Assembly: GCA_963849065.1 (NCBI GenBank)
Contig: CAWKFM010000003.1
Coordinates: 44,292 to 108,291 of the forward strand
Direction of reading: 5' to 3'
DNA length: 64,000 nucleotides
Source of the DNA: an uncultured Acidobacteriota bacterium
Lineage (GTDB): Bacteria > Acidobacteriota > Terriglobia > Terriglobales > Acidobacteriaceae
Shown here one piece after another: positions 1 to 64,000 of the stretch. The translations under genes and the position numbers were made by a program. Positions within the stretch are counted from its first letter, which is position 1. Every line of letters starts with the position of its first letter. The notes beneath the pieces were generated by a model. It made no database searches and was not told the origin of the DNA. It saw only the letters and a list, made by a program, of their open reading frames with translations.

Positions 1-1680
1 CACCGCATGCTGCGCGGCGCGGTGCACGATCCCACGGCGGCGCGCATGAATGGTGTCGCGGGGCACGCGGGCGTCTTTTCGACCGCCGACGATCTGGCAA
101 AATTTGCGCAGGACATGCTGACCGGCTTCCACGTGCTTTCGCCTCTGTCAGTGGAGAAGATGACGACGCCGCAGCAGCCGCCGACCGCCTCTGTGCTGCG
201 CGGGCTGGGTTGGGATATCGACTCGCCATTCTCCAGCAATCGCGGCGAGTTTTTTCCCGTGGGCTCCTTTGGACACACCGGGTTCACCGGTACATCGATA
301 TGGATCGATCCGGTGACCAGCAGCTATGTAATCGTGCTGACCAACGCGGTGCATCCGCGCGGCGGCAAGACGGCGTCGGTAGTTTCGCTGCGGAGCCGCA
401 TCGCCTCCGCCGTGGCGCAGGAGCTGCACTTGACGGTGAGCGAGGAGCAGAAGCTCCGTCTGGCGCGCATCACCGGCTATAACGAGGCGATGACGGGCGG
501 CCGGCTGGTAACGGCCCGCAATGGCCGGGTGTGCACCGGCATCGACGTGCTAGAAGCGCACGACTTTCGCGAGCTGCGCGGAATCCGAAACGGCGGGACG
601 ACGCGCGTAGCTTTGGTGACCAACCAGACGGGCGTCGATGCGCAGGGCCGGCGCACCATCGACCTGCTGGCCAAGGCGCCCGGAGTGGCGCTGGCGGCAA
701 TCTTCAGTCCGGAGCACGGCGTAACGGGAACCCTGGACACCACGGCGATTGGAAATTCGAAGGACGTGGCGACCGGGATTCCGGTGTACAGCGTCTATGG
801 CGACAGCAGCGCCAAGCGGCATCCGCCGCTGGAGATCCTGCAATCGGTAGATGCGGTGGTGTACGACATCCAGGACATTGGCACGCGCTTTTACACCTAC
901 GAGACGACGCTGGGATATTTTCTGGAGTCCACGGCCAAAACCGGCAAGCGGATGATCGTGCTCGACCGCCCGAACCCGATCAACGGCGTAAGCGTGCAAG
1001 GTCCAATCAGCGACTCAGGCCGCGAGAGCTTTACCAACTACAGCCCGCTTCCGGTACGGCACGGAATGACCATCGGCGAGTTGGCGCGCTATTACAACGG
1101 CGAGCGCGGCATTGGCGCGCAGTTGACCGTGGTTCCGATGGAGGGATCGGAGCGCGGCGACTGGCTGGATTCGACCGGCGTGCTGTGGGTGAATCCCTCG
1201 CCCAACATGCGCAGCCTGACCGAAGCGGCGCTCTATCCGGGCGTGGGACTGATCGAAGGGACGAACATTTCGGTGGGCCGCGGGACGGACACTCCGTTTG
1301 AGCTGGTGGGTGCCCCGTGGATCGACGCGCGGCAACTGGCGGAGTATCTGAACGCGAGGGCAATCGGCGGGGTGCGCTTTGTGCCGACGGAATTCACCCC
1401 CAGCGCCGACCTGTATGCGCAGAAGAAGTGCGGCGGAGTGAACATCCTCGTGACCGACCGCAATGCGCTGGACGCTCCCGAACTAGGCGTGGAGATCGCC
1501 TCGGCGCTGCACGCGCTCTATCCCGCGCAGTACGAGTTGAAGAACCTCGACAAGCTGATGGTGAACGAGACAGTGAGCAAGGCGATCGGCGCAGGCCAGG
1601 ACCCGCGGCGGATTTGGATGGAGTGGAACGCGGCAATCGAAGGATTCCGGAAGACGCGGGCGAAGTATCTGCTGTACTGA
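1..1680 (+). CDS. 5'-truncated fusion: end of a beta-lactamase-fold serine hydrolase domain followed by a complete DUF1343/NamZ-type exo-beta-N-acetylmuramidase domain
   Basis: The frame is open from nt 1 (listed ORF 7..1680). The first ~45 aa (GHAGVFSTADDLAKFAQDML) resemble the C-terminal end of beta-lactamase-fold hydrolases. The rest (LVTNQTGVD, FSPEHG, VYDIQDIGTRFYTYETT, LDRPNPING, RHGMTIGELARYYN, NPSPNMRS, EGTNISVGRGTDTPFE) matches DUF1343 as remembered. Confidence 0.8.
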   Translation, partial: HRMLRGAVHDPTAARMNGVAGHAGVFSTADDLAKFAQDMLTGFHVLSPLSVEKMTTPQQPPTASVLRGLGWDIDSPFSSNRGEFFPVGSFGHTGFTGTSIWIDPVTSSYVIVLTNAVHPRGGKTASVVSLRSRIASAVAQELHLTVSEEQKLRLARITGYNEAMTGGRLVTARNGRVCTGIDVLEAHDFRELRGIRNGGTTRVALVTNQTGVDAQGRRTIDLLAKAPGVALAAIFSPEHGVTGTLDTTAIGNSKDVATGIPVYSVYGDSSAKRHPPLEILQSVDAVVYDIQDIGTRFYTYETTLGYFLESTAKTGKRMIVLDRPNPINGVSVQGPISDSGRESFTNYSPLPVRHGMTIGELARYYNGERGIGAQLTVVPMEGSERGDWLDSTGVLWVNPSPNMRSLTEAALYPGVGLIEGTNISVGRGTDTPFELVGAPWIDARQLAEYLNARAIGGVRFVPTEFTPSADLYAQKKCGGVNILVTDRNALDAPELGVEIASALHALYPAQYELKNLDKLMVNETVSKAIGAGQDPRRIWMEWNAAIEGFRKTRAKYLLY

Positions 1681-1698
1681 GGCGTGTATGGGGAGCCG

Positions 1699-3192
1699 AT
1701 GGGACTGAACGCGCTGGATGTAGCCGTGATCGTGGTCTATCTGGCCTGCGTTACCCTGTTCGGGATGCGCTTCCGGAAGCAGACCGGCACGCTCAAGGGC
1801 TACTTTCTGGCGGAGAAGACCATCCCCTGGTGGGCAATCTCTCTCTCCATTGTGGCGGCGGAGACCAGCACGCTGACCATCATCAGCGTGCCGGGGATGG
1901 CCTATGAGCGCGACTTCGGCTTCCTGCAGCTGGTTATCGGCTACCTGGTGGGACGCGTCATTATTTGCGCCCTGCTGATTCCGCATTACTTCCGGGGCGA
2001 ACTGGTGACGGCCTACCAGCTGATCGAGCGGCGCTTTGGACAGAAGCTGCGGACGCTGACGGCGGGGCTGTTTCTGATTACGCGCGCGGCGGCCGAAGGG
2101 GTGCGGGTCTTTGCCGTGGCCATCGTGGTGGGCATCGCGCTCTCTAGCTTTTTGGGCGGGCTGGGAGATTTCGCGCGCGACGTGGCGGCCATCGGGATCG
2201 TCAGCCTCCTCACCTTGATTTACACCTTCGAGGGCGGCATGGCGGCCGTCATCTGGACCGACGTGGTGCAGCTGGCGGTGTATGTGACGGGCACGCTGGT
2301 GGGTTTTTTCACCATTCTGCACCTGGTTCCTGGTGGCTGGCATACGGTGCACGGCATGGCCGCCGAGGCGGGCAAGTTCCGCGTCTTCTACTTCGGGTGG
2401 AATTTTTATAAGAGCTACACCTTCTGGTCGGGACTGGTGGGCGGCGCGTTTTTGACCACGGCGAGCCATGGCACCGACCAGCTGATTGTGCAGCGGCTGC
2501 TCTCGTCGCGCAGCGAGCGGCAGGCCAAGCTTGCGCTGCTGGCCAGCGGAGTGATGGTGCTCTTCCAATTCTCGCTCTTTCTGCTGGTGGGGGCCATGCT
2601 GTTTGTCTTCTACCGGCTCTTTCCGCCAGGGATGGCGTTTACGCGAACCGATACGATCTATCCGACGTTCATTGTCACGCGGATACCGCATGGCGTCAGC
2701 GGACTGCTGATCTCGGCCATTCTGGCGGCGGCCATGGCGAACCTGAGCGCGGCGCTGAACTCGCTCTCCTCCACCACCATCGTGGACTTTTATTCCCGCC
2801 TAAATCCCCAGGCAAGCGAGCAGCGCCGGGTGTCTCTGTCGCGGCTGGCTACGGTAGGCTGGGCCGTGGTGCTGTTTGCGCTGGCCATTGTGGCGCGGCG
2901 CGGCGGACGGGTGCTGGAGGCAGGCTTGTCGATTGCCTCCGTGGCCTACGGTTCCCTGCTGGGAGTTTTTCTGCTGGGGGTGCTGACGCGCCGGGCTACC
3001 GAGGAGGGAGCAATGGTGGGCATGCTCTGCGGCTTTGGGCTGAATCTCTACCTGTGGCAGTACACCCGGGTTCCCTTCACCTGGTATGTGGCGCTTGGAA
3101 GCCTAACGACCTTCGCGGTGGGCTACGGCGCAAGTTTCCTGATCGGAGCGCCAAAGATGGAGATCGCAGCGGGGGCAAGCGATGGCCAATGA
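1699..3192 (+). CDS. sodium:solute symporter (SSS) family transporter
   Basis: About 500 aa polytopic membrane protein with roughly 13 hydrophobic segments and SSS-like sequence. ATG at 1699 (GTG 1684 also possible). Its stop overlaps the murQ start. Confidence 0.7.
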   Translation: MGLNALDVAVIVVYLACVTLFGMRFRKQTGTLKGYFLAEKTIPWWAISLSIVAAETSTLTIISVPGMAYERDFGFLQLVIGYLVGRVIICALLIPHYFRGELVTAYQLIERRFGQKLRTLTAGLFLITRAAAEGVRVFAVAIVVGIALSSFLGGLGDFARDVAAIGIVSLLTLIYTFEGGMAAVIWTDVVQLAVYVTGTLVGFFTILHLVPGGWHTVHGMAAEAGKFRVFYFGWNFYKSYTFWSGLVGGAFLTTASHGTDQLIVQRLLSSRSERQAKLALLASGVMVLFQFSLFLLVGAMLFVFYRLFPPGMAFTRTDTIYPTFIVTRIPHGVSGLLISAILAAAMANLSAALNSLSSTTIVDFYSRLNPQASEQRRVSLSRLATVGWAVVLFALAIVARRGGRVLEAGLSIASVAYGSLLGVFLLGVLTRRATEEGAMVGMLCGFGLNLYLWQYTRVPFTWYVALGSLTTFAVGYGASFLIGAPKMEIAAGASDGQ

Positions 3193-4045
3193 GTTGGACC
3201 GGCTGAGCGCACTGGAGCTTGCCACGCGCATGAACCGCGCCGACGCCAGGGTTTCGCGGGCGGTGCGCGGAGCTCTGCCGCAGATTGCCGAGGCGATCGA
3301 AGTGATCCGCGAGCGGCTGTCGCGTGGCGGACGCCTGATTTACGTGGGCAGCGGGACCAGCGGACGAATCGGCGCGCTGGACGCCTCCGAGTGTCCGCCC
3401 ACCTTCGGCACCGCTCCGGCGATGGTGCAGGCGATGATCGCCGGAGGCAACGAGGCGCTGGAGATTGCCAGCGAGGGCAGCGAGGATTCGGCTGAGCTGG
3501 GCGCCAGCGACATGGCCGGGCGCAGGCCGGGACGCAAGGATGTGGTGGTCGGGCTCTCAGCCAGCGGAAATACACCCTACACCGTGGCGGCCCTGCAACA
3601 TGCGCGGCGCAAGGGCGCGGCCACCATCGCGGTGGTCTGCCGCAAAGGCTCGGAGCTGGCCAAGGTCTGCGGCATTGCCATCGAAGCCGAGGTAGGCGCC
3701 GAGGTGCTGGAGGGTTCGACCCGTCTCAAGGCGGGCACGGCGGAGAAGATGATCTGCAACATGCTGACTACCGGCGCCATGGCCCGCCTGGGATATGTGT
3801 ACGGCAACCTCATGGTGCAGGTGCAGATGAAGAACGCCAAGCTGGTCGAGCGCGGCATCGCCATCGTGCGGCGGGTGGCCAAGATCGAGCGTCCTGTGGC
3901 GGTCCGGGCGCTCGACCAGGCCGAGGGGAAAATTCCCGTGGCGCTGGTCATGCTGCGCGCGGGAGTGACAAAAGCCGAGGCGGTGCGGCGGCTGCGGCGC
4001 GCGGGTGGAAATATCCGCGCGGCGATGGAAATCTCAGAAGACTGA
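3182..4045 (+). CDS. murQ: N-acetylmuramic acid 6-phosphate etherase
   Basis: SIS-domain protein with GSGTSGRIGALDASECPPTFG, GLSASGNTPYT and EGSTRLKAGTAEKMICNMLTT, which are characteristic of MurQ. Confidence 0.9.
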   Translation: MANELDRLSALELATRMNRADARVSRAVRGALPQIAEAIEVIRERLSRGGRLIYVGSGTSGRIGALDASECPPTFGTAPAMVQAMIAGGNEALEIASEGSEDSAELGASDMAGRRPGRKDVVVGLSASGNTPYTVAALQHARRKGAATIAVVCRKGSELAKVCGIAIEAEVGAEVLEGSTRLKAGTAEKMICNMLTTGAMARLGYVYGNLMVQVQMKNAKLVERGIAIVRRVAKIERPVAVRALDQAEGKIPVALVMLRAGVTKAEAVRRLRRAGGNIRAAMEISED

Positions 4046-4158
4046 AATAGCCAACGCATCGGCTGCATACGGCGATGCCGGGCAGCCCGCAACTTTTTGA
4101 GCGAGCGACCGGCTGATACACTGGCGGTATCGCATCTGTTCCGCTCCGAATCCCACTC

Positions 4159-5352
4159 ATGACGACTCACAAGCATCGCGGGCTACTTCCATTCCTTGGG
4201 GTGGCGAGCGGTGCGAGCGTGGCGACGATTTACTACAACCAGCCGCTGCTGCTGGAGATGAGCCGCACCTTCCATGCCTCCTCCGCCCAGATTGGGACGG
4301 TGGCGGTGGCGACGCAGGTGGGTTATGCGGCGGGGATTCTGGTGTTTGTGCCGATGGGCGACGTGGCGGAGCGCCGCGGACTGATCGTGAAGCTCTTCGC
4401 GGCGGTCACCGTGGCGCTGCTGGCGGCAGGCTTCTCGCCGTCGCTGTGGACCCTGGTTGCGTCCAGCGTGGCGATTGGAATCACCGCCTCGGTCACGCAC
4501 GTGCTGGTCCCGATCGCACCGGAGCTGGCCGAGCCGGACGAGAGCGGACGCGCCATTGGAACCGTGATGACCGGACTTCTGCTGGGAATCCTGCTGGGAC
4601 GGGCCGCCAGCGGCTGGGTGGCTGCGATGCTGGGATGGCGTGCCGTCTTTCTGGCCGCGGCCGCAGTGACCGCAACGTTTGTGCCGCTGCTGCGGTGGAG
4701 GCTCCCGAATCTTCCTCCGGTGCAGGCGGTGAGTTACACAGAGGCAATCGGCTCGCTGTGGAAACTCATCATGGAGCAGCCGACGTTGCGCGAGGCATCG
4801 GCCATCGGATTCCTGATCTTTGCGGCCTTTTCCGCGTTCTGGACGAACCTGTCGTTTTTGCTGGGAACACCGCATTACCGCCTGGGAGCCGGCGTGGCGG
4901 GCAGCTTTGGCGCCCTGGGCGCGGCGGGAGCGCTGGCGGCGTCGTTTGCCGGACGGCTGGCCGACCGCAATGGAGCGCGCTGGGTCATCGCATTAGGGCT
5001 GGCAATGTTGGGCTCGGGCTACGCGGTGCTGTGGTTTGCGGGATACCACATGGCGGGCTTGATCCTGGGCGTGATCATTCTCGACGTAGGCGAGCAGGCG
5101 CTGCAGATTGCCAACCAGACGCGGATTTTCAGTCTTGTAGAAGGCGCGCGCAGCCGGGTAAATACCATCTACATGATCGTATTTTTTCTCGGAGGAGCGG
5201 CTGGTTCGGCCATCTCCACCGCCGCCTGGGCGCACTGGCAGTGGAATGGCGTGTGCGCCCTCGCCCTGGCCCTGATCGCGCTGGCAGGAGTTCGCCACGC
5301 CCTCGGCGGACGCAGAGACGCCCGCTCCCCAATCACAGCCGCATGGTCATGA
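4159..5352 (+). CDS. MFS transporter
   Basis: 397 aa with about 12 hydrophobic helices and an MFS-like D-x-x-E-R-R-G loop (GDVAERRG) after TM2. Confidence 0.7.
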   Translation: MTTHKHRGLLPFLGVASGASVATIYYNQPLLLEMSRTFHASSAQIGTVAVATQVGYAAGILVFVPMGDVAERRGLIVKLFAAVTVALLAAGFSPSLWTLVASSVAIGITASVTHVLVPIAPELAEPDESGRAIGTVMTGLLLGILLGRAASGWVAAMLGWRAVFLAAAAVTATFVPLLRWRLPNLPPVQAVSYTEAIGSLWKLIMEQPTLREASAIGFLIFAAFSAFWTNLSFLLGTPHYRLGAGVAGSFGALGAAGALAASFAGRLADRNGARWVIALGLAMLGSGYAVLWFAGYHMAGLILGVIILDVGEQALQIANQTRIFSLVEGARSRVNTIYMIVFFLGGAAGSAISTAAWAHWQWNGVCALALALIALAGVRHALGGRRDARSPITAAWS

Positions 5353-5902
5353 AGATGGCGTCCACGTCGCGGCTGTAGTAGCGCTCCAGCACCTTGACCC
5401 GCTTGAAACCGAGCTTATCGTAAAACGCTAGGGCGGAGTGGTTGTTGACCGCGACCTCCAGCACGACCATGAAGGCGGTCAGCTTGCGCAGCCGTTCGCA
5501 GGCGGCGTTCATCAGCAGGGTTCCCAGATTATGGCGGCGGGCATCAGGATGCACGTCGATCGTGATGATGTGGCCGTACCCCTGTTTCTGGAAATGGAAG
5601 GTGACGAAGCCGGCGATGGGGCGGCGTGGAGAGTTCGGCTGGGCCTTGGCCGGACGCGTGCCTACGGGCGGTGCGTCCGCGGCCAGCGGATCGGCGTCGG
5701 TCTCTGGGTTGGTCTCGGCGTCGGGCTCCGCGTCCCACTCGGCAACCACGGTAAAGGCGCGGCGCTGCTCGATGAAGCTGGCAAGTTCCGGACGGCTGTA
5801 GGCAATGCCCGGATCGAAGCACAGCCGGTCCAGCTTGAACAGCGTCTCGAAGTCGCGCCTCTCGTAGTCGCGCAGGGTAAAGATGGATGTGGTTTGAGTC
5901 AT
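5333..5902 (-). CDS. GNAT family N-acetyltransferase (RimI-like) with an acidic/Pro-rich insertion
   Basis: GNAT core (ITIDVHPDARRHNLGTLLM, ALAFYDKLGF). About 45 aa of low-complexity insert (EWDAEPDAETNPETDADPLAADAPP...). Confidence 0.75.
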   Translation of the reverse strand: MTQTTSIFTLRDYERRDFETLFKLDRLCFDPGIAYSRPELASFIEQRRAFTVVAEWDAEPDAETNPETDADPLAADAPPVGTRPAKAQPNSPRRPIAGFVTFHFQKQGYGHIITIDVHPDARRHNLGTLLMNAACERLRKLTAFMVVLEVAVNNHSALAFYDKLGFKRVKVLERYYSRDVDAIFMTMRL

Positions 5903-6053
5903 GCGGCCAGAGCATATGGTAGCAGATGCCCAGCGCCTGCGGCCGGCAGCGAAGCGTTACCCATCTCCACCGCCGGGCAGAACTGGCCCGGGCCGCTATG
6001 CAGGAGCGGGAAGCGCGATTGCGCTCCCCGCTCCGCACCGAGGAGTTCACCGG

Positions 6054-6620
6054 TCAGGCGGCGGCGTGGGACTGGAGGTGATGGTCGATGAACAGGTTCA
6101 GCATCTCCTGGTTGAAGGCGGGGATATCCGACGGCTGGCGGCTGGACACCAAGTTGCCGTCGCGCACCACCTCTTTGTCATACCAGTACGCTCCGGCGCT
6201 GGTGAACTCGTCCTTGACGGCGTTGTAGCTGGTCAGGTGGCGCCCCTTCACGAGATGGGCGGCGATCAGCAGCAGTCCTCCGTGGCAGATGGCGGCGATG
6301 GGGCGCCGGGTTTCGCTGATGCGGCGGACAAACTCCTGGGCCAGGGGCTCGGTGCGCAGGGCCTCGGCATTGCCGCGGCCTCCCGGCAGCAGCAGCGCGT
6401 CGAACTTCTCGGGATCGGCTTCGGCCAGGGTCTGGTCCACCTGGACGTTCTTCGTAGCTTTTTCGTGCTGAGCGGCTTTGATCTCACCGCCGTGGGGTGC
6501 GATCACTACGGTTGTTGCTCCGGCTTCTTCCAGGGCCTTGCGCGGCTTGATGAGCTCATCTTCCTGGAACAGATCGGTGGCGAGGATGGCAACGCGGAAT
6601 CCTGCGAGACGATCGGACAT
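6054..6620 (-). CDS. DJ-1/PfpI family (type 1 glutamine amidotransferase-like) protein
   Basis: Nucleophile elbow AAICHGGLLL, LLLPGG motif, 188 aa. Confidence 0.85.
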   Translation of the reverse strand: MSDRLAGFRVAILATDLFQEDELIKPRKALEEAGATTVVIAPHGGEIKAAQHEKATKNVQVDQTLAEADPEKFDALLLPGGRGNAEALRTEPLAQEFVRRISETRRPIAAICHGGLLLIAAHLVKGRHLTSYNAVKDEFTSAGAYWYDKEVVRDGNLVSSRQPSDIPAFNQEMLNLFIDHHLQSHAAA

Positions 6621-6704
6621 AATGCTTCTTCCTCCTGGTTTGCGTCAGATGAGATGCACCCAGGAGCTCCAGGGGTTATCGCTTTATTTATAGGTCCTAT
6701 AAAT

Positions 6705-7844
6705 TTAAGTTAGGGAGAGCAAGGTCGTGCTGCGCTTCAGCTGACCGCAGGCGGCGTAAATGTCCAGCCCCCGCGGACGGCGCAGGTAGGTGGGGATGCC
6801 GGCGCCGACCAGCACCTGCTGGAAGCCTTCCACGGCTGCGGCGGTCGGGGTCTGGAACGCAATCTCCGGGCCCGGATTCAGCGCGATAAGGTTGATCTTG
6901 GCGCGGATGCCGCGCAGCAAAGCGACCACCTCGCGGGCATTTTCCGGCGCGTCATTCACCCCCGAAAGCAACACATATTCAAAGGTCAGGCGCTCGCGGC
7001 TGCGCAGCGGAAACCTCCGCGCAGCTCCCAGCAGATCGCCCAGCTTCCACTTGCGGTTGATCGGCATGATGCGTTCGCGCAACTCGTCGTTGGAGGCGTT
7101 GAGCGAGATGGCCAGATGCGGACGCACCGGCTCGGCCCCGAAGTCGGCGATGCGCGGAACAATGCCCGAGGTCGAAACCGTCATGCGCGATTCGGGGATC
7201 GCGGCGCCTTCCACCAGCAGCCGGACGGCGCGCATGAAGTTCTCATAGTTCAAAAATGGCTCGCCCTGTCCCATAAAGACCAGATTGATCCGGTCCCGGC
7301 CGATTTCAATCTGCTGGTCATTGAGAACCAGCAGCACCTGTCCCACAATTTCCCCGGCGGTGAGGTTGCGCTGCAACCCCAGCAGTGCGGTCATGCAGAA
7401 CTTGCAGTTCACCGCGCATCCCGCCTGCGAGGAGAGACAGATGGTGGCCCTCCGGTTGGGCGAGGCCGCTCCGGTGTTTGGTCTGGCGGTATTGAGTTCC
7501 GCGCCGTCTTCGGCTTCGTCGCCGGCGCCATCGCCGTCGGGCATCCACACGGTTTCCACGCTCTGCCCGTCGGCGAAGCGCACCAGGTAGCGCACCGTCC
7601 CATCGCGCGAGACAAAGCGCTGGTCGATGGCGGGAAACCCGATGCGGTAGCCTTCCTCCGCCATCCGCGCCCGCAGCGGCTTGGGCAGGGTCGAGATCTC
7701 GTCCAGGGCTGCCACCCGTTGCCCGTACAGCGCATCAAAGAGCTGGCGGGCGCGGTAGCGGGGTTCGCCCAAGGCTTCGACGAGCGCCGTAAGCTCTTGA
7801 TTTGTCAGTCCCAAAAGTTCGAATTGTTGCAGGTCGGTATGCAT
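6705..7844 (-). CDS. rlmN: 23S rRNA (adenine2503-C2)/tRNA methyltransferase, radical SAM
   Basis: CAVNCKFCMT (CxxxCxxC), FMGQGEPFLNYEN, and a C-terminal ACGQL motif typical of RlmN/Cfr. Confidence 0.9.
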   Translation of the reverse strand: MHTDLQQFELLGLTNQELTALVEALGEPRYRARQLFDALYGQRVAALDEISTLPKPLRARMAEEGYRIGFPAIDQRFVSRDGTVRYLVRFADGQSVETVWMPDGDGAGDEAEDGAELNTARPNTGAASPNRRATICLSSQAGCAVNCKFCMTALLGLQRNLTAGEIVGQVLLVLNDQQIEIGRDRINLVFMGQGEPFLNYENFMRAVRLLVEGAAIPESRMTVSTSGIVPRIADFGAEPVRPHLAISLNASNDELRERIMPINRKWKLGDLLGAARRFPLRSRERLTFEYVLLSGVNDAPENAREVVALLRGIRAKINLIALNPGPEIAFQTPTAAAVEGFQQVLVGAGIPTYLRRPRGLDIYAACGQLKRSTTLLSLT

Positions 7845-8026
7845 CTAATGTTTATCTGTTGATTAATTGATCCAGAAAAGCCAGACAGCGTTATCCCGAT
7901 TCAGTATGATTGTATCGTGCCTGTGATGGAGAGCTCGCCAGCCGCCGTGGCAAGAAAAAAGGGGTTGGCAGTGCAAGACGCGTGGAAGATATGGCGCCGT
8001 ATGCTCTTTGTGGTGCAGGAGGCCCG

Positions 8027-9325
8027 ATGAACCAAGAGACGAATAACCTGAATTCCGCGCTGCGCAATGCCCGCAGGACAGTCCTGCCCAACGGCCTCAC
8101 CATCATCAGTGAAGAGATGCCCCAGATCCGCTCGGTGTCGGCCGGAGTTTGGATCCGCACCGGCTCGCGCCACGAAGCGCCGGAGGTCAACGGAATCTCC
8201 CACTTCGCCGAACACATGGTCTTCAAAGGCACCACCACCCGCACCGCCGAGATGATCGCCCGTCAGGTCGATTCCTTCGGTGGAAATCTGGACGCCTTTA
8301 CCGCCAAGGAGTGCGTGTGCTTCAACGTCAAGGTTCTCGACGAGCACCTGCCCGACGCCATGGACGTGCTGACCGACCTGGTGCTGAACCCGTCCTTCAA
8401 TGACGCGGACGTTAAGAAGGAGCGCGGCGTCATCATGGAAGAGATCAAGATGGATGAGGACAACCCCGACTATCTTGTTCATGAGATCTTCGTGCAGAGC
8501 TTCTGGAAGGACCATCCGTTGGGCAGGCCGATTCTGGGCACCCGCGACACAGTGAAAAAGTTCGGTCCGGAGCTGCTGTTCGACTACTACCGGGAGCGCT
8601 TCCAGGCCGGAAACATGGTGGTGGCCGCCGCCGGCAACCTGCAGCACGATCAGTTCCTGGAGCTGGCCACGCGCAAGTTCGCCCACCTGCCGGCGCTCAG
8701 CAGCGAGCTGCGCGACATGGCTCCCAAGCCGACCGCCAAAATTTCCATGCGCAACAAGAAATCGCTGGAGCAGGTGCAGCTGTGCATCGGAGTTCCCTCC
8801 TACTCGATTTCGCACGAGAACCGCTACGCCTCCTTTGTATTGAACACCCTGCTGGGCGGCGGCATGAGCTCGCGCCTCTTCCAGAACATCCGCGAAAAGC
8901 AGGGGCTGGTTTACTCCATCTTCAGCGAGCTGAATCCCTACCGCGACACCGGCTGCCTGGCGGTCTATGCGGGCACCTCGAAGGAGTCGGCGCCCAGGGT
9001 GGTGCAATCGGTGCTGAAGGAGTTCCGCGACCTGAAGGAAGTTCCGGTGACCGCCGAAGAGCTGATCCGCGCCAAGGCCCAACTGAAGGGCAGCCTGATG
9101 CTGAGCCTGGAGTCCTCCATGGCGCGCATGAGCAACCTGGCCCGCCAGGAGATGTATTACGACCGCTTCTATGGCATGAACGAAATCACCGCGCGCATCG
9201 AGGCGGTGCAGGTGGAAGACGTGCAGAAGGTCGCACGGGAGTTCTTCATCGGAGAGCAGATTGCAGTCACGGTTCTGGGAAATCTGACCGGGCTGAAACT
9301 CTCCAGAGACCAGATCTGCTGCTGA
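8027..9325 (+). CDS. M16 family zinc peptidase (insulinase-like)
   Basis: Inverted zincin motif HFAEHMVFKGT. ATG 8027 is preceded by GCAGGAGG. The longer ORF from 7910 lacks support. Confidence 0.85.
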   Translation: MNQETNNLNSALRNARRTVLPNGLTIISEEMPQIRSVSAGVWIRTGSRHEAPEVNGISHFAEHMVFKGTTTRTAEMIARQVDSFGGNLDAFTAKECVCFNVKVLDEHLPDAMDVLTDLVLNPSFNDADVKKERGVIMEEIKMDEDNPDYLVHEIFVQSFWKDHPLGRPILGTRDTVKKFGPELLFDYYRERFQAGNMVVAAAGNLQHDQFLELATRKFAHLPALSSELRDMAPKPTAKISMRNKKSLEQVQLCIGVPSYSISHENRYASFVLNTLLGGGMSSRLFQNIREKQGLVYSIFSELNPYRDTGCLAVYAGTSKESAPRVVQSVLKEFRDLKEVPVTAEELIRAKAQLKGSLMLSLESSMARMSNLARQEMYYDRFYGMNEITARIEAVQVEDVQKVAREFFIGEQIAVTVLGNLTGLKLSRDQICC

Positions 9326-9556
9326 CCCTTCGGCCATATTTTATCTTGGGTGCCCTGGCCTCATGTTACTGAACACACATTACCTCTATGGCCGGGGGAT
9401 GACACTTTGCGTCACTGCACTCTGCCGCCCGATGTCACTTCTGGATGCGAAGCGGGAAATTCAAGCATAGTTCCCGCGCCGGGATGATTTCCTATCGCCA
9501 TGAATTGAATAATGATTAGCCAGACGGCGACGTCCTCCCGGCTGGCCCAACAACGA

Positions 9557-9572
9557 TGGCACTCCGATTGCC
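9557..9572 (+). promoter_or_regulatory. sigma54 (-24/-12) promoter of pilin gene 1
   Basis: TGGCACtccgaTTGCC, that is GG-N10-GC, 68 nt upstream of ATG 9639. Confidence 0.7.
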
Positions 9573-9638
9573 ACAACAGGGGCAGGACTTAAAGAAAGAA
9601 CGTCGTGCGCCGCACGAACCGGGAGAGAGATAATTACA

Positions 9639-10133
9639 ATGCGTAAACAAAAGGGTTTCTCACTGATCGAGCTTTTGATCGTCGTCGCGATCATCCTGAT
9701 CATCGCCGCTATCGCCATCCCCAACCTGCTGCGCTCGCGCATCGCCGCCAATGAAGCTTCCGCCGTGGGCTCGCTGCGCACCATCAACACCGCAGAAGTC
9801 ACCTATGCCGCAACCTATCCGGCACAGGGCTTTGCCACCGCGCTGTCCGTCCTGGGTGGCACCGGCGTCACTGCCACCTCCACCAATGCCCTGCTGCTGG
9901 ATAACGTTCTGGGCGGCGCCGCCGGCTCTTCGTCCTCGGCTCCCAACACCAAGAGCGGATACCAGTTCTACGTCACCGCCAGCGGCTCGCAGCCGGTTCC
10001 GACCTACACCAGCAACGCCAACCCGGTCACCGTGCAGCAGACCGGCGTGCGCTACTTCTATAGCGATGCCTCGGGCGTGATCCGTTACAACACTACGGCC
10101 ACCGCCAGCTCGGTTGACAGTCCCCTGCAGTAG
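9639..10133 (+). CDS. prepilin-type N-terminal cleavage/methylation domain protein (type IV pilin / pseudopilin), paralog 1
   Basis: MRKQKG|FSLIELLIVVAIILIIAAIAIPNLL: a class III signal peptide with Glu+5. 164 aa, no Cys. Confidence 0.85.
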   Translation: MRKQKGFSLIELLIVVAIILIIAAIAIPNLLRSRIAANEASAVGSLRTINTAEVTYAATYPAQGFATALSVLGGTGVTATSTNALLLDNVLGGAAGSSSSAPNTKSGYQFYVTASGSQPVPTYTSNANPVTVQQTGVRYFYSDASGVIRYNTTATASSVDSPLQ

Positions 10134-10156
10134 TAGCCAAGCAGTTGCTACGCACC

Positions 10157-10192
10157 GAGGCGCCACCAACCAGTGGCGCCTCGTTTGTTTTG
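10157..10192 (+). terminator. intrinsic terminator after pilin 1
   Basis: GAGGCGCCAC-caacca-GTGGCGCCTC followed by GTTTGTTTTG. Confidence 0.7.
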
Positions 10193-10296
10193 TGCAGAGT
10201 CCGATTTGTCGAATGACTCGTCTGCCCTGACGTTACCAATGGGTAGGCCCATTCATTACCATCCCTGCTGCAAATGACATTCTGGGACTAGCCCTG

Positions 10297-10310
10297 GTGA
10301 CATAGAGTGT
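10297..10310 (+). promoter_or_regulatory. conserved 14-nt box GTGACATAGAGTGT upstream of sigma54 promoter 2 (candidate enhancer-binding-protein site)
   Basis: The same box (GTGACATAGATTGT) recurs at 11180..11193 upstream of promoter 3. Each lies about 115-135 nt upstream of its -24 element. Confidence 0.3.
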
Positions 10311-10422
10311 TAATTCCAGGGGCAGGACAGGAACGGCGGAAGCCCTGGAAAAACTCTGCACGGACACGCTAATCCTTTCCCATCAATGAATAAGACCCAT
10401 GGCGCACAACGCCTTGGAACAA

Positions 10423-10438
10423 TGGCACGGCGATTGCT
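10423..10438 (+). promoter_or_regulatory. sigma54 (-24/-12) promoter of pilin gene 2
   Basis: TGGCACGgcgaTTGCT, an exact match to TGGCACG-N4-TTGCW, 63 nt upstream of ATG 10500. Confidence 0.8.
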
Positions 10439-10499
10439 AAAGTCAATACGCATACCAAATTCAGCAGCATGCTGCTAGAGCATCACTGGAGACTATACA

Positions 10500-11000
10500 A
10501 TGCGTAAACAAAAGGGTTTCTCACTGATCGAGCTTTTGATCGTCGTCGCGATCATCCTCATCATCGCCGCCATCGCCATCCCCAACCTTCTGCGCTCGCG
10601 CATCGCCGCCAATGAAGCTTCCGCCGTGGGCTCGCTGCGCACCATCAACACCGCAGAGGTCACCTACGCCGCAACCTATCCGGCACAGGGCTTTGCCACC
10701 TCGCTGGGCGTCCTGGGCGGCAGCGGCACCACTGCCAGCTCCGCCACGGCCCTGCTGCTGGATAACGTTCTGGGCGCGGCTTCGCCTGGTGGGTCTTCGT
10801 CCTCGGCTACCAACGTGAAGAGCGGATACCAGTTCTACATCACCGCCAGCGGCTCGCAGCCGGTTCCGACCTACACCAGCAACGCCAACCCGGTCACCGT
10901 GCAGCAGACCGGCGTGCGCTTCTTCTACAGCGATGCCTCGGGCGTGATCCGTTACAACACCACGGCCACCGCCAGCTCGTCTGACAGCCCGCTGCAGTAG
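10500..11000 (+). CDS. prepilin-type pilin/pseudopilin, paralog 2
   Basis: The first ~200 nt are nearly identical to paralog 1, with the same signal/cleavage motif. Confidence 0.85.
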   Translation: MRKQKGFSLIELLIVVAIILIIAAIAIPNLLRSRIAANEASAVGSLRTINTAEVTYAATYPAQGFATSLGVLGGSGTTASSATALLLDNVLGAASPGGSSSSATNVKSGYQFYITASGSQPVPTYTSNANPVTVQQTGVRFFYSDASGVIRYNTTATASSSDSPLQ

Positions 11001-11071
11001 TAGCCCGGCAGCAGTCGCTGCCAGTAATTCAGCACCAGGCGAAGATTCCCGGGGGGGTTCAAGCCTGACGC

Positions 11072-11108
11072 AATGAGGCGCCACTCACAGTGGCGCCTCA
11101 TTGTTTTG
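11072..11108 (+). terminator. intrinsic terminator after pilin 2
   Basis: AATGAGGCGCCACT-cac-AGTGGCGCCTCATT followed by GTTTTG. Confidence 0.7.
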
Positions 11109-11179
11109 CCGGCACAACGGGGTTGCTGCCTGCGCTGCACGAAAGGCCAATGGTGGTTCATTACCAGCATCCTCCCCCA

Positions 11180-11193
11180 GTGACATAGATTGT
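11180..11193 (+). promoter_or_regulatory. second copy of the conserved box (GTGACATAGATTGT)
   Basis: See 10297..10310. Confidence 0.3.
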
Positions 11194-11327
11194 CCATCCC
11201 CAATAGCGCGCAACGTCACTTTCAGGGTTAAACACCTAGGCAGGGCTAGCTGATTAGAACCTGATTCTTGGCATAACTTGCTTATTATCAATGTATAGCA
11301 GGATGTCCAACTTACGCCCAGCATAAA

Positions 11328-11343
11328 TGGCACGGCGATTGCT
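11328..11343 (+). promoter_or_regulatory. sigma54 (-24/-12) promoter of pilin gene 3
   Basis: TGGCACGgcgaTTGCT, 61 nt upstream of ATG 11403. Confidence 0.8.
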
Positions 11344-11402
11344 TAATTCCAGGGTGCATCCTCAATTCAGCACACATGCACAAGGATCACCGGAGACCAG
11401 CT

Positions 11403-11894
11403 ATGCGTAAACAGAAGGGCTTCTCACTCATCGAGCTTCTCATCGTCGTGGCGATCATCCTCATCATCGCCGCCATCGCCATTCCGAACCTCCTGCGTTC
11501 GCGCATCGCTGCCAATGAAGCTTCGGCCGTCGGCTCGCTGCGCACCATCAACACCGCGGAAGTCACCTACGCCGCGACCTATCCGACACAGGGCTTTGCC
11601 ACTGACCTGGGCACGCTGGGCGGCACCGCCGCCACGGCCAGCTCGGCCTCCGCTCTGCTCCTGGATAACGTTCTGGGCGCCGTGGGCGGTGTTCCGGGGA
11701 CTCCCAACACCAAGAGCGGATACCAGTTCTACATCACCGCCAGCGGCTCGGCGCCGATCTCCTCCTACATGTCGAACGGCAATCCGGTCACCGTGCAGCA
11801 GACCGGCGTGCGCTACTTCTACAGCGATTCGTCGGGCGTGATCCGTTACAACACCACGGCCACCGCCAGCTCGTCTGACAGCCCGCTGCAGTAA
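11403..11894 (+). CDS. prepilin-type pilin/pseudopilin, paralog 3
   Basis: Same MRKQKGFSLIELLIVVAI start. The listed ORF starts at 11376, but ATG 11403 aligns with paralogs 1 and 2. Confidence 0.85.
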   Translation: MRKQKGFSLIELLIVVAIILIIAAIAIPNLLRSRIAANEASAVGSLRTINTAEVTYAATYPTQGFATDLGTLGGTAATASSASALLLDNVLGAVGGVPGTPNTKSGYQFYITASGSAPISSYMSNGNPVTVQQTGVRYFYSDSSGVIRYNTTATASSSDSPLQ

Positions 11895-11931
11895 GCGTTC
11901 AGAACTGCAGGACAATAGAGGTTTTCAAACC

Positions 11932-11963
11932 AAGGAGGAGCTCATGGCTCCTCCTTCTCTATT
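11932..11963 (+). terminator. hairpin/terminator after pilin 3
   Basis: AAGGAGGAGC-tcatg-GCTCCTCCTT. The downstream T-tract is weak. Confidence 0.5.
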
Positions 11964-12066
11964 GCACAACGCTGGATACACAACCAGGTTCCCCGCACTG
12001 ACGGGCCGATGAACTTTTGGTAAGCTGACGCTGTCGAAGCCCTCGACTATAATCAGACATAAGAGC

Positions 12067-13020
12067 ATGGCCGCAATCGAGATACAGGGACTGGAAAAGT
12101 CCTACAAGACCGGTTTCTTCAGAAATAAACTGAAGCAGGGCCTCAAGCCGCTGACCCTTTCCGTCGAAGAAGGCGAAGTCTTCGGCTGCCTGGGGCCCAA
12201 CGGAGCGGGCAAGACCACCACCCTGAAGCTTTTGCTGGGGCTGGTGTTTCCCACCGCAGGCACGGCCCGCATTCTGGACCGCCCGCTGGGCGATATCGGC
12301 GTCAAGCGCTCCATCGGCTTTCTCCCCGAACAACCCTATTTCTACGACCACCTGACCCCGCTGGAACTGCTGGACTATTACGCCCGCCTCAGCGGAGTGG
12401 ACCCCCGCGAGCGCAAGCGCAAGGTGGACACCGCCCTGGCGCGGGTAGGCATGAGCGATGCCGCCAAAACCCAGTTGCGCAAGTTTTCCAAGGGCATGCT
12501 GCAAAGGGTGGGCATTGCCCAGGCCATCGTGCATGACCCCAAGCTGGTCCTGCTCGACGAGCCTATGAGCGGCCTCGATCCCATTGGCCGCCGCGAGGTG
12601 CGCGACCTGGTGCAGCAGCTCAATGAAGAGGGCAAGACGATCTTTTTCTCCACCCACATTCTCAGCGATGCCGAAACCCTCTGCGACCGCGTGGCCGTGC
12701 TCAACAAGGGCGAGTTGAAGGGCGTCGGCGTGGTGGCCGACCTGCTGCGCGAGGTAAGCGGCAATGTGGAAGTGGTGTGCGGCGGAGCCCAGGCGATTCC
12801 CGCGCTCTCTGCCATGGGCGCGACCTGCCATGCCACCGGCGACGTGGTGCGCGCCCTGCTGCCCGAGCCTTCGCTGGAAACCGCCCTGGCCACGCTGCGC
12901 AAGACTCAGGCCCGCCTCATCAGCGTCACCCCGGTGCAGGCCACGCTGGAAGATTACTTCCTGGCGCGCATCGGCGATGAAAAGCCGGGAGACCAAAAGC
13001 CGCATGAGGTGCGAGCATGA
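12067..13020 (+). CDS. ABC transporter ATP-binding protein (ABC-2 type exporter)
   Basis: Walker A GPNGAGKTT, signature FSKGMLQR, Walker B LVLLDEP. Confidence 0.85.
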   Translation: MAAIEIQGLEKSYKTGFFRNKLKQGLKPLTLSVEEGEVFGCLGPNGAGKTTTLKLLLGLVFPTAGTARILDRPLGDIGVKRSIGFLPEQPYFYDHLTPLELLDYYARLSGVDPRERKRKVDTALARVGMSDAAKTQLRKFSKGMLQRVGIAQAIVHDPKLVLLDEPMSGLDPIGRREVRDLVQQLNEEGKTIFFSTHILSDAETLCDRVAVLNKGELKGVGVVADLLREVSGNVEVVCGGAQAIPALSAMGATCHATGDVVRALLPEPSLETALATLRKTQARLISVTPVQATLEDYFLARIGDEKPGDQKPHEVRA

Positions 13021-13796
13021 CCGGACGGCTCTGGGCAATTGCCTACAACACCTATCGCGAAGCGGTGCGCGACCGCGTGCTCTATAACCTGATTCTGTTC
13101 GCCCTGCTGATCGTGGGCTCGTCGGTTATCTTCGGCCAGATCTCCCTGGAGATCAACCGCATCGTCCTCATCAACCTCGGACTGACGGCAATCTCCCTGT
13201 TCGGCATCGTCATCGCCATCTTCATCGGCATCGGCCTAGTCTCCAAAGAGATCGAAAAAAAGACGCTCTACACCGTGCTGGCGGCGCGTCCGGTCCGGCG
13301 CTGGGAGTTCATCACCGGCAAGTTCCTGGGCTTGGTGATGACCCTCACGGTGAACGCCCTGCTGATGAGCGTGGGCTTCTTCGCCGCGCTGCTTTATGTC
13401 TCGCACCGGCTGGGCCGCGGCGATCTGCAACTGGTCACGGCGGTCTATTTCATCCTGCTGGAATTCGTGATGATCACCGCCCTGGCGCTGCTGTTCTCCA
13501 CCTTTTCCACCCCGGTGTTCTCCTCCATCTTCGCCTTCGCCATCTTCGCCATCGGCACCTTTGGCGACGATCTGCGCGGCCTTGCCCGCATGACCCAGGG
13601 CGTGACTCACTGGGTGATGACCGCGGCGGCCTACCTGGTGCCCAACTTCGCCGCGCTCAACGTCATCAGCCAGGTGGCCCATGACACCCCGGTGGAACCC
13701 AGGCTGATCCTGCTGAACACCCTGTACGTTCTGGCCTACACGGCGGCCGTGCTCACCGCCTCGGTCTGGATCTTCGAGCGGCGCAATCTGAAATGA
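13017..13796 (+). CDS. ABC-2 family transporter permease
   Basis: 259 aa with 6 hydrophobic segments. 4-nt start/stop overlap with the ATPase gene. Confidence 0.7.
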   Translation: MTGRLWAIAYNTYREAVRDRVLYNLILFALLIVGSSVIFGQISLEINRIVLINLGLTAISLFGIVIAIFIGIGLVSKEIEKKTLYTVLAARPVRRWEFITGKFLGLVMTLTVNALLMSVGFFAALLYVSHRLGRGDLQLVTAVYFILLEFVMITALALLFSTFSTPVFSSIFAFAIFAIGTFGDDLRGLARMTQGVTHWVMTAAAYLVPNFAALNVISQVAHDTPVEPRLILLNTLYVLAYTAAVLTASVWIFERRNLK

Positions 13797-14737
13797 CCAG
13801 GAATCTGCGCATGGGGACAAGTCTCGGGCTGCTGCTGGCGGCATTGCTGGCGGCCAGCGCGCTCCTGCTGCGCCAGGTCGACCGGGTACGCGATGACGAG
13901 CCGCTGCAGGAGGTCCTCTACATCCCTTCGCCCACCGTGGTCAAGCGCATGAGCCTTGGCTACTCCGGGCTGCTGGCAGACATCTACTGGACCCGGGTGG
14001 TGCAGTACTTCGGCACCAAGCACCGCGCCAAATCGAAGCAGTACCTCATCCTCAAGCCGTTGCTGCAGATGACCGCCGCATTGGATCCCAAGCTGCTTCC
14101 CACCTATCAGTTCGGCTCGGTTTTCCTCTCCCAGAAGCCGCCCGAGGGCGCCGGCGATCCCCAGGCCGCTGCCGCGCTGGTCGAGCAAGGCATCCGTGAG
14201 AATCCCCAGGCCTGGCGCCTGTACTACGATCTCGGCTACATCTACTGGCTGGAGATGAAGGACCCGCTCAAGGCCGCCGATGCCTTCGAGCGCGGCTCCA
14301 AAATTCCCGGCGCCCTGCCCTGGATGCGGGTGATGGCAGCGGCCCTGGAAGCCCATGCCGGCGAAACCGAGACCGCAACCTACATGTGGACCAACATCCT
14401 CAAGAGCACCGACGATCCCAACCTGCGCAAGAACGCCATCAACCGCCTGCGCTGCCTGCGCGTCGATAGCGACGTCCAGCGGCTGCAGGACGCGGTGGAC
14501 CAGTTCACCAAACAGACCGGACGGCTGCCCGCCAACTGGCAGGAGATGATCTCGGCCGGCTTGCTCTACGGCCTGCCGGTGGACCCGCGCGGCGACCTCT
14601 ACCGCCTGGTGAACGGCCGGGTGCAGGTGGCGCAGCCCGACTATTTCCCCTTCATCACCCGCGGTCTTCCTCCCGGCCAGGCGCCCGCAGCCCTGCCCGG
14701 CGAACCGGGTTACAAGGTTCCCAAACACCTGTTATGA
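13793..14737 (+). CDS. membrane-anchored helical-repeat (TPR-like) protein
   Basis: N-terminal TM/signal anchor followed by helical repeats. ATGA overlaps on both sides. Confidence 0.5.
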   Translation: MTRNLRMGTSLGLLLAALLAASALLLRQVDRVRDDEPLQEVLYIPSPTVVKRMSLGYSGLLADIYWTRVVQYFGTKHRAKSKQYLILKPLLQMTAALDPKLLPTYQFGSVFLSQKPPEGAGDPQAAAALVEQGIRENPQAWRLYYDLGYIYWLEMKDPLKAADAFERGSKIPGALPWMRVMAAALEAHAGETETATYMWTNILKSTDDPNLRKNAINRLRCLRVDSDVQRLQDAVDQFTKQTGRLPANWQEMISAGLLYGLPVDPRGDLYRLVNGRVQVAQPDYFPFITRGLPPGQAPAALPGEPGYKVPKHLL

Positions 14738-15405
14738 GAAAATATTTTACTGGAAGCTACCTGCTGCTGTGCTTCTGCACCTCCCTGCTCTGGGCCCAGC
14801 CAAACGGCATCACGGCCCGCGAGGCGGCAGAAAAAATCGATGCGCGCTATGACAGCATGAAATCCCTGCGCGCCGATTTCACGGAAAATTATTCTGGCGC
14901 GGGAATCCAGCGCAGCGAAAGCGGAACCCTGTGGCTGAAGAAGCCCGGCAACATGCGCTGGGACTACGCCGCGCCGCACCAGAAGATCTTCCTCATCGAC
15001 GGCAGTACCGCCTGGTTCTATGAGCCGGACGAGCGCCAGGCCCGTCACATGAAGGTGAAAAGTCTGGACGATCTGCGCTCCCCCCTGCGCTACCTGCTGG
15101 GCCGCACCCGCCTCCAGAAAGAGCTGCGCGGCCTCTCGCTCGCCGTGGACGTGGCGCCGGAGAAAGCCGGAGACGTGGTACTGCGCGGGATCCCCGTGGG
15201 CATGGAAGACCGTGTCTCCGAAGTCCTGCTGGAGAGCGACCCGCAGGGCTATCTGCGCCGCATCGTGATGGACGAGCTCGATGGCAGCAAAACCGAGTTC
15301 CGCCTGGACCACCAGCAGGAAAACGTCGCAATCCCCAACTCGGAGTTCCACTTCCAGCCGCCGCCCGGTGTGGAAGTCCTCGAAGGCGAACAGTTGGCAC
15401 CCTGA
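14734..15405 (+). CDS. LolA-like outer-membrane lipoprotein carrier protein
   Basis: Signal peptide. LWLKKPGNMRWDY...IFLIDGSTAWFYEPDERQ is typical of the LolA fold family. Confidence 0.7.
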   Translation: MRKYFTGSYLLLCFCTSLLWAQPNGITAREAAEKIDARYDSMKSLRADFTENYSGAGIQRSESGTLWLKKPGNMRWDYAAPHQKIFLIDGSTAWFYEPDERQARHMKVKSLDDLRSPLRYLLGRTRLQKELRGLSLAVDVAPEKAGDVVLRGIPVGMEDRVSEVLLESDPQGYLRRIVMDELDGSKTEFRLDHQQENVAIPNSEFHFQPPPGVEVLEGEQLAP

Positions 15406-15430
15406 CTGCCTTTGCTTTCGTCCCTGCAGT

Positions 15431-15457
15431 GTCATCCTGAGCAACGCGAAGGACCCT
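15431..15457. repeat. REP-like short palindromic element GTCATCCTGAGC-N-GCGAAGGACCC
   Basis: Intergenic. A related copy, GTCATTCCCAACAACGTGAGGAATCCC, lies at 25134..25160. Confidence 0.4.
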
Positions 15458-15516
15458 CCGCCGCCAAAATGTCCTCTCCCGTCCCAGGGTCATTTCGGCC
15501 ACCGCAATGCCCGCTC

Positions 15517-15837
15517 TCAGGACTTCGCTTTCTTCGCAGCTTTCGATTTTCCGGTACTGTTGAGGGCCGCCGCCTGCCGAACTAGTGCCTTGAACGCGGA
15601 CTCATCAACTTCTTCCCCTTCGTGGATGTCGATCGCCCGCCGTGTATTTCCCTCGAGACTCGAGTTGAACAGACGCCCCGGATCGGGCAGAAACGCGCCC
15701 TTGGCAAAGGTAAGCTTCACCACTTTCTTGTAGCATTCGCCCGTGCACAGAATGCCGTCATGCGACCAAACCGGCGTGCCCATCCACTTCCACTCCTCAA
15801 CCACGTCGGGGTCTGCTTCCCTGATGAGCCTGCGCAT
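15517..15837 (-). CDS. DUF1801 (YdhG-like) domain protein
   Basis: LIREADPDVVEEWKWMGTPVWSHDGILC...LTFAKGA pattern. Confidence 0.7.
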   Translation of the reverse strand: MRRLIREADPDVVEEWKWMGTPVWSHDGILCTGECYKKVVKLTFAKGAFLPDPGRLFNSSLEGNTRRAIDIHEGEEVDESAFKALVRQAAALNSTGKSKAAKKAKS

Positions 15838-16084
15838 TCTGCTCAGGGTTTCCCCGCGCCAGTCCCCCAGTTCGGCGATTCTTTTGGAGATAAGCTCCGA
15901 TGCCGATTGCCCTTGGCCCGCGCCCGTCTTATTCAGGTCCTGGTCCTATCTCCGCCACTGACGCTGGGAACTTCTGAGATTGGGATAAAAGTCGGCTTCT
16001 CTGGACTACAATCCCTGAGGGATCACAATGTTACACTGAAGCCCAGGGGCCGCGCGGTGCATTGGCCGTACGCGGAGGAGATGA

Positions 16085-17287
16085 ATGGCCGAATTCGTAA
16101 TTCGGGTTGCGGACGAGCGCGGCAAGGTGCAGGAAAAGGCCGAGTCGGGCTACTCCGCTGCGGAAATTCGAGACCGCTATCAGCAATCCGGCTATCTGGT
16201 GTACTGGGTCAAGCCGCGCGGGCTGCTCTCCGGCGGCGAAATCCGGCTGCGGCGGCGGCGCAAGGTCAAGCTGGAAGAGTTCGTCATCTTCAACCAGCAG
16301 TTCCTCACCCTGATTCGCGCCGGACTTCCCATTGTGCAGGCCCTGGACCTGCTGGCCAAACGCCAGCGCAACCAGTACTTCCGTATGCTGCTGGAAGATG
16401 TGCGAGACCGCACCAAGGGCGGAGACCTGATCTCCGACGCCTTCGACAAACAGGGCGCGTTTCCCAAGATCTACTCCACCACGCTGATGGCGGGCGAAAA
16501 GAGCGGCAACCTCGATGAGGTGCTCACCCGCTTCGTCTCCTTCCAGCGCCTGGGGCTCACCTTCCGCAAAAAGCTGATTGCTTCGCTGGTCTACCCGGTT
16601 CTCCTGGTGTGCGGCGTCATCGGCCTGGTGACGATGCTGGTCACCTTCGTCATTCCCAAATTTTCCGAGCTGTTTTCCGATCTGAACCAGAAGCTGCCGC
16701 CGCTCACCGAGTTCACCATCAGCACGGCAATGGCCCTGCGCCACTACCTGCCGCTGATTGTCATCGCCTCGGTTTCGATCTTCCTGGGCTTGAACCGCTG
16801 GTCCAAAACGCCGCAGGGCGCCGAGACCCTGGACCGCTTCAAGCTGAACCTCCCCGTGGTGGGCACCATCTGGCAGCGCTACCAGATCGCGGTATTCTCG
16901 CGTATGATGTCTACCCTGCTCGCTGGCGGCCTGCCGCTGGTCACCTCGCTGGAGACCGCGGGCCAGTCGATGTCCAGCCGCCTCATCGTCATGGGCATCG
17001 CCGAAGCCTCCAAGAGCGTGCGCGAGGGCCAAACGTTGGCGCAGAGCCTGGAGCAGACCGGGGTCTTCCCCGATCTGGCAGTGGAGATGGTCGAGGTCGG
17101 CGAAGCCACCGGCGCGCTGCCCACCATGCTAAGTTCGGTGGCGGAGTTTTACGAAGAAGACGTGCAGTCGGCACTGGCGGCGGCCATGTCGCTCATCGAG
17201 CCGGTCATTCTGGTGGTGATGGGCCTGGTGGTCGGCTTTATCCTGATCTCGCTCTACCTGCCGATCTTCAGCTTTACCGCCGCCTGA
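16085..17287 (+). CDS. pilC: type II secretion system F family / type IV pilus platform protein
   Basis: 400 aa with two GspF repeats and 3 TM segments (FNQQFLTLIRAGLPIVQAL; FSRMMSTLLAGGLPLVTSL). Confidence 0.85.
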   Translation: MAEFVIRVADERGKVQEKAESGYSAAEIRDRYQQSGYLVYWVKPRGLLSGGEIRLRRRRKVKLEEFVIFNQQFLTLIRAGLPIVQALDLLAKRQRNQYFRMLLEDVRDRTKGGDLISDAFDKQGAFPKIYSTTLMAGEKSGNLDEVLTRFVSFQRLGLTFRKKLIASLVYPVLLVCGVIGLVTMLVTFVIPKFSELFSDLNQKLPPLTEFTISTAMALRHYLPLIVIASVSIFLGLNRWSKTPQGAETLDRFKLNLPVVGTIWQRYQIAVFSRMMSTLLAGGLPLVTSLETAGQSMSSRLIVMGIAEASKSVREGQTLAQSLEQTGVFPDLAVEMVEVGEATGALPTMLSSVAEFYEEDVQSALAAAMSLIEPVILVVMGLVVGFILISLYLPIFSFTAA

Positions 17288-17325
17288 CACCGGCAGCCGC
17301 GCCCGCACCAGGCGCAACGAGGGTT

Positions 17326-18963
17326 ATGACACAAGAGCTTTTTGTAGGACCGGTTACCGACGCAAACGAGGAGCAACAACGGGCCCAGGAGTTGGCGCGC
17401 CGCTACCGCTGCGAGTACATCGAGCTGAAGGGCTTCAAGATTCACCACGAACTGTTCCGCAAGGTTCCGGTCGAGCTGATGTTCCGCTTCAACTTCATTC
17501 CGCTCGAGGAACTCGCCGACGGACGCCTCGCCATTGCCTTGCCCGATCCCAGCCAGTTGATGGTCATCGACGAGATCGGCCTGCTTCTCAACCGCCGCGT
17601 GGCGCCCCGCGTCGCCACCCTCACCGAGATCACCGACATCCTCAAGAAGACCGAGCAGTCGCAGCGCGTGCTCGACGAAGCCGGCGAAACCTTCACCCTC
17701 GACGTGGTGCATGACGACGACGCCAACGGCGAGGAAAATCTTTCCATCGAAAAGCTGACCCAGGAAGATGACACCAGCCCCATCATCAAGCTGGTCGGCT
17801 CCACCATCTTCTCCGCCCTGGAGCGGCGAGCCAGCGATATTCACATCGAAACCCGCGACGACTGCGTGGTCATCAAGTACCGCATCGACGGCGTCCTGCA
17901 GGAGGCGATGAAGCCCATCGGCAAGGAGCATCACTCCACCATCATCTCCCGCATCAAGGTCATGAGCGAGCTCGACATTGCCGAGCGCCGCGTGCCCCAG
18001 GACGGCCGCTTCCGCGTGCGCTACCGCGGACGCTTCATCGACTTCCGCGTCTCCATCATGCCCAGCATCCACGGCGAAGACGCCGTGCTGCGCGTGCTCG
18101 ACAAGGAGTCGATGAGCGAGCAGTTCCACAAGCTCACCCTCGACGTGGTCGGCTTCAGCGATTACGACCTCAAGAAGTTCCGCCAATATATCGCCGAACC
18201 CTACGGCATGGTGCTGGTCACCGGCCCCACCGGCTCGGGCAAAACCACTACTCTCTACGCCGCACTCAATGAGATCAAGTCCGACGAGGACAAGATCATC
18301 ACCATCGAGGACCCGGTCGAGTATCAGCTGCGCGGCATCACCCAGATTCCGGTGAACGAGAAAAAGGGCCTCACCTTTGCCCGCGGATTGCGCTCCATCC
18401 TCCGCCACGATCCGGATAAAATCATGGTCGGCGAAATCCGCGACCAGGAGACGGCGCAGATCGCCATCAACTCCGCGCTCACCGGCCACCTGGTCTTCAC
18501 CACCGTCCACGCCAACAACGTGGTGGACGTCATCGGACGCTTTTTGAACATCGGCGTCGAGCCTTACAATTTTGTCTCTTCGCTCAACTGCATCCTGGCC
18601 CAGCGGCTGGTGCGTCTCATCTGCCAGCACTGCAAGCAGGAGGTGCAATACAGCGACGAGCAATTGGAACTCGCCGGCTTGCGGCCCGAGGAGTGGCGCG
18701 GCGTGCCGTTCTACGAAGGCCCCGGTTGCATGGAGTGCGCCGGCACCGGCTTCCACGGACGCACCGCCATCCACGAACTGCTGGACTTGACCGATCACAT
18801 CCGGGAACTGATCCTGGAGCGGCGTCCCAGCTCCGAGATCCGCCGCGCGGCGCGCGACGAAGGCATGAACTTCCTGCGCGAGTCGGCGCTGGACAAGGTC
18901 CGCGCCGGAGTTTCCACGCTCAAGGAAGTCAACAAAGTCACCTTTATCGAGTCGACCCGCTGA
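17326..18963 (+). CDS. pilB: GspE/PilB family secretion ATPase
   Basis: T2SSE_N domain, Walker A GPTGSGKTT, Asp/His boxes, tetracysteine CQHC...CMEC. ATG 17326 is in frame within ORF 16609..18963. Confidence 0.9.
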   Translation: MTQELFVGPVTDANEEQQRAQELARRYRCEYIELKGFKIHHELFRKVPVELMFRFNFIPLEELADGRLAIALPDPSQLMVIDEIGLLLNRRVAPRVATLTEITDILKKTEQSQRVLDEAGETFTLDVVHDDDANGEENLSIEKLTQEDDTSPIIKLVGSTIFSALERRASDIHIETRDDCVVIKYRIDGVLQEAMKPIGKEHHSTIISRIKVMSELDIAERRVPQDGRFRVRYRGRFIDFRVSIMPSIHGEDAVLRVLDKESMSEQFHKLTLDVVGFSDYDLKKFRQYIAEPYGMVLVTGPTGSGKTTTLYAALNEIKSDEDKIITIEDPVEYQLRGITQIPVNEKKGLTFARGLRSILRHDPDKIMVGEIRDQETAQIAINSALTGHLVFTTVHANNVVDVIGRFLNIGVEPYNFVSSLNCILAQRLVRLICQHCKQEVQYSDEQLELAGLRPEEWRGVPFYEGPGCMECAGTGFHGRTAIHELLDLTDHIRELILERRPSSEIRRAARDEGMNFLRESALDKVRAGVSTLKEVNKVTFIESTR

Positions 18964-19844
18964 TGCTGGAACGTAAAACTACCATCCGCCTGCCCCGCGT
19001 CGCCTGCGAAGTTACTGCGCAGGGCGTGGCCGCCGCCCGCGCCGAGGGCAAGACGGGCGCCATCGGCGCCATCCACAGCTGCGCCCTGCCCTCTGGAGCT
19101 CTCACGCCCTCGCTCACGGCGCAAAACGTGCAGGACTCCAAAGCGCTCAGCGATGCCATCGCCCAGGCCCTCACGGCCGTCGGCGGGCGCGGTCAGGAGG
19201 TCATCGCGGTGCTGCCCGATTCGGTGCTGCGCGTCACCCTGCTGGATTTCGATTCGCTGCCCGAGCGGCGTCAGGAAGCCGATGCCACGGTGCGCTTCCG
19301 CCTGCGCAAGTCGCTGCCCTTCGACATCGAAAAGGCTGCGCTCAGCTTCGACGTGCAGCGCACCCCAAAGGGTGTGCGCGTGGCCGCCGCCGTCGTGCTG
19401 CACTCCGTGCTGGAAGAATACGAGTCGGCCTTCCGCGCCGCCGGCTGCTCGCCCGGCGTGGTCATGCCCTCCAGCCTGGGAGCCCTGGGTGCGGTCAACG
19501 AGCCGCGTCCCACCATGCTGCTCAAGGTCGGGCAGGACTCGACCGCCGTGGCCGTGGCCAGCGACGGCCAGCTGCTGCTCTTCCGCATCCTGGAAGGAGC
19601 CGGCAACGGAGCCCTCGGTGTCCGCCAGCTGGCCGACGATATTTATCCCTCGCTGGTATATTTTCAGGACAACTACGGCATGAGCGTGGAAACCGTGCTG
19701 GTCAGCGGAATCCGCGAGTTGGCTACAATCTCCGCCGCCTTGCAGGAGCAGACCGGCGTCAAGGTGCGGGAGCTGATCGAGACCAGCGCAGTCAATGAAA
19801 AACTGCGCAACGAATTTGCAGGCGCCATCGGCGCCCTGCGCTAA
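18963..19844 (+). CDS. pilM: PilM-like (actin-fold) pilus assembly protein
   Basis: Its ATG overlaps the pilB stop (TGATG). Size and position are right, and the sequence resembles PilM/GspL N-terminal regions. Confidence 0.6.
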   Translation: MLERKTTIRLPRVACEVTAQGVAAARAEGKTGAIGAIHSCALPSGALTPSLTAQNVQDSKALSDAIAQALTAVGGRGQEVIAVLPDSVLRVTLLDFDSLPERRQEADATVRFRLRKSLPFDIEKAALSFDVQRTPKGVRVAAAVVLHSVLEEYESAFRAAGCSPGVVMPSSLGALGAVNEPRPTMLLKVGQDSTAVAVASDGQLLLFRILEGAGNGALGVRQLADDIYPSLVYFQDNYGMSVETVLVSGIRELATISAALQEQTGVKVRELIETSAVNEKLRNEFAGAIGALR

Positions 19845-19862
19845 GGAACGAGGAACCCGACC

Positions 19863-20633
19863 TTGCGACTGAACATCAATCTCGCCACCAAGCCGTACCA
19901 GGATGTGCGCCGCGTGCTGCGGCAATGGGGCGGGCTGGTGCTGCTGCTTGCGCTGTGCACCAGCTGGCTGCTATGGACGGCGTACACCAACTGGCAGCAA
20001 TCGCGCGAGGTCAACGCCAAGATCGCCGTACTGAACTCCGAAATCGCCGCCCTCGACCACCAGCATGCCGAGGCCCTGGCCATGGTCCAGCTTCCCGCCA
20101 ACCTCCCGGTGCTGGACGATTCCAAGTTCCTCAACGGATTGATTGCGCGCAAGGCCTTCTCCTGGACCCGCGTCTTCATGCAATTGGAACAGATCATGCC
20201 GGACAAACTGCACGTGCTTTCCATCCAGCCCTCGCTCTCCCCCAAAACCGATACGGTGGAAGTCCACATGACGGTTGCCGGAACCTCGCGCGACGCCGCC
20301 GTGGAACTGGTCAAGCGGCTGGAGCAGTCCCCCTCGTTCCGCAATGCGCGCATCGAGGAAGAGAGCGCCGTCAAGCTGCAGAAGGAAACTACCGACACCG
20401 TGCAGTTCCACCTGACGGCCGTCTACGTTCCGCAACCCGTTCCCGCCGCCAGAACGGCGGACGAGAGTAGCAAACCTGTCGCCAAGGCGTCCGGCAAGGC
20501 TGCTGAATCCAACGTTGCCGCGGGCAAACCTTCCGGATCCAAAGCCGCGGGGACCCAAGCCGCGCAAATCCAAGCCGCGCCAACCAAGGCTGCCGGAACC
20601 AAGGTCGCCCAAGCCACAGGAGGGCCGCAATGA
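19863..20633 (+). CDS. pilN: PilN-like fimbrial assembly protein with Ala/Lys/Gly-rich tail
   Basis: LNINLATKPY followed by a single TM, and the position after pilM. TTG start. Confidence 0.6.
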   Translation: MRLNINLATKPYQDVRRVLRQWGGLVLLLALCTSWLLWTAYTNWQQSREVNAKIAVLNSEIAALDHQHAEALAMVQLPANLPVLDDSKFLNGLIARKAFSWTRVFMQLEQIMPDKLHVLSIQPSLSPKTDTVEVHMTVAGTSRDAAVELVKRLEQSPSFRNARIEEESAVKLQKETTDTVQFHLTAVYVPQPVPAARTADESSKPVAKASGKAAESNVAAGKPSGSKAAGTQAAQIQAAPTKAAGTKVAQATGGPQ

Positions 20634-21190
20634 CCGTCGAGCTCCGCGACGTGCGAACGCAACTGCTGATTGCCGTGGCCGTGCTGCTGTTGCTGGACAT
20701 TGCGGCGGTGGCCGTGCTGCTTTCTCCGGCCGGACGCTCGCCCAAAGCGAGGCAGCAGGCCTATGAACAATTGCGGCTGGTCAAGATGAATAAGGCTCGC
20801 TCGACCGTCTCCACCAAGGATATGGACCGCAACATCGCCACCGCCCGCCAGCAGGAGCAGGACTTCGACCGCGACCGGCTCACCGGGCGCTATTCGGAGA
20901 TGTCGGAGCTGTTGTCCCACATCGCGGGCGACGCCGGCGTTAACGTCAGCGACGTAAAATATGACGAGCAGGCATCCAAGCAGAAGGAGAAAACCACGCC
21001 GCCAGGATATGAGGGCATCGGCATCACCATGCAGGTGCACGGCAGCTATACGCAGGACATGCGGTTTATCAACGCCGTGGAGCGGCAGCACATGCTGCTG
21101 CTGGTTGACTCGGTCAGCTTTGGCGGAATGCAGAGCGACGAGCTGACGGTTTCGGTCCACCTCACCACCTATCTGAGGAGCGAGGCATGA
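20630..21190 (+). CDS. pilO: PilO-like pilus assembly protein
   Basis: ATGA overlap, N-terminal TM plus a coiled region, and position in the operon. Confidence 0.5.
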   Translation: MTVELRDVRTQLLIAVAVLLLLDIAAVAVLLSPAGRSPKARQQAYEQLRLVKMNKARSTVSTKDMDRNIATARQQEQDFDRDRLTGRYSEMSELLSHIAGDAGVNVSDVKYDEQASKQKEKTTPPGYEGIGITMQVHGSYTQDMRFINAVERQHMLLLVDSVSFGGMQSDELTVSVHLTTYLRSEA

Positions 21191-21753
21191 AGGCGGTAGC
21201 CACCGGTAAGACCAAACAGTGGGTCGCCATCGCACTGGTGCTGGCCGCCGTTTTCATGGTCGCGCGCGCCTTTCTCTCCAATGGAGGCGCGCCCCAGCCG
21301 GTCGCGGTGGCCACGGCTCCCGCCCAGAGTTCGGCCGCTCCGGCCGAGGAATCGCTGGACCCCAGGTTGCACCTGAACCTGCTGGCCAGCTCCGAGGCGA
21401 TCAAGTACGAGGGCGATGGAAGAAACATCTTCCGGGCTGGCGCCGCGGCGGTGGCGATTCCCCCGGTGAAGGTCTCGCCGCTGCTGGCCAAACAGCAGCA
21501 GGAACAGGCGGCCAAAGCGGCGCAGGCGTTGGCGAACATTCCCCCGCCGATTAACCTGAAGTTCTTCGGCTTCAGCAACAAGCCAGGGGAAACCCCCAAA
21601 GCGTTTCTCTCCCAGGGCGACGACGTGTGGATCGCACGCGAGGGAGATGTGGTGGACCGTCATTACAAGATCGTCCACATCTCACCCACCGCGGTGGAAG
21701 TGGAAGACCTGCTCAACAGCAACCGCCAGAGCATCCGGCTGACGCAGGGATAG
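21187..21753 (+). CDS. PilP/GspC-like periplasmic protein
   Basis: ATGA overlap, N-terminal TM, and a C-terminal beta-rich segment (FLSQGDDVWIAREGDVVDRHYKIVHISPTAVEVEDL) like PilP/GspC HR domains. Confidence 0.35.
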   Translation: MKAVATGKTKQWVAIALVLAAVFMVARAFLSNGGAPQPVAVATAPAQSSAAPAEESLDPRLHLNLLASSEAIKYEGDGRNIFRAGAAAVAIPPVKVSPLLAKQQQEQAAKAAQALANIPPPINLKFFGFSNKPGETPKAFLSQGDDVWIAREGDVVDRHYKIVHISPTAVEVEDLLNSNRQSIRLTQG

Positions 21754-21758
21754 CAGAG

Positions 21759-22739
21759 ATGGGCTGTCACCTTCCACGGCACGGAATCGGCAAACGGCGG
21801 GACTCCGGCTACATGCTGCTGATCCTCATGCTGGCCGTCGCCATGCTCGCCATCACCCTGCTGCAGGTGTCGTTCAACTACCGCCGCACCATCCAGCGCG
21901 ACCGCGAGGTGGAGATGATCCACCGCGGCGTGCAATACGAGCGCGCCGTCCGGCTCTACTTCCGCAAGTTCGGCACCTATCCCAACACCCTCGAGCAGTT
22001 GGAAAACACCAACAAAATCCGCTTTCTGCGCAAGCGCTACAAGGACCCCATGGCTCCCGATGGACAGTGGCAGATCGCCCACATCACAGACATCAAGCTG
22101 ACAGGCACGGGTCTCACCGCTCTGGCGGCCACCGTCGGCGGAGCCGGCGCAGCCGGCACCGCCAATCCAGCTCAGACGATTGCCGGCGGACTGACCGGTA
22201 CGGCCACCACGTCTGCCTTCGGCACAACGGCAACAAACCAGAGCACGACCGGCAGCATATTTGGCTCGTCCGGCAACACCACTGGCACCGCCACCACACC
22301 TGGCACCGGCAGCACAACTGGCAGCACTGGTGGGCAGACAACCAGTTCCGGCGACAACTCCCAGACCTCCCCGGGAACCAGCTCCGGCACCGGCCCGGCG
22401 GATACCAACAGCACCTCCACCAATGGCGCGGGACCGCTCCTGGGCGGCGGCCCCATGCTAGGTGTCATCAGCAAATCCAAGGTAGAGGGAATTCACTCCT
22501 TCAACGACAAGAACCATTACAACGAGTGGTACTTCATTTACGACCCGTCCCAGGACAAGGGCCAGCAACTCACCGGCCCCTACAATCCCAACCTGACCCT
22601 CGGTTTAACCACCACCACCGGAACCCCCGCCGGACAGCCTGGCGCCACCTCGGGTGCGCCTGCCGCCGCCGCGCCCGGCACCACCCCAGCTGCCGCTCCA
22701 ACCTCGGCCACGCCCCCTCCCACCACGACCGCGCCCTGA
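21759..22739 (+). CDS. pseudopilin-like membrane-anchored protein with a long Thr/Gly/Ser/Ala/Pro-rich low-complexity region
   Basis: N-terminus GKRRDSG|YMLLILMLAVAMLAI resembles a degenerate prepilin leader (no Glu+5). GspG-like helix (QRDREVEMIHRGVQYERAVRLYFRKFGTYPNTLEQL). About 100 aa of T/G/S-rich sequence and a PAAAP-rich tail. Confidence 0.5.
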   Translation: MGCHLPRHGIGKRRDSGYMLLILMLAVAMLAITLLQVSFNYRRTIQRDREVEMIHRGVQYERAVRLYFRKFGTYPNTLEQLENTNKIRFLRKRYKDPMAPDGQWQIAHITDIKLTGTGLTALAATVGGAGAAGTANPAQTIAGGLTGTATTSAFGTTATNQSTTGSIFGSSGNTTGTATTPGTGSTTGSTGGQTTSSGDNSQTSPGTSSGTGPADTNSTSTNGAGPLLGGGPMLGVISKSKVEGIHSFNDKNHYNEWYFIYDPSQDKGQQLTGPYNPNLTLGLTTTTGTPAGQPGATSGAPAAAAPGTTPAAAPTSATPPPTTTAP

Positions 22740-22763
22740 TCCGGCCATCGCGCCGCGCAATTT

Positions 22764-22794
22764 AAAACCCCCATCCTTTTCGGACGGGGGTTTT
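22764..22794. terminator. bidirectional intrinsic terminator between convergent genes
   Basis: AAAACCCCC-(13 nt)-GGGGGTTTT, with an A-run and a T-run on either side. Confidence 0.7.
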
Positions 22795-22836
22795 GAGGTT
22801 CGTAGCGGTCAAGCCGCCAGCCGGGCCCGCGCGCAC

Positions 22837-23196
22837 CTATGCGCTGAACGACGAGCCGCAACCGCAGGTGCTCTTCACGTTGGGGTTTTCAAACTTGAAG
22901 CCGGCGCCTTCCAGGGTCTCAATGTAGTCCACCGTGGCGCCCTGCAGATACATCAGCGAAGTCGCGTCGATGAATACCTTCAGGTCTCCGAACTCAAACG
23001 TCTTGTCCATGGCTCCGGCGCCGTTCTCAAACTGCATGCTGTAGGAGAAGCCGGAGCATCCGCCGCCCACCACACCTACGCGCAGGCCGCTGGGAACCGG
23101 AGTTTGCTGAGCCATGATCTCCTTTACCTTTGCAATGGCGGACGGAGTGAGGGTGAGGGGTGCGTTCTTAACTTCGGGGGTAGTGGTCGTGGACAT
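22837..23196 (-). CDS. erpA: iron-sulfur cluster insertion protein (HesB/IscA/ErpA family)
   Basis: GGGCSGFSY and a C-terminal CGCGSSF. Confidence 0.85.
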   Translation of the reverse strand: MSTTTTPEVKNAPLTLTPSAIAKVKEIMAQQTPVPSGLRVGVVGGGCSGFSYSMQFENGAGAMDKTFEFGDLKVFIDATSLMYLQGATVDYIETLEGAGFKFENPNVKSTCGCGSSFSA

Positions 23197-23502
23197 GGCT
23201 TTTCTTCTCCTCGGCGAAAATCCTAATATAGCAAATCTCGGGGCTTCAGTGTCACCTGTCGGTGGCGCTAAACCGGGCAGATTTCAACGCTTGTAATTTT
23301 GATGCATCCGCAACTCCGGGAGTCGCAAAAGTTCTCAGCCCTGCCGCAATGCCGCATCCAGGTTGCCCCGCCCGCCCCAGAAAGCGGACAATTATTCCTG
23401 CTTGACTCTTGCCAAATCGTGCCTATAATCCCTTGATCTAGTTCGCCGCAGCGGTGGGGTGGCAGGGAGCCATCCTTGTGCTCACGACGAACTGCACAGG
23501 TG

Positions 23503-23778
23503 ATGTCTATGGAACCAATGTCTGTGTTGCTGACGATTTGGGGCGTGGTGACCACCGTGCTGGTGGTCCTGCTGATCTACCGCAGTGCGCTCGCCAGGCA
23601 TGAGGACGACGAACTCTTTCTTACCCGCGCGGATGCGCAATTCGAGCAGGAACAACAGGAGCTGACGGTCCGCATGAACCGGCTGCGCCCCTTCCTCAAC
23701 ATCCTGGCTGCCTCCAGCGGGGTGCTGATCCTGCTCATGGCAGGCCTGTGGGTGTGGCGCGGCTGGACCCGAATGTAG
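23503..23778 (+). CDS. small two-TM membrane protein, unknown function
   Basis: Two hydrophobic helices flank a charged helix. The start is uncertain. Confidence 0.35.
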   Translation: MSMEPMSVLLTIWGVVTTVLVVLLIYRSALARHEDDELFLTRADAQFEQEQQELTVRMNRLRPFLNILAASSGVLILLMAGLWVWRGWTRM

Positions 23779-23837
23779 CTTCGATAGAATGTAGCTCCGC
23801 GGTAGCTCCCCGTGAAGAGCTGCCGCCCGCAAATCCG

Positions 23838-25034
23838 CTACTCCTTGGGTAACGCTCCCTGGGGGTACGCCTCAAACACCAGCGGGTTGGGACGCTTCGC
23901 GTTGCCTACCCGCACCACTTTCTTCCCTTCCAGAAAGCCGATCAGCGATTCCTGCAGAATCTCCCCCCGCCATCCCGCCAGCACCTCCGGCAGGGCCGTG
24001 CCTTCTTGATCGAGGAACCAGCGCACAATCTCCTGCAGGTCGCTGGTCGTCGCCAGCAATGCGGTATCCACATCGGTCTCCGCCGCCAGGTTGGCCACCG
24101 CCACCGAGAGCAGCTTGGTCAGCACCGCCACCTGCGGCGGGTCGTCGCGCCGCTCGTTGCTGGGCAGCTCGGCCTCCGCAATGGCGCGGGCTTGCGCCAC
24201 GGCGTCCACCACATCCTGCTCGGCCTTGCGCAGCATCCGGCTGTCCATGCCGCGAATCGAAAACAGGTCCTCGACGCTGGCCGGAGAGCGGCGCGCAATC
24301 TCAATCAGCATGCTGTCGCCCAGCACCCGCGACGCCGGAACGTTGAGGCTCGCAGCCTGCCGGTCGCGCCAGCGCCACACCTCCCGCAGCACCGCCAGCT
24401 GGCGGCGGCTCAGCCGCGCGCTGCCGGAGATCCTCCACCGCTCATCCTCGCGCAGTACGTTTTTCACCAGGTCATCGCACTCGCCCCGCACCCAGCTGGT
24501 GCGCTCCAGCTTGCCGGCGCGCTCCAGAATCTTTTCCCGCATCGGCAGCAGGTAGCGCACATCGTCGGCGGCATATTCCAGCTGCACCGGACGCAGCGGG
24601 CGCTTGCGCCAGTCGCTAAAGCTCTCCCCGCCGTTCACCTTCGCGTTCAAAACCCGCAGGCACAGATTGGTGTGCGAGAGCGGATATCCATACCCCAGCA
24701 GCCCGGCGGCCACCTGCAGATCCAACACGCAGGCCGGAGCCGCCTCGGCTCCCTTGGCACAGAACTTCACCTCCTGGCGGGCGGCCACGGTCACCAGTTC
24801 CCGACCCGGCGCGGCGAGCAGCTCCCACATCGGACGCAGTCCGGGAAACACAATGGGATCGACGATGAAAATCTCTTCCGGGGTGGAGAGCTGCACCAGG
24901 CACAGCTCCGGCTCGTAGCGGCCCTCGGAGATGAACTCCGTATCCAGCCCGATGATGGTTTGTGAGGAGAGCTGGCGCAGTAATGTTTCAAACTTCGGCG
25001 CGGAATCGACGTAGAGTGTGTGATTAAGTGGCAT
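23838..25034 (-). CDS. rnd: ribonuclease D
   Basis: DEDD 3'-5' exonuclease motifs (GLDTEF, YAADDV) plus an HRDC-like region. Confidence 0.8.
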   Translation of the reverse strand: MPLNHTLYVDSAPKFETLLRQLSSQTIIGLDTEFISEGRYEPELCLVQLSTPEEIFIVDPIVFPGLRPMWELLAAPGRELVTVAARQEVKFCAKGAEAAPACVLDLQVAAGLLGYGYPLSHTNLCLRVLNAKVNGGESFSDWRKRPLRPVQLEYAADDVRYLLPMREKILERAGKLERTSWVRGECDDLVKNVLREDERWRISGSARLSRRQLAVLREVWRWRDRQAASLNVPASRVLGDSMLIEIARRSPASVEDLFSIRGMDSRMLRKAEQDVVDAVAQARAIAEAELPSNERRDDPPQVAVLTKLLSVAVANLAAETDVDTALLATTSDLQEIVRWFLDQEGTALPEVLAGWRGEILQESLIGFLEGKKVVRVGNAKRPNPLVFEAYPQGALPKE

Positions 25035-25133
25035 CAGCGAACTTCATTCTAAAAGAAGCAGGCGCCGCCTGACTAGCGCGCAAGCCGCACAGACCTGATC
25101 GAAACTGCGCAAACCGAGCCTGGTCTTTAAGTC

Positions 25134-25160
25134 GTCATTCCCAACAACGTGAGGAATCCC
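25134..25160. repeat. REP-like element GTCATTCCCAACAACGTGAGGAATCCC
   Basis: Intergenic. Same architecture as 15431..15457 (GTCAT(T/C)CC ... GGA(A/C)(T/C)CC). Confidence 0.4.
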
Positions 25161-25284
25161 TGCGCCGCTCCAATCTCCCAATCCGCCCCAGAGGCTTTTC
25201 AACCGACAATCGAACTCCGCAGGTGCCCCATATTTGCCCGCCTCTGGCAAATGTGGGATCGCACCAAGCCGGCATCTAAGAGAT

Positions 25285-26859
25285 CTACACCACCACGCTG
25301 GAGACATTCTGCACCGAGGGTGCGCTCCTCAGCTCGGCCAGCACCTCGGCAGAGACCTGCTCATCCACCTGCACGATCGCCAGCGCCTGCCGCCCTTCGC
25401 GCCCCAGCGAGAGGCGGGCAATGTTGATGCCATGCTTGCCCAGCAGCGTGCCGATGGAGCCCACCACGCCGGGCGCATCCAGATTCGAAAACACGATGAA
25501 CCGCCCGTCCAGTTGCGATTCGATCTCGATCCCATTCAGCCGCGTCAGCCGCGGCGATGTCCCATGTAGAAGCGTGCCGCTGCAATCCACCGACCCGGTA
25601 GGACCGATCAGATTGAGCTGGATCAGGTTGACCCGCGCGTTGGGATTGACCCGCAGCTCGCGCACCACCACGCCCCGCTCGTCGGCCGAGGCCAGCGCGT
25701 TGATGATGTTGGTGTGCCCATTGTCTTCCGTGCCCAGAATGGCGGCCACGGCGGCGCTGCGGATCAGCTGCGTCTTCCAGCCGCCGATCTCGCCCTCAAA
25801 CTTCACCTCGATCTCGGCCAGGTTGGAGCGGAACAGCTGCGCCGCCAGCCGTCCCAGCTTGCCCGCCAGCCCCATGTACGGCTTGATCTGCTGGTACTCC
25901 ACGTCGGAGAGCGAGGGCAGGTTGACCGCGTTCTGCGCAATGCCCTCCAGCAGGTAGTCGCGCACCTGCCTCGCAATCTGGATGCCCACCGCCTCCTGTC
26001 CCTCGCGGGTGGAAGCGCCCAGGTGCGGCGTGGCAAGCAGGTTGGGCGCCGAGAGCAGCCCGTTGTTGCGCGGCGGCTCCTCGCGGAAGACGTCGAGCGC
26101 CGCGGCGGCGATGCGTCCGCAGTGCAGCGCGGCTTCCACCGCGCCTTCGTCCACCAGCTCGCCGCGGGCGCAGTTCACCAGGCGAACTCCGGGCTTCATC
26201 TGCGCAATGGAGTCAGCGTTGATCATGTTGGCCGTCTGGTGGGTCAGCGCCACGTGCAGCGAAATGTAGTCGGCCTGGGCGTACAAGGCCTCCAGCGAAA
26301 TCAGCTCGATGCCCAGCTCCTTGGCCCGCGAGGGTGACAGGTAGGGATCGCTGCCCACCACCTTCATGCCGAAGGCGCGGGCCCGCGCCGCCGTCTCGGT
26401 GCCGATCCTTCCCAGTCCGACGATGCCCAGTGTCTTGCCGGAAAGCTCGGTGCCCTGCAGATTCTTTTTGTCCCACTTGCCAGCCCTGGTGCTCTGGTCG
26501 GCGCGTGAAATGTGGCGGGCCATGGCCAGCATCAGGCCCAGCGTCAGCTCGGCCACCGAGACCGCGCTGGCGCCGGGAGCATTCATCACCACAATGCCCC
26601 GGCGGGTGGCAACCTCCACGTCGATGTTGTCCACCCCCACCCCGGCGCGGCCGATGACGCGCACACTGCCGGCGGCTTCGATCAACTCCGCGTCGGCCTG
26701 CACCGCCGAGCGCACAATCAGCGCATCAGCATCGTGAACGGCGAGTTTAGGGTCCAGGACAAACTGCTCCGGGGTAATGACGGTGCAGTTGGGAATCTCC
26801 TCCAGCACCTTCATGGCTGCACCGGCAATTTTCTCCGCCACCACGATCTTCACATTCAC
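25285..26859 (-). CDS. serA: D-3-phosphoglycerate dehydrogenase (long form with ACT domain)
   Basis: NAD-binding GIVGLGRIG, catalytic R/E/H context, 524 aa with ASB/ACT C-terminal domains. Confidence 0.9.
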   Translation of the reverse strand: MNVKIVVAEKIAGAAMKVLEEIPNCTVITPEQFVLDPKLAVHDADALIVRSAVQADAELIEAAGSVRVIGRAGVGVDNIDVEVATRRGIVVMNAPGASAVSVAELTLGLMLAMARHISRADQSTRAGKWDKKNLQGTELSGKTLGIVGLGRIGTETAARARAFGMKVVGSDPYLSPSRAKELGIELISLEALYAQADYISLHVALTHQTANMINADSIAQMKPGVRLVNCARGELVDEGAVEAALHCGRIAAAALDVFREEPPRNNGLLSAPNLLATPHLGASTREGQEAVGIQIARQVRDYLLEGIAQNAVNLPSLSDVEYQQIKPYMGLAGKLGRLAAQLFRSNLAEIEVKFEGEIGGWKTQLIRSAAVAAILGTEDNGHTNIINALASADERGVVVRELRVNPNARVNLIQLNLIGPTGSVDCSGTLLHGTSPRLTRLNGIEIESQLDGRFIVFSNLDAPGVVGSIGTLLGKHGINIARLSLGREGRQALAIVQVDEQVSAEVLAELRSAPSVQNVSSVVV

Positions 26860-28028
26860 TCTCCGCTCTTGCGTGCTTTTGCGTACACCAGTTGCGCGGC
26901 GCGAAGGCCGTCGCCAAACTGGAAGCTATCCGGCTTCAGCTGCATCACAACCTGCTCCAGCCCGCCGATGATCGCAATGCAATCCAGGTAGTCGAGATAG
27001 CCAATGTGGGCGATGCGCAGGATCTGGCCCTTCATCTCGCCCTGGCCATCGGAGAGCACTCCGGCAAACTCTTTCTTGAAGCCCTTGACCACGTCGCTGG
27101 AGGAAACGCCCGCGGGCGCCTTGATGGCCGTGACGGCGGCGGCGTGGGAGGTGGAGAACAGTTCGAGTCCCAGCGCTTCGGCCGCGGTCCGAGTGCACAG
27201 GGCGCAGAGTTCGGCGTTGGCCACCAGCAGGTCGCGTCCCTTGGCCAGGTCGCCGCCTCCCTGCTGCTCCAGGTAGTCGAGTGCCGCGCCCATGGCGGCG
27301 ATCAGCGCCACCGACGGGGTGTAGGCGCTTTCGCCCTTAACCGCGTTCTTGCGCTCCTTGCGCAGGTCGAAGTAATAGCGCGGCTGCGTGCTGGTCTCCA
27401 TGCGGGCCCAGGCGCGCTCGCTGGCGGCCAGGTAGGCCAGGCCGGGAGGAATCATCAACGCCTTCTGCGAGCCGCCGATAATCATGTCGATGCCGTCGCC
27501 GTCCAAGTCGAAGGCCGTGGTGCCCAGCCCGGTGATGGCGTCCACCACCAGCAGCGCGTCGGTTCCCTTCACCAGTTTGGCCAGCGCCGAGACATCGTGA
27601 CGCACGCCGGTCGAGGTTTCCGTGGCCTGCACAAACACGACCTTCACATCCGGAGTCAGCAGAGCCTTGACTTCCTCGATGGGAAACGTCTGCCCGTAAG
27701 GCTTGGTGAGCACCGCCGCCTGGCAGCCGAACGCCTTGGCCAGCGCAACCCAGCGCTCGCCGAATTTGCCGGCAGACAGCACCAGAACCTTGTCGCCCGG
27801 GCTGGTCAGATTGGTGACCGCGGCTTCCATGGCTCCGGTGCCCGAGGCGGCCAGCACCACCACATCGTTGCTGGTGCCGATGAAGACCTTCAACTGAGCC
27901 AGCACTTTGAGAAACAGCGCACGGAATTCCGGCGTGCGGTGGTGAAGGTCGGCGGCGGCCATGGCAAACTGCGCGGCCGGAAGCAGGGGCGTCGGGCCGG
28001 GGGTGAAAAGACGAGTCTTACGGAACAT
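26856..28028 (-). CDS. class V aminotransferase (serine-pyruvate / phosphoserine aminotransferase type)
   Basis: FTPGPTP N-terminus and PLP-lysine context GGSQKAL. 4-nt overlap with serA. ATG 28028 was chosen over the extended ORF start at 28208. Confidence 0.8.
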   Translation of the reverse strand: MFRKTRLFTPGPTPLLPAAQFAMAAADLHHRTPEFRALFLKVLAQLKVFIGTSNDVVVLAASGTGAMEAAVTNLTSPGDKVLVLSAGKFGERWVALAKAFGCQAAVLTKPYGQTFPIEEVKALLTPDVKVVFVQATETSTGVRHDVSALAKLVKGTDALLVVDAITGLGTTAFDLDGDGIDMIIGGSQKALMIPPGLAYLAASERAWARMETSTQPRYYFDLRKERKNAVKGESAYTPSVALIAAMGAALDYLEQQGGGDLAKGRDLLVANAELCALCTRTAAEALGLELFSTSHAAAVTAIKAPAGVSSSDVVKGFKKEFAGVLSDGQGEMKGQILRIAHIGYLDYLDCIAIIGGLEQVVMQLKPDSFQFGDGLRAAQLVYAKARKSGE

Positions 28029-28262
28029 GAAACCTTCTCCTGAAAGTGAATGCGGTGCGCGAGGCGAGACAACAATGCGGATGCAACACCCAAGCTTCGA
28101 ACGCGCCATCATAAAGCTCTGTGGGGAGTACTTGCAAGCGAAGGTCCAACCATTGTTCCGGTTAGCCGCCGCATCGGAAACCGTTACCCTTCCGTCCATC
28201 CTTGGCAACTTTGCGCAACGATTAACGATTCCGTTATCCCAGCCTCCAAAACCATTGCCTTA

Positions 28263-29570
28263 ATGGTGAATCGTTCCTCCGCTCCTGTGCTCTGGTTTAT
28301 AGTGGAGTTTCATACGGAAGAGAAGCCATTGTATTTCCTGAATTCCCGTTTTCGCCGGCTCTCCCGGGGCCTAGTTTTTCGATTCGCGCCCGTGTTTATG
28401 CTATTCCTAGCCTCCTGCGCGCGCACGGGCCCGGTCGGCAGCGGAGAAATCATGTACGTTTCGGCGCCCTCGGCCAACCTCCGCGACCACGTCTCCGCCG
28501 TCTACAACCGCGTCGGCACGGTCACCAACGGCGATCGCGTCGTCGTCTTGGAGCGCCAGCACCGCTTCGTACGCGTGCGCACCGCACAGAAGGTGGAAGG
28601 CTGGATCGAGTTGCGCGCGCTGGTGCCCCGCGAAACCTTCGATCAGTTCCAGCATCTCAGCAAAGACAATCGCACCACGCCCGTCGAGGGCCACGGTCTC
28701 ACCCGCGTCGAGCTGAACATGCACGTCTCTCCCGGACGCGAGACCGACACGCTCTACCAGCTCGCCGAAAATTCCAAGGTGGAAATGCTCAAGCGCGCCG
28801 CCACTGTGCGCGCCACGCCTGAGGAAGTCGCCGCTAAAAAAGCCGCCGAGCTGGCCCGTGCCGCAGGCGAACCCATAAAGCCCGAGCCGAAAAAGAAACT
28901 CCATACCCAGCCACCGGCCGCGCCTGTGTCGAAGCCAGCTCAGCCGGCGGCCGCGCCTGCGAATCAAGCAGCGCCAGCAAGCCATCCCGAAGAAGCCCAG
29001 CCCAAGCCGATGGACGACTGGTGGCTGGTGCGCGATGCGCAGGGCCACACCGGCTGGGTGCTGGCGCGCATGGTTGATCTCGATCTCCCTCTCGATGTGG
29101 TGCAGTATGCCGAGGGCCAGCGCATCCTTTCGGCCTTTGTGCTCAACACCGTGCAGGACGAGCAGAAGGGCACCATCCCCCAGTACCTGGTGCTGCTCAA
29201 CGAAAACCACGACGGCATCGCCTATGACTTCAACCAGGTTCGCGTCTTCACCTGGAACCTGAAGAAGCATCGCTATGAGACCGGCTACCGCGAACACTTC
29301 ATCATGGGATATTTTCCGGCCACGGTCTCGACGGAGAACTTTGACCGCGAGGGCATCGAGCCGGTCTTCACCTTGCGCGAACAGAACGAGGACGGCTCCA
29401 TCACTCCGCGCAAGTACCGGCTCATCGGCAACGTAGTGCGGCAGGTGCTGGCTCCCGGTGAGGTGCCGCCTCATGCCGCCCATTCACCCGACGAGCCCAA
29501 GTCGAAGTCCGCGGCGGAAAAGAAATTGCTTCACCACAAAAGCGGCGCGCCCCCCGGCAAAAAATCCTGA
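28263..29570 (+). CDS. SH3b-domain protein with Ala/Pro-rich linker (possibly a lipoprotein)
   Basis: LFLASCA lipobox-like segment and SH3b-like sequence (LRDHVSAVYNRVGTVTNGDRVVVLERQHRFVRVRTAQKVEGWI). The start is uncertain (28263 or about 28398). Confidence 0.5.
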   Translation: MVNRSSAPVLWFIVEFHTEEKPLYFLNSRFRRLSRGLVFRFAPVFMLFLASCARTGPVGSGEIMYVSAPSANLRDHVSAVYNRVGTVTNGDRVVVLERQHRFVRVRTAQKVEGWIELRALVPRETFDQFQHLSKDNRTTPVEGHGLTRVELNMHVSPGRETDTLYQLAENSKVEMLKRAATVRATPEEVAAKKAAELARAAGEPIKPEPKKKLHTQPPAAPVSKPAQPAAAPANQAAPASHPEEAQPKPMDDWWLVRDAQGHTGWVLARMVDLDLPLDVVQYAEGQRILSAFVLNTVQDEQKGTIPQYLVLLNENHDGIAYDFNQVRVFTWNLKKHRYETGYREHFIMGYFPATVSTENFDREGIEPVFTLREQNEDGSITPRKYRLIGNVVRQVLAPGEVPPHAAHSPDEPKSKSAAEKKLLHHKSGAPPGKKS

Positions 29571-29691
29571 ATTCCGGACTCCGGCTCAGGACTTCATGGC
29601 AAAATTTCCCGCCCAAACTTCTACGCAGGGCAATCCATCCCCGCAGGGCCAACGCGAATCCTACTCTCTGCAAAACGGAGGAATTGCGGTC

Positions 29692-29916
29692 ATGGCTGAA
29701 AAGATCAAGAAGTTGGACCTCCAGCGGGATTATAAGAAGTTCCTTTACTTCATCGATGGCGAGGGCAACGTTTGCCACAAGCCGAAGAGCGGAGGAGGCG
29801 AGTCGAAGGTCCTGTTGCAGCATGCCGTAGAGCGTGACAACCAGTACCTCTACTTCATCGACAAGCAGGGCGACATCTCGCGCTCGCCCCGCGGCCAGAA
29901 AAAGAAAGCCGCATAA
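29692..29916 (+). CDS. small protein with an internal duplicated (F/Y)LYFID-G-(N/D)(V/I) repeat
   Basis: KKFLYFIDGEGNVCHKPK and NQYLYFIDKQGDISRSPR are visible in the translation. The start is uncertain. Confidence 0.35.
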   Translation: MAEKIKKLDLQRDYKKFLYFIDGEGNVCHKPKSGGGESKVLLQHAVERDNQYLYFIDKQGDISRSPRGQKKKAA

Positions 29917-29953
29917 TGCCGCAGCCGGTTCTGAGCAGGCGCCCCGCCGTGCC

Positions 29954-31651
29954 ATGAGTTGCGCGATCAGCAACCCAGGCTGGAACATGTACGTCTTCCG
30001 CGACGGCAGGCGCACCGTCAGCGGAACGGAGTTGGTCACCTGCCTGCGGGCTGCGCTGCTGCGCTGGCGCAGTGCGACTCCGGAGGACTGCGAAGACCGC
30101 CTGCTGGCCGCGCTGATCGCCGCCGGAGAGCTGGAATGTGCGTTGCTGGACGGCTCCGAAGGCAATGCTTCCCTGCCAGATATCTCTTGCGAAATTGCCT
30201 CGGAGATCACCGACGCACTGGCCGAGGGTCTCTTCACCAAACATAAAGATTCACTTTCATCAATCTTGCAGAAGGTGGAGCAACTCCGCATCGGAGATCG
30301 CTGCGAGGTTGCCGTGCAGGAGGGATTCGCCTACTATGCGCTGCACCCGCGCAAAGTAGCCATGCTCATCGAGGAGCTAGGGTACGGCACACGCCTCGAA
30401 ACGTGCGTCTGCGTGCTGGGAATCCGCAGTATCGGAGTCACCCTGGGTGCGGTGGCCTGCGCCGCGCTTACCCTGCGCGGCATCCCTTGCCGGCGCATCA
30501 GCGTGCGGCCCACAGGCCATCCTTATGATCGCCGGTTGGAGGTGAGCCCACTTCTGCGCCAATGGATTGAGCTGGCCGGCGATGCGGAGTTCCTGATCAT
30601 AGACGAAGGGCCGGGCATCAGCGGCTCGTCTTTTCTGGCGGTGGCCGAGGCGCTGGAAGGCTGTGGAGTCGCGAACAGCCGGATTCACCTGATCGGCAGC
30701 CGCGCGGTGGATCCTGCGACGTTGCGCGCCGCCGATGCAAGCCGGCGCTGGCGGCGCTACCACTTTCACCTGATTCAGTCGGCGCCGCTGGCTCCGCCCG
30801 GCGCGGGTATGGACATTTCAGGCGGCGAATGGCGAAGGCATTTTCGCTATCCGGCGGACACCATGCCCGCGGCATGGCCGTCGCTGGAGCCAGCCAGGTT
30901 TCTGGCGCGCGACGAGCAGAGCATCTTCCGCTTCGAAGGCTTTGGACACTATGGCGAGGCTGTGGGCGCTCGGGCAGCACTGCTGGCAGACCGCGGCTAC
31001 GCGCCACGCTATTTGGGCCACCGCCGTGGCTTTGGCGAATATGCCCTGGTGCCCGGACGGACGCTGACATTAGCCGATTGCTCGCGTGAATTGCTGGAGA
31101 GAATGGCGAGCTATCTGGCCTTGCGCTGCACCGGCTTTGCAAGCCAGGCGGAGCAGACCCCCGAGTTGGAAACCATGCTGCGCTGGAACTGGCTGAACGA
31201 ATTCGGCGAAGAGCTAGCCGGCGCGGAGTCGCAGATGAATACGGAGCGTGTGGCGATCTGCGACGGACGCATGCTGCCGCACGAATGGCTGCGCACCGAG
31301 CCGGGAGTGCTGCTGAAGCTGGACGCAGGCACCCACGGCGACAATCATTTTTTCCCCGGCCCCTGCGACATTGCCTGGGATGTGGCGGGAACCATCGTGG
31401 AGTGGCAGATCGGAGGCAACGCGCGCGACTACTTCGTCGGCGAATACATGCGGCGCTCCGGCGACACGATTCGCGAACGGCTCCATCCCTACCTGCTGGC
31501 CTACACCACGTTTCGCATGGGATGGTCGCGGATGGCAGCGGCAGCCATGCAAGGTGAATTCGACGCGGCGCTGCTGGAACGCGACTACCAGCGCTACCGG
31601 ACGCAGGCGCAGTTCCTGCGGCTGCGCAGCGGGGCAGCGCAATCGGCGTGA
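29954..31651 (+). CDS. hypothetical two-domain protein (N-terminal PRTase-like FLIIDEGPGISGSS, C-terminal kinase-like HGDNH...DIAWD)
   Basis: Long ORF with normal coding composition directly upstream of hypF. The motif resemblance is weak. Confidence 0.5.
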   Translation: MSCAISNPGWNMYVFRDGRRTVSGTELVTCLRAALLRWRSATPEDCEDRLLAALIAAGELECALLDGSEGNASLPDISCEIASEITDALAEGLFTKHKDSLSSILQKVEQLRIGDRCEVAVQEGFAYYALHPRKVAMLIEELGYGTRLETCVCVLGIRSIGVTLGAVACAALTLRGIPCRRISVRPTGHPYDRRLEVSPLLRQWIELAGDAEFLIIDEGPGISGSSFLAVAEALEGCGVANSRIHLIGSRAVDPATLRAADASRRWRRYHFHLIQSAPLAPPGAGMDISGGEWRRHFRYPADTMPAAWPSLEPARFLARDEQSIFRFEGFGHYGEAVGARAALLADRGYAPRYLGHRRGFGEYALVPGRTLTLADCSRELLERMASYLALRCTGFASQAEQTPELETMLRWNWLNEFGEELAGAESQMNTERVAICDGRMLPHEWLRTEPGVLLKLDAGTHGDNHFFPGPCDIAWDVAGTIVEWQIGGNARDYFVGEYMRRSGDTIRERLHPYLLAYTTFRMGWSRMAAAAMQGEFDAALLERDYQRYRTQAQFLRLRSGAAQSA

Positions 31652-31763
31652 GTGGCATCACACGGGATGGTGACACGCGCCCTCCCCGGAAGTGACTCCG
31701 GAAACTAGCCTGCTGATGGGGCAACGCGCACATTGATAGCGGCCCGATGCGAAAAGGGGAAGC

Positions 31764-34150
<2,387 letters not shown>

Positions 34151-34160
<10 letters not shown>

Positions 34161-34420
34161 CAGTGCCGGGAAAGATCGTCAGTGTGAGCGGCGAAGATTT
34201 GGCACGGCAGGCCCGCGTTGATTTTGGCGGCGTGCTGAAGGAAGTGAACCTGGCCTACGTTCCGGAGGCGCAGATTGGCGAATACGTGCTGGTCCATGTC
34301 GGCTTCGCCATCAGCGTGGTGGACGAGGAAGAGGCGGGCAAGGTTTTCGGCTATCTCAAAGAGATGGGCGAGCTGGGCGAGTTGGGCGATCTGACGCCGA
34401 ATCCGGGAGTAAAGCAGTGA
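34151..34420 (+). CDS. hypC: hydrogenase maturation chaperone HypC/HupF family
   Basis: [11 protein letters not shown]-terminus. Confidence 0.95.
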
Positions 34421-35526
34421 AATATCAATCGGAGTATCGCGACGCAGGCGCCGCGCAGGGCTTTGCGCAGCAGATTCGCAAAATCACCACGCGGCCCTGG
34501 ACGCTCATGGAGATCTGTGGCGGACAGACCCACGCCATCGTGAAATTTGGGCTGGACGAGTTGCTGCCGGAAAAGATTGAACTGGTGCATGGGCCGGGCT
34601 GTCCGGTGTGCGTCACGCCGCTGGAACTGATCGACAAGGCGGTGCAGATCGCAATGCGGCCCGAGGTCATCTTCTGCTCCTTTGGCGACATGCTGCGGGT
34701 GCCGGGAAGCGATTCCGATCTGTTCGGCATCAAGGCGCGCGGAGGCGATGTGCGCATTCTGTATTCGCCGCTCGAAGCGCTGAAGATCGCGAAGGAAAAT
34801 CCCAACAAAGAGATTGTTTTTTTCGCCGTTGGCTTTGAGACGACGGCTCCGGCACATGCCATGGCCGTTTATCAGGCCAAGCAGCAGGGGATCAAGAATT
34901 TCTCGGTGCTGGTATCGATCGTGCTAGTGCCGCCGGCGATGGAGGCGATACTGGGTTCGGAGACCAATCGGGTGCAGGGATTTCTGGCCGCCGGACACGT
35001 CTGCGCCATCATGGGCTATGACGAATACCTCCCGATTGCGGCCAAGTACAAGGTTCCCATCGTGGTGACGGGATTTGAGCCGCTCGATATTCTGCAAGGC
35101 ATTGAGATGTGCGTGGCGCAGCTGGAAGAAGGGCGCCACGAGGTGGAGAACCAGTACACGCGGGCGGTTACCGAGGGCGGAAACCTGCCGGCGCAGCACT
35201 ACATCAAGGAAGTGTTCCGCGTGGTGAACCGCAAGTGGCGCGGCATTGGAGAGATTGGCTCCAGCGGCGTGGGCCTGCGTCCGGAATACGCCGAGTATGA
35301 CGCCGAGCTGCGCTTCAACGTGGGCGGCTATACTGCAGAGGAGAGCCCGCTGTGCATCAGCGGCCTCATCATGCAAGGTCAGAAGAAGCCGCACGAGTGC
35401 AGCGCCTTCGGCAAGCAGTGCACGCCGGAGAAGCCGCTGGGCGCGCCCATGGTTTCCAACGAAGGCGCCTGCGCCGCGTACTACCGTTACCGCCGCGCCG
35501 AGCTGGCCACCGCGGGAAAGAGATAA
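34417..35526 (+). CDS. hypD: hydrogenase maturation protein HypD
   Basis: [14 protein letters not shown] and FETTAP motifs. Confidence 0.95.
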
Positions 35527-35529
35527 CCG

Positions 35530-36585
35530 ATGACCACCCTGAAAGACTTTACGCTAAGCTGCCCGCTCCCGATCAGCGACTATCCGACGGTGACGCTGGC
35601 CCACGGCGGCGGCGGCAAGCTGATGCATCAGCTGATCGAGAAGATGATTCTTCCGGCCTTCAACAGCCCTCTGCTGGAGACGCGGCACGATGGCGCGGTC
35701 TTCGATCTGGGCGGCGCGCGGCTGGCTTTCACCACCGACTCTTACGTGGTCAATCCTCTGTTTTTTCCCGGCGGCGACATCGGTTCGCTGGCCATCAACG
35801 GCACGGTCAACGATCTTTCGATGTGCGGCGCGCGTCCGGTTTACCTGAGCTGCGGCTTCATTCTCGAAGAAGGACTCGCGATGGAGACGCTGTGGGCGGT
35901 GGTGCAGAGCCTGAAGCGCTCGGCCGAAATTGCCGGCGTGCAACTGGTGACCGGCGACACCAAGGTGGTCGATCGCGGCAAAGGCGACGGCGTGTTCATC
36001 AACACGGCGGGAGTGGGCGTGATCGAACACGGATTGACGATCGCGCCGGCCAGTGTGCGAGAGGGCGACGTGGTGCTGCTCAGCGGCGATGTGGGCTGTC
36101 ACGGCATCGCCATTATGGCCATGCGGCAGGGCTTGGAGTTCGAGTCGGCGATTGAGAGCGACTGCGCTCCGTTGAACGGGCCGGTGCAGGATTTGATCGC
36201 GGGACAAATCGCTGTGCACTGCCTGCGAGACCTAACACGCGGCGGATTGGGCACTACGCTGATCGAAATTGCCGAGGCCACGGGATTGCAGATCACCATC
36301 GACGAGTTGAGGATTCCGGTGCGCGACGACGTAGCCGGCGCCTGCGAGGTGCTGGGCTTCGACCCGCTGTACCTGGCCAACGAGGGGCGCATGATCGTCT
36401 TTGTGCCGGAGAGCGATGCCGGGCGCGCGCTGGAGTTGCTGCGCGGCAATCCGAACTCCGCCGGGGCCGTGGAGATTGGCCGCGTCTCCTCGGGTGGCGG
36501 AGGCCTGGTGAAGATGAAGAGTCGCATCGGCACCATGCGCATTATCGACATGCTGAGCGGAGAGCAACTGCCGCGCATCTGCTGA
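35530..36585 (+). CDS. hypE: hydrogenase maturation protein HypE
   Basis: PurM-like fold with the C-terminal PRIC motif. Confidence 0.95.
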
Positions 36586-36627
36586 ACCCGGCGCTTGCTC
36601 GGGCTTCGCGTCGGGTAGGCGGCAAAT

Positions 36628-36680
36628 GGCGCCGCTCCGGCCGCGGAGGCTCAGGCGTCGGCGCCCGGTTTTGTTTTGGC
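36628..36680 (+). terminator. possible terminator after hypE
   Basis: GGCGCCG...CGGCGCC outer stem with inner CTCCG/CGGAG stem, then GGTTTTGTTTTGG. Confidence 0.35.
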
Positions 36681-36789
36681 TTTTGCCAATTCGCCTCCCA
36701 GGGCGGGACGCCGACACATCCTCAGGTGAGCATCATCACATCGTCGGGTTTACTCCACGCCTACACTCGATTGCAGAATGGTGGGGGCG

Positions 36790-36808
36790 GTCTTTTGTGC
36801 CAAAAGAC
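36790..36808. promoter_or_regulatory. inverted repeat GTCTTTT-gtgcc-AAAAGAC upstream of hoxE
   Basis: Perfect 7-bp arms ending 36 nt upstream of ATG 36845. Confidence 0.25.
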
Positions 36809-36844
36809 TGCGCTGTGTAATGAATTCGGACCGAGGAGCGATGC

Positions 36845-37378
36845 ATGCAACTTACACCGAAGACAATTCCGCCCCCCTCCGACGATAAGCGGTGGAAGTT
36901 CGTCGACAGAACGATGCGCCGTCACGGTCACGAACCGCACGCGCTGATCGAGGTGCTGCATTCGGTGCAGGAAACCTTCGGCTTTCTCACCGACGACGCC
37001 CTGAAGTACGTGGCGGCCTCGCTGCGGGTGCCGTTAAGCAAAGTGTATGGCGTGGCCACCTTTTACCACTTCTTCACCATGGAGCCAGCGGGCGAGCATA
37101 CCTGCGTCATCTGCACCGGAACAGCATGTTACATCAAGGGCGCGCCCGCACTGCTGAACGCGGTGGGCGAGGTTGCCGGAATCAAGGCGGGCGAAACCAC
37201 TCCCGACGGCAGGCTGTCGTTGCTCACGGCGCGCTGCGTGGGCTCCTGCGGACTGGCGCCGGCGGTGGTCTTTGACACCCAGCTAACCGGCAAGATGACC
37301 ACCGAATCGATCAAGCAGCGGATCTCGGCCTACGTGGGCAGTGAGCCCGAATCGCTGGTGGTAGAGGAGCACCGATGA
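36845..37378 (+). CDS. hoxE: bidirectional hydrogenase diaphorase subunit (NuoE-like, 2Fe-2S)
   Basis: NuoE-type Cys pattern (CTGTAC...CVGSCGLAP). Confidence 0.85.
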   Translation: MQLTPKTIPPPSDDKRWKFVDRTMRRHGHEPHALIEVLHSVQETFGFLTDDALKYVAASLRVPLSKVYGVATFYHFFTMEPAGEHTCVICTGTACYIKGAPALLNAVGEVAGIKAGETTPDGRLSLLTARCVGSCGLAPAVVFDTQLTGKMTTESIKQRISAYVGSEPESLVVEEHR

Positions 37379-39033
37379 ATCAGGACGATCTGGCCAATAT
37401 CGCGGCCCAGGCCAAACAGAGCGACAGCAGCTACGATCACGTCGTCAAGGTCTGCGTGGCTTCCAGCTGCCTCTCCGCCAACTCCGAGCACGTGAAGACG
37501 CTGCTGGAGCGCGAAGTGAAGCAGCGCGGCCTGGAGAGCTGCTGCAAGGTGAAGGGAGTGGGCTGCATGGGGCTGTGCGCCGCCGGCCCGCTGGTGTCCG
37601 CCGACAGCAACGAGAAGAGGTTCCAGGGCGTGACCCCGGAAGACGCCGCCGCCATCATCGACAGCGTGGTGGACGATGTGCCCGCCCCCGCCGCGCTGGC
37701 GATGGACAGCAAGCTGGAGTTCTTCGTCAAGCAGAACAAGATCGTGCTCGAAAACTGCGGCGAAATCGACCCCGAGCGGATCGAGGACTATATCTCCGCG
37801 GATGGCTACGAGGCGCTGTTTCACTGCATCACCCGGCTTGAACCGCTGGGCGTTATCGAGCAGATCACGCGCAGCGGCCTGCGCGGACGCGGCGGCGCCG
37901 GATTCCCCACCGGGCTTAAATGGATTACGGTGCACAAGGCAGGCGGCGACCGCAAATTCGTCATCTGCAATGCCGACGAGGGCGATCCCGGTGCCTTCAT
38001 GGACCGCAGCGTGCTGGAAGGTGATCCGCACCGCGTGCTCGAAGGCATGGCGATTGCCGGCTATGCGGTGGGAGCCCATCGCGGCTTCATCTACTGCCGC
38101 GCCGAGTATCCGCTGGCGGTCGAGCGGCTGCGCCAGGCGATTCGCCAGGCCGAGAGCCACGGAATGCTGGGCATGAACATCGGCGACACTCACTTCGACT
38201 TCAAAGTCGAAGTCCGGCTAGGCGCGGGCGCCTTCGTCTGCGGCGAGGAGACGGCCCTGATCGCCTCCATCGAGGGCGGGCGCGGCACGCCGCGTCCACG
38301 TCCTCCGTTCCCAGCGCAGACAGGACTGTGGAATGCGCCCACGCTGATCAACAACGTGGAAACCTTCGCCAACGTTGCGCCCATCATCCGCCGCGGCGGC
38401 GAATGGTTTGCCTCCCTCGGCACCGAGAAGAGCAAGGGGACCAAGGTCTTCGCGCTCTCCGGGCGCGTGCAAAACACCGGTGTCATCGAGGTCCCCATGG
38501 GCATGACGCTGCGTGAGATCATCTTCGGGCTGGGCGGAGGAATCCCCGAAGGCCGCCGCTTCAAGGCCGTGCAGTTGGGCGGCCCCTCGGGCGGCTGCGT
38601 TCCAGAGCAGCACCTCGACATCCCGGTGGACTATGACTCGTTGGCCAGCGTCGGCTCCATCATGGGCTCGGGCGGAATGATCGTAATGGATGAAAGTTCC
38701 TGCATGGTCGATGTGGCCAAGTTCTTCATGGATTTCTGCATGTCGGAGTCCTGCGGCAAGTGCGTTCCCTGCCGCGTGGGCACCACCCAGATGCAGAACA
38801 TCCTGGAGCGCATTACGGATGGCGGCGCCGGGGAACACGAACTGGCATTGCTGCACCGGCTGGCTGGCATGGTGAAGGCGGCGAGCCTGTGCGGGTTGGG
38901 GCAGACGGCTCCCAATCCCACGCTGACCACCCTGCGATACTTTATGGACGAATATCGCGCGCACATCGAAGAGGGACGCTGCCCGGCCGGGGTCTGCCAT
39001 CCGGCGAAGGCGGAAGCGGAGGTGGGCGCGTGA
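37375..39033 (+). CDS. hoxF: bidirectional hydrogenase diaphorase subunit (NuoF-like, FMN/NAD(P)H-binding)
   Basis: GRGGAGFPTGLKW, ESCGKCVPCRVG, and an N-terminal thioredoxin-like 2Fe-2S domain. Confidence 0.9.
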   Translation: MNQDDLANIAAQAKQSDSSYDHVVKVCVASSCLSANSEHVKTLLEREVKQRGLESCCKVKGVGCMGLCAAGPLVSADSNEKRFQGVTPEDAAAIIDSVVDDVPAPAALAMDSKLEFFVKQNKIVLENCGEIDPERIEDYISADGYEALFHCITRLEPLGVIEQITRSGLRGRGGAGFPTGLKWITVHKAGGDRKFVICNADEGDPGAFMDRSVLEGDPHRVLEGMAIAGYAVGAHRGFIYCRAEYPLAVERLRQAIRQAESHGMLGMNIGDTHFDFKVEVRLGAGAFVCGEETALIASIEGGRGTPRPRPPFPAQTGLWNAPTLINNVETFANVAPIIRRGGEWFASLGTEKSKGTKVFALSGRVQNTGVIEVPMGMTLREIIFGLGGGIPEGRRFKAVQLGGPSGGCVPEQHLDIPVDYDSLASVGSIMGSGGMIVMDESSCMVDVAKFFMDFCMSESCGKCVPCRVGTTQMQNILERITDGGAGEHELALLHRLAGMVKAASLCGLGQTAPNPTLTTLRYFMDEYRAHIEEGRCPAGVCHPAKAEAEVGA

Positions 39034-39752
39034 ACCATCCCGGGCTTGAGATCCGCACCCTGACGATCGACAACCGCGAGTGCGGCGGCCGCTCCGACCA
39101 GACCATTCTGGAGGTGGCCGAAGAGAATGGCATCTTCATTCCGACGCTCTGCCGGCTCGCGGGCTTGAGCAACATCGGCGCCTGCCGCATGTGCCTGGTC
39201 GAGGTCAAGGGCAACAACAAACTGATGCCAGCCTGCGTCACCATCATTCAGGAGGGCATGGAAGTCACGGTCAACTCTCCGCGGCTGGCCGAGTACCGCC
39301 AGCTGACCCTGGAAATGCTGTTCAGCGAACGCAACCATATCTGTTCGGTGTGTGTGACCAACGGCCACTGCGACCTGCAATCGCTGGCGCAGAAGCTGGG
39401 CGTCAACCACATCACCATCCCTTACCTGCATCCCCTGATGCCGGTCGATGCCTCGCACCCGCGCTTCATTGCCGACCACAACCGCTGCATCCTATGCACA
39501 CGCTGCATACGGGTTTGCCAGGAGATCGAAGGCGCACGCACCTGGGACATGATGGGCCGCGGCACCAAGGCCAGGGTGATCACGGACCTGAATCGTCCGT
39601 GGGGCGAGAGCGAGAGCTGCACCGGCTGCGGCAAATGCGTGCAGGTATGTCCCACCGGCGCACTGAGCGATAAGGGACAGGCCGCCGGCGAGATGCTCAA
39701 GCGCCGCGCCTTTTTGCCCTACTTGAACATGATGCGGGAGGTGGGCAAATGA
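39030..39752 (+). CDS. hoxU: bidirectional hydrogenase diaphorase Fe-S subunit (NuoG N-terminal-like)
   Basis: GTG 39030 overlaps the hoxF stop. 2Fe-2S CRLAGLSNIGACRMC plus 4Fe-4S CILCTRCIRVC and CTGCGKCVQVCP. Confidence 0.85.
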   Translation: MNHPGLEIRTLTIDNRECGGRSDQTILEVAEENGIFIPTLCRLAGLSNIGACRMCLVEVKGNNKLMPACVTIIQEGMEVTVNSPRLAEYRQLTLEMLFSERNHICSVCVTNGHCDLQSLAQKLGVNHITIPYLHPLMPVDASHPRFIADHNRCILCTRCIRVCQEIEGARTWDMMGRGTKARVITDLNRPWGESESCTGCGKCVQVCPTGALSDKGQAAGEMLKRRAFLPYLNMMREVGK

Positions 39753-40312
39753 GCGAAGTAACGCAGAGCGAAGTGACTCCGAGCAAAGCGCGAGTGGCAA
39801 CGGTTTGGCTGGACGGATGCTCGGGCTGCCACATGTCTCTACTGGACATGGACGAGCGGCTAATTCTGCTCGGGGAAAAAATTGAGCTCGTCTACAGCCC
39901 GCTGGTGGACGCCAAGCAGTTTCCCGAGAATGTGGATGTGGCCCTGGTCGAGGGCTCGGTGAGCACAGATGAGGACCTGCACAAGATCAAGCTCATCCGC
40001 AAGAATTCCAAGGTTCTGGTGTCGCTGGGCGACTGCGCGGTGACCGGCAACATCCCCTCCATGCGTACGCTGTTTCCGCTGGCCAAGGTGATGGAGCGCG
40101 TCTACGTGGAGAACTCCACCATCAACTGCCACGCGCCCACTAAGAACGTGCCCAAGCTGCTGGAGCGAGTGCGCCCGTTGCACGAGGTGGTGGCCGTGGA
40201 CATCTACTTGCCAGGCTGCCCGCCTTCGGCCGACAACATTTTCCATGTGATCAGCGAACTGCTGGAAGGGCGCATGCCGGAGATGGATTCCAGCACGCGC
40301 TTCGGATCCTAG
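39749..40312 (+). CDS. hoxY: [NiFe]-hydrogenase small subunit (group 3)
   Basis: [11 protein letters not shown] and YLPGCPP cluster ligands. Confidence 0.9.
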
Positions 40313-40319
40313 GAGCTGT

Positions 40320-41738
40320 ATGCCGACACTGACGATCGATCCCGTTACCCGTATCGAGGGCCACGCCCGCATCACGTTGCAGCTGGACGAGCAGGGAGAG
40401 GTGCAGGACGCGCGCTTCCATGTGACCCAGGTGCGCGGCTTTGAAAAGCTCTGCGAAGGACGTCCCTTCACCGAGATGCCGGCGCTGATGGCGCGCATCT
40501 GCGGCATCTGTCCCACCAGCCACCTGCTGGCCTCCAGCAAGGCCTGCGATGAGATCATGGCGGTGCGCATCCCGGAGACGGCGGAGAAGCTGCGCCGCAT
40601 CATGAACCTGGCGCAGATCATTCAGTCCCACGCGCTCAGCTTCTTCTATCTCTCGTCGCCGGACTTTCTGTTGGGGATGGACGCCGATCCGGAGGAGCGC
40701 AACATCTTGGGCGTGGTGCGCAAGCATCCGGCGATGGCGCGCGACGGCATCAAGCTGCGCCAGTTCGGACAGCGCGTGCTGGAGAGTCTGGGCGGCAAGC
40801 GGATTCACCCAGGCTGGATCGTGCCCGGCGGCGTGAGCCATCCGCTGGAGGCCGCGCAGCGCGACCAGATTCTGGCCGAGCTTCCCGAAGCCATCCGCAT
40901 CACGCGCGCCACGCTGCACTGGTTCAAATCACAGATTGAAAGCTTCCACGCCGAAGTGCGCTCGTTCGCCAATTTTCCCTCGCTGTTCATGGCCTTGGCT
41001 AACGACGGCAACCAGCTGGCGGCCTACAGCGGCTGGCTGCGCTTCATGGACGCCAACCTGAACATCGTGGCCGACCACATCACCGGCCTCGATTACCAGA
41101 ACTACATCGGCGAATCCAGCAACGACGACTCGTATCTGAAATCCACCTACTTCAAGCCGCTCGGGCTGGCCGCGGGAATGTATCGCGTAGGACCGCTGGC
41201 GCGGCTGAACATGTGCCGGTCGGCGGGAACCCCGCAGGCCGACGAGGAGATGGCGGAGTTCCGCGAGCTGGAACACCACTCGGTTCTCAGCTCTTTCTAC
41301 TACCACTATGCACGGCTGATCGAGATCCTGTTCTCGCTGGAGCGCATGGAAACCCTGCTGCGCGATCCGGAAATTCTGGGCAAGAATGTGCGCGCGCATG
41401 CCTCGCCCAACAACTTCGAGGGCGTGGGCATCCTGGAAGCGCCGCGGGGCACGCTGATTCATCACTACCGCATCGACCAGAACGGATTGATCGAGTCGGC
41501 CAACCTGGTGATTGCAACCGGCCACAACAATCTTGCGATCAACCGTGGCGTTCTGCAGGTGGCGCGGCAGTTCGTGCGCGGCAACACGCTGGAGCAGGGC
41601 ATGCTGAATCGCGTGGAAGCCGTGGTGCGCGCCTTCGATCCCTGCCTGAGCTGCTCTACCCACGCCGCGGGCCAGATGCCTCTGCTGATCGAGCTAATGG
41701 GCGCCGATGGCACGGTATTGGACCGGCTGCGCCGGTAG
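40320..41738 (+). CDS. hoxH: [NiFe]-hydrogenase large subunit (group 3d-like)
   Basis: N-terminal [10 protein letters not shown] and C-terminal DPCLSCSTH Ni-Fe ligand motifs, with a C-terminal extension for proteolytic maturation. Confidence 0.95.
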
Positions 41739-41744
41739 CGCTGC

Positions 41745-42239
41745 ATGTCAGGCGATCCGCGCGTGCTGCTGATTGGATATGGCAACGTCCTGCGCGGCGA
41801 CGATGCGCTGGGCCCGATGGCCGTAGAGCGCTTGCGCTCCGTGTTGACCGGCAGCGCGACAGACGTAGAGTTACTGAGCTGCCATCAACTGGCTCCCGAG
41901 CTGGCCGAGCAGCTTGCACACTGCAAGCTTGCACTCTTTGTGGACGCGGTGGACTGCGGCGAGCCGGGCACGGTGCGCGTGCAACAGCTGTCTCCCGAGG
42001 CAGGGGATGCCAACAGCTTCACACACCACGTCCAACCCGCGTCGCTGCTTGCGCTGGCTCGCGAACTCTATGGACGCGCGCCCGAGGCACTGCTGGTGAC
42101 CGGCTCAGGCGCAACGTTTGACGGACGCGAGAGCCTTAGCGAGCAGGGCCGCAAAGCACTGCATGAAATCTGCCGCCTCGTTCCGCAACTGATTGTGGAT
42201 TTCCGCGCGCACGGTGATGTGATGGCGATGAAGGAGTGA
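41745..42239 (+). CDS. hoxW: hydrogenase maturation endopeptidase
   Basis: LLIGYGNVLRGDDALG and a downstream FVDAV motif. Confidence 0.85.
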   Translation: MSGDPRVLLIGYGNVLRGDDALGPMAVERLRSVLTGSATDVELLSCHQLAPELAEQLAHCKLALFVDAVDCGEPGTVRVQQLSPEAGDANSFTHHVQPASLLALARELYGRAPEALLVTGSGATFDGRESLSEQGRKALHEICRLVPQLIVDFRAHGDVMAMKE

Positions 42240-42464
42240 AAAGATGGCGCAGGCCGAGTTTGTATTCCGGTCAACAGCCGTTTCGTTTGCTATCAATAGG
42301 TTTTGCAGATCCAGCAGCACAGCACATTATGACCAGAATGCAATTGGCGAACTGGGCACTTGTCAGGTCGAACCCTTCTCCGTAAGATTCGGGCACTGGT
42401 TTGTGAACGTCTGGTGACAGACAGCCACGCAGTTTGCCTTGACGAAGAAACAGAGCCCCTGACG

Positions 42465-42884
42465 ATGACGGTAAAAAAGACCATTCTCTGCGTGGACGAC
42501 GAGCAGAACCTGTCCATCCATAAACTCACCCTCGAGACCCGCGGCTACCGCGTGTTGACATGCAATACAGCGGCCGAGGCCTTCAACATTATCTCCCGAT
42601 GTGGGGTGGACTTGGTGTTAAGCAACGTGGATCTTCCCGATGCGCCCTCCCCCGAACTGGTCCGCCGCATCAAGGCCCTCAGCGCGGATATTCCGATAGT
42701 GCTGCTGAGCTCCCGTATGCGGATCTTCCATACCGACGCACCGGTGGATCTGCTGTTGAGAAAAGGCACGTATGCGCAGGCTGAGCTGTTGGAGCGCCTG
42801 CGGCTATTGTTGACGAAGCGCCGCGGCCCCCGGCGTACAGCCACATCTCCGGCAGCCATCGAACAGCGCGCTTCCGCTTGCTAA
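42465..42884 (+). CDS. single-domain response regulator (receiver only)
   Basis: ILCVDDEQN and VDLVLSNVDLPD (phospho-acceptor Asp context). ATG 42465 lies within ORF 42360..42884. Confidence 0.7.
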   Translation: MTVKKTILCVDDEQNLSIHKLTLETRGYRVLTCNTAAEAFNIISRCGVDLVLSNVDLPDAPSPELVRRIKALSADIPIVLLSSRMRIFHTDAPVDLLLRKGTYAQAELLERLRLLLTKRRGPRRTATSPAAIEQRASAC

Positions 42885-42928
42885 CCCGGTTGGCTGCGTC
42901 CGCTCGTGTAAAATGGACGTAGAGACCT

Positions 42929-43660
42929 ATGGCAGCGATTATTCAAGTCGAGAATGTCAGCAAGACCTATCGCATCGGGAAAGTGGACGTGCCGGCGGTG
43001 CGCGGCGTCTCCTTCGAGGTGGACAAAGGAGAATTTCTCAGCGTGGTGGGCCCATCGGGCAGCGGCAAGTCCACCCTCTTTTACATTCTCGGCGGACTGG
43101 CGCAGGCCGACTCCGGCCGCGTGCTCGTCGATGGCACCGACTTTGCCCGCACCTCGGACTCCGAGAGAACGCTACTGCGGCGGCGCAAGATCGGCTTCGT
43201 GTTCCAGAAGTTCAATCTGCTTCCGACCCTCACCGCCCGCGACAATATCAGGATCGCCCTCGACATCGCCGGCGAAAGCGCCAACCACGATGACGAATAC
43301 TTCCGCTATATCACCCAACTGCTCGGCATCGACAAGCGCCTCGATCACCGCCCCAGCGAGTTGAGTGGCGGCGAGCAGCAACGCGTGGCCCTGGCGCGTG
43401 CCCTCATTAATAAACCGGCCATCGTGCTGGCCGACGAGCCCACCGGAAATCTCGATACGCAGAATTCCAACGTGGTTCTGGATATGTTGCAACGCTCCAA
43501 CCGGGAGCTGGGCCAGACCGTGCTGATGATTACCCACAACCCAGAAGCGGCAAACTACGGCAACCGCATCCTGCACTTCCGCGACGGTCAGGTGGTCGCA
43601 CCGGAGTTGGACCCGCAGTGGACCGGTGCCCTGCACGAAGCGCCGCACGGCGGTCAGTAA
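42929..43660 (+). CDS. ABC transporter ATP-binding protein (LolD/MacB/FtsE-like), no adjacent permease
   Basis: Walker A GPSGSGKST, LSGGEQQRVALARAL, Walker B VLADEPTGNLD. Confidence 0.85.
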   Translation: MAAIIQVENVSKTYRIGKVDVPAVRGVSFEVDKGEFLSVVGPSGSGKSTLFYILGGLAQADSGRVLVDGTDFARTSDSERTLLRRRKIGFVFQKFNLLPTLTARDNIRIALDIAGESANHDDEYFRYITQLLGIDKRLDHRPSELSGGEQQRVALARALINKPAIVLADEPTGNLDTQNSNVVLDMLQRSNRELGQTVLMITHNPEAANYGNRILHFRDGQVVAPELDPQWTGALHEAPHGGQ

Positions 43661-43697
43661 ATATGCGGATGTCCACAGCTTAGCGCCCTAGCCCGGT

Positions 43698-43726
43698 TTG
43701 ACAGAGCAAAGTGCTTTGTCTAAGAT
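43698..43726 (+). promoter_or_regulatory. sigma70-type promoter for the tRNA genes
   Basis: TTGACA-N17-TAAGAT. The -10 element ends 11 nt before the tRNA-Gly 5' end. Confidence 0.6.
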
Positions 43727-43737
43727 AAAACAGTCGA

Positions 43738-43812
<75 letters not shown>

Positions 43813-43823
43813 GTAATTTCTAG

Positions 43824-43849
43824 AAACCCTCGCCTGCGCGCGAGGGTTT
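43824..43849 (+). terminator. hairpin between the two tRNA genes
   Basis: AAACCCTCGC-ctgcgc-GCGAGGGTTT. There is no clear T-tract, so the function is uncertain. Confidence 0.3.
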
Positions 43850-43906
43850 GCCGTGAGGGGCGCCTGCTCCTCGATTTTGTCCAGTCTTGCAGGATTCGCT
43901 GGAAGG

Positions 43907-43981
<75 letters not shown>

Positions 43982-44126
43982 AAATTCTCCCGCAAATAAC
44001 TGAAAGTGAATGCTTTCCAGAATTTCTCATGATCGGCCTCGTTGTGGCTGAATGGGGAAAAATTGGCCAAAATCAGGCACATTTTGGCTCGAAAGCGGAC
44101 AAAAAGCGGACAATGCTTTTTGCCCC

Positions 44127-45239
44127 TTAATTTTTGCGGGTTCCCTCACCTTGAGGTGCGAATTCGTCAGTATCCATGAGGGTTTGCTCATACTTCAGCA
44201 TCGCTTGCCGCTTGTGTTCAGCCGTGGGGTGGACATACCGCTGGACGATCCGGATGGAGCTGTGGCCGAGGATTGCCGCCAGCGTAGCCAGATCGACCCC
44301 AGCTTGGGCAAGTCTGGTTGCAAAGGTATGACGGAAGTCGTAGAGCACGAAATCGAGAGCCTTGAGGCCCTTCTTCTTGTCCACCTTGATGGCAGCATCG
44401 TGCCCCCGATTGAGACGCACGATGTGCTTTCCTGGCTTTGTAGGGGATGGAAATATCCAAGGCGAGTCCTTCTTCTTGGGGTTCTTTTCCATGCGACGGG
44501 CAAGGATCGACTTGCTCTCAGCCGTCAGGTCGAGCGTCCGCCTCGCCGCCTTGGATTTTCCTTGCCTGATATGGAGCTGTCCCCGTTCGAGGTCTATGTC
44601 TGCCTTGCCGAGGGACAGGACCTCCTCCGGACGCATACCCTGATTCCGCATCAGCCTCGCCAAATCCCAGAGATTCTTGTTTTTCGCGGCTCGCAGGAAG
44701 TAGTCCTTCTCTTCCGCTGCGGTTATTACGTGCATCCTGACCGCATCAGCATCAGACGGAATCTTGACGTTGCGAACGGGATTCTCTCGATGCCACCGTT
44801 GCTTGATTGCATATCGGAAGAACTTCGACAGTGCGTGAAGGTCATGCCGCAGAGTGATGTCGCGAACTTCATGCTCAGTGACTCGCCACGCCTTAAACGC
44901 TTCTACCCTGCCCTCATGAATCAGCGACACCGACTCCCTGCCAAAGAACATCTTTAGGCTCGTGAAGCTGGTCTCGATTCTCAGGAAGCTATTGGGGTGC
45001 GACCTGTGCTCCACCTTCACCCAGTCCAAGAAATCAGTGGCGGCGTCACTGAATTCGCGTACGACCATGTGCCGGGACGGATTTCGTCCCTCAGCCAAGG
45101 CAATGCGATGCTCAGCCTCGAGTTGCTTCGCTCGCGTCTCGTTTTGTTTCGTGGCGGCCAAGTCTGTCTTTCCGTTGTACTCCTTGCCTGCTACCTTGAA
45201 GCGGTAACTCCACTTCCCGCATCGCTTTCTCAGCGGCAT
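44127..45239 (-). CDS. int: tyrosine-type site-specific integrase
   Basis: C-terminal catalytic region (YDFRHTFATRLAQAG, LGHSSIRIVQRYVH) and an N-terminal SAM-like domain. ATG 45239 (GTG 45242 also in frame). Confidence 0.9.
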   Translation of the reverse strand: MPLRKRCGKWSYRFKVAGKEYNGKTDLAATKQNETRAKQLEAEHRIALAEGRNPSRHMVVREFSDAATDFLDWVKVEHRSHPNSFLRIETSFTSLKMFFGRESVSLIHEGRVEAFKAWRVTEHEVRDITLRHDLHALSKFFRYAIKQRWHRENPVRNVKIPSDADAVRMHVITAAEEKDYFLRAAKNKNLWDLARLMRNQGMRPEEVLSLGKADIDLERGQLHIRQGKSKAARRTLDLTAESKSILARRMEKNPKKKDSPWIFPSPTKPGKHIVRLNRGHDAAIKVDKKKGLKALDFVLYDFRHTFATRLAQAGVDLATLAAILGHSSIRIVQRYVHPTAEHKRQAMLKYEQTLMDTDEFAPQGEGTRKN

Positions 45240-45552
45240 CACTTGTCTCCTGTAGTCTCGTTTCCAGCCATGCGTCCACCCGATCTTTCGGATACCAGAT
45301 TCGTCGCCCCACCTTGAGGTAGGCGGGGCCCCTCCGCTGGCATCTCCAATCTGCTAGAGTCGCTGGCGATAAGCCCAAGTTCTGTGCCAGTTCCTCAGGC
45401 GAGATCAAACTATCAGGCAACACGAATAGACCTCGACCCAGTTTCCCCGCACCGGATGGCGGCTTTATGTTGAGCGGCTCAGAGGGACCGAACCTCGTTT
45501 CCATTGGTGGTGCCAACGACGCACCTACGACTGCTCCGCATCTGTGGTTCAC
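45112..45552 (-). CDS. xis: excisionase/AlpA-like helix-turn-helix DNA-binding protein
   Basis: ISPEELAQNLGLSPATLADWRCQRRGPAYLKVGRRIWYPKDRVDAWLE. Alternative start at 45504. The 3' end overlaps int by about 130 nt in another frame. Confidence 0.7.
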   Translation of the reverse strand: MNHRCGAVVGASLAPPMETRFGPSEPLNIKPPSGAGKLGRGLFVLPDSLISPEELAQNLGLSPATLADWRCQRRGPAYLKVGRRIWYPKDRVDAWLETRLQETSDAAEKAMREVELPLQGSRQGVQRKDRLGRHETKRDASEATRG

Positions 45553-45624
45553 GCTGCTGACGACTTCTTTCGCTTTCGTGTGCGTGGCAAGTCCTTACCA
45601 TCCTTTCCGAAGGTTTTCTGAACT

Positions 45625-45642
45625 TCACAATTTGTTTTGTGA
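45625..45642. promoter_or_regulatory. inverted repeat TCACAA-N6-TTGTGA upstream of xis
   Basis: Perfect 6-bp arms in the xis upstream region. Confidence 0.25.
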
Positions 45643-45821
45643 CAGCTGTAGCCCGTTTGAACTGAACCACGCGCGGAGATTTCGTCTCACACTCGTTCCA
45701 GATTGCGCCAGGAGGGCAAGGGACCGAGGAAGGAATCGTGGCGCCCACTGGCAATGACCGCCCACGATAGGAGCCTTGGGGTGCGGCCTCTGTGGTATTT
45801 TGCATTGCTGCGGCAGTTGCG

Positions 45822-46019
45822 CTAATGATCGCCGTGTCTATCAGCCTTTCCGTCGTTTCCGGCCGCTAAGTGCACAAAGCTGGCCTGCGTTCTGGCGTGC
45901 GATGCCCTGCACCGCACCCCGTCTAGGTGCACGATGACGAGCCCCAGACACGTCCAGAAAGCCATTGAGATCAGCAGGCCAAGCAAGATTCCCTTAGCCG
46001 GCGCTAACGAATCGAACAT
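45822..46019 (-). CDS. small membrane protein, unknown function
   Basis: ATG 46019 is preceded by GAGGAGG. It has one strongly hydrophobic helix (ILLGLLISMAFWTCLGLVIV). Confidence 0.4.
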   Translation of the reverse strand: MFDSLAPAKGILLGLLISMAFWTCLGLVIVHLDGVRCRASHARTQASFVHLAAGNDGKADRHGDH

Positions 46020-46029
46020 TTCGTCCTCC

Positions 46030-46368
46030 TCACCCGGCTGGATCAGAGAGCACCTCTGGAATGATCGCATCGCCATCTTCCTGGGTCCGCCGCCGCACTA
46101 GCCGCGGTGGCGCCTCCGGCACAAATGCGCGCTGGTCCCCGCACCTTCCGCGCGCCTGCTTGTTGGTGATGAAAGAGTGAACCGTGGTCTCGAACGTCCC
46201 GATCGCTTCACGCGGTGTGAGACAGGCCCGATATGCTTGGAAGAGTCCATAACACTCCTGACATCCCCCCTTGATACCCGCTTGCTCGTCCTTCGCGGGG
46301 TTGTAGGCTGGATGGCGGGAACATCGCCCACTGATTCGATACACAACCCGAAACGCCACCTTGACCAT
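46030..46368 (-). CDS. hypothetical Cys-containing small protein
   Basis: ORF in a low-GC region, immediately upstream of 45822..46019 on the same strand. The start is uncertain. Confidence 0.3.
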   Translation of the reverse strand: MVKVAFRVVYRISGRCSRHPAYNPAKDEQAGIKGGCQECYGLFQAYRACLTPREAIGTFETTVHSFITNKQARGRCGDQRAFVPEAPPRLVRRRTQEDGDAIIPEVLSDPAG

Positions 46369-46575
46369 AAATTTCCTCTCGGTTGGAAAACATACCATAC
46401 ATAGTCATTATATTCCTACAATGATTTTTATGTACGGGCTGGAGGGCCATCATTGGCAGGTGAAATCGCCGCGCGACTCCACACTACTCCGAGAATCGAT
46501 ACGCCGGATGACGGACGGCGGACTGGCGATGAGCGGGATGCGAGGTTTGCGTTAGTCTTAAGGGAGGAGACCGTG

Positions 46576-47397
46576 ATGCAGGAATCAGCCGCGTTGCCGC
46601 CTATCAATCCAGATTCGCTCCAGCAAACTGTCGACACCTTCCGTGTTTATTGCGGCGTTGTACTCCTATCATTCGCCCAGCATGGTCAGGGGCTTCGAGA
46701 GACTATCGCGCGAAGATTCGTCGCCAGAGGAATGATTTGCACGCAGAACATTTTGGCTGTATGGCGGGCCGGAAGCGAGCATGACGCCTGGATTCTCCAT
46801 CGGTCGCTAATCGACCGCCTTTTCCATCTTCGTTACCTGGGTGAAACGGGCGGGTTCTCTGAATTTGACGATTTTTCGTTTGCGTCATTATACGAAGCCC
46901 GGCAGCGGCTGCTGGCAGACCCAGACATGAGGAGCGAGCTTCCGGAAAGCCTGAAGGATACACAGCAACGAGACAAGGCGCGATACGAACAGATCCCTCC
47001 CAGGCAATCCCGATGGCGGCGTCCGAAAGCAAGGGACGTGGCAAAGCAGATGGATCTCTGCTTTCTATACTCGTGCGCTTACGATTCTGCCTCGGCTCAA
47101 ATCCATCCAACGTCCGATGAAGGCGACGCTGATTTCGAGATATTGACGAAGCCGTTAGGGACGGTTGCTCTTCCCAGCTCGATTGTCGTTACAAATTCAA
47201 TCCTCATTCACGCCATACTCGTTCAAGAAGCCCTGAATGTTAGCGAGATGCGCTGGCACTCCCTCGCCTATGATTTCCTAGACCATGTGCTTTTGTTTCT
47301 CAAAACCGGGGAACAGCGGTTTCAATCGACCATGCGTGAGATCGCTCAGTTCTGGCCCACATCGCCGCTTTGCAAGCCGCCCAGCGGCAAGAACTGA
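46576..47397 (+). CDS. hypothetical helical protein (273 aa), first gene of the unknown trio
   Basis: ATG 46576 lies 6 nt after GGGAGGAG. I recognise no confident family. There is a weak resemblance to AbiV/DUF5677-like helical proteins (ILHRSLIDRLFHLRYL ... YDSASAQIH). Confidence 0.6.
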   Translation: MQESAALPPINPDSLQQTVDTFRVYCGVVLLSFAQHGQGLRETIARRFVARGMICTQNILAVWRAGSEHDAWILHRSLIDRLFHLRYLGETGGFSEFDDFSFASLYEARQRLLADPDMRSELPESLKDTQQRDKARYEQIPPRQSRWRRPKARDVAKQMDLCFLYSCAYDSASAQIHPTSDEGDADFEILTKPLGTVALPSSIVVTNSILIHAILVQEALNVSEMRWHSLAYDFLDHVLLFLKTGEQRFQSTMREIAQFWPTSPLCKPPSGKN

Positions 47398-47523
47398 TCG
47401 ACACGGCTGCTGAGTTGGATGCCAATTCTCCGACGAACGCTGAGTTTAGCTGCCGCCGCCGTTACCGCCCGTTGATTGTCGGTAGGTTTGTCGTACCATT
47501 ATATCGGCCGCACATGGAGAATA

Positions 47524-48168
47524 ATGTCAAACCTTGATTGGTTCTTCCGCAGCAGCCGTTCCGCACCGAACCGTGGCGAACGTTTCAGCCAGCTCTACTT
47601 GCTACGTAGGGACATCGACACTTGTTTCGGAGTCAATCCAAATACAGGATTACCGTTCTGCGTCGTAGACCCGACCACAGGTGCGCGCACCAGCTGCGAG
47701 GCGATCTGGCCTGGCACGATGGCCATTCTTGCTGGCATTGACCTTCTTGGCAAGTTCCGTGCGGGGACCGACGTAACTCGGGGTCCGGGTAGTGTGAGTG
47801 TCAGGCAGCGATTCGTAGATTTTTCAAGGCTATATCTGAGTCTCTCGGAGACAGACGCATATCTGGTCTACCATCTGCGGAACTCGTTACTGCACTCGTT
47901 CGGTCTAAATTCCGAAAAGACAGACGACAAAGGCACAGTCACCGCGACGTACGACTTCATTCTTAGCCGCGGTGCGGGCAAGCTGCTTGAACATTTCACA
48001 AGCGACTTCTACCGCGTGGACGTGCAGTGTCTTCGTGACCTTTTCGAACGAGCTATTGCGAGGTACGAAGCCGAGCTACGTGACAATTCGCGCAGCGATT
48101 ACCAAGATCTTAATGATAAGTTCAATGCAATGTTTCCCAAGCACGCGAAGCCCATGAGCGTGATTTAG
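47524..48168 (+). CDS. hypothetical protein (214 aa) with an Rx4H HEPN-like motif
   Basis: ATG 47524 follows GGAGA. The motif YHLRNSLLHSFGL fits the HEPN R-x4-6-H signature. Confidence 0.6.
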   Translation: MSNLDWFFRSSRSAPNRGERFSQLYLLRRDIDTCFGVNPNTGLPFCVVDPTTGARTSCEAIWPGTMAILAGIDLLGKFRAGTDVTRGPGSVSVRQRFVDFSRLYLSLSETDAYLVYHLRNSLLHSFGLNSEKTDDKGTVTATYDFILSRGAGKLLEHFTSDFYRVDVQCLRDLFERAIARYEAELRDNSRSDYQDLNDKFNAMFPKHAKPMSVI

Positions 48169-48293
48169 TTAGAACCTACTTCGGGACAACTTCAGCATAC
48201 GGGCAGCTGTACAACCCGAAGGCTATTGAGTCGGGTGCAATGCGCGGTCTTAGAGGCCGTCGAGTGTGACTTGGCGGAACCGGAGAAGAATGA

Positions 48294-51200
48294 ATGGCGC
48301 TTTCATTGGATGATCTAGTTAAGGACGGTAGGCTAGAACGGCTGTTTTCCAAGCACTGCCGCGACTGCGCTCTGCAGCTTTGGGTGCTACAGATAAAGTC
48401 CGACAACGGAATCGAGAACCGACTCCTCTACGGACGACTTCTTCCCTACAATTACTCTAACAACACTTGGTCCGCCGCGGAGGATGACCATTTTGAATCG
48501 GTTGGGGAGCACAAGGCTCAAATCATTCGACTCAGCCTGTACATCAAGAGCACCGGCACCGAGGCGTTACTGAAACATCTGAGTGAGGGCCACGCCGTGT
48601 CGCGCATCAGCGAGGACTTGAAGCTGACGCTGTCCCCGAAGCTAGCCGAGCGGATAGGAACGACAACGCTCAGTTCACACTTGGTTTATCGCCCAGTCGC
48701 CTACCTGCTGAATCGAGATTCGCGAGATCGAACCGCACCTTTGAGTCCACACGGGGGCGCGGGCGCATTCAGTGCATCTCTGACTCCAACCGATAAGATA
48801 GCATTGCTTCGCATTGGATCGGATTGTGATGAGGCTTTGGCGACATTTATTGTCAAACAGCTGGATTTCGACACTGGCTTGGACTTCGGGGACAGAGATC
48901 TCGGCCGATTAGGTGATTTGGAGCTGTTGGTCTTTCCGACCCTGGACGACAGCGAGCGGGAACTGTTGAGCGTGGGCTGGAAAGTAAAACCCAGAGTTCT
49001 CGCCGTGAAGCTGAATCCGATTCAACTCCCGCGCTATGACAGATTCCATGTCCGTCTGAGTGTATTCAACGACAGCCAACTCGTTCATTCAAGTATCGCA
49101 ACTGTCGAGTGCGTCGAGGGCCGTGAATTTGAGTGCGAGTTCGAGGTGCCTGAGCAACTGCGCACGGTTGTCGACGAAACGGAGGTCGAGATTCATGGAT
49201 CATCCTCGATCAACGACGACCGAACTTGCGATCTGTGTTGCAGATGGCGGGTCGGCTATGTACGGGAAATTACCGTCAACGGCCATGTGAACGGACGAGG
49301 AGGTGGCTCTGTCCGGCTCGGCTGGCTCGAAAAGGTGACAAAATCCGCAGCCGCTTCGAAACGGCTACAAGCGGCTCAGACCATCAATCAGGGAGGCACG
49401 GGGTTTTCGACTCACGTGGGAGACCGAAAGGCCGATCCATGGGTTCCCATTAACCGTGGCGTCAGATCACTATTTGCCCGAGTGCATCCGCCGCAGTCGG
49501 ACGGACGTTTTTTTGAACGTCTGAGCGAAGGCAGCGGCTTGGGACGCTTGGAGTTTGTGGAATGGGTAAAGGCCCTATTGGTTAGGCACCAAAATCATCA
49601 GGTCATAATTTTTGACCCTTTCTTTGAGGACGCAGGCATTGGACTCGTCGTTCCAAATGCGGGGAGCCACGGCGATTACATCGTTTTTACATCGCTGCCC
49701 AAGCCCGCAACGCAAGAAGCCAGCACTCGGATCAACAATCTGCTGGCTAGCTGCGAGCAGCTCAAGCCTTTGATGAGGGGGATCAGATTGCGCGTGTACG
49801 GTCTGAAGTACGGAACACTACACGACCGTTATTTCCTAATCGTCGGTCAGGACGGATTACCAACCGCCGGCTTCCATCTCTCGAACTCCATCCAAAAGGC
49901 AAATGAGAATTACCCTCTGCTGATTACGCCGATACCTCCTGACGTCTTGCTCAAGGTAAACAAATACGCGTCCAAACTTCTAACGCAAGCATTTGAGGCA
50001 TTTTCTAGTACCGAAGCCGATACTTCAAGGGTGCAGCTACTCTTCGACTCGAAAGCCGCGCTCGCTACGTCCCCTAAACGCATTGAACCGTTGAGGTTTC
50101 TCGACAAAGGCGTCGCTGGCGATGTCCTGGCCGGGTGGACGGGGGAGCAGTCGCTTCGGAGTTTGGAAGGCGACGCCCTTAGGGAGAAAATGAGGGACTT
50201 GGGCTTGCTGAACGGCGAATCGCTTGTTCTAAAGGAGGCCCCTGGGCTTAAGGGCTGCGTCGATCAACAGGCAGGGAACTTCACGAACTTCGGCGCCAAA
50301 TGGGACGTACTCGGCGAGATCCTGGCCAACTCGCATGCGGGAAATACGATCCATGCAGTCGAGCTATCGGCGGAAACGGATTTTCTGACCTTTTTGGCTG
50401 AGTTTTTGAGCGGCTCATTTGGTCGAGTACATAACGACGAGGTCGATGCACCAATCGCGCACGTCGCTAGCACCTACTTCAAAGACGCTATTGAAACGCT
50501 GCTTGCCGCATCCCATCAGCCTGAGCACTTTTTCCATCCCGTTAAGTACGCCGTCCTGAGCTGGTCGGAGTTCTTCGCCGTACAAATCCTGTGGCACCAC
50601 GCTCCAGCTGCATTACTTTCAATGACAGAAGCGCAAGCTGCAACAGTGCCGGAGGATAGTAGGCAATCCGATGCGGTTAAGCTTTCCTTGCTGAGTCAAA
50701 TAGTGAGTGAGATCGCACTCGGGGCGCAATTCGGACTTGCCGGCTTACAGCGGGACCGACTGATTTGCAGCCCCAATGGCTTACTTAAGTGGATGGGGCT
50801 GAATTCTCTCGAATCGCAGCTCCAAAAACCGAATGGCGTGCGCGAGGTCGTTCAATATACGGCGTCGTTCAGTCACAGGGAGAGGATACAGGTACTGGGT
50901 TGGATGACCCAACACTCTGCGGGGCGACAGAATGGCGAGACTATTTATCGTGGTCTGATCGATTCTCTCCATGAGGTTTTACCGCGGGCGCTAACCGCGG
51001 AGGATGCTGATCTCTTGGTGGATTCCATGCGCGGACATATGCGGGCCCTAGGCTGGGGTGAGCCATGGCTTTATCGGGACGTAATATCCCCTCTGTTCGT
51101 AGATGGACGCGTTTCCGCAGATGACCTTTGTCGTATTTGGGTCAAGGAGTTGCTCGCTTATTTGGAGCAAGCCCTCAGGGATGAAACGGGCATCTTCAAG

Positions 51201-51578
51201 AGAAGCGCAGAAGGCAGGGTCACAGAGGTAGCAGCGTTTCTGTTCGGTCGCAGCGGCCTTCAGCAGCAAAGGGAGAGCGTAAAGGTGCTTAGGTCAGTAC
51301 TCACCAGAGTTCGGCGAGACGTTCATCAGCCTCTAGCTAGTACGTCGAACTGGAACAAATGGAACATTTCCATAATCGTTGCAATGTGGATTTTCGCTTT
51401 TACGAAGTGGGCCGCGCACTTCCTGGTGAAGCCTAGCGAAATTGAACCGGAGCTAGAACGACTTTCAACTGACGCACGTCTCGTTGCCCTCGTCAGGCCG
51501 GTAATCGACTGGCAGTCAGACCGAGGTGTAGAGCCAGGCGCGCTTGCACAGTTTATAGAAGAAGTGGGGGCAATCTGA
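48294..51578 (+). CDS. large hypothetical protein (1094 aa) with a central MIT_C/PLD-fold-like module
   Basis: ATG follows GGAGAAG. The motif pair QVIIFDPFF ... GTLHDRYFLIVG resembles the xDPYx...HDRxI pair of the MITD1 C-terminal PLD-like domain (from memory). The large flanking N- and C-terminal regions are unassigned. Confidence 0.7.
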   Translation: MALSLDDLVKDGRLERLFSKHCRDCALQLWVLQIKSDNGIENRLLYGRLLPYNYSNNTWSAAEDDHFESVGEHKAQIIRLSLYIKSTGTEALLKHLSEGHAVSRISEDLKLTLSPKLAERIGTTTLSSHLVYRPVAYLLNRDSRDRTAPLSPHGGAGAFSASLTPTDKIALLRIGSDCDEALATFIVKQLDFDTGLDFGDRDLGRLGDLELLVFPTLDDSERELLSVGWKVKPRVLAVKLNPIQLPRYDRFHVRLSVFNDSQLVHSSIATVECVEGREFECEFEVPEQLRTVVDETEVEIHGSSSINDDRTCDLCCRWRVGYVREITVNGHVNGRGGGSVRLGWLEKVTKSAAASKRLQAAQTINQGGTGFSTHVGDRKADPWVPINRGVRSLFARVHPPQSDGRFFERLSEGSGLGRLEFVEWVKALLVRHQNHQVIIFDPFFEDAGIGLVVPNAGSHGDYIVFTSLPKPATQEASTRINNLLASCEQLKPLMRGIRLRVYGLKYGTLHDRYFLIVGQDGLPTAGFHLSNSIQKANENYPLLITPIPPDVLLKVNKYASKLLTQAFEAFSSTEADTSRVQLLFDSKAALATSPKRIEPLRFLDKGVAGDVLAGWTGEQSLRSLEGDALREKMRDLGLLNGESLVLKEAPGLKGCVDQQAGNFTNFGAKWDVLGEILANSHAGNTIHAVELSAETDFLTFLAEFLSGSFGRVHNDEVDAPIAHVASTYFKDAIETLLAASHQPEHFFHPVKYAVLSWSEFFAVQILWHHAPAALLSMTEAQAATVPEDSRQSDAVKLSLLSQIVSEIALGAQFGLAGLQRDRLICSPNGLLKWMGLNSLESQLQKPNGVREVVQYTASFSHRERIQVLGWMTQHSAGRQNGETIYRGLIDSLHEVLPRALTAEDADLLVDSMRGHMRALGWGEPWLYRDVISPLFVDGRVSADDLCRIWVKELLAYLEQALRDETGIFKRSAEGRVTEVAAFLFGRSGLQQQRESVKVLRSVLTRVRRDVHQPLASTSNWNKWNISIIVAMWIFAFTKWAAHFLVKPSEIEPELERLSTDARLVALVRPVIDWQSDRGVEPGALAQFIEEVGAI

Positions 51579-51599
51579 ATCGAACGCGTGTTGGGTTGG

Positions 51600-52826
51600 C
51601 TATGCGGCAGCCATGGGAATCACCTCACCGAACGGTGCCGGATGATCCTTGGTGGCCGCCCATAGGACTGGATGGTTCGGTGCGGCGTCTGGAAAGGAGC
51701 CCTCAAGGTCGGTGAAGACCACGAGCGCCTGCGGCTGGATCGAATGCTCCTCGATGTATTCAAAACAGGGGCAGAAGCTGGTCCCACCGCCGCCTACTGG
51801 TTCGAGCGTAATCGGCTCGCCCTGTTCGAAGACGGCGGCGTTATGGACCCTGGTGTCGAAGTAGAGGACATGCACCCGCTGGGGCCTCCGCTCCGAGATG
51901 ATGGAGTTCAGTTCATCCTGGAAAAGCCCGAGCTGGCGGCGGTTGATCGAGCCGGAGCAGTCCACGCCGACCACGATTTCACCCACGCCATCCTTGCGAA
52001 TGCTTGGCAGGTACAGGCCTGAGGCAATGTGGCGCCGGTTGGGAGACGACCAGGAGTAGTCCTCGGGGATTGCCGCGGCGAATGAATTCCGGAGTGCGGC
52101 CCGCCAGTCCACGGTTGCCCGATCCGCCGCCTCCACGGCACGGCGCATGCCGCCGGGAGCTTTGCCAGCCATGCGAGCGACCAATTCGGCCTGTTCAACA
52201 GCTCCGGTCCAGCTCATCTGCTGCTTCTCGATCTGGTCGCTGGTCGCCGACGCGCCTTCCTTGTCGGGGTTGGGCGCATCGATGACCTGGCCAAAACCGC
52301 CGTCCGTCACTGGAACCTTGTGCGCTGGAGCCCCTTCGTCTCCCTGGGCCGAAGGATCTCCGGACCCGGAATTCGTGGAGCCGTCGCCACTGCCGCCGGC
52401 AGCGTCGCCGTCTTTGTCCTCGGCGATCAAGTTGTAGATCCGCTCTGCGCTCAGGTTCCGAAATGCCGGATCATAGAGTGCACCGGCAGGGAGAGCGAGG
52501 TTTGCATCCCGAACGAGCGGGTTGATGGCGTAGTCGCAGGCGACGTTCCAGCGTTTTGCCGAACGCGTTCCCCGCCGGGTATGGTGTTGCAGTGCCGGAT
52601 GCATGACTTCGTGCGCCAAGCAGCCAAGCAGCTCCGGCGGCGTCAGTTTCGCCACGAATTCAGGGTTATAGAACAGGGAGACGCCATCGGTCGCCATGGT
52701 GTCGATCGATGGTGTCTCCACGTCCTTGAGCCGCAGAATCAGAACCCCAAAGAATGGGAAATCGAGCAGCAGTTTTGTCCGGCCTTGCTTGAGCCGCACG
52801 GCTGGGGAGAGTGTTCTTGCAGTCAT
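51600..52826 (-). CDS. VWA-domain protein with N-terminal putative metallopeptidase domain (DUF2201-like)
   Basis: HEVMHPALQHH (HExxH), VACDYAINP, and VWA MIDAS-like VGVDCSGSI. Alternative start at 52913. Confidence 0.75.
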   Translation of the reverse strand: MTARTLSPAVRLKQGRTKLLLDFPFFGVLILRLKDVETPSIDTMATDGVSLFYNPEFVAKLTPPELLGCLAHEVMHPALQHHTRRGTRSAKRWNVACDYAINPLVRDANLALPAGALYDPAFRNLSAERIYNLIAEDKDGDAAGGSGDGSTNSGSGDPSAQGDEGAPAHKVPVTDGGFGQVIDAPNPDKEGASATSDQIEKQQMSWTGAVEQAELVARMAGKAPGGMRRAVEAADRATVDWRAALRNSFAAAIPEDYSWSSPNRRHIASGLYLPSIRKDGVGEIVVGVDCSGSINRRQLGLFQDELNSIISERRPQRVHVLYFDTRVHNAAVFEQGEPITLEPVGGGGTSFCPCFEYIEEHSIQPQALVVFTDLEGSFPDAAPNHPVLWAATKDHPAPFGEVIPMAAA

Positions 52827-53099
52827 AAGTTGGCCCCGTGTGGTTGCTTCAGTTCTGGCAATGCGCTTGCCATTCTGATTCGTATTTGGTTGGTGATGTC
52901 TGGGATACAACAAAAGTGGACTTCCAAATCATTGGCGGGCTGTAGTCTATTCGTGCGAACAGTAAATCACGCGGTCCCAGCGAGTAGCTTCCTGTTTTTG
53001 CCCGTCTTAGCAGAACTGCTCACACTAATGTGATTTTGTGTAATTCCTTTTTGTCGTTGCAGAGTATTATTATTTTTTCCAAAAAAGTGATAGGGAGTC

Positions 53100-54923
53100 A
53101 TGATTGAACATCTTAGTGTGAGCCGTGCAGCCTATTTCTACAGGCGCAAGAAGCGTTTCTCAAATGTCGCGATCGACACGCTTTTTAAGACGCTGCGGTC
53201 GAATGCCAGTACGCCTTCAAGGAACTTATTCCGGGTCGATCGCGTTGCGTTCAGGAACTCGAGATATTCTGCAATATGCTTTTCGTTCGAGCGTTCTCCC
53301 GCATTCCTCGACAACGAAGCCGAAGTTATTGAGTGTATCTTCGGGTTTTTACTGATCGTGGAGAAAGGCGATTTCGTAGCCGTTCTTAAGTCAGGTCTCG
53401 ATCTCCCCTCGGCCTTCAAGTCTAATTATCTCGACAAGGTCGGCAGCGAGCGGGTCGAGCGCGCCATCGCCCGACATGATGCGGTCTTCGAGAAGCTGCG
53501 ACTTAAGAATATGTCTACTTCGAAGCTCGCGCTGCGCTCCAAGACGCTTGAGGCCACTGATCTGGTAAATGCGGTGGCGACGTCAAGCGCCAGCCGCTTC
53601 GCGCCGCAGGGCTACAGTGTGCGGCGGTCCGATGGTACCTATTCGGCGACGCCTAGTACGGGACGTATCTCTATCCGCGCTGACCGGGCAGGCTACGAGG
53701 AGATTGTACGTTGGGCCAGCGAGGTTATGGATTTGCTCGCAGCCGACAGTGGAGAGATCTCGGCCTTCATCCGAAACTTCGCTCGACCGATCGACCTGTC
53801 TGCGATCCCCAGTGGCGTGAGACCAACTTATGTTGCAATCGACGTGCCGAGTCTTGCCAGCGTTTTGTTGGAGGCGGGGGAACGTACCGTCCGGCTTGTT
53901 CGGCAAAATCAAAGCAGCTTCGTCGAAATGACCAAGGTCGAGATCGATCACATTCTCGAGGAACTCGACCGAAGCTTCCCCATACAGCCCGAGCAGATAC
54001 AGAACCATATTGTGCATCCGGACGACCAAGCTCGAATCGGCTTGGTTAAAGTGGGCAAGACGCGAATCTCCCTGCCAAGCTTCACGCTGCCCCTGTTAAC
54101 GAGTATTTTCGTTGAAAATGCCGCCCTTCCGGTTGGGGCCGACCCCGACCGCAGGCCACTCACCCGCTATCTCGATCGCGAAGACCTTTTCACCGTCCTC
54201 TTCAACGATTTCGCGCTCGCTTACATTGATGGCTCCTTGTACCGGGACGAGGCGCTCCTCGGCGGAGGCATGGACTTTCTTCGCCATCTACAAGCGGCGC
54301 TTCCGCTTGCCCAAACGACCAGCGAGAAAGGAGAATTCGCTGCTGGCCAAGAAGCATTTGACGATACGTCGGTATTTCGGGCCATCGTCGACGACATTGC
54401 ACGCGACGCTGATGTGCTGCTGTGCGATGACCTTGGCGACGAGTGGGCAGACTTTATCGGTATCAGCACCGTGACTCGTCCTGTGATGGTTAGTTTCTAC
54501 CACGCCAAGCATGGGGAGAGATCGCTCAGCGCCTCAGCCTTTCATGATTCAGTGGGACAGGCAATTAAGAATCTCGGGCGCATGACGCTGCCATCTGAGG
54601 CCATGCCAGCCAAATATGCGTCTTGGGAGACGCCCTATCGCGGCGCCGGGGCAGTAACCGCAATCCCAAGAATGATACGCGGCGGTGGACGGTTAGAGAT
54701 TGAACATAAGATTCAGGAGGTACGTAGCGCGCCAGACCTGCTAAAACGGGTCTTTATTGTCACTTCGTCGCTGAGCCGAGCGCAGGTCGAGTACGCCTTC
54801 ACAGCCGCTGCTGCGGGCGAGCCACTTTCGGCACACTTCGTCCAGCTTTATTGGTTGCTCATGTCCTACTTCTCTGCTTGCACTGAGATCGGTGCGATTG
54901 GCTATGTTGTGTGTCAGCCTTGA
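53100..54923 (+). CDS. hypothetical protein (607 aa) with a PD-(D/E)xK-like C-terminal signature
   Basis: ATG follows AGGGAG in an AT-rich divergent promoter region. VLLCDDLGDEWADFIGIS-x12-VSFYHAKHG fits D...(E/H)xK nuclease cores. The overall architecture recalls the 'sporadically distributed' TIGR04141/DUF6119 family (memory only). Confidence 0.65.
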   Translation: MIEHLSVSRAAYFYRRKKRFSNVAIDTLFKTLRSNASTPSRNLFRVDRVAFRNSRYSAICFSFERSPAFLDNEAEVIECIFGFLLIVEKGDFVAVLKSGLDLPSAFKSNYLDKVGSERVERAIARHDAVFEKLRLKNMSTSKLALRSKTLEATDLVNAVATSSASRFAPQGYSVRRSDGTYSATPSTGRISIRADRAGYEEIVRWASEVMDLLAADSGEISAFIRNFARPIDLSAIPSGVRPTYVAIDVPSLASVLLEAGERTVRLVRQNQSSFVEMTKVEIDHILEELDRSFPIQPEQIQNHIVHPDDQARIGLVKVGKTRISLPSFTLPLLTSIFVENAALPVGADPDRRPLTRYLDREDLFTVLFNDFALAYIDGSLYRDEALLGGGMDFLRHLQAALPLAQTTSEKGEFAAGQEAFDDTSVFRAIVDDIARDADVLLCDDLGDEWADFIGISTVTRPVMVSFYHAKHGERSLSASAFHDSVGQAIKNLGRMTLPSEAMPAKYASWETPYRGAGAVTAIPRMIRGGGRLEIEHKIQEVRSAPDLLKRVFIVTSSLSRAQVEYAFTAAAAGEPLSAHFVQLYWLLMSYFSACTEIGAIGYVVCQP

Positions 54924-55027
54924 AGACCAAGAGTCGAACTGTCCTGACGTAGCATTCCAAAAGTCACGGTTCTTTCGAGCACGTGACTAGCTGGGAGTGG
55001 ATCTAAACGCCGTTGGAACAGCGCATC

Positions 55028-55049
55028 GGACGAGGGTGTCGCCTCGTCC
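55028..55049 (+). terminator. hairpin downstream of the 607-aa gene
   Basis: GGACGAGG-gtgtcg-CCTCGTCC, with no T-tract. Confidence 0.3.
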
Positions 55050-55357
55050 ACGGGACGACGACTTTATACTTCTGAGATACTGCAATCGCGCGACTGGACG
55101 TGTCTATGCTGACCATACTTCACCCGTTTGAACCAAGACGACACTGCAAATATGCGAATAAACCTCGGCAGGAAGTCGGGCATGAATGATAGAGAATCTT
55201 GTCAATGGCTGGAAACGCCCCATTCGAGAACAATTTGCCATTGCCTGGCGGACAGATTCGCCGCACAATCGAAGTAAGATCCACAAATCTGGTCGGTAGG
55301 GAATAACAAGGACCACATGCGCTGGGCCGTAGGCGGCTGGAGAAACAACGATGCTCA

Positions 55358-56716
55358 ATGCGCACCCGTAGGAGCGAATGCGTGAGCCTTTACAACGACC
55401 AACAAGAGTTCCTGCGCAGCTTACGCGATCTGATCGAGAACCGTCATCGCAAGTTCGCGGGTGCGCAGTTTAGAGTTGCGTTCGTCCGCGATGAAAAAGG
55501 TGTAAACCAATTCCTCACCGGATGCGCACTGTTGCTTGAAAATCAAGCAATCTCCCGTCCTGCACAGGACTATAGGTACATTGTATTGGCGGAGGAGTGG
55601 GTAGAGGGTGACGAGGCAGTCCTGCACAGGATCGAACAGATTGTCAGCGGCACAGGAGCAATCGCTAATGCAGCGGTGGGCCGCACATTTACGCACGCCA
55701 CGCTGACGCGCAAGTTTGATGCGGCTATACGGGGATGGGGAGGTTGGGAATTCTCTAGTCGCGTGGACCACACAGCCCAGGAGCGGGAGACTTACCTGCG
55801 TCAAGAACCATTGCTTGCGTTTGGGCTGAGGCCCTATAACTCTGCTTTCGAGGCCATCCTAAGATGGGTTTTCGAGGAAAAGAACACCGATTTCTATCCG
55901 CCTGGAAACAGAGCTCCGAACCAAGGCGAGTTTCTTACACTGGTCGCCGACACGCGTGCTCGGATCGTGAGGGCTGAGTGGCTGCCAGGTCTCGTCAACG
56001 CCGAAGTTGAACTGGGAGTCGATCCAAGAGAGGTTGAGGCTCAGTTTCTATTTGCAGGGGCGGAAGACGATACCCGTACACTGAACACGGGTTCGCTCTC
56101 CTTAAAGTGTGAAGTCCCGGAAGGCACGCGCACCACGAGGCTCATGCTGGTCCATTCGACCAATGACTGTATCTCTAAGATCCTACTGAATGGAGAGTAC
56201 GACACATACGGACCTCAGCCGTTGGCTCTCAGTGCAATCAGAAAAGCAGAGCTCGACCTGAAAGAAGGTGAAAACGACCATGTGGAATATAAACCATGGG
56301 TTTCGCCAAAGTCTCCGGAGAAGGAAGCAGAGCTCGTCGAAACAATCATCGCATTTGCCAACACTGGTGGTGGACGGCTTTATGTTGGAGCCGCGGATAG
56401 CGGCAACCCACTCGGTGACACGGCTCTGTCGAAAGCGTTCAAGGTTGAATCCGATATGGCCGCGATCCAGCAGGCTGAGAGAATCAAGAGCCTCAAACGC
56501 GAGAAGATAAAGCCAGTGCCCCCGGTCCGAGTGGAACTGATCACGGTTTTTGGCGAGCGCCTAGTTCTAGTTGAAGTCGAGCGCGGGAGCAGGCGACCAT
56601 ATTCAACATTTGAAAACAAAGTATTCGTCCGCAAGGGCGGGAGTAACAGGCTCGCGGATCCACACTCGGAGCTTCCCGCCCTCAGCCCACAGTCTCTGCT
56701 GCCGGATGGCTCCTGA
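55358..56716 (+). CDS. hypothetical protein (452 aa) with a C-terminal AlbA_2 (Schlafen-like, 'divergent AAA') domain
   Basis: EGENDHVEYKPW...ETIIAFANTGGGRLYVGA...RPYS...VFVRKGGSN matches the AlbA_2 pattern. The ~300-aa N-terminal region is unassigned. Confidence 0.65.
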   Translation: MRTRRSECVSLYNDQQEFLRSLRDLIENRHRKFAGAQFRVAFVRDEKGVNQFLTGCALLLENQAISRPAQDYRYIVLAEEWVEGDEAVLHRIEQIVSGTGAIANAAVGRTFTHATLTRKFDAAIRGWGGWEFSSRVDHTAQERETYLRQEPLLAFGLRPYNSAFEAILRWVFEEKNTDFYPPGNRAPNQGEFLTLVADTRARIVRAEWLPGLVNAEVELGVDPREVEAQFLFAGAEDDTRTLNTGSLSLKCEVPEGTRTTRLMLVHSTNDCISKILLNGEYDTYGPQPLALSAIRKAELDLKEGENDHVEYKPWVSPKSPEKEAELVETIIAFANTGGGRLYVGAADSGNPLGDTALSKAFKVESDMAAIQQAERIKSLKREKIKPVPPVRVELITVFGERLVLVEVERGSRRPYSTFENKVFVRKGGSNRLADPHSELPALSPQSLLPDGS

Positions 56717-56880
56717 TTTGGAGGATGTGTGAAGGAATATAGCGTCGATTTCACCAGCTCTCCCTCTGGTCGGAAGCCGATCACTGTGGCAATAGGATTG
56801 GTTTCCAATGCACTGTTGAAACTCGATACAGTGGTTGTTGGATTGTATTCGGTCGATTGAAGCACTCGGTACGGATCTGC

Positions 56881-56942
56881 AACCATAAAATGGCCGCTAA
56901 TGATTACAGCCATAAATTGGCCGTTCTGGCCAACTTATGGTT
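56881..56942. repeat. three copies of a ~14-nt motif (two direct, one inverted) between convergent genes
   Basis: AACCATAAAATGGCC (56881-95), GCCATAAATTGGCC (56909-22), and GGCCAACTTATGGTT (56928-42), which is the reverse complement of AACCATAAGTTGGCC. Confidence 0.6.
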
Positions 56943-56964
56943 GTAGTGTCAGGGGAAAGATTTG

Positions 56965-57996
56965 TCATGCGATTAGCTCCATGTAATCCGACATTCTCAC
57001 CAGAATTTGATCCACTCCGGGTGCTGGCGCGGGTTGGGGTGCCGGATCGGTTGGCTTCGGATCGGGCATGTGGACCGCCATGGCCGGAACCTCCGCTGTT
57101 CCGGAGACATGGCCGATGGCCGCAGATTCATCCAAGGCGTCATAGCCGCGATGCTTCATCGCGTGCTTGATCTTGGCTGCGAGTTCGTTCGCGATTCCCG
57201 CCGCCCGAGTGCGCGCCGCGGGATGCTGGGCGAGGTCCTGGCGGGTAAACCTGGAGAGCCGGGAGTTTGTCTCCTGCGCGAGCGCCGTTAGTTCTTCGTC
57301 GTTGGTTACGTTCAACCGTGGAACGAGATCGGCGATCTCGGTTACGTTGCGGAGAGTGGACGTATGCAAACGGGCTTTCGGCCGCTCCAATTGCGCGGCG
57401 AGGTGGGCGACCGCCTGTATGAGGCGCGACCACAACTCGGACGTGGCGCGCGTGAGGGACTGCTTCACCTGCTGATCGATCTCGCGGGCGACGCGAGCCT
57501 TCTCCTCCGCGCCAAGCGTGACGCGGAAATCCTCGCCACAGGGAATGGGGAGAATGTCGGTCGTCAGGTCGAACTTCTCAGTGAGCTGCGACCAGTCCGG
57601 GTAGTCGCTATCGCGGTACAGAAGGCCAAGGCTGTTGCGGGCCTGTTCGCGATAGGTTGGATAGGCGTCGAGAAACTCTCGCACCAACTGTTCGAATGCC
57701 GTCTTGAACTCGCTCATCTGGCTGGTGAACTCGAAATAGAGGTGGGACGGGAGCAAGCGGTAGCCCTCGTCCGACCAGGGCAGAGTCACTTTGTAGAAGT
57801 ACTGGCGGATCTGGCCTGCGAGGTTGCGCAGTTCCTCCAGCTTCTCGGCCTGGTCGAGCAGATGCTTGTTGTAGCGGCCGGCGTTCGAGTTTGCTTCGTG
57901 GGACTGCGCTACCTCCTCAGACACCCGCCTGTCGAACTTGCGTGCGCTCCACATCGTGATATGAAGACAGATCAGCATTGCTTTGTCGGAAATCAT
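56965..57996 (-). CDS. DUF3150-like protein
   Basis: N-terminus MISDKAMLICLHITMWSARKFDRR resembles the DUF3150 'WSGRK' start. It lies directly downstream of the AAA gene. ATG 57996 lies within ORF 56965..58230. Confidence 0.55.
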   Translation of the reverse strand: MISDKAMLICLHITMWSARKFDRRVSEEVAQSHEANSNAGRYNKHLLDQAEKLEELRNLAGQIRQYFYKVTLPWSDEGYRLLPSHLYFEFTSQMSEFKTAFEQLVREFLDAYPTYREQARNSLGLLYRDSDYPDWSQLTEKFDLTTDILPIPCGEDFRVTLGAEEKARVAREIDQQVKQSLTRATSELWSRLIQAVAHLAAQLERPKARLHTSTLRNVTEIADLVPRLNVTNDEELTALAQETNSRLSRFTRQDLAQHPAARTRAAGIANELAAKIKHAMKHRGYDALDESAAIGHVSGTAEVPAMAVHMPDPKPTDPAPQPAPAPGVDQILVRMSDYMELIA

Positions 57997-58039
57997 TTCG
58001 TTTTCAAGCCTCCAGACGTAGCCCTGGATCGGTCCAGAG

Positions 58040-59050
58040 CTACGCGAGTAAATCGCTGTGAGTGATGGCGAATTGGGTGAATTCGGGGGTGGTCGCAATG
58101 GCCGGGTCACGGAGCAGAGCATCGCGCATGGACAGGACCTGCAGCTCATCCGGAAGACGCTCGAGGTAGAGCTTCGCCTTCGCAATCGAGCTATCAGTGA
58201 TGCGGCGGCCGAGTGCGGTGGCAATTGCAATCTGGGCCGACGGATCGCTGGGCAAGGGCGCGCCGGTTGGGTTCAGGAGAATCTCGTCAATCGAAGGCAG
58301 GGCGTGAAAAAGGTTAAGGAAGCCGATGAACTCCGCGGCTACGCCGTCACCCACTGCGCCTTGAATAAGGTGCATGAGCAGCATCTCGTAGACGTCCGCG
58401 GTGACGTTGGCCTTCCGGGCGTCAATTCCGTCCATCGCCCTGGATACCATTTCCCAGGAGCGCGGCGTCGGCCAGGCGTTGACACCCGACCGCACGGCCG
58501 AGTCGTGCAACAACTCCGTCCGGAAGCGAAGAAATGCGATGATTTCCGGCCTGATCCCTGCCTTGCCGGCCCAGATGCACCACTCGCCGAGATCCGGTTC
58601 CAGCGTGAGATGCAGGAAGCGGTTGAGCAAAGGGCGCGGCATGGAATAGCTGACGCCACGCTCGGAAGCGGGATTGCCCGCGGCAAGCACCGACCATCCA
58701 TCGGGGAGCCGATAGTCGCCAAGCGCACGATCGAGAACGAGCTGATAGCAGGCGGCCTGCGTCATCGGTGGCGCGGAGGTCAATTCATCGAGAAAGAGTA
58801 TGCCCTCGCCGCCTGTGGGGAGGAAATTCGGCGTGATCCATTCCGTGCGGTCGTCCTTGATGCGCGGCAGACCACGGAAGTCGACGGGATCGAGCTGGAC
58901 GGCGCGTACATCAATAAAGTCGCGCTTCAACTGCTGCGCGACCTGCTTAACGAGTTGGGATTTGCCGACGCCACAGGCGCCCCAGATATGGAGCGCAACG
59001 TTTTGAGGGACTGCGGTGATAAGCGCTTCAACAAGGTGCGAAGGTTTCAT
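58040..59050 (-). CDS. MoxR/CbbQ-like AAA+ ATPase (AAA_5)
   Basis: Walker A GACGVGKS, Walker B ILFLDELT, and AAGNP followed by the sensor region. Confidence 0.85.
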   Translation of the reverse strand: MKPSHLVEALITAVPQNVALHIWGACGVGKSQLVKQVAQQLKRDFIDVRAVQLDPVDFRGLPRIKDDRTEWITPNFLPTGGEGILFLDELTSAPPMTQAACYQLVLDRALGDYRLPDGWSVLAAGNPASERGVSYSMPRPLLNRFLHLTLEPDLGEWCIWAGKAGIRPEIIAFLRFRTELLHDSAVRSGVNAWPTPRSWEMVSRAMDGIDARKANVTADVYEMLLMHLIQGAVGDGVAAEFIGFLNLFHALPSIDEILLNPTGAPLPSDPSAQIAIATALGRRITDSSIAKAKLYLERLPDELQVLSMRDALLRDPAIATTPEFTQFAITHSDLLA

Positions 59051-59065
59051 GAGTATTGTCCTTTG

Positions 59066-59094
59066 AACAGAAAAACGGCCTACTGAAGGCCGTT
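59066..59094 (-). terminator. intrinsic terminator (minus strand) immediately upstream of the AAA ATPase gene
   Basis: On the minus strand: AACGGCCT-tcagt-AGGCCGTT followed by TTTCTGTTC. The T-tract ends about 20 nt before ATG 59050. Confidence 0.5.
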
Positions 59095-59410
59095 GGGACG
59101 CGAGTGTGATGAGTTGGCATTCGCGGCTTATGGACGCGTGTGGTTGAGTTTCCAGAGGAGTCGAAGATGGATGGGGCGTGAGTGCGGCTGTGAGGCGCTC
59201 AGAGCTACTGGAGCCTGGGCAGGCCGTGCAGGCCGGGTTAGATTGTGAGTGAATTTACCTTCGGATTACCGATTCCCTTTGCGCCTCGTCCGCGCAGCTT
59301 CCTTGACATGCAACCGCCAGTGTCCGGCATGATATAGCCTATTCGTGCCTTACCTCGACGAGATTCTCAAGAGAGCGTTTCCGCCACTCGCTCGCCATAC
59401 CCAAGCTCCT

Positions 59411-59761
59411 TCATGGGCGGTTTCCCTCGTCCATGAGCGCAGCCACTTCCCGCACCAGGACGGGCAGCTTCGACTGGACGATGTCCCAGACGATGCGTTC
59501 ATCCACCTGGGCATAGGCATGAACCAGAATATTGCGAAAGGCAACGATGCTGCGAAAGTCGGTAATCCTTGCTGCCAGTGTGGCGTCCACGCGGGCGAGC
59601 TGCGCGAGCGCCTCGCCGATAATAGCAAAGGCCCGCTCCACTGCCATACGCAGCATCGCGTCCTGCTGGTAATTCGCAAAGCTCTTGCCGGCCGTGAACT
59701 GCGAGGCCAGTCCGGCGGCCTCCTGAATGTCATAGAGATACTTCCGCGCCTCAAGCCGCAT
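59411..59761 (-). CDS. hepT: HepT-like HEPN (DUF86) toxin
   Basis: RNILVHAY (Rx4HxY). Overlaps the upstream MNT gene by 11 nt. Confidence 0.85.
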   Translation of the reverse strand: MRLEARKYLYDIQEAAGLASQFTAGKSFANYQQDAMLRMAVERAFAIIGEALAQLARVDATLAARITDFRSIVAFRNILVHAYAQVDERIVWDIVQSKLPVLVREVAALMDEGNRP

Positions 59762-60059
59762 AGAGGAGCGCCTTACTTTGCTCGATACTCTGGCGGAAAT
59801 ATGGATTCCTGATGGCAGAACCCACGACAAGATCGACGGATCGTCCGAAGAGTTGCTCCAGCGATTCCTTGAAACCGAAAAATGAAGCGGCATAGCCGCC
59901 GTCCGGCATGGCTTCGAACTCCACCAGAAAATCGAGGTCGCTGTGCTCCGGATCGTAGGCATCGCCGAGGGCCGAACCGAACAGTTCCAACTGGCGGACG
60001 TGAAACTGGCGGCAGAGCTGGATCAACTCAGCCCGATGTTCCGCAATGGTGGAATTCAT
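59751..60059 (-). CDS. mntA: MNT-type nucleotidyltransferase antitoxin
   Basis: ELFGSALGD...DLDFLVEF (GS-x10-DxD minimal NTase motif). Confidence 0.85.
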   Translation of the reverse strand: MNSTIAEHRAELIQLCRQFHVRQLELFGSALGDAYDPEHSDLDFLVEFEAMPDGGYAASFFGFKESLEQLFGRSVDLVVGSAIRNPYFRQSIEQSKALLYAA

Positions 60060-60273
60060 GGTTTCCGCTCTCCATTTAGGGCATATCCCAGCAACTCCCT
60101 ATTGTCGCAGAAGTGCTGCTCATATGCGCATCCGGTATCCGTCGCCATGCTCAAAGCCGAACGGCATGAGCATGTGTAGATGCTAGCGATCCCGGAATGC
60201 AGTAGTCCCACACTCTTTAAGGTCGTCGAGTTCGCGAAGAAATGCACCCCACGGCTTCGGAATACGATCTGTT

Positions 60274-60954
60274 TTAGTCATTGGGCAAGTGCGCCGTAAC
60301 GAGATTGGACAGTACATGCCAAGCCCGCGCTTCTGGTGATCGATTTGTCAGCAACCAGTCTCGCTCCACCGGTGTCATATTTTCCCGGCTGAAGGTGTCT
60401 TCTTTTGCAAGCAGCGATCCGCGCAGAACTTCTTCCTGCCGCGCCAGCTGCGACGCAACTTCTGGCTGCTGTTTTTCTTCCGCGACCTTTCTCGCTAGGG
60501 TTATCGTGAATCCAAGCCGGTTCTGCAAATCACGGACCTTCGCTTCGCGCCGAACCCACTCCCAATCCATTCCGACAAAATGCCTGACCAACCATGGCAA
60601 TCCCTCCGCAACACGCCGATCCAGGTCGGGTTGCGCCAAAGTCATAACCAGAAACTGTGCGGGATTCCAGGAGGGCAAACCAGTTCGAAAGTACCCGTAT
60701 GCTGGATAGCCGAGATTGGACAACTCCTGAGCAAAATCCGCCGGCACCGATTCCGCATCTTTCCGGATAGGTAGCTTGGTCGCATCGAACTCCAGACCAA
60801 GTTTGCATAGTTTCGGTAGCCATTGAGCAGGAACCGGACGTGTTCCATGCTCCCAGAGCGAGACAAGGGTCTGCGATACCCCGAGACGGCGGGCCAACTC
60901 GTGCTGGTTCCATCCATGCTGTTTTCGTAAGGTCCTGAGATCAGCGCTGGCCAT
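60274..60954 (-). CDS. XRE-family helix-turn-helix regulator with an unassigned C-terminal domain
   Basis: LRKQHGWNQHELARRLGVSQTLVSLWEHG. Confidence 0.8.
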   Translation of the reverse strand: MASADLRTLRKQHGWNQHELARRLGVSQTLVSLWEHGTRPVPAQWLPKLCKLGLEFDATKLPIRKDAESVPADFAQELSNLGYPAYGYFRTGLPSWNPAQFLVMTLAQPDLDRRVAEGLPWLVRHFVGMDWEWVRREAKVRDLQNRLGFTITLARKVAEEKQQPEVASQLARQEEVLRGSLLAKEDTFSRENMTPVERDWLLTNRSPEARAWHVLSNLVTAHLPND

Positions 60955-60982
60955 GACGCCTCCTTCCTGCGAGATATAGAAT

Positions 60983-61000
60983 ATTACATATTGATGTAAT
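60983..61000. promoter_or_regulatory. candidate operator ATTACAT-N4-ATGTAAT upstream of the XRE gene
   Basis: Perfect 7-bp inverted repeat in an AT-rich stretch, 29-46 nt upstream of ATG 60954. Confidence 0.4.
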
Positions 61001-61073
61001 TATCAACAACCGGGTCGGCGCGTCTGCAGTAGTACCGGAAGCCTCTATCACTGCCAGCGTCCCATCGCCGTTT

Positions 61074-61283
61074 TCAGCCATCCCCATCGGACGGAACGGA
61101 TTGGCTCCTCTGAGGACTGGCCGGAGTCTTCCTGGCGACAAGATCCCGCAGCAAGTTGATCTCTTCCCTCTGTCTCACCCAATCCGCGATCAAGGCCTCA
61201 AGCGGCCTACGGGCAATCGATAAGTAGTGGGAGTCGTCGTTGGAGGCAGAAATGTCCAAGAGGATCAAGAGTAAGAAGTTCAT
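61074..61283 (-). CDS. small hypothetical protein coupled to the HNH gene
   Basis: Its ATG overlaps the HNH stop by 4 nt. Confidence 0.3.
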   Translation of the reverse strand: MNFLLLILLDISASNDDSHYLSIARRPLEALIADWVRQREEINLLRDLVARKTPASPQRSQSVPSDGDG

Positions 61284-61777
61284 GAGACTCTCGGTCGGAT
61301 TGAACCCTTGAGGAGGTTGCAGAGCCGATGCGCCGCTTGAATGTTGTCTGGGTGGTCATCGCGCCTTGCCGCTCCCATACCCTTGGGCTCGATGTGGTCG
61401 GGGACCACGTCATTGCAGTCGGTAAGCGGCAGGTGACAGATTCCGCAGTTTCCTTTTTGCGTGAAGATTTTCTGGGTGAGCACTTTCCGCAATTCCGCAG
61501 GCGAGCGAAGTTCCCGGTATCCTCTGGGATGATTCGGGTCGTCGATTCGCTCGACGCCCATTGATAGGCGTCCGGTCTTGGACGCCTCCTCGCGGCCGCA
61601 GCAGAAACGGGAGTGGTGGATGGGACAAGATTGGTTTCGGTGAAGTTTCACGGAAGTGCCCTCGTGTGTTTTGGTGGTTGCTGTGCATATCTTTGCCGGT
61701 GGGGTGTTTTGCTTCGTTCTGCTTCGGTCAAGGGATCGAAAAGCGGAGCGGATCCAGGCGCTCGCTGCGGAGCTCAT
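61280..61777 (-). CDS. HNH endonuclease
   Basis: CGICHLPL...VPDHIEPKG...DNIQAAHRLCNLLKGS (HNH/HNN core). The start is uncertain (61777 or 61561). Confidence 0.7.
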   Translation of the reverse strand: MSSAASAWIRSAFRSLDRSRTKQNTPPAKICTATTKTHEGTSVKLHRNQSCPIHHSRFCCGREEASKTGRLSMGVERIDDPNHPRGYRELRSPAELRKVLTQKIFTQKGNCGICHLPLTDCNDVVPDHIEPKGMGAARRDDHPDNIQAAHRLCNLLKGSIRPRVS

Positions 61778-62051
61778 GCGAATGCGCCTCGATGGAGCTG
61801 GAGCCAGACATTATCGGGCAATCGCCGAGTTGGAACGCAACCTGACTCGAGCGGGTCTGGCCGGCATGAGGCGGGCCAAGCTGGAAGGACGCCACATCGG
61901 CCGCCGCGCCCTGGAACTGGACGAGATCGCGATCCAGAACCAGCGAGCCGAGGGGCGCAGCCTCCGCGGCACCGCCCTGGACCACCACATCTCGACCGCC
62001 ACCATCCTGAATGTTGTGTTTCTTCTGGCCGTTGTGGCAAAGTTGCCCTAA
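61656..62051 (+). pseudogene. 5'-truncated serine recombinase (resolvase/invertase) remnant
   Basis: Only the C-terminal part is present (AIAELERNLTRAGLAGMRRAKLEGRHIGRR...EGRSLRGTALDHHISTATI). No catalytic Ser domain is present, and the upstream space is occupied by the HNH gene on the other strand. Confidence 0.5.
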
Positions 62052-62081
62052 GATTCTCAAGTCAAGCAAACCGGCATTCAT

Positions 62082-64000
62082 ATGCACGCGGCCCCGCTGG
62101 CGCGTGCTCGGCCATGGAGGCCCGTGTTGTCCAATTTCAGTGAAAAAGTCGCGTTCATCTGGTCTGTTGCGGATCTGCTCCGTGGGCCATATAAGCCCCA
62201 TCAGTACGGCAGGGTCATCCTGCCACTCACTGTTCTGCGCCGCCTGGATTGCGTTTTGGAGCCGACCAAGCAGAAGGTTCTGGACCGGCACGCCGCGCTC
62301 AAGGCAGCCGGCAGCATCAAGGACATGGAGCCGATCCTGAACCGCGTCTCCAGACATTCGTTCCACAACACCAGTAAACTCGATTTCCAGAAGCTGAAGG
62401 GCGACCCGGACAAGATCGCCACCAATCTGGCGCACTACATAAAGAACTTCTCCACGGACGCGCGAAAGATCTTCGAGCACTTCGAGTTCGACAAGGAGAT
62501 CGGCAAGCTGGCGGAGGCGGACCGCCTCTTCCTGGTCGTCTCCAAGTTTGCCGACATCGACCTGCACCCCGACGCCGTGCCCAACCACGAGATGGGCTTG
62601 ATCTTCGAGGACCTCATCCGGCGCTTTAATGAAGCGTCGAACGAAACGGCCGGCGACCACTTCACGCCGCGCGAGGTCATCCGGCTGATGGTGAACCTGC
62701 TGTTCACTCCGGATTCCGGAGTCCTGCGCACCAAGGGCATCGTGCGCACGCTGTACGATCCGGCATGCGGTACCGGCGGTATGTTGAGCGTGGCCGAGGA
62801 GTTCCTGCGTGAGCTGAACCCGGACGCCAAGCTCGAAGTCTTCGGCCAGGATTACAACGACGACGCATACGCAGTCTGTTGCTCGGACATGATGATTAAG
62901 GGCCAGTCGCCGGAGAACATTTGCTTCGGCAACAGCTTCACCGCCGATGGGCTGCCGGGGAAGAAGTTCGAATACCTGCTGGCGAATCCGCCCTTCGGCG
63001 TCGAGTGGAAGCCGGAGGCCGACGCCATCGTCAAGGAACACGAGGAGCAGGGCTTCGGCGGGCGCTTTGGCGCCGGGCTGCCGCGCATCAACGACGGCTC
63101 CTTCCTATTCATCCAGCACATGATCTCCAAGATGAAACCAGAGGGCGCGCGGCTGGCCATCGTCTTCAACGGCTCGCCGCTGTTCACCGGAGACGCCGGT
63201 TCGGGCGAAAGCGAGATCCGCCGCTGGATCATCGAGCGGGACTGGCTGGAGGCGATCATCGCCCTGCCGGACCAGATGTTTTACAACACCGGCATCTCCA
63301 CCTACATCTGGGTGCTCACCAACCGGAAGCGCAAGGAGCGCCGCGGCAAGGTCCAGCTTATCAATGCCACCGACCTCTTCCAAAAGATGAGGAAGAGTTT
63401 GGGCAACAAGCGCAACGAACTCTCCGACGAGAACATCGCCGAGATCGTTGGCATATACGGCGACATCACGAAGAATGGCCGTTCCAAGCTCTTTGATAAC
63501 TCCGACTTTGGCTATCGGCAGATCACCGTTGAGCGCCCGCTGCGGCTGGCCTTCCAGGTCACTGCGGAGCGCATCGAGGAGCTCCAGCAGGAGATGGCCT
63601 TCCAGAAGCTGGCGACAAGCAAGAAGAAGGGCAAGGAAGGCCGGCGCGAGATTGAGGCTGGGAAAAAGCTCCAGCAGGAGATCGTTGCTATGCTCGAAGG
63701 CATGGTCAGTGCCACGGCGGAAGAGAGCCGCCCGGCTTTTGAGCAGCGTCTTGCGGAAGAGTTAAAGTTGGCCGAAGTGAAGCTGGCCGCGCCGGTTCGG
63801 AAGGCAATTCTCAATACCATGTCCGAGCGCGACGAGAGCGCGGACATTTGCCTCGATGCTGACGGCAACCCGGAGCCGGACAGCGAACTGCGCGACTACG
63901 AGAACGTGCCGCTCAAGGAAGACATTCGCGAATATTTCCGCCGTGAGGTTCTGCCGCACGTGCCGGACGCTTGGATCGATGAGGCGAAGACGAAGATTGG
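62082..64000 (+). CDS. hsdM: type I restriction-modification system DNA methyltransferase subunit, 3' end outside the window
   Basis: My own translation of this frame: NFSEKVAFIWSVADLLRGPYK, DPACGTGGML (SAM binding), LLANPPFG (NPPF catalytic motif), FLFIQHMISK. The frame stays open to nt 64000, so it is absent from the ORF track. Start candidates are ATG 62082 and GTG 62124. Confidence 0.9.
   Translation, partial: MHAAPLARARPWRPVLSNFSEKVAFIWSVADLLRGPYKPHQYGRVILPLTVLRRLDCVLEPTKQKVLDRHAALKAAGSIKDMEPILNRVSRHSFHNTSKLDFQKLKGDPDKIATNLAHYIKNFSTDARKIFEHFEFDKEIGKLAEADRLFLVVSKFADIDLHPDAVPNHEMGLIFEDLIRRFNEASNETAGDHFTPREVIRLMVNLLFTPDSGVLRTKGIVRTLYDPACGTGGMLSVAEEFLRELNPDAKLEVFGQDYNDDAYAVCCSDMMIKGQSPENICFGNSFTADGLPGKKFEYLLANPPFGVEWKPEADAIVKEHEEQGFGGRFGAGLPRINDGSFLFIQHMISKMKPEGARLAIVFNGSPLFTGDAGSGESEIRRWIIERDWLEAIIALPDQMFYNTGISTYIWVLTNRKRKERRGKVQLINATDLFQKMRKSLGNKRNELSDENIAEIVGIYGDITKNGRSKLFDNSDFGYRQITVERPLRLAFQVTAERIEELQQEMAFQKLATSKKKGKEGRREIEAGKKLQQEIVAMLEGMVSATAEESRPAFEQRLAEELKLAEVKLAAPVRKAILNTMSERDESADICLDADGNPEPDSELRDYENVPLKEDIREYFRREVLPHVPDAWIDEAKTKI

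Follow-up and report, generated by a model that had tools for sequence, protein, structure and literature searches.

A PDC-S71-family protein carried as mobile cargo on an acidobacterial genomic island: a putative restriction-endonuclease-like domain behind a predicted RdgC/RexA-like scaffold

What is the function of the 607-aa protein encoded in this 64,000-nucleotide stretch of DNA from an uncultured Acidobacteriota bacterium (hereafter, the window)? The original prediction, made from the letters of the window, proposed a candidate defence effector with a PD-(D/E)xK-like nuclease signature. The gene itself is real: the open reading frame lies exactly where it had been called, with an ATG start, and this annotated start is supported because 25 homologs have the same N-terminus, MIEHL. 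The gene and the region in front of it are as follows:

53100..54923, + strand: complete gene of a PDC-S71-family protein, 607 aa (ORF with ATG start; PADLOC match; 580 word-index matches; 1131 clusters at 50% identity)
52827..53099, no strand assigned: AT-rich divergent intergenic region 5' of the gene (GC 0.443, last 80 bp 0.31; AGGGAG right before the ATG)

The upstream region had been read as an AT-rich divergent promoter. Its AT-richness stands, with a GC of 0.443 against 0.556 for the gene, but a simple scan of the plus strand 5' of the gene found no sigma-70 consensus, so that transcription from a divergent promoter is something we infer; the sigma-70 promoter and terminator scan around the gene was uninformative. 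For the interval to be truly intergenic, Met30 (52826) has to be the start of the divergent DUF2201 gene, a start that is supported because plasmid homologs align only from residue 40.

To which family does the protein belong? It matches PADLOC model PDLC05077 (PDC-S71) over nearly its entire length (E=9.3e-119, 395.9 bits, residues 2-607 on profile positions 4-589 of 589) and is a member of the single-gene candidate PDC-S71, from which it shows no structural difference. The family is thus already catalogued, PDC-S71 being one of the 145 "guilt-by-embedding" phage-defence candidates of PADLOC, which were nominated from their embedding in BREX, DISARM or type I RM loci and for which one embedded instance could suffice (Payne et al., bioRxiv 10.1101/2024.01.29.577857). 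Literature searches on PDC-S71, DUF6119 and TIGR04141 returned nothing relevant, and no S71-specific text, data or experiment was found. The family comprises 1131 clusters at 50% identity from at least seven phyla or classes. Homologs were found neither in phage genomes, one distant IMG/VR locus aside, nor in E. coli genomes. When the query and 76 diverse members were scanned against Pfam, NCBIfam and PADLOC, PDC-S71 was the sole match; DUF6119, TIGR04141, RdgC, SAVED and all nuclease clans gave none.

These scans bear directly on the family that the original prediction had named for the N-terminal region. The proposed likeness to TIGR04141/DUF6119, as a divergent member of that family, lies in a similar length and a sporadic, patchy distribution. 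The difference is that the 607-aa protein has no HMM match: the query does not hit the TIGR04141 and DUF6119 (PF19614) models at E<=0.1, the 76 diverse members do not at E<=1, and remote homologs likewise do not. Moreover, PGAP applies these models and yet names the homologs 'hypothetical protein' at NCBI. Negative at all tested thresholds, the HMM searches give membership no support, and we regard even a divergent relationship as highly improbable.

Does the C-terminal part carry an active site? Both motif strings on which the nuclease signature had been based, VLLCDDLGDEWADFIGIS and VSFYHAKHG, are found in the protein, separated by 7 residues (TVTRPVM) and not by the 12 first counted. The N-terminal region left unassigned by the original prediction exists as well, at about 390 aa and not about 420, the nuclease-like domain beginning from around residue 395-405. 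The domain and its conserved positions, counted over 116 relatives, are:

54282..54920, + strand: restriction-endonuclease-like (PD-(D/E)xK-type) putative catalytic domain, residues 395-607 (domain-only AF2 model; weak Foldseek neighbours)
54324..54329, + strand: invariant E409-K410 in an SEKG motif (116/116; kept in helicase fusions)
54429..54452, + strand: invariant acidic cluster D444-x3-E448-x2-D451, in a CDDLGDEWAD loop at the start of beta2 (116/116 each; kept in fusions)
54501..54509, + strand: H468-A469-K470, closing beta3 (K470 invariant; H468 in 104/116)
54558..54572, + strand: invariant Q487 and K490-N491 on helix a2 (116/116 each; kept in fusions)

Across the 116 relatives, which share 23-48% identity, ten residues are invariant (E409, K410, F426, D444, E448, D451, K470, Q487, K490 and N491), and around the two motif strings C442, D444, E448, W449, A450, D451 and K470 are all invariant or at least 94% conserved. 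Helicase fusions of Bacillota, Actinomycetota and Alphaproteobacteria keep the conserved motif residues too. Because it is conserved both over the 116 relatives and in the helicase fusions, the motif lies far beyond chance, and this conservation supports the view that the conserved acidic and Lys residues behave like an active site. Three invariant acids and an invariant Lys on a beta-hairpin are the hallmark of metal-dependent phosphodiesterases. On the same alignment H468, at the 'E/H' position, is not essential, being replaced by V, I, A, L or N in 12 of the 116 relatives.

The domain-only AF2 model of the C-terminal part has a pLDDT of 92.6 and a pTM of 0.91, and the order of its elements is confidently predicted: a1 (425-433), b1 (439-442), b2 (452-456), b3 (463-470), a2 (479-490), an insert and b4 (548-559). 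By this order an alpha-beta-beta-beta-alpha-beta core is present in the model, in which D451 opens beta2, H468-x-K470 closes beta3, and D451 and K470 sit as they would in PD-(D/E)xK enzymes. D444, E448 and E409 are candidate substitutes for the missing middle acid in this model.

Is the domain recognizable as a nuclease by comparison? In Foldseek searches of the C-terminal domain against PDB and BFVD, the best PD-(D/E)xK neighbours, HamA (E=0.07, prob 0.41) and FokI (E=0.6), were not significant, and the PDB rows ranked top by E-value were RecA, with a probability of at most 0.06. The weak neighbours are nevertheless enriched in PD-(D/E)xK proteins: one list contains FokI, Nt.BspD6I, the SFTSV L endonuclease, Cap4, MspJI, CdiA-CT (4g6u), CidB and R2, and another is headed by HamA, followed by UL24, bunyavirus L and proteins named PD-(D/E)XK. 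This enrichment is consistent with a related predicted fold and serves as a lead, not a test. Profile comparisons were negative: C- and N-terminal profiles aligned locally by hhalign to HamA, NucC and ten control families (taken from the fetched homolog loci) gave no signal above the controls, the full-length profile had one spurious match to PDB sequences (DIB1, E=0.89), and a diverse C-terminal profile had none at E<=10. Across Pfam, PADLOC, PDB and hhalign, no sequence or profile link of the protein to any nuclease family was obtained. The proposed PD-(D/E)xK signature is thus upheld in part: D451 and K470 are invariant and the strand order fits, but H468 is variable and neither a structural nor a profile match is significant.

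What does the remainder of the protein contribute? The full-length AF2 model and Foldseek delimit one further module:

53100..54281, + strand: beta-rich, RdgC/RexA-like putative DNA-binding scaffold, residues 1-394

In the full-length model the block pLDDT of residues 1-390 is mostly 81-95, falling to 47-55 around 141-170. Foldseek against PDB aligned the model with E. coli RdgC (2owl_A) over 305 columns (E=9.9e-5, prob 1.0), but with a TM of only 0.36 (target) and an rmsd of 8.2 Å; chains of two yeast inner-kinetochore complexes stand lower in the same list, with low probability. The RexA/RdgC fold binds DNA without sequence specificity, and RdgC forms a ring-shaped dimer to do it. The family has a median net charge of +6, and its conserved basic positions (K132, R146, K148, R166, R189 and R196) form a cluster over residues 132-196. 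At the level of sequence, the RdgC Pfam model PF04381 matched neither the query nor the 76 members, hhalign against E. coli RdgC gave a probability of at most 0.3% (a single sequence, or a shallow profile in which all homologs gathered were at least 85% identical), and hhalign of the module against lambda RexA gave 0.1%. Lambda RexA also matches the RdgC structure 2OWL, and the DNA-binding fold in question is that of RexA, RdgC, IML3 and CHL4. The model suggests that the N-terminal ~390 aa resemble RdgC, in a fold shared with RexA.

Do the relatives of the protein indicate a substrate? In B. mycoides a ResIII/DEAD plus Helicase_C protein is fused to PDC-S71 profile positions 30-586 (E=3.6e-35), and SF2 helicases of this ResIII/DEAD type lie N-terminal to the PDC-S71 module in relatives from Bacillus, Mycobacterium, Rhizobium, Sinorhizobium and Bradyrhizobium. 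In other lineages the module is fused to an S41 peptidase or paired with a Tle1-like hydrolase, which adjoins the PDC-S71 gene in 15 loci. If the module is read by analogy as a nuclease, the helicase-then-nuclease order of the B. mycoides fusion is that of restriction enzymes. The naturally occurring variants, fused or partnered (helicase, S41 peptidase, DUF2235), indicate DNA as the predicted substrate.

Defence genes are frequent neighbours of the family. Of 80 homolog loci, 23 have CBASS or Hachiman no more than 10 kb away, a raw count that ignores kinship of loci and is partly non-independent, since loci L005, L008 and L009 have one layout. Some of the other loci have Gabija, Septu, DRT or HNH-SAVED genes in their flanks, and a CD-NTase is nearby in ~16 of the 80. 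The commonest neighbour, DUF2235, is present in only 17 loci and no neighbour is common to all 80; the DUF2235 and PDC-S71 pair is also found next to Hachiman or without a recognised system. Mesorhizobium ciceri LMG 14989 is one carrier of this pair. None of 13 window neighbours sought in the 80 loci recurred, and neither a conserved small downstream ORF nor a conserved self-protection partner (methylase or immunity gene) was found among them. PDC-S71 genes in these loci have no obligate partner and form a single-gene cassette; in A. baumannii, a gene of the family lies among housekeeping genes. The call of a candidate defence gene is supported, both by the independent listing as PDC-S71 and by homologs often found beside CBASS, Hachiman, Gabija and Septu. 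A functional pairing with the downstream 452-aa gene is not: none of the 80 homolog loci has this Schlafen-domain gene, and a two-gene system was rejected for lack of recurrence.

In the window itself, the gene lies in a segment of foreign composition:

52914..56964, no strand assigned: ~4-kb cargo segment (two + strand genes, PDC-S71 and an unrelated Schlafen/AlbA_2 gene), which splits a minus-strand AAA / DUF3150-like / VWA-metallopeptidase module

In plasmids of Burkholderia and Paraburkholderia the AAA, DUF3150-like and VWA genes follow one another without interruption, and on plasmids the module adjoins T4SS genes. GC3 rises from 0.59-0.63 in the cargo through 0.71-0.74 in the module to 0.84 in core genes. 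The PDC-S71 gene is low-GC3 mobile cargo that splits a conjugative-element operon on a tRNA-integrated genomic island. No att-site repeat of tRNA 3' ends was found in the window, nor was the far end of the island, and the window holds no DUF2235, CBASS (CD-NTase) or Hachiman gene.

How might such a protein act? The reading that we favour, which we hold tentatively and at somewhat less than an even balance of belief, is a stand-alone two-module enzyme: a DNA-binding nuclease of the PDC-S71 family that restricts foreign DNA. The N-terminal ~390 residues would form an RdgC/RexA-type scaffold holding DNA, and the C-terminal ~210 residues a divergent restriction-endonuclease-fold domain. The proposed active site would comprise D451 and K470, the acids D444, E448 and E409, and Q487, K490 and N491 on the next helix. 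The likeliest activity would be metal-dependent cleavage of the DNA held by the N-terminal module, and the likeliest role that of a single-gene cassette, moving between genomic islands, which restricts phage or plasmid DNA as it enters. Counting against this reading are the lack of a significant nuclease match, the housekeeping surroundings of the gene in A. baumannii and the want of a conserved methylase or immunity gene. We infer the nuclease chemistry, DNA binding, oligomeric state, trigger or target and defence phenotype of the 607-aa protein. A bolder form of the same idea, possible but doubtful in our judgement, is that the family represents a distinct single-polypeptide immunity class, in which a RexA/RdgC-type clamp fused to a divergent restriction-fold nuclease would combine DNA sensing and destruction in one chain, the module being reused with an SF2 helicase, an S41 peptidase or a Tle1-like lipase.

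Could a DNA-binding nuclease of this kind instead serve the mobile element, in entry exclusion, the destruction of rival plasmids or the processing of transferred DNA, and not anti-phage immunity? The window gene lies inside the conjugative-element module whose plasmid counterparts adjoin T4SS genes, integrase, recombinase, relaxase or VirD4-like genes occur in 24 of the 80 loci, a Comamonas relative lies between T4SS genes and a MobF relaxase, and PDC-S71 is essentially never found on phages. However, the gene is not a conserved part of any conjugation module, with no neighbour common to the loci, and the window copy has a composition foreign to the module that it interrupts. Because defence genes are typical cargo of such elements too, the conjugative-element context does not discriminate, and we consider this housekeeping or competition role unlikely, though worth keeping in mind. 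A different doubt concerns the C-terminal domain, which could present another kind of site (nucleotide or second-messenger binding, or another hydrolysis) on an alpha/beta sandwich, making the protein a sensor or regulator. The canonical (D/E)xK acid is absent, no nuclease match is significant, RecA, AAA and kinase-like alpha/beta proteins also populate the weak Foldseek tail, and the adjoining Tle1-like hydrolase might be the real effector where it occurs. Cap4 (nuclease plus SAVED) matched the full-length model at E~1e-2 and the C-terminal domain alone at ~1; since the full-length value is the better, the N-terminal part and the SAVED sensor may contribute to this match. Yet the invariant acids and Lys on the hairpin typify metal-dependent phosphodiesterases, the SF2 helicase is fused where restriction enzymes have their nuclease, and most loci, the window included, lack a cyclase or separate effector, so that we judge a non-nuclease domain rather improbable.

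The same Cap4 match to the full-length model raises the question of an accessory CBASS effector, with an N-terminal cyclic-oligonucleotide sensor and a C-terminal DNA cutter following Cap4-like logic in reversed domain order. Indeed, ~16 loci have the gene immediately 3' of CD-NTase operons, which are of two different types, in the same orientation as these and usually behind a DUF2235 gene. However, ~80% of loci and the window are without a CD-NTase, neither the query nor any of the 76 members matches a SAVED, CARF or Cap4_nuclease family, and the DUF2235 and PDC-S71 pair also occurs beside Hachiman or no recognised system. We consider the CBASS reading highly improbable, and the two-module restriction enzyme remains the one that we prefer.

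Why does this matter? PDC-S71 is a large family without a Pfam domain or a solved relative, yet it is listed as a 'defence candidate' in a widely used annotation tool. The predicted catalytic set (E409, D444, E448, D451, K470 and Q487) offers a handle for mutagenesis, and further handles are the domain boundary near residue 395, the suggested scaffold shared with RexA/RdgC and the variants that nature offers as fusions or with partners. The analysis also disposes of two wrong leads, namely membership in TIGR04141/DUF6119 and the two-gene system with the downstream Schlafen-domain gene.

How does the family compare with known systems? Its predicted alpha-beta-beta-beta-alpha-beta core is like that of PD-(D/E)xK defence nucleases (HamA of Hachiman, Cap4, the FokI cleavage domain, type IV enzymes such as MspJI), as are its invariant Asp where beta2 begins and its invariant Lys two residues past a semi-conserved polar residue on beta3. 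PDC-S71 differs in having His, and not Asp/Glu, before the Lys, in lacking a significant structural or profile match, and in a signature of its own (E409-K410, D444, E448 and Q487-x2-K490-N491). The helicase-fused relatives resemble restriction proteins that combine an SF2 helicase with a nuclease, such as type III Res, whereas the 607-aa window protein has no ATPase and no Mod-type methyltransferase partner was seen. To RdgC and lambda RexA the likeness is that the N-terminal module matches 2OWL, as RexA does; the similarity is structural only, at a TM of 0.36 and without profile signal. RexA, the sensor of a phage-exclusion system, is 279 aa long and acts with a second protein, the membrane partner RexB, whereas in PDC-S71 no RexB-like gene is present and the predicted scaffold is fused to an enzyme-like domain. 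If a RexA-like clamp joined to a nuclease is indeed what the family encodes, the oldest known phage-exclusion sensor fold would be linked to a widespread modern defence cassette.

The open reading frame at 53100..54923 (+) was found exactly as originally predicted, encoding 607 aa from an ATG, a start that is reliable because 25 homologs share the N-terminus MIEHL. A PADLOC search with this protein returned a single match, the family PDC-S71 (PDLC05077, E=9.3e-119), which runs end to end (residues 2–607 against positions 4–589 of 589 in the profile), and a Pfam scan gave no match at E<=0.1. The PDC models comprise 145 candidates from Payne et al. (bioRxiv 10.1101/2024.01.29.577857), nominated because a member is embedded within a BREX, DISARM or type I RM locus and explicitly labelled untested by their authors; neither the text and supplements of that source nor the searchable literature contained S71-specific information. 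The gene is a further member of this catalogued family, and the label "candidate defence effector" is not new.

PDC-S71 homologs gave 580 word-index matches and 1131 clusters at 50% identity (396 of these with E<=1e-30), of about 600 aa and with a full-length match in nearly all. The 80 homolog loci that we fetched come from Acidobacteriota, Alpha-, Beta- and Gammaproteobacteria, Dormibacterota and Anaerolineales, the closest being acidobacterial (77–87% identity). No homolog was found in phage genomes or in E. coli genomes, and IMG/VR yielded one distant locus. This sole viral-contig relative (L088:7980-9794, UViG_2778261231_000006) is 24% identical over its full length and lies on a 36-kb predicted viral contig. 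P0101, a full-length homolog with 58% identity, stems from a eukaryotic transcriptome assembly (EukProt TRINITY transcript) and in all likelihood reflects contamination by bacteria.

The original prediction of a PD-(D/E)xK nuclease relied on two C-terminal peptides, the second being VSFYHAKHG; both are present, separated by 7 residues (TVTRPVM) and not by the claimed 12. Across 116 relatives that are 23–48% identical to the query, E409, K410, F426, D444, E448, D451, K470, Q487, K490 and N491 are invariant (116/116), and C442, D443, W449, A450 and A478 are at least 94% conserved. In the proposed (E/H)xK pattern, K470 thus belongs to the invariant set, whereas H468 is His in 104 of the 116 and V, I, A, L or N in the other 12, and is therefore not essential. 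AlphaFold2 modelled the full-length protein with pLDDT 78.9 and pTM 0.66, and residues 383–607 alone with pLDDT 92.6 and pTM 0.91. The predicted elements of this C-terminal domain are:

425–433: helix
439–442, 452–456 and 463–470: strands
479–490: helix, followed by an insert
548–559: strand, followed by two helices
599–606: strand

In the model, this alpha-beta-beta-beta-alpha-beta order is that of restriction-endonuclease-fold enzymes; D451 sits where the second strand begins, H468-x-K470 where the third ends, and Q487, K490 and N491 on the helix that follows. Fold searches with the domain returned nothing significant in PDB (best E=0.45) or in BFVD (best the HamA C-terminal domain, E=0.07, prob 0.41), yet the weak matches in both were visibly enriched in members of the restriction-endonuclease-fold superfamily: FokI, Nt.BspD6I, SFTSV L endonuclease, Cap4, MspJI, CdiA-CT 4g6u, CidB nuclease domains and R2 endonuclease in PDB; herpesvirus UL24, bunyavirus L proteins and several proteins named PD-(D/E)XK in BFVD. 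The Cap4 match reached E~1e-2 with the full-length model versus E~1 with the domain alone, and may involve the N-terminal part. Profile-profile comparison with the HamA and NucC families from the fetched loci gave nothing beyond ten control families, and PDB sequences yielded no match to either the full-length or the domain profile. Because topology and residue placement fit but significant similarity to a known member was not obtained, the predicted restriction-type nuclease fold is likely but unproven.

What precedes this domain? The best PDB match of the full-length model was E. coli RdgC (2owl_A, E=9.9e-5, prob 1.0, TM 0.36 on the target), over 305 columns that must fall largely within the N-terminal ~390 residues. 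RdgC forms a ring and binds DNA without sequence specificity. Lower in the same list were 8ovw_N and 8ow1_P, chains of two yeast inner-kinetochore complexes that include IML3 and CHL4; the matched chains may be these subunits. The RexA/RdgC/IML3/CHL4 DNA-binding fold was defined with the crystal structure of lambda RexA, the sensor of Rex phage exclusion, which likewise resembles RdgC entry 2owl in structure (PMC11077077). Sequence-profile comparison of the N-terminal module with RdgC and RexA gave no support, as would be expected for this fold class, and it is the predicted structure that suggests the assignment. Conserved basic positions cluster in the module (K132, R146, K148, R166, R189, R196), whose net charge has a family median of +6; both observations fit nucleic-acid binding, though weakly.

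The gene lies among the following features of the window:

43738-43981: tRNA-Gly(GCC) and tRNA-Cys(GCA), left border of the island
44127-45242 (-): tyrosine integrase, after the tRNAs
46453-47397 (+): DUF5677 protein
47476-48168 (+): 230-aa protein without a family
48294-51578 (+): VPA1262-family protein, 1094 aa (NF040699, 1077 bits)
51600-52913 (-): DUF2201 metallopeptidase/VWA gene
55358-56716 (+): 452-aa protein, C-terminal Schlafen/AlbA_2 domain (305-433, E=5e-19), N-terminal 300 aa without a family
56965-58230 (-): DUF3150-like gene
58040-59050 (-): AAA ATPase (MoxR-like)
59411-60059 (-): HepT-like (HEPN) ribonuclease toxin gene overlapping a nucleotidyltransferase (MNT) antitoxin gene
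60274-60954: HTH protein
61280-61777: weak HNH protein

GC falls from 0.63 to 0.57 past the tRNAs and integrase, and together these place the PDC-S71 locus within a tRNA-integrated island. A search of the 64-kb window for an att repeat of the tRNA 3' ends was negative, which leaves either a right border past 64 kb or a repeat of under 14 bp. Plasmids of Burkholderia and Paraburkholderia carry the AAA, DUF3150-like and DUF2201 genes contiguously, beside T4SS genes; in the window this trio is split by a ~4-kb segment with PDC-S71 and the Schlafen/AlbA_2 gene, both encoded on the opposite strand. This cargo and the VPA1262-family gene have a GC3 of 0.59–0.63, against 0.71–0.74 in the interrupted module and about 0.84 in core genes. 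Thus, PDC-S71 arrived recently as cargo inside an element that was itself foreign, "embedded" much like the members on which PDC nomination was based. The co-oriented DUF5677, 230-aa and VPA1262-family genes share its low GC3 (~0.60) and may be further cargo or a defence-type module of the same island.

The mechanical DUF2201 frame begins with TTG (52913); ATG Met30 (52826) is the likelier start because plasmid homologs align only from residue 40, and if translation begins there, 52827-53099 is a divergent intergenic region widened to 273 bp. This region, proposed as an AT-rich divergent promoter, is AT-rich (GC 0.443, with 0.31 in its last 80 bp, against 0.556 in the gene), but a simple scan found no sigma-70 consensus 5' of PDC-S71. 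A terminator scan showed only a weak hairpin 3' of its stop codon. Transcription from 52827-53099 is plausible but unproven.

Pairing with the downstream 452-aa gene, also proposed, found no comparative support: none of 13 window neighbours, this gene included, recurs beside any homolog. A second, short contig (L082) encodes the identical protein with the same Schlafen neighbour, the only other such adjacency. Since no small conserved downstream ORF was found either, PDC-S71 behaves as a stand-alone cassette. A different gene adjoins it in one subclade (56–61% identity) and in Bradyrhizobium (PF09994, E=6e-75; none in the window):

L004-L010, L015 and L019 (about 8820-10004), L071 and L073 (about 11837-13064): DUF2235/Tle1-like alpha/beta-hydrolase gene

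It overlaps the PDC-S71 start codon by 4 bp in eight loci, an arrangement of translational coupling. In four others it precedes PDC-S71 on the same strand by at most 100 bp, and in two Bradyrhizobium loci it lies 27 bp downstream. The pair possibly forms a two-gene variant of the system.

The module also occurs in fusions. One 1018-aa protein (P0160) carries Peptidase_S41 (148-363) N-terminal to a complete module (433-1018). On plasmids, tblastn located the module within proteins of ~1005 aa annotated as "DEAD/DEAH box helicase", from Bacillus, Mycobacterium avium, Rhizobium, Sinorhizobium and Bradyrhizobium, among them:

L084:5808-8825, L085:5790-8804 and L083:7203-9416: SF2 helicase (ResIII/DEAD + Helicase_C) fusions, megaplasmid-borne in Bacillus mycoides, Mycobacterium avium and Rhizobium

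The B. mycoides protein has ResIII/DEAD (12-178) and Helicase_C (242-337) in front of a match to PDC-S71 profile positions 30-586 (residues 439-1001, E=3.6e-35), and its gene adjoins HNH endonucleases and a Gabija-like TOPRIM/UvrD pair. The Rhizobium fusion is flanked by IS5 and IS66 elements and a 118-aa Cap4_nuclease/LmuA-like fragment (L083:9653-10009). The C-terminal part of the helicase fusions is recognised by PADLOC only and keeps every invariant residue. Their helicase-then-nuclease order matches that of ATP-dependent restriction enzymes and, among the indirect lines of evidence, argues most strongly for DNA as the substrate.

What might PDC-S71 do? The best-supported reading, a tentative one, is a stand-alone enzyme in which the RdgC/RexA-like module would hold DNA and the divergent restriction-fold domain would cut it, metal-dependently, as a restriction barrier to phage or plasmid DNA entering the cell. 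No conserved methylase or immunity partner was found among homolog loci; self DNA might be spared through a modification-dependent (type IV-like) specificity or through an abortive activity triggered by infection, and the data fit both equally. A non-nuclease sensor or regulator with its effector elsewhere appears rather improbable. A competition or DNA-processing factor of mobile elements is unlikely. Integrase, recombinase or conjugation genes occur in 24 of the 80 loci (raw count). In A. baumannii the gene is surrounded by housekeeping genes.

In 23 of the 80 loci, a CBASS or Hachiman system is found no more than 10 kb away, a raw count with related loci counted separately (L005, L008 and L009 have one common layout, so locus counts partly share ancestry). 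In the CBASS loci, CD-NTase is accompanied by E2 and HNH-SAVED or by NucC, and CapP is frequent; the Hachiman loci contain HamA/HamB; the DUF2235–PDC-S71 pair directly follows two different CBASS operon types or stands beside Hachiman. Among the flanking genes of the other loci are Gabija GajB, Septu PtuA/PtuB, DRT and additional matches to HNH-SAVED and HamB. We consider an accessory effector of CBASS very improbable. Equally remote is a divergent TIGR04141/DUF6119 member, as originally proposed: an NCBIfam scan of the query gave noise only, without TIGR04141; DUF6119, TIGR04141, RdgC, SAVED and all nuclease families matched none of 76 diverse members even at E<=1, and neither of two remote stand-alone relatives; and NCBI's own pipeline names homologs "hypothetical protein". 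That membership is therefore unsupported.

New here are the invariant residue set and domain boundary, the model-based reading of the N-terminal module as RdgC/RexA-like, the helicase and peptidase fusions, the DUF2235 partnership, and the distinction of PDC-S71 from TIGR04141/DUF6119 and from any link to the downstream gene. Single-gene nuclease-type defence candidates are an already well-populated kind, to which PDC-S71, a widespread orphan family, adds a putative one that is straightforward to approach experimentally.

Follow-up and report, generated by a model that had tools for sequence, protein, structure and literature searches.

An acidobacterial Schlafen protein whose N-terminal module recurs on other effector types, a candidate portable phage sensor

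In the window, a 64,000-nucleotide stretch of DNA from an uncultured Acidobacteriota bacterium, we found a gene that joins a C-terminal Schlafen nuclease domain to an N-terminal module of about 280 residues. Because the nuclease is joined to a module that other soil bacteria attach to different immune effectors, we read the gene, with a probability of about 70%, as an anti-phage system of prokaryotic Schlafen (pSlfn) type that works on its own, with sensor and nuclease in one protein. More broadly, we give an even chance to the proposal that the module is a new portable phage-sensing domain, defining a group of single-protein immune receptors in soil bacteria with at least six exchangeable effector types (Schlafen RNase, cytidine deaminase, TIR, Ser/Thr kinase, PNP nucleosidase and GGDEF/Cas10-palm cyclase) and one shared class of viral cue.

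The open reading frame first placed at 55358..56716 on the plus strand is real and open, but ATG 55358 is probably not its start. GTG 55382 is the likelier start codon, because an AGGAG ribosome-binding site lies 7 nt upstream (55370-55374), the copy in the protein database (P0002) has 444 aa, and homologues align from the residue encoded by this GTG. The true start of the Schlafen gene is therefore probably GTG 55382, giving a 444-aa protein. Residue numbers below refer to this protein, except those of the PF04326 match, which follow the 452-aa reading. The gene and its parts are as follows.

55382..56716, plus strand: the pSlfn gene, 444 aa from the GTG start (reading from ATG 55358 adds 8 aa)
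55382..55936, plus strand: module domain 1 (residues 1-185), predicted alpha/beta (beta-alpha-beta3-alpha-beta2) followed by a long loop region with one helix
55937..56206, plus strand: module domain 2 (residues ~186-275), predicted Ig/FN3-like beta-sandwich
56207..56266, plus strand: linker with a helix (residues 281-295, from DSSP of the model), the point of effector exchange in relatives
56267..56680, plus strand: Schlafen (AlbA_2) nuclease domain (residues 296-433; PF04326, Foldseek, and family profile against SLFN14)
56270..56293, plus strand: catalytic motif E297-x4-E302-x-K304, aligned to E209/E214/K216 of SLFN11
56396..56398, plus strand: D339, the third acidic residue, equivalent to SLFN11 D252 in the HMM alignment to SLFN11/SLFN14

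A 177-aa frame on the minus strand (56380-56913) overlaps the 3' third of the gene and begins within the GGCCAAnTTATGG motif cluster (56877-56946); it is probably spurious.

The original prediction assigned the C-terminal part to the AlbA_2/Schlafen domain, and this assignment is right. The sequence motifs it quoted are all present in the frame, and the Pfam family PF04326 (SLFN_AlbA_2) matches residues 305-433 of the 452-aa reading with an E value of 4.8e-19 and 69.5 bits against a cut-off of 25.3. The motif reads E297-NDHV-E302-Y-K304; E297, E302 and K304 are invariant in the 16 family members found first, and the Ex4(E/D)xK pattern is present in 87 of 87 full-length representatives. In P0008 and P0012 the position of D339 is occupied by N, with D one position further on. 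At the sequence level, a family profile matched SLFN14 (E 2.5e-4) and SLFN11, with E values up to 4e-3, and in these alignments E297, E302, K304 and D339 fall on SLFN11 E209, E214, K216 and D252, respectively. The full-length AlphaFold2 model has a mean pLDDT of 84.8, and a Foldseek search, which had been proposed as a check, matched its last ~150 residues to solved Schlafen-fold structures: DIP2311 (3lmm, E 4e-7), SLFN5 (3e-5), SLFN12 (3.7e-5), SLFN11 (1e-4) and SLFN13 (1.4e-4), as well as SLFN14 and the SAMD9 tRNase domain. The C-terminal domain is thus a Schlafen nuclease domain with an intact catalytic signature.

PF04326 is the sole Pfam match of the protein, and both an HTH and a GHKL ATPase (HATPase_c_4, PF13749) are absent, so the protein is not an AlbA_2 protein of the regulator type. 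The possibility raised earlier that its homologues would be typical HTH-fused transcription regulators is not borne out by the full-length homologues, which are not of that type; HTH-type AlbA_2 regulators match only the last 30% of the query, and weakly (E ~1e-4). Neither NCBIfam nor PADLOC has a family for the protein (in PADLOC, none at E<=0.01, and none for the representative P0033), and a homodimer prediction with two copies gave a score of 0.01, which speaks neither for nor against oligomerisation.

The N-terminal region had been described as lacking any recognisable motif, and this was confirmed in nine family members, which gave no Pfam match at E<=1. A profile search of the module against PDB sequences yielded nothing below E 0.15, nothing usable came from the ESM Atlas when residues 1-185 served as the query, and a BFVD search returned generic FN3/Ig or tail-protein matches only, with TM ~0.2. 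Folded alone from 15 sequences, the module reached a pLDDT of 89.7 and a pTM of 0.85, and it is confidently predicted to consist of an alpha/beta domain followed by an Ig/FN3-like beta-sandwich. Domain 1 carries the conserved stretches FLTG, QDYG, EEWV, GWxGW and PLLAxGLRPY and may have a known fold or a small-molecule-binding role. We also considered domain 1 as a degenerate second Schlafen lobe, but this idea is unsupported: hhalign detected no similarity between the module and the Schlafen domain of the same protein (probability 0.1%). Only Y64, P151, A198, W200, V245 and P246 are invariant across the family within the module. Since these residues are structural and not catalytic, we infer that a binding scaffold fits better than an enzyme.

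We searched 1.84 billion cluster representatives exhaustively with a profile HMM built from the module only. This search returned 218 representatives at E<=1e-3 and 137 at E<=1e-10, compared with the ~16 full-length relatives found by an earlier word-indexed search. Architectures were scored for the best 150 of the 218; a Schlafen domain was detected by its own HMM in 102 of these 150, 41 were short fragments, and the remaining 7 carried other effectors. The module precedes a cytidine/dCMP deaminase in P0044, P0046 and P0049, a TIR domain of the SpbK/ThsB-like kind in P0053, a Ser/Thr kinase resembling PD-T4-6/mad6 in P0166, and a GGDEF/Cas10-palm domain in P0139; in P0146 it is combined with a PNP_UDP_1 nucleosidase, like the 'PN-superfamily' effector of CBASS and PDC-M60C. 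P0146 is a metagenomic protein of 1144 aa with three parts, a PDC-M36A-like region (2-228), the module (528-769) and the nucleosidase (800-943), so the module can also be internal, within larger candidate defence proteins. By BLASTP, the module of the window protein matches that of the deaminase form with 31% identity over 284 aa (E 1.5e-41), the TIR form at E 3e-27, the PNP form at E 3e-10, the GGDEF form at E 1e-8 and the kinase form at E 1e-3. Two of the non-Schlafen fusion proteins recur on 70 and 17 contigs, and such repeated recovery shows that these fusions are not assembly chimeras.

The deaminase and TIR proteins P0044 and P0053 share 49% identity over residues 1-283 and none after, which amounts to a clean exchange of effectors where the Schlafen domain begins in the window protein, at residue ~280. 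Quick maximum-likelihood trees of the module group the deaminase and TIR forms together (SH-aLRT 99). Their clade has a Schlafen form as its sister (98) and is embedded in a set of Schlafen forms to which the window protein also belongs. The kinase, PNP and GGDEF forms fall elsewhere among Schlafen forms on long branches, and their exact place is unsure. The mean pairwise identity is 23% for the module versus 39% for the nuclease, and in ~100% of 3828 pairs the nuclease was better conserved than the module; the module therefore diverges faster than the nuclease. A faster-diverging sensor has likewise been reported for pSlfn5 (PMC13056530).

The distribution of the gene is rare, patchy and island-borne. 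Of 21 other genomes of the genus, 3 encode a full-length relative, and among 185,579 species genomes there were three matches, all Acidobacteriota (Terriglobia) MAGs, while none of 400 other genomes sampled across the phylum contained the module. The nearest relative (P0003/P0192) shares 83% identity. All sightings of the family come from soil or peat metagenomes and from MAGs of Acidobacteriota. A tblastn search of plasmid and phage collections with the module gave no match, and no relative was present in viral contigs. One genome of the genus (G014) encodes two distant whole-protein paralogues with 23-25% identity (L096 and L097), whose open frames are 447 and 441 aa long. Partial matches, or matches spread over two or three frames, were seen for several metagenomic homologues (L085 577-1847, L089 10001-11273, L087/L088 and L091/L092); these may be frameshifted or decaying copies, or assembly errors.

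Within the window, GC content drops from ~0.63 to ~0.54 (0.53-0.56) between 44 and 57 kb, and this low-GC stretch starts after two tRNA genes and a tyrosine integrase.

43738-43809 and 43907-43978: two tRNA genes
44127-45242: tyrosine integrase, at the GC drop
54924..55381, plus strand: intergenic region with two hairpins (54962-54988, 55028-55049), 3' of the PDC-S71 gene
56877..56946, no strand assigned: structured region that contains I3 and I4 (inverted repeats) and three copies of GGCCAAnTTATGG, with fold z -4.0 and metagenome loose ends at 56928 and 52808

An integrated island probably starts, on its left side, at this tRNA/integrase site and includes at least Juno, PDC-S71, the Schlafen gene and an AAA/VWA module. 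The genes encountered there encode a DUF5677 protein, a VPA1262-family protein (1077 bits), PDC-S71, the Schlafen protein and the AAA/DUF3150-like/VWA module, with a type I RM methylase further on. The VPA1262 family is Juno, for which phage blocking has been shown (bioRxiv 10.64898/2026.08.01.741415). Known defence genes lie within 10 kb of the Schlafen gene: PDC-S71 0.4 kb upstream, Juno/VPA1262 3.8 kb upstream and the type I RM methylase 5.4 kb downstream.

Between the DUF3150-like and VWA genes sits a low-GC insert of 4.1 kb that consists of PDC-S71 and the Schlafen gene and is bracketed by four copies of the 13-nt sequence GGCCAAnTTATGG, one at 52824-52836 and the others within 56877-56946. 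The latter three (one inverted and two direct, in the minus-strand reading) stand just past the stop of the DUF3150-like gene, and one copy contains the ATG (52826) of the DUF2201/VWA gene. These copies may mark the insertion junction; a 12-mer match alone would be expected ~0.5 times by chance. The region 56877..56946 is a probable right junction of the inserted cassette and a probable bidirectional terminator. Four soil metagenome runs from a single study covered the insert (53036-56839) at a depth of about 8-8.5 against 7.8 for the chromosome flank, whereas in these runs the AAA/DUF3150-like/VWA genes (51451-53035 and 56840-59058) had a summed contig depth of 20-65, with many variants of 90-99% identity. 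One soil contig (run X2, loose end 52808) runs from the start of the VWA gene into the sequence of 56961-56983 at the end of the DUF3150-like gene, and therefore represents a copy of the AAA/VWA module without the insert.

We then compared 13 proteins of the window neighbourhood by tblastn with 15 homologue loci (3 genomes and 12 metagenome contigs). The Schlafen gene alone was matched; a relative of PDC-S71 or of any other window neighbour occurred at none of the 15 loci. The homologue neighbours differ at every locus and include uvrB, methylmalonyl-CoA mutase, an SF1 helicase, GmrSD, Lon, RHS toxins, an E1-like ThiF/DUF6791 protein, ftsQAZ, murC and a type IIG RM enzyme, so no partner is conserved. 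The gene acts like a solitary cassette inserted at many different sites, on occasion among conflict genes. At two loci the homologues adjoin large RHS-repeat proteins (L082, 2561-7846 and 16169-17356; L086, 1664-5530), and the former also has a DUF6791 and ThiF (E1-like) gene; such surroundings are typical of polymorphic toxins or conflict genes and do not make up a classical defence island.

Such neighbourhoods bear on another explanation, in which the gene is a conflict module not aimed at phages, either an addiction or abortive toxin of a mobile element or a competition weapon or immunity factor, and the N-terminal module senses a cue from a plasmid, an ICE or a rival. The RHS toxin genes beside the L082 and L086 homologues, the position of the window copy inside an MGE-type AAA/VWA module on an integrated island, and the use of the same effector types in interbacterial toxins all agree with it. 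However, the protein has no secretion signal and no PAAR/RHS-type delivery domain, a small immunity gene is absent next to it, the cytoplasmic architecture of sensor plus effector and the set of effectors match anti-phage systems, and the validated relatives act on phages. We therefore consider this explanation unlikely, though the strongest of the alternatives.

The upstream 607-aa gene is the PADLOC candidate PDC-S71 (E 9e-119), and the two genes could in principle have been acquired together and form one working system, with the Schlafen protein as its effector or its sensor. They are adjacent, on the same strand and both of low GC, and they form one 4.1-kb block inserted in the AAA/VWA module, with a depth (~8.5) that equals the chromosome flank (7.8) against 20-65 for the module genes, and with one contig that lacks the block. 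Against this stand the spacing, the catalogue entry of PDC-S71 as a single-gene candidate and its absence from all 15 homologue loci. The gap after the stop of the 607-aa gene (54923) does measure 434 nt, as first stated, when counted to ATG 55358, and 458 nt to GTG 55382; the two hairpins reported in it are also real, with stems at 54962-54988 and 55028-55049, and the region has a fold z-score of -3.4 against shuffles, better than all 200 shuffles. These two stable hairpins probably end the PDC-S71 transcript, in which case transcription of the Schlafen gene would start from a separate promoter; no sigma-70-like promoter was recognised upstream of it on the plus strand, and no Rfam family was found within 54924..55381. 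The original prediction had left the choice between an independent single-gene system and a separately regulated partner of the 607-aa gene and suggested that homologues be checked for co-occurrence with the 607-aa family. Co-occurrence was seen at 0 of 15 loci, on which ground we reject PDC-S71 as the partner and favour the single-gene option; we accordingly hold a two-gene system to be very improbable.

Least probable of all is a role outside immunity, with the AlbA_2 protein acting as a regulator that binds nucleic acids or as a housekeeping factor in RNA processing. The old annotation 'Putative DNA-binding domain' on one JGI homologue, the homologues among housekeeping genes and the ~30% of pSlfn genes that are not defence-linked (PMC13056530) might suggest such a role. 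Against it, the protein lacks an HTH and HATPase_c_4, its catalytic Ex4ExK motif is strictly conserved, it occurs rarely and patchily (3/21 genomes of the genus, 0/400 of the phylum sample), and a regulator role makes no sense for a module that is also fused to TIR, deaminase, kinase and PNP effectors.

Returning to the single-protein anti-phage system, we compared the gene with known Schlafen proteins. Bacterial Schlafens fused to varied sensors are already known: the pSlfn survey, which established that pSlfn proteins protect against phages, defines classes pSlfn1-55 and 'unannotated fusions', the 'unannotated' clusters numbering 558, names Ex4(E/D)xK as the conserved active site and reports that 17% of bacterial Schlafen fusions have unannotated partners (Perez Taboada et al., Nat Microbiol 2026, PMC13056530). 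The window protein shows the PF04326 match, the Ex4(E/D)xK motif, the predicted Schlafen fold, the fusion to an accessory domain and defence genes within 10 kb, and by these features the gene is placed among the pSlfn anti-phage proteins. In RorSlfn5, the fused Ig-like domain acts as the sensor and the protein cleaves tRNA (PMC13056530). Both proteins are encoded by a single gene in a defence island and have a single AlbA_2 nuclease with Ex4(E/D)xK and a fused non-catalytic part that includes an Ig-like beta-sandwich, and in both the sensor part is more variable than the nuclease. However, judged from the published description of RorSlfn5, the order is reversed: there the Schlafen domain is N-terminal and the Ig-like sensor C-terminal, whereas here the predicted sandwich (~186-275) precedes the Schlafen domain (296-433), which differs from the pSlfn5 architecture, and the window protein has an extra alpha/beta domain of ~185 aa. 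The survey contains no description of the N-terminal module or its reuse on other effectors (PMC13056530). What appears new in the literature searched is the module itself and the fact that it also serves deaminase, TIR, kinase, PNP and GGDEF outputs, neither of which we found described.

Cash, the Csx15-Schlafen ancillary tRNase of type III CRISPR systems, also combines a single-lobe Schlafen and an E-(E/D)-K centre with a fused sensor; its E-D-K triad holds Mg2+ at the tRNA scissile phosphate, and its tRNA cleavage is switched on by rearrangement of the oligomer (PMC13462974). The Cash sensor, in contrast, is the Rossmann-like, cA4-binding Csx15 and is CRISPR-linked; for the window Schlafen protein, neither a cyclic-nucleotide-binding fold nor a CRISPR neighbour was found. 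SLFN11, 12, 13 and 14 share the nuclease fold and the catalytic residues (E209/E214/K216/D252 in SLFN11), but eukaryotic Schlafens have a two-lobed horseshoe core with a linker (SWADL) and, in group III, a helicase, whereas the window protein has one AlbA_2 lobe and an unrelated putative sensor. The COG2865-type 'RecG-like transcriptional regulators' (AlbA_2 + HATPase_c_4 + HTH) have AlbA_2 in common with it, and DIP2311 (3lmm) is the best structural match to its C-terminal domain, but the window protein lacks their GHKL ATPase and HTH. One sensing module with alternative effectors (nuclease, TIR, deaminase, kinase, nucleosidase) also recalls the logic of Shedu, CapRel-type and Avs-type systems; unlike these, the family lacks a STAND NTPase and a DUF4263 nuclease core and is unrelated to them in sequence, and its module belongs to no Pfam family.

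According to the above-described comparisons, the system may work as follows. The N-terminal 280-residue module would be the sensor and would probably keep the nuclease inactive. It would bind a component made by the phage, most likely a protein, and this binding would free the nuclease, perhaps through a changed oligomeric state. The Schlafen domain, a putative metal-dependent endoribonuclease, would then most likely cut tRNA, by analogy with RorSlfn5, Cash and human SLFN11/13, so that translation would halt and the phage yield would fall. Reading the protein as a phage-triggered tRNase follows the analogy with RorSlfn5, Cash and SLFN11; the tRNA substrate, the phage-protein trigger, the activation through oligomerisation and the protection itself are likewise inferred from such relatives. 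Several observations count against the anti-phage reading: in the pSlfn survey ~30% of the genes were not near defence genes and 2 of 7 tested systems protected E. coli (PMC13056530), several homologues stand beside housekeeping genes (uvrB, ftsQAZ, murC), PADLOC has no model for the family, and no upstream promoter was recognised. For other homologues the adjacent genes encode GmrSD, RHS toxins, an E1-like enzyme or a type IIG RM enzyme.

Bacterial Schlafens were recognised as antiviral tRNases only in 2025-26. The family described here offers a natural experiment in which one putative sensor module is combined with six effector chemistries at a sharp exchange point at residue ~280, and if the module senses a phage component, chimeras could reveal how one sensor activates unrelated enzymes. 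For the window, our analysis supports the Schlafen gene as an independent system and not a partner of PDC-S71. The family would add an Acidobacteriota and soil branch to an immune repertoire known almost solely from Enterobacteria.
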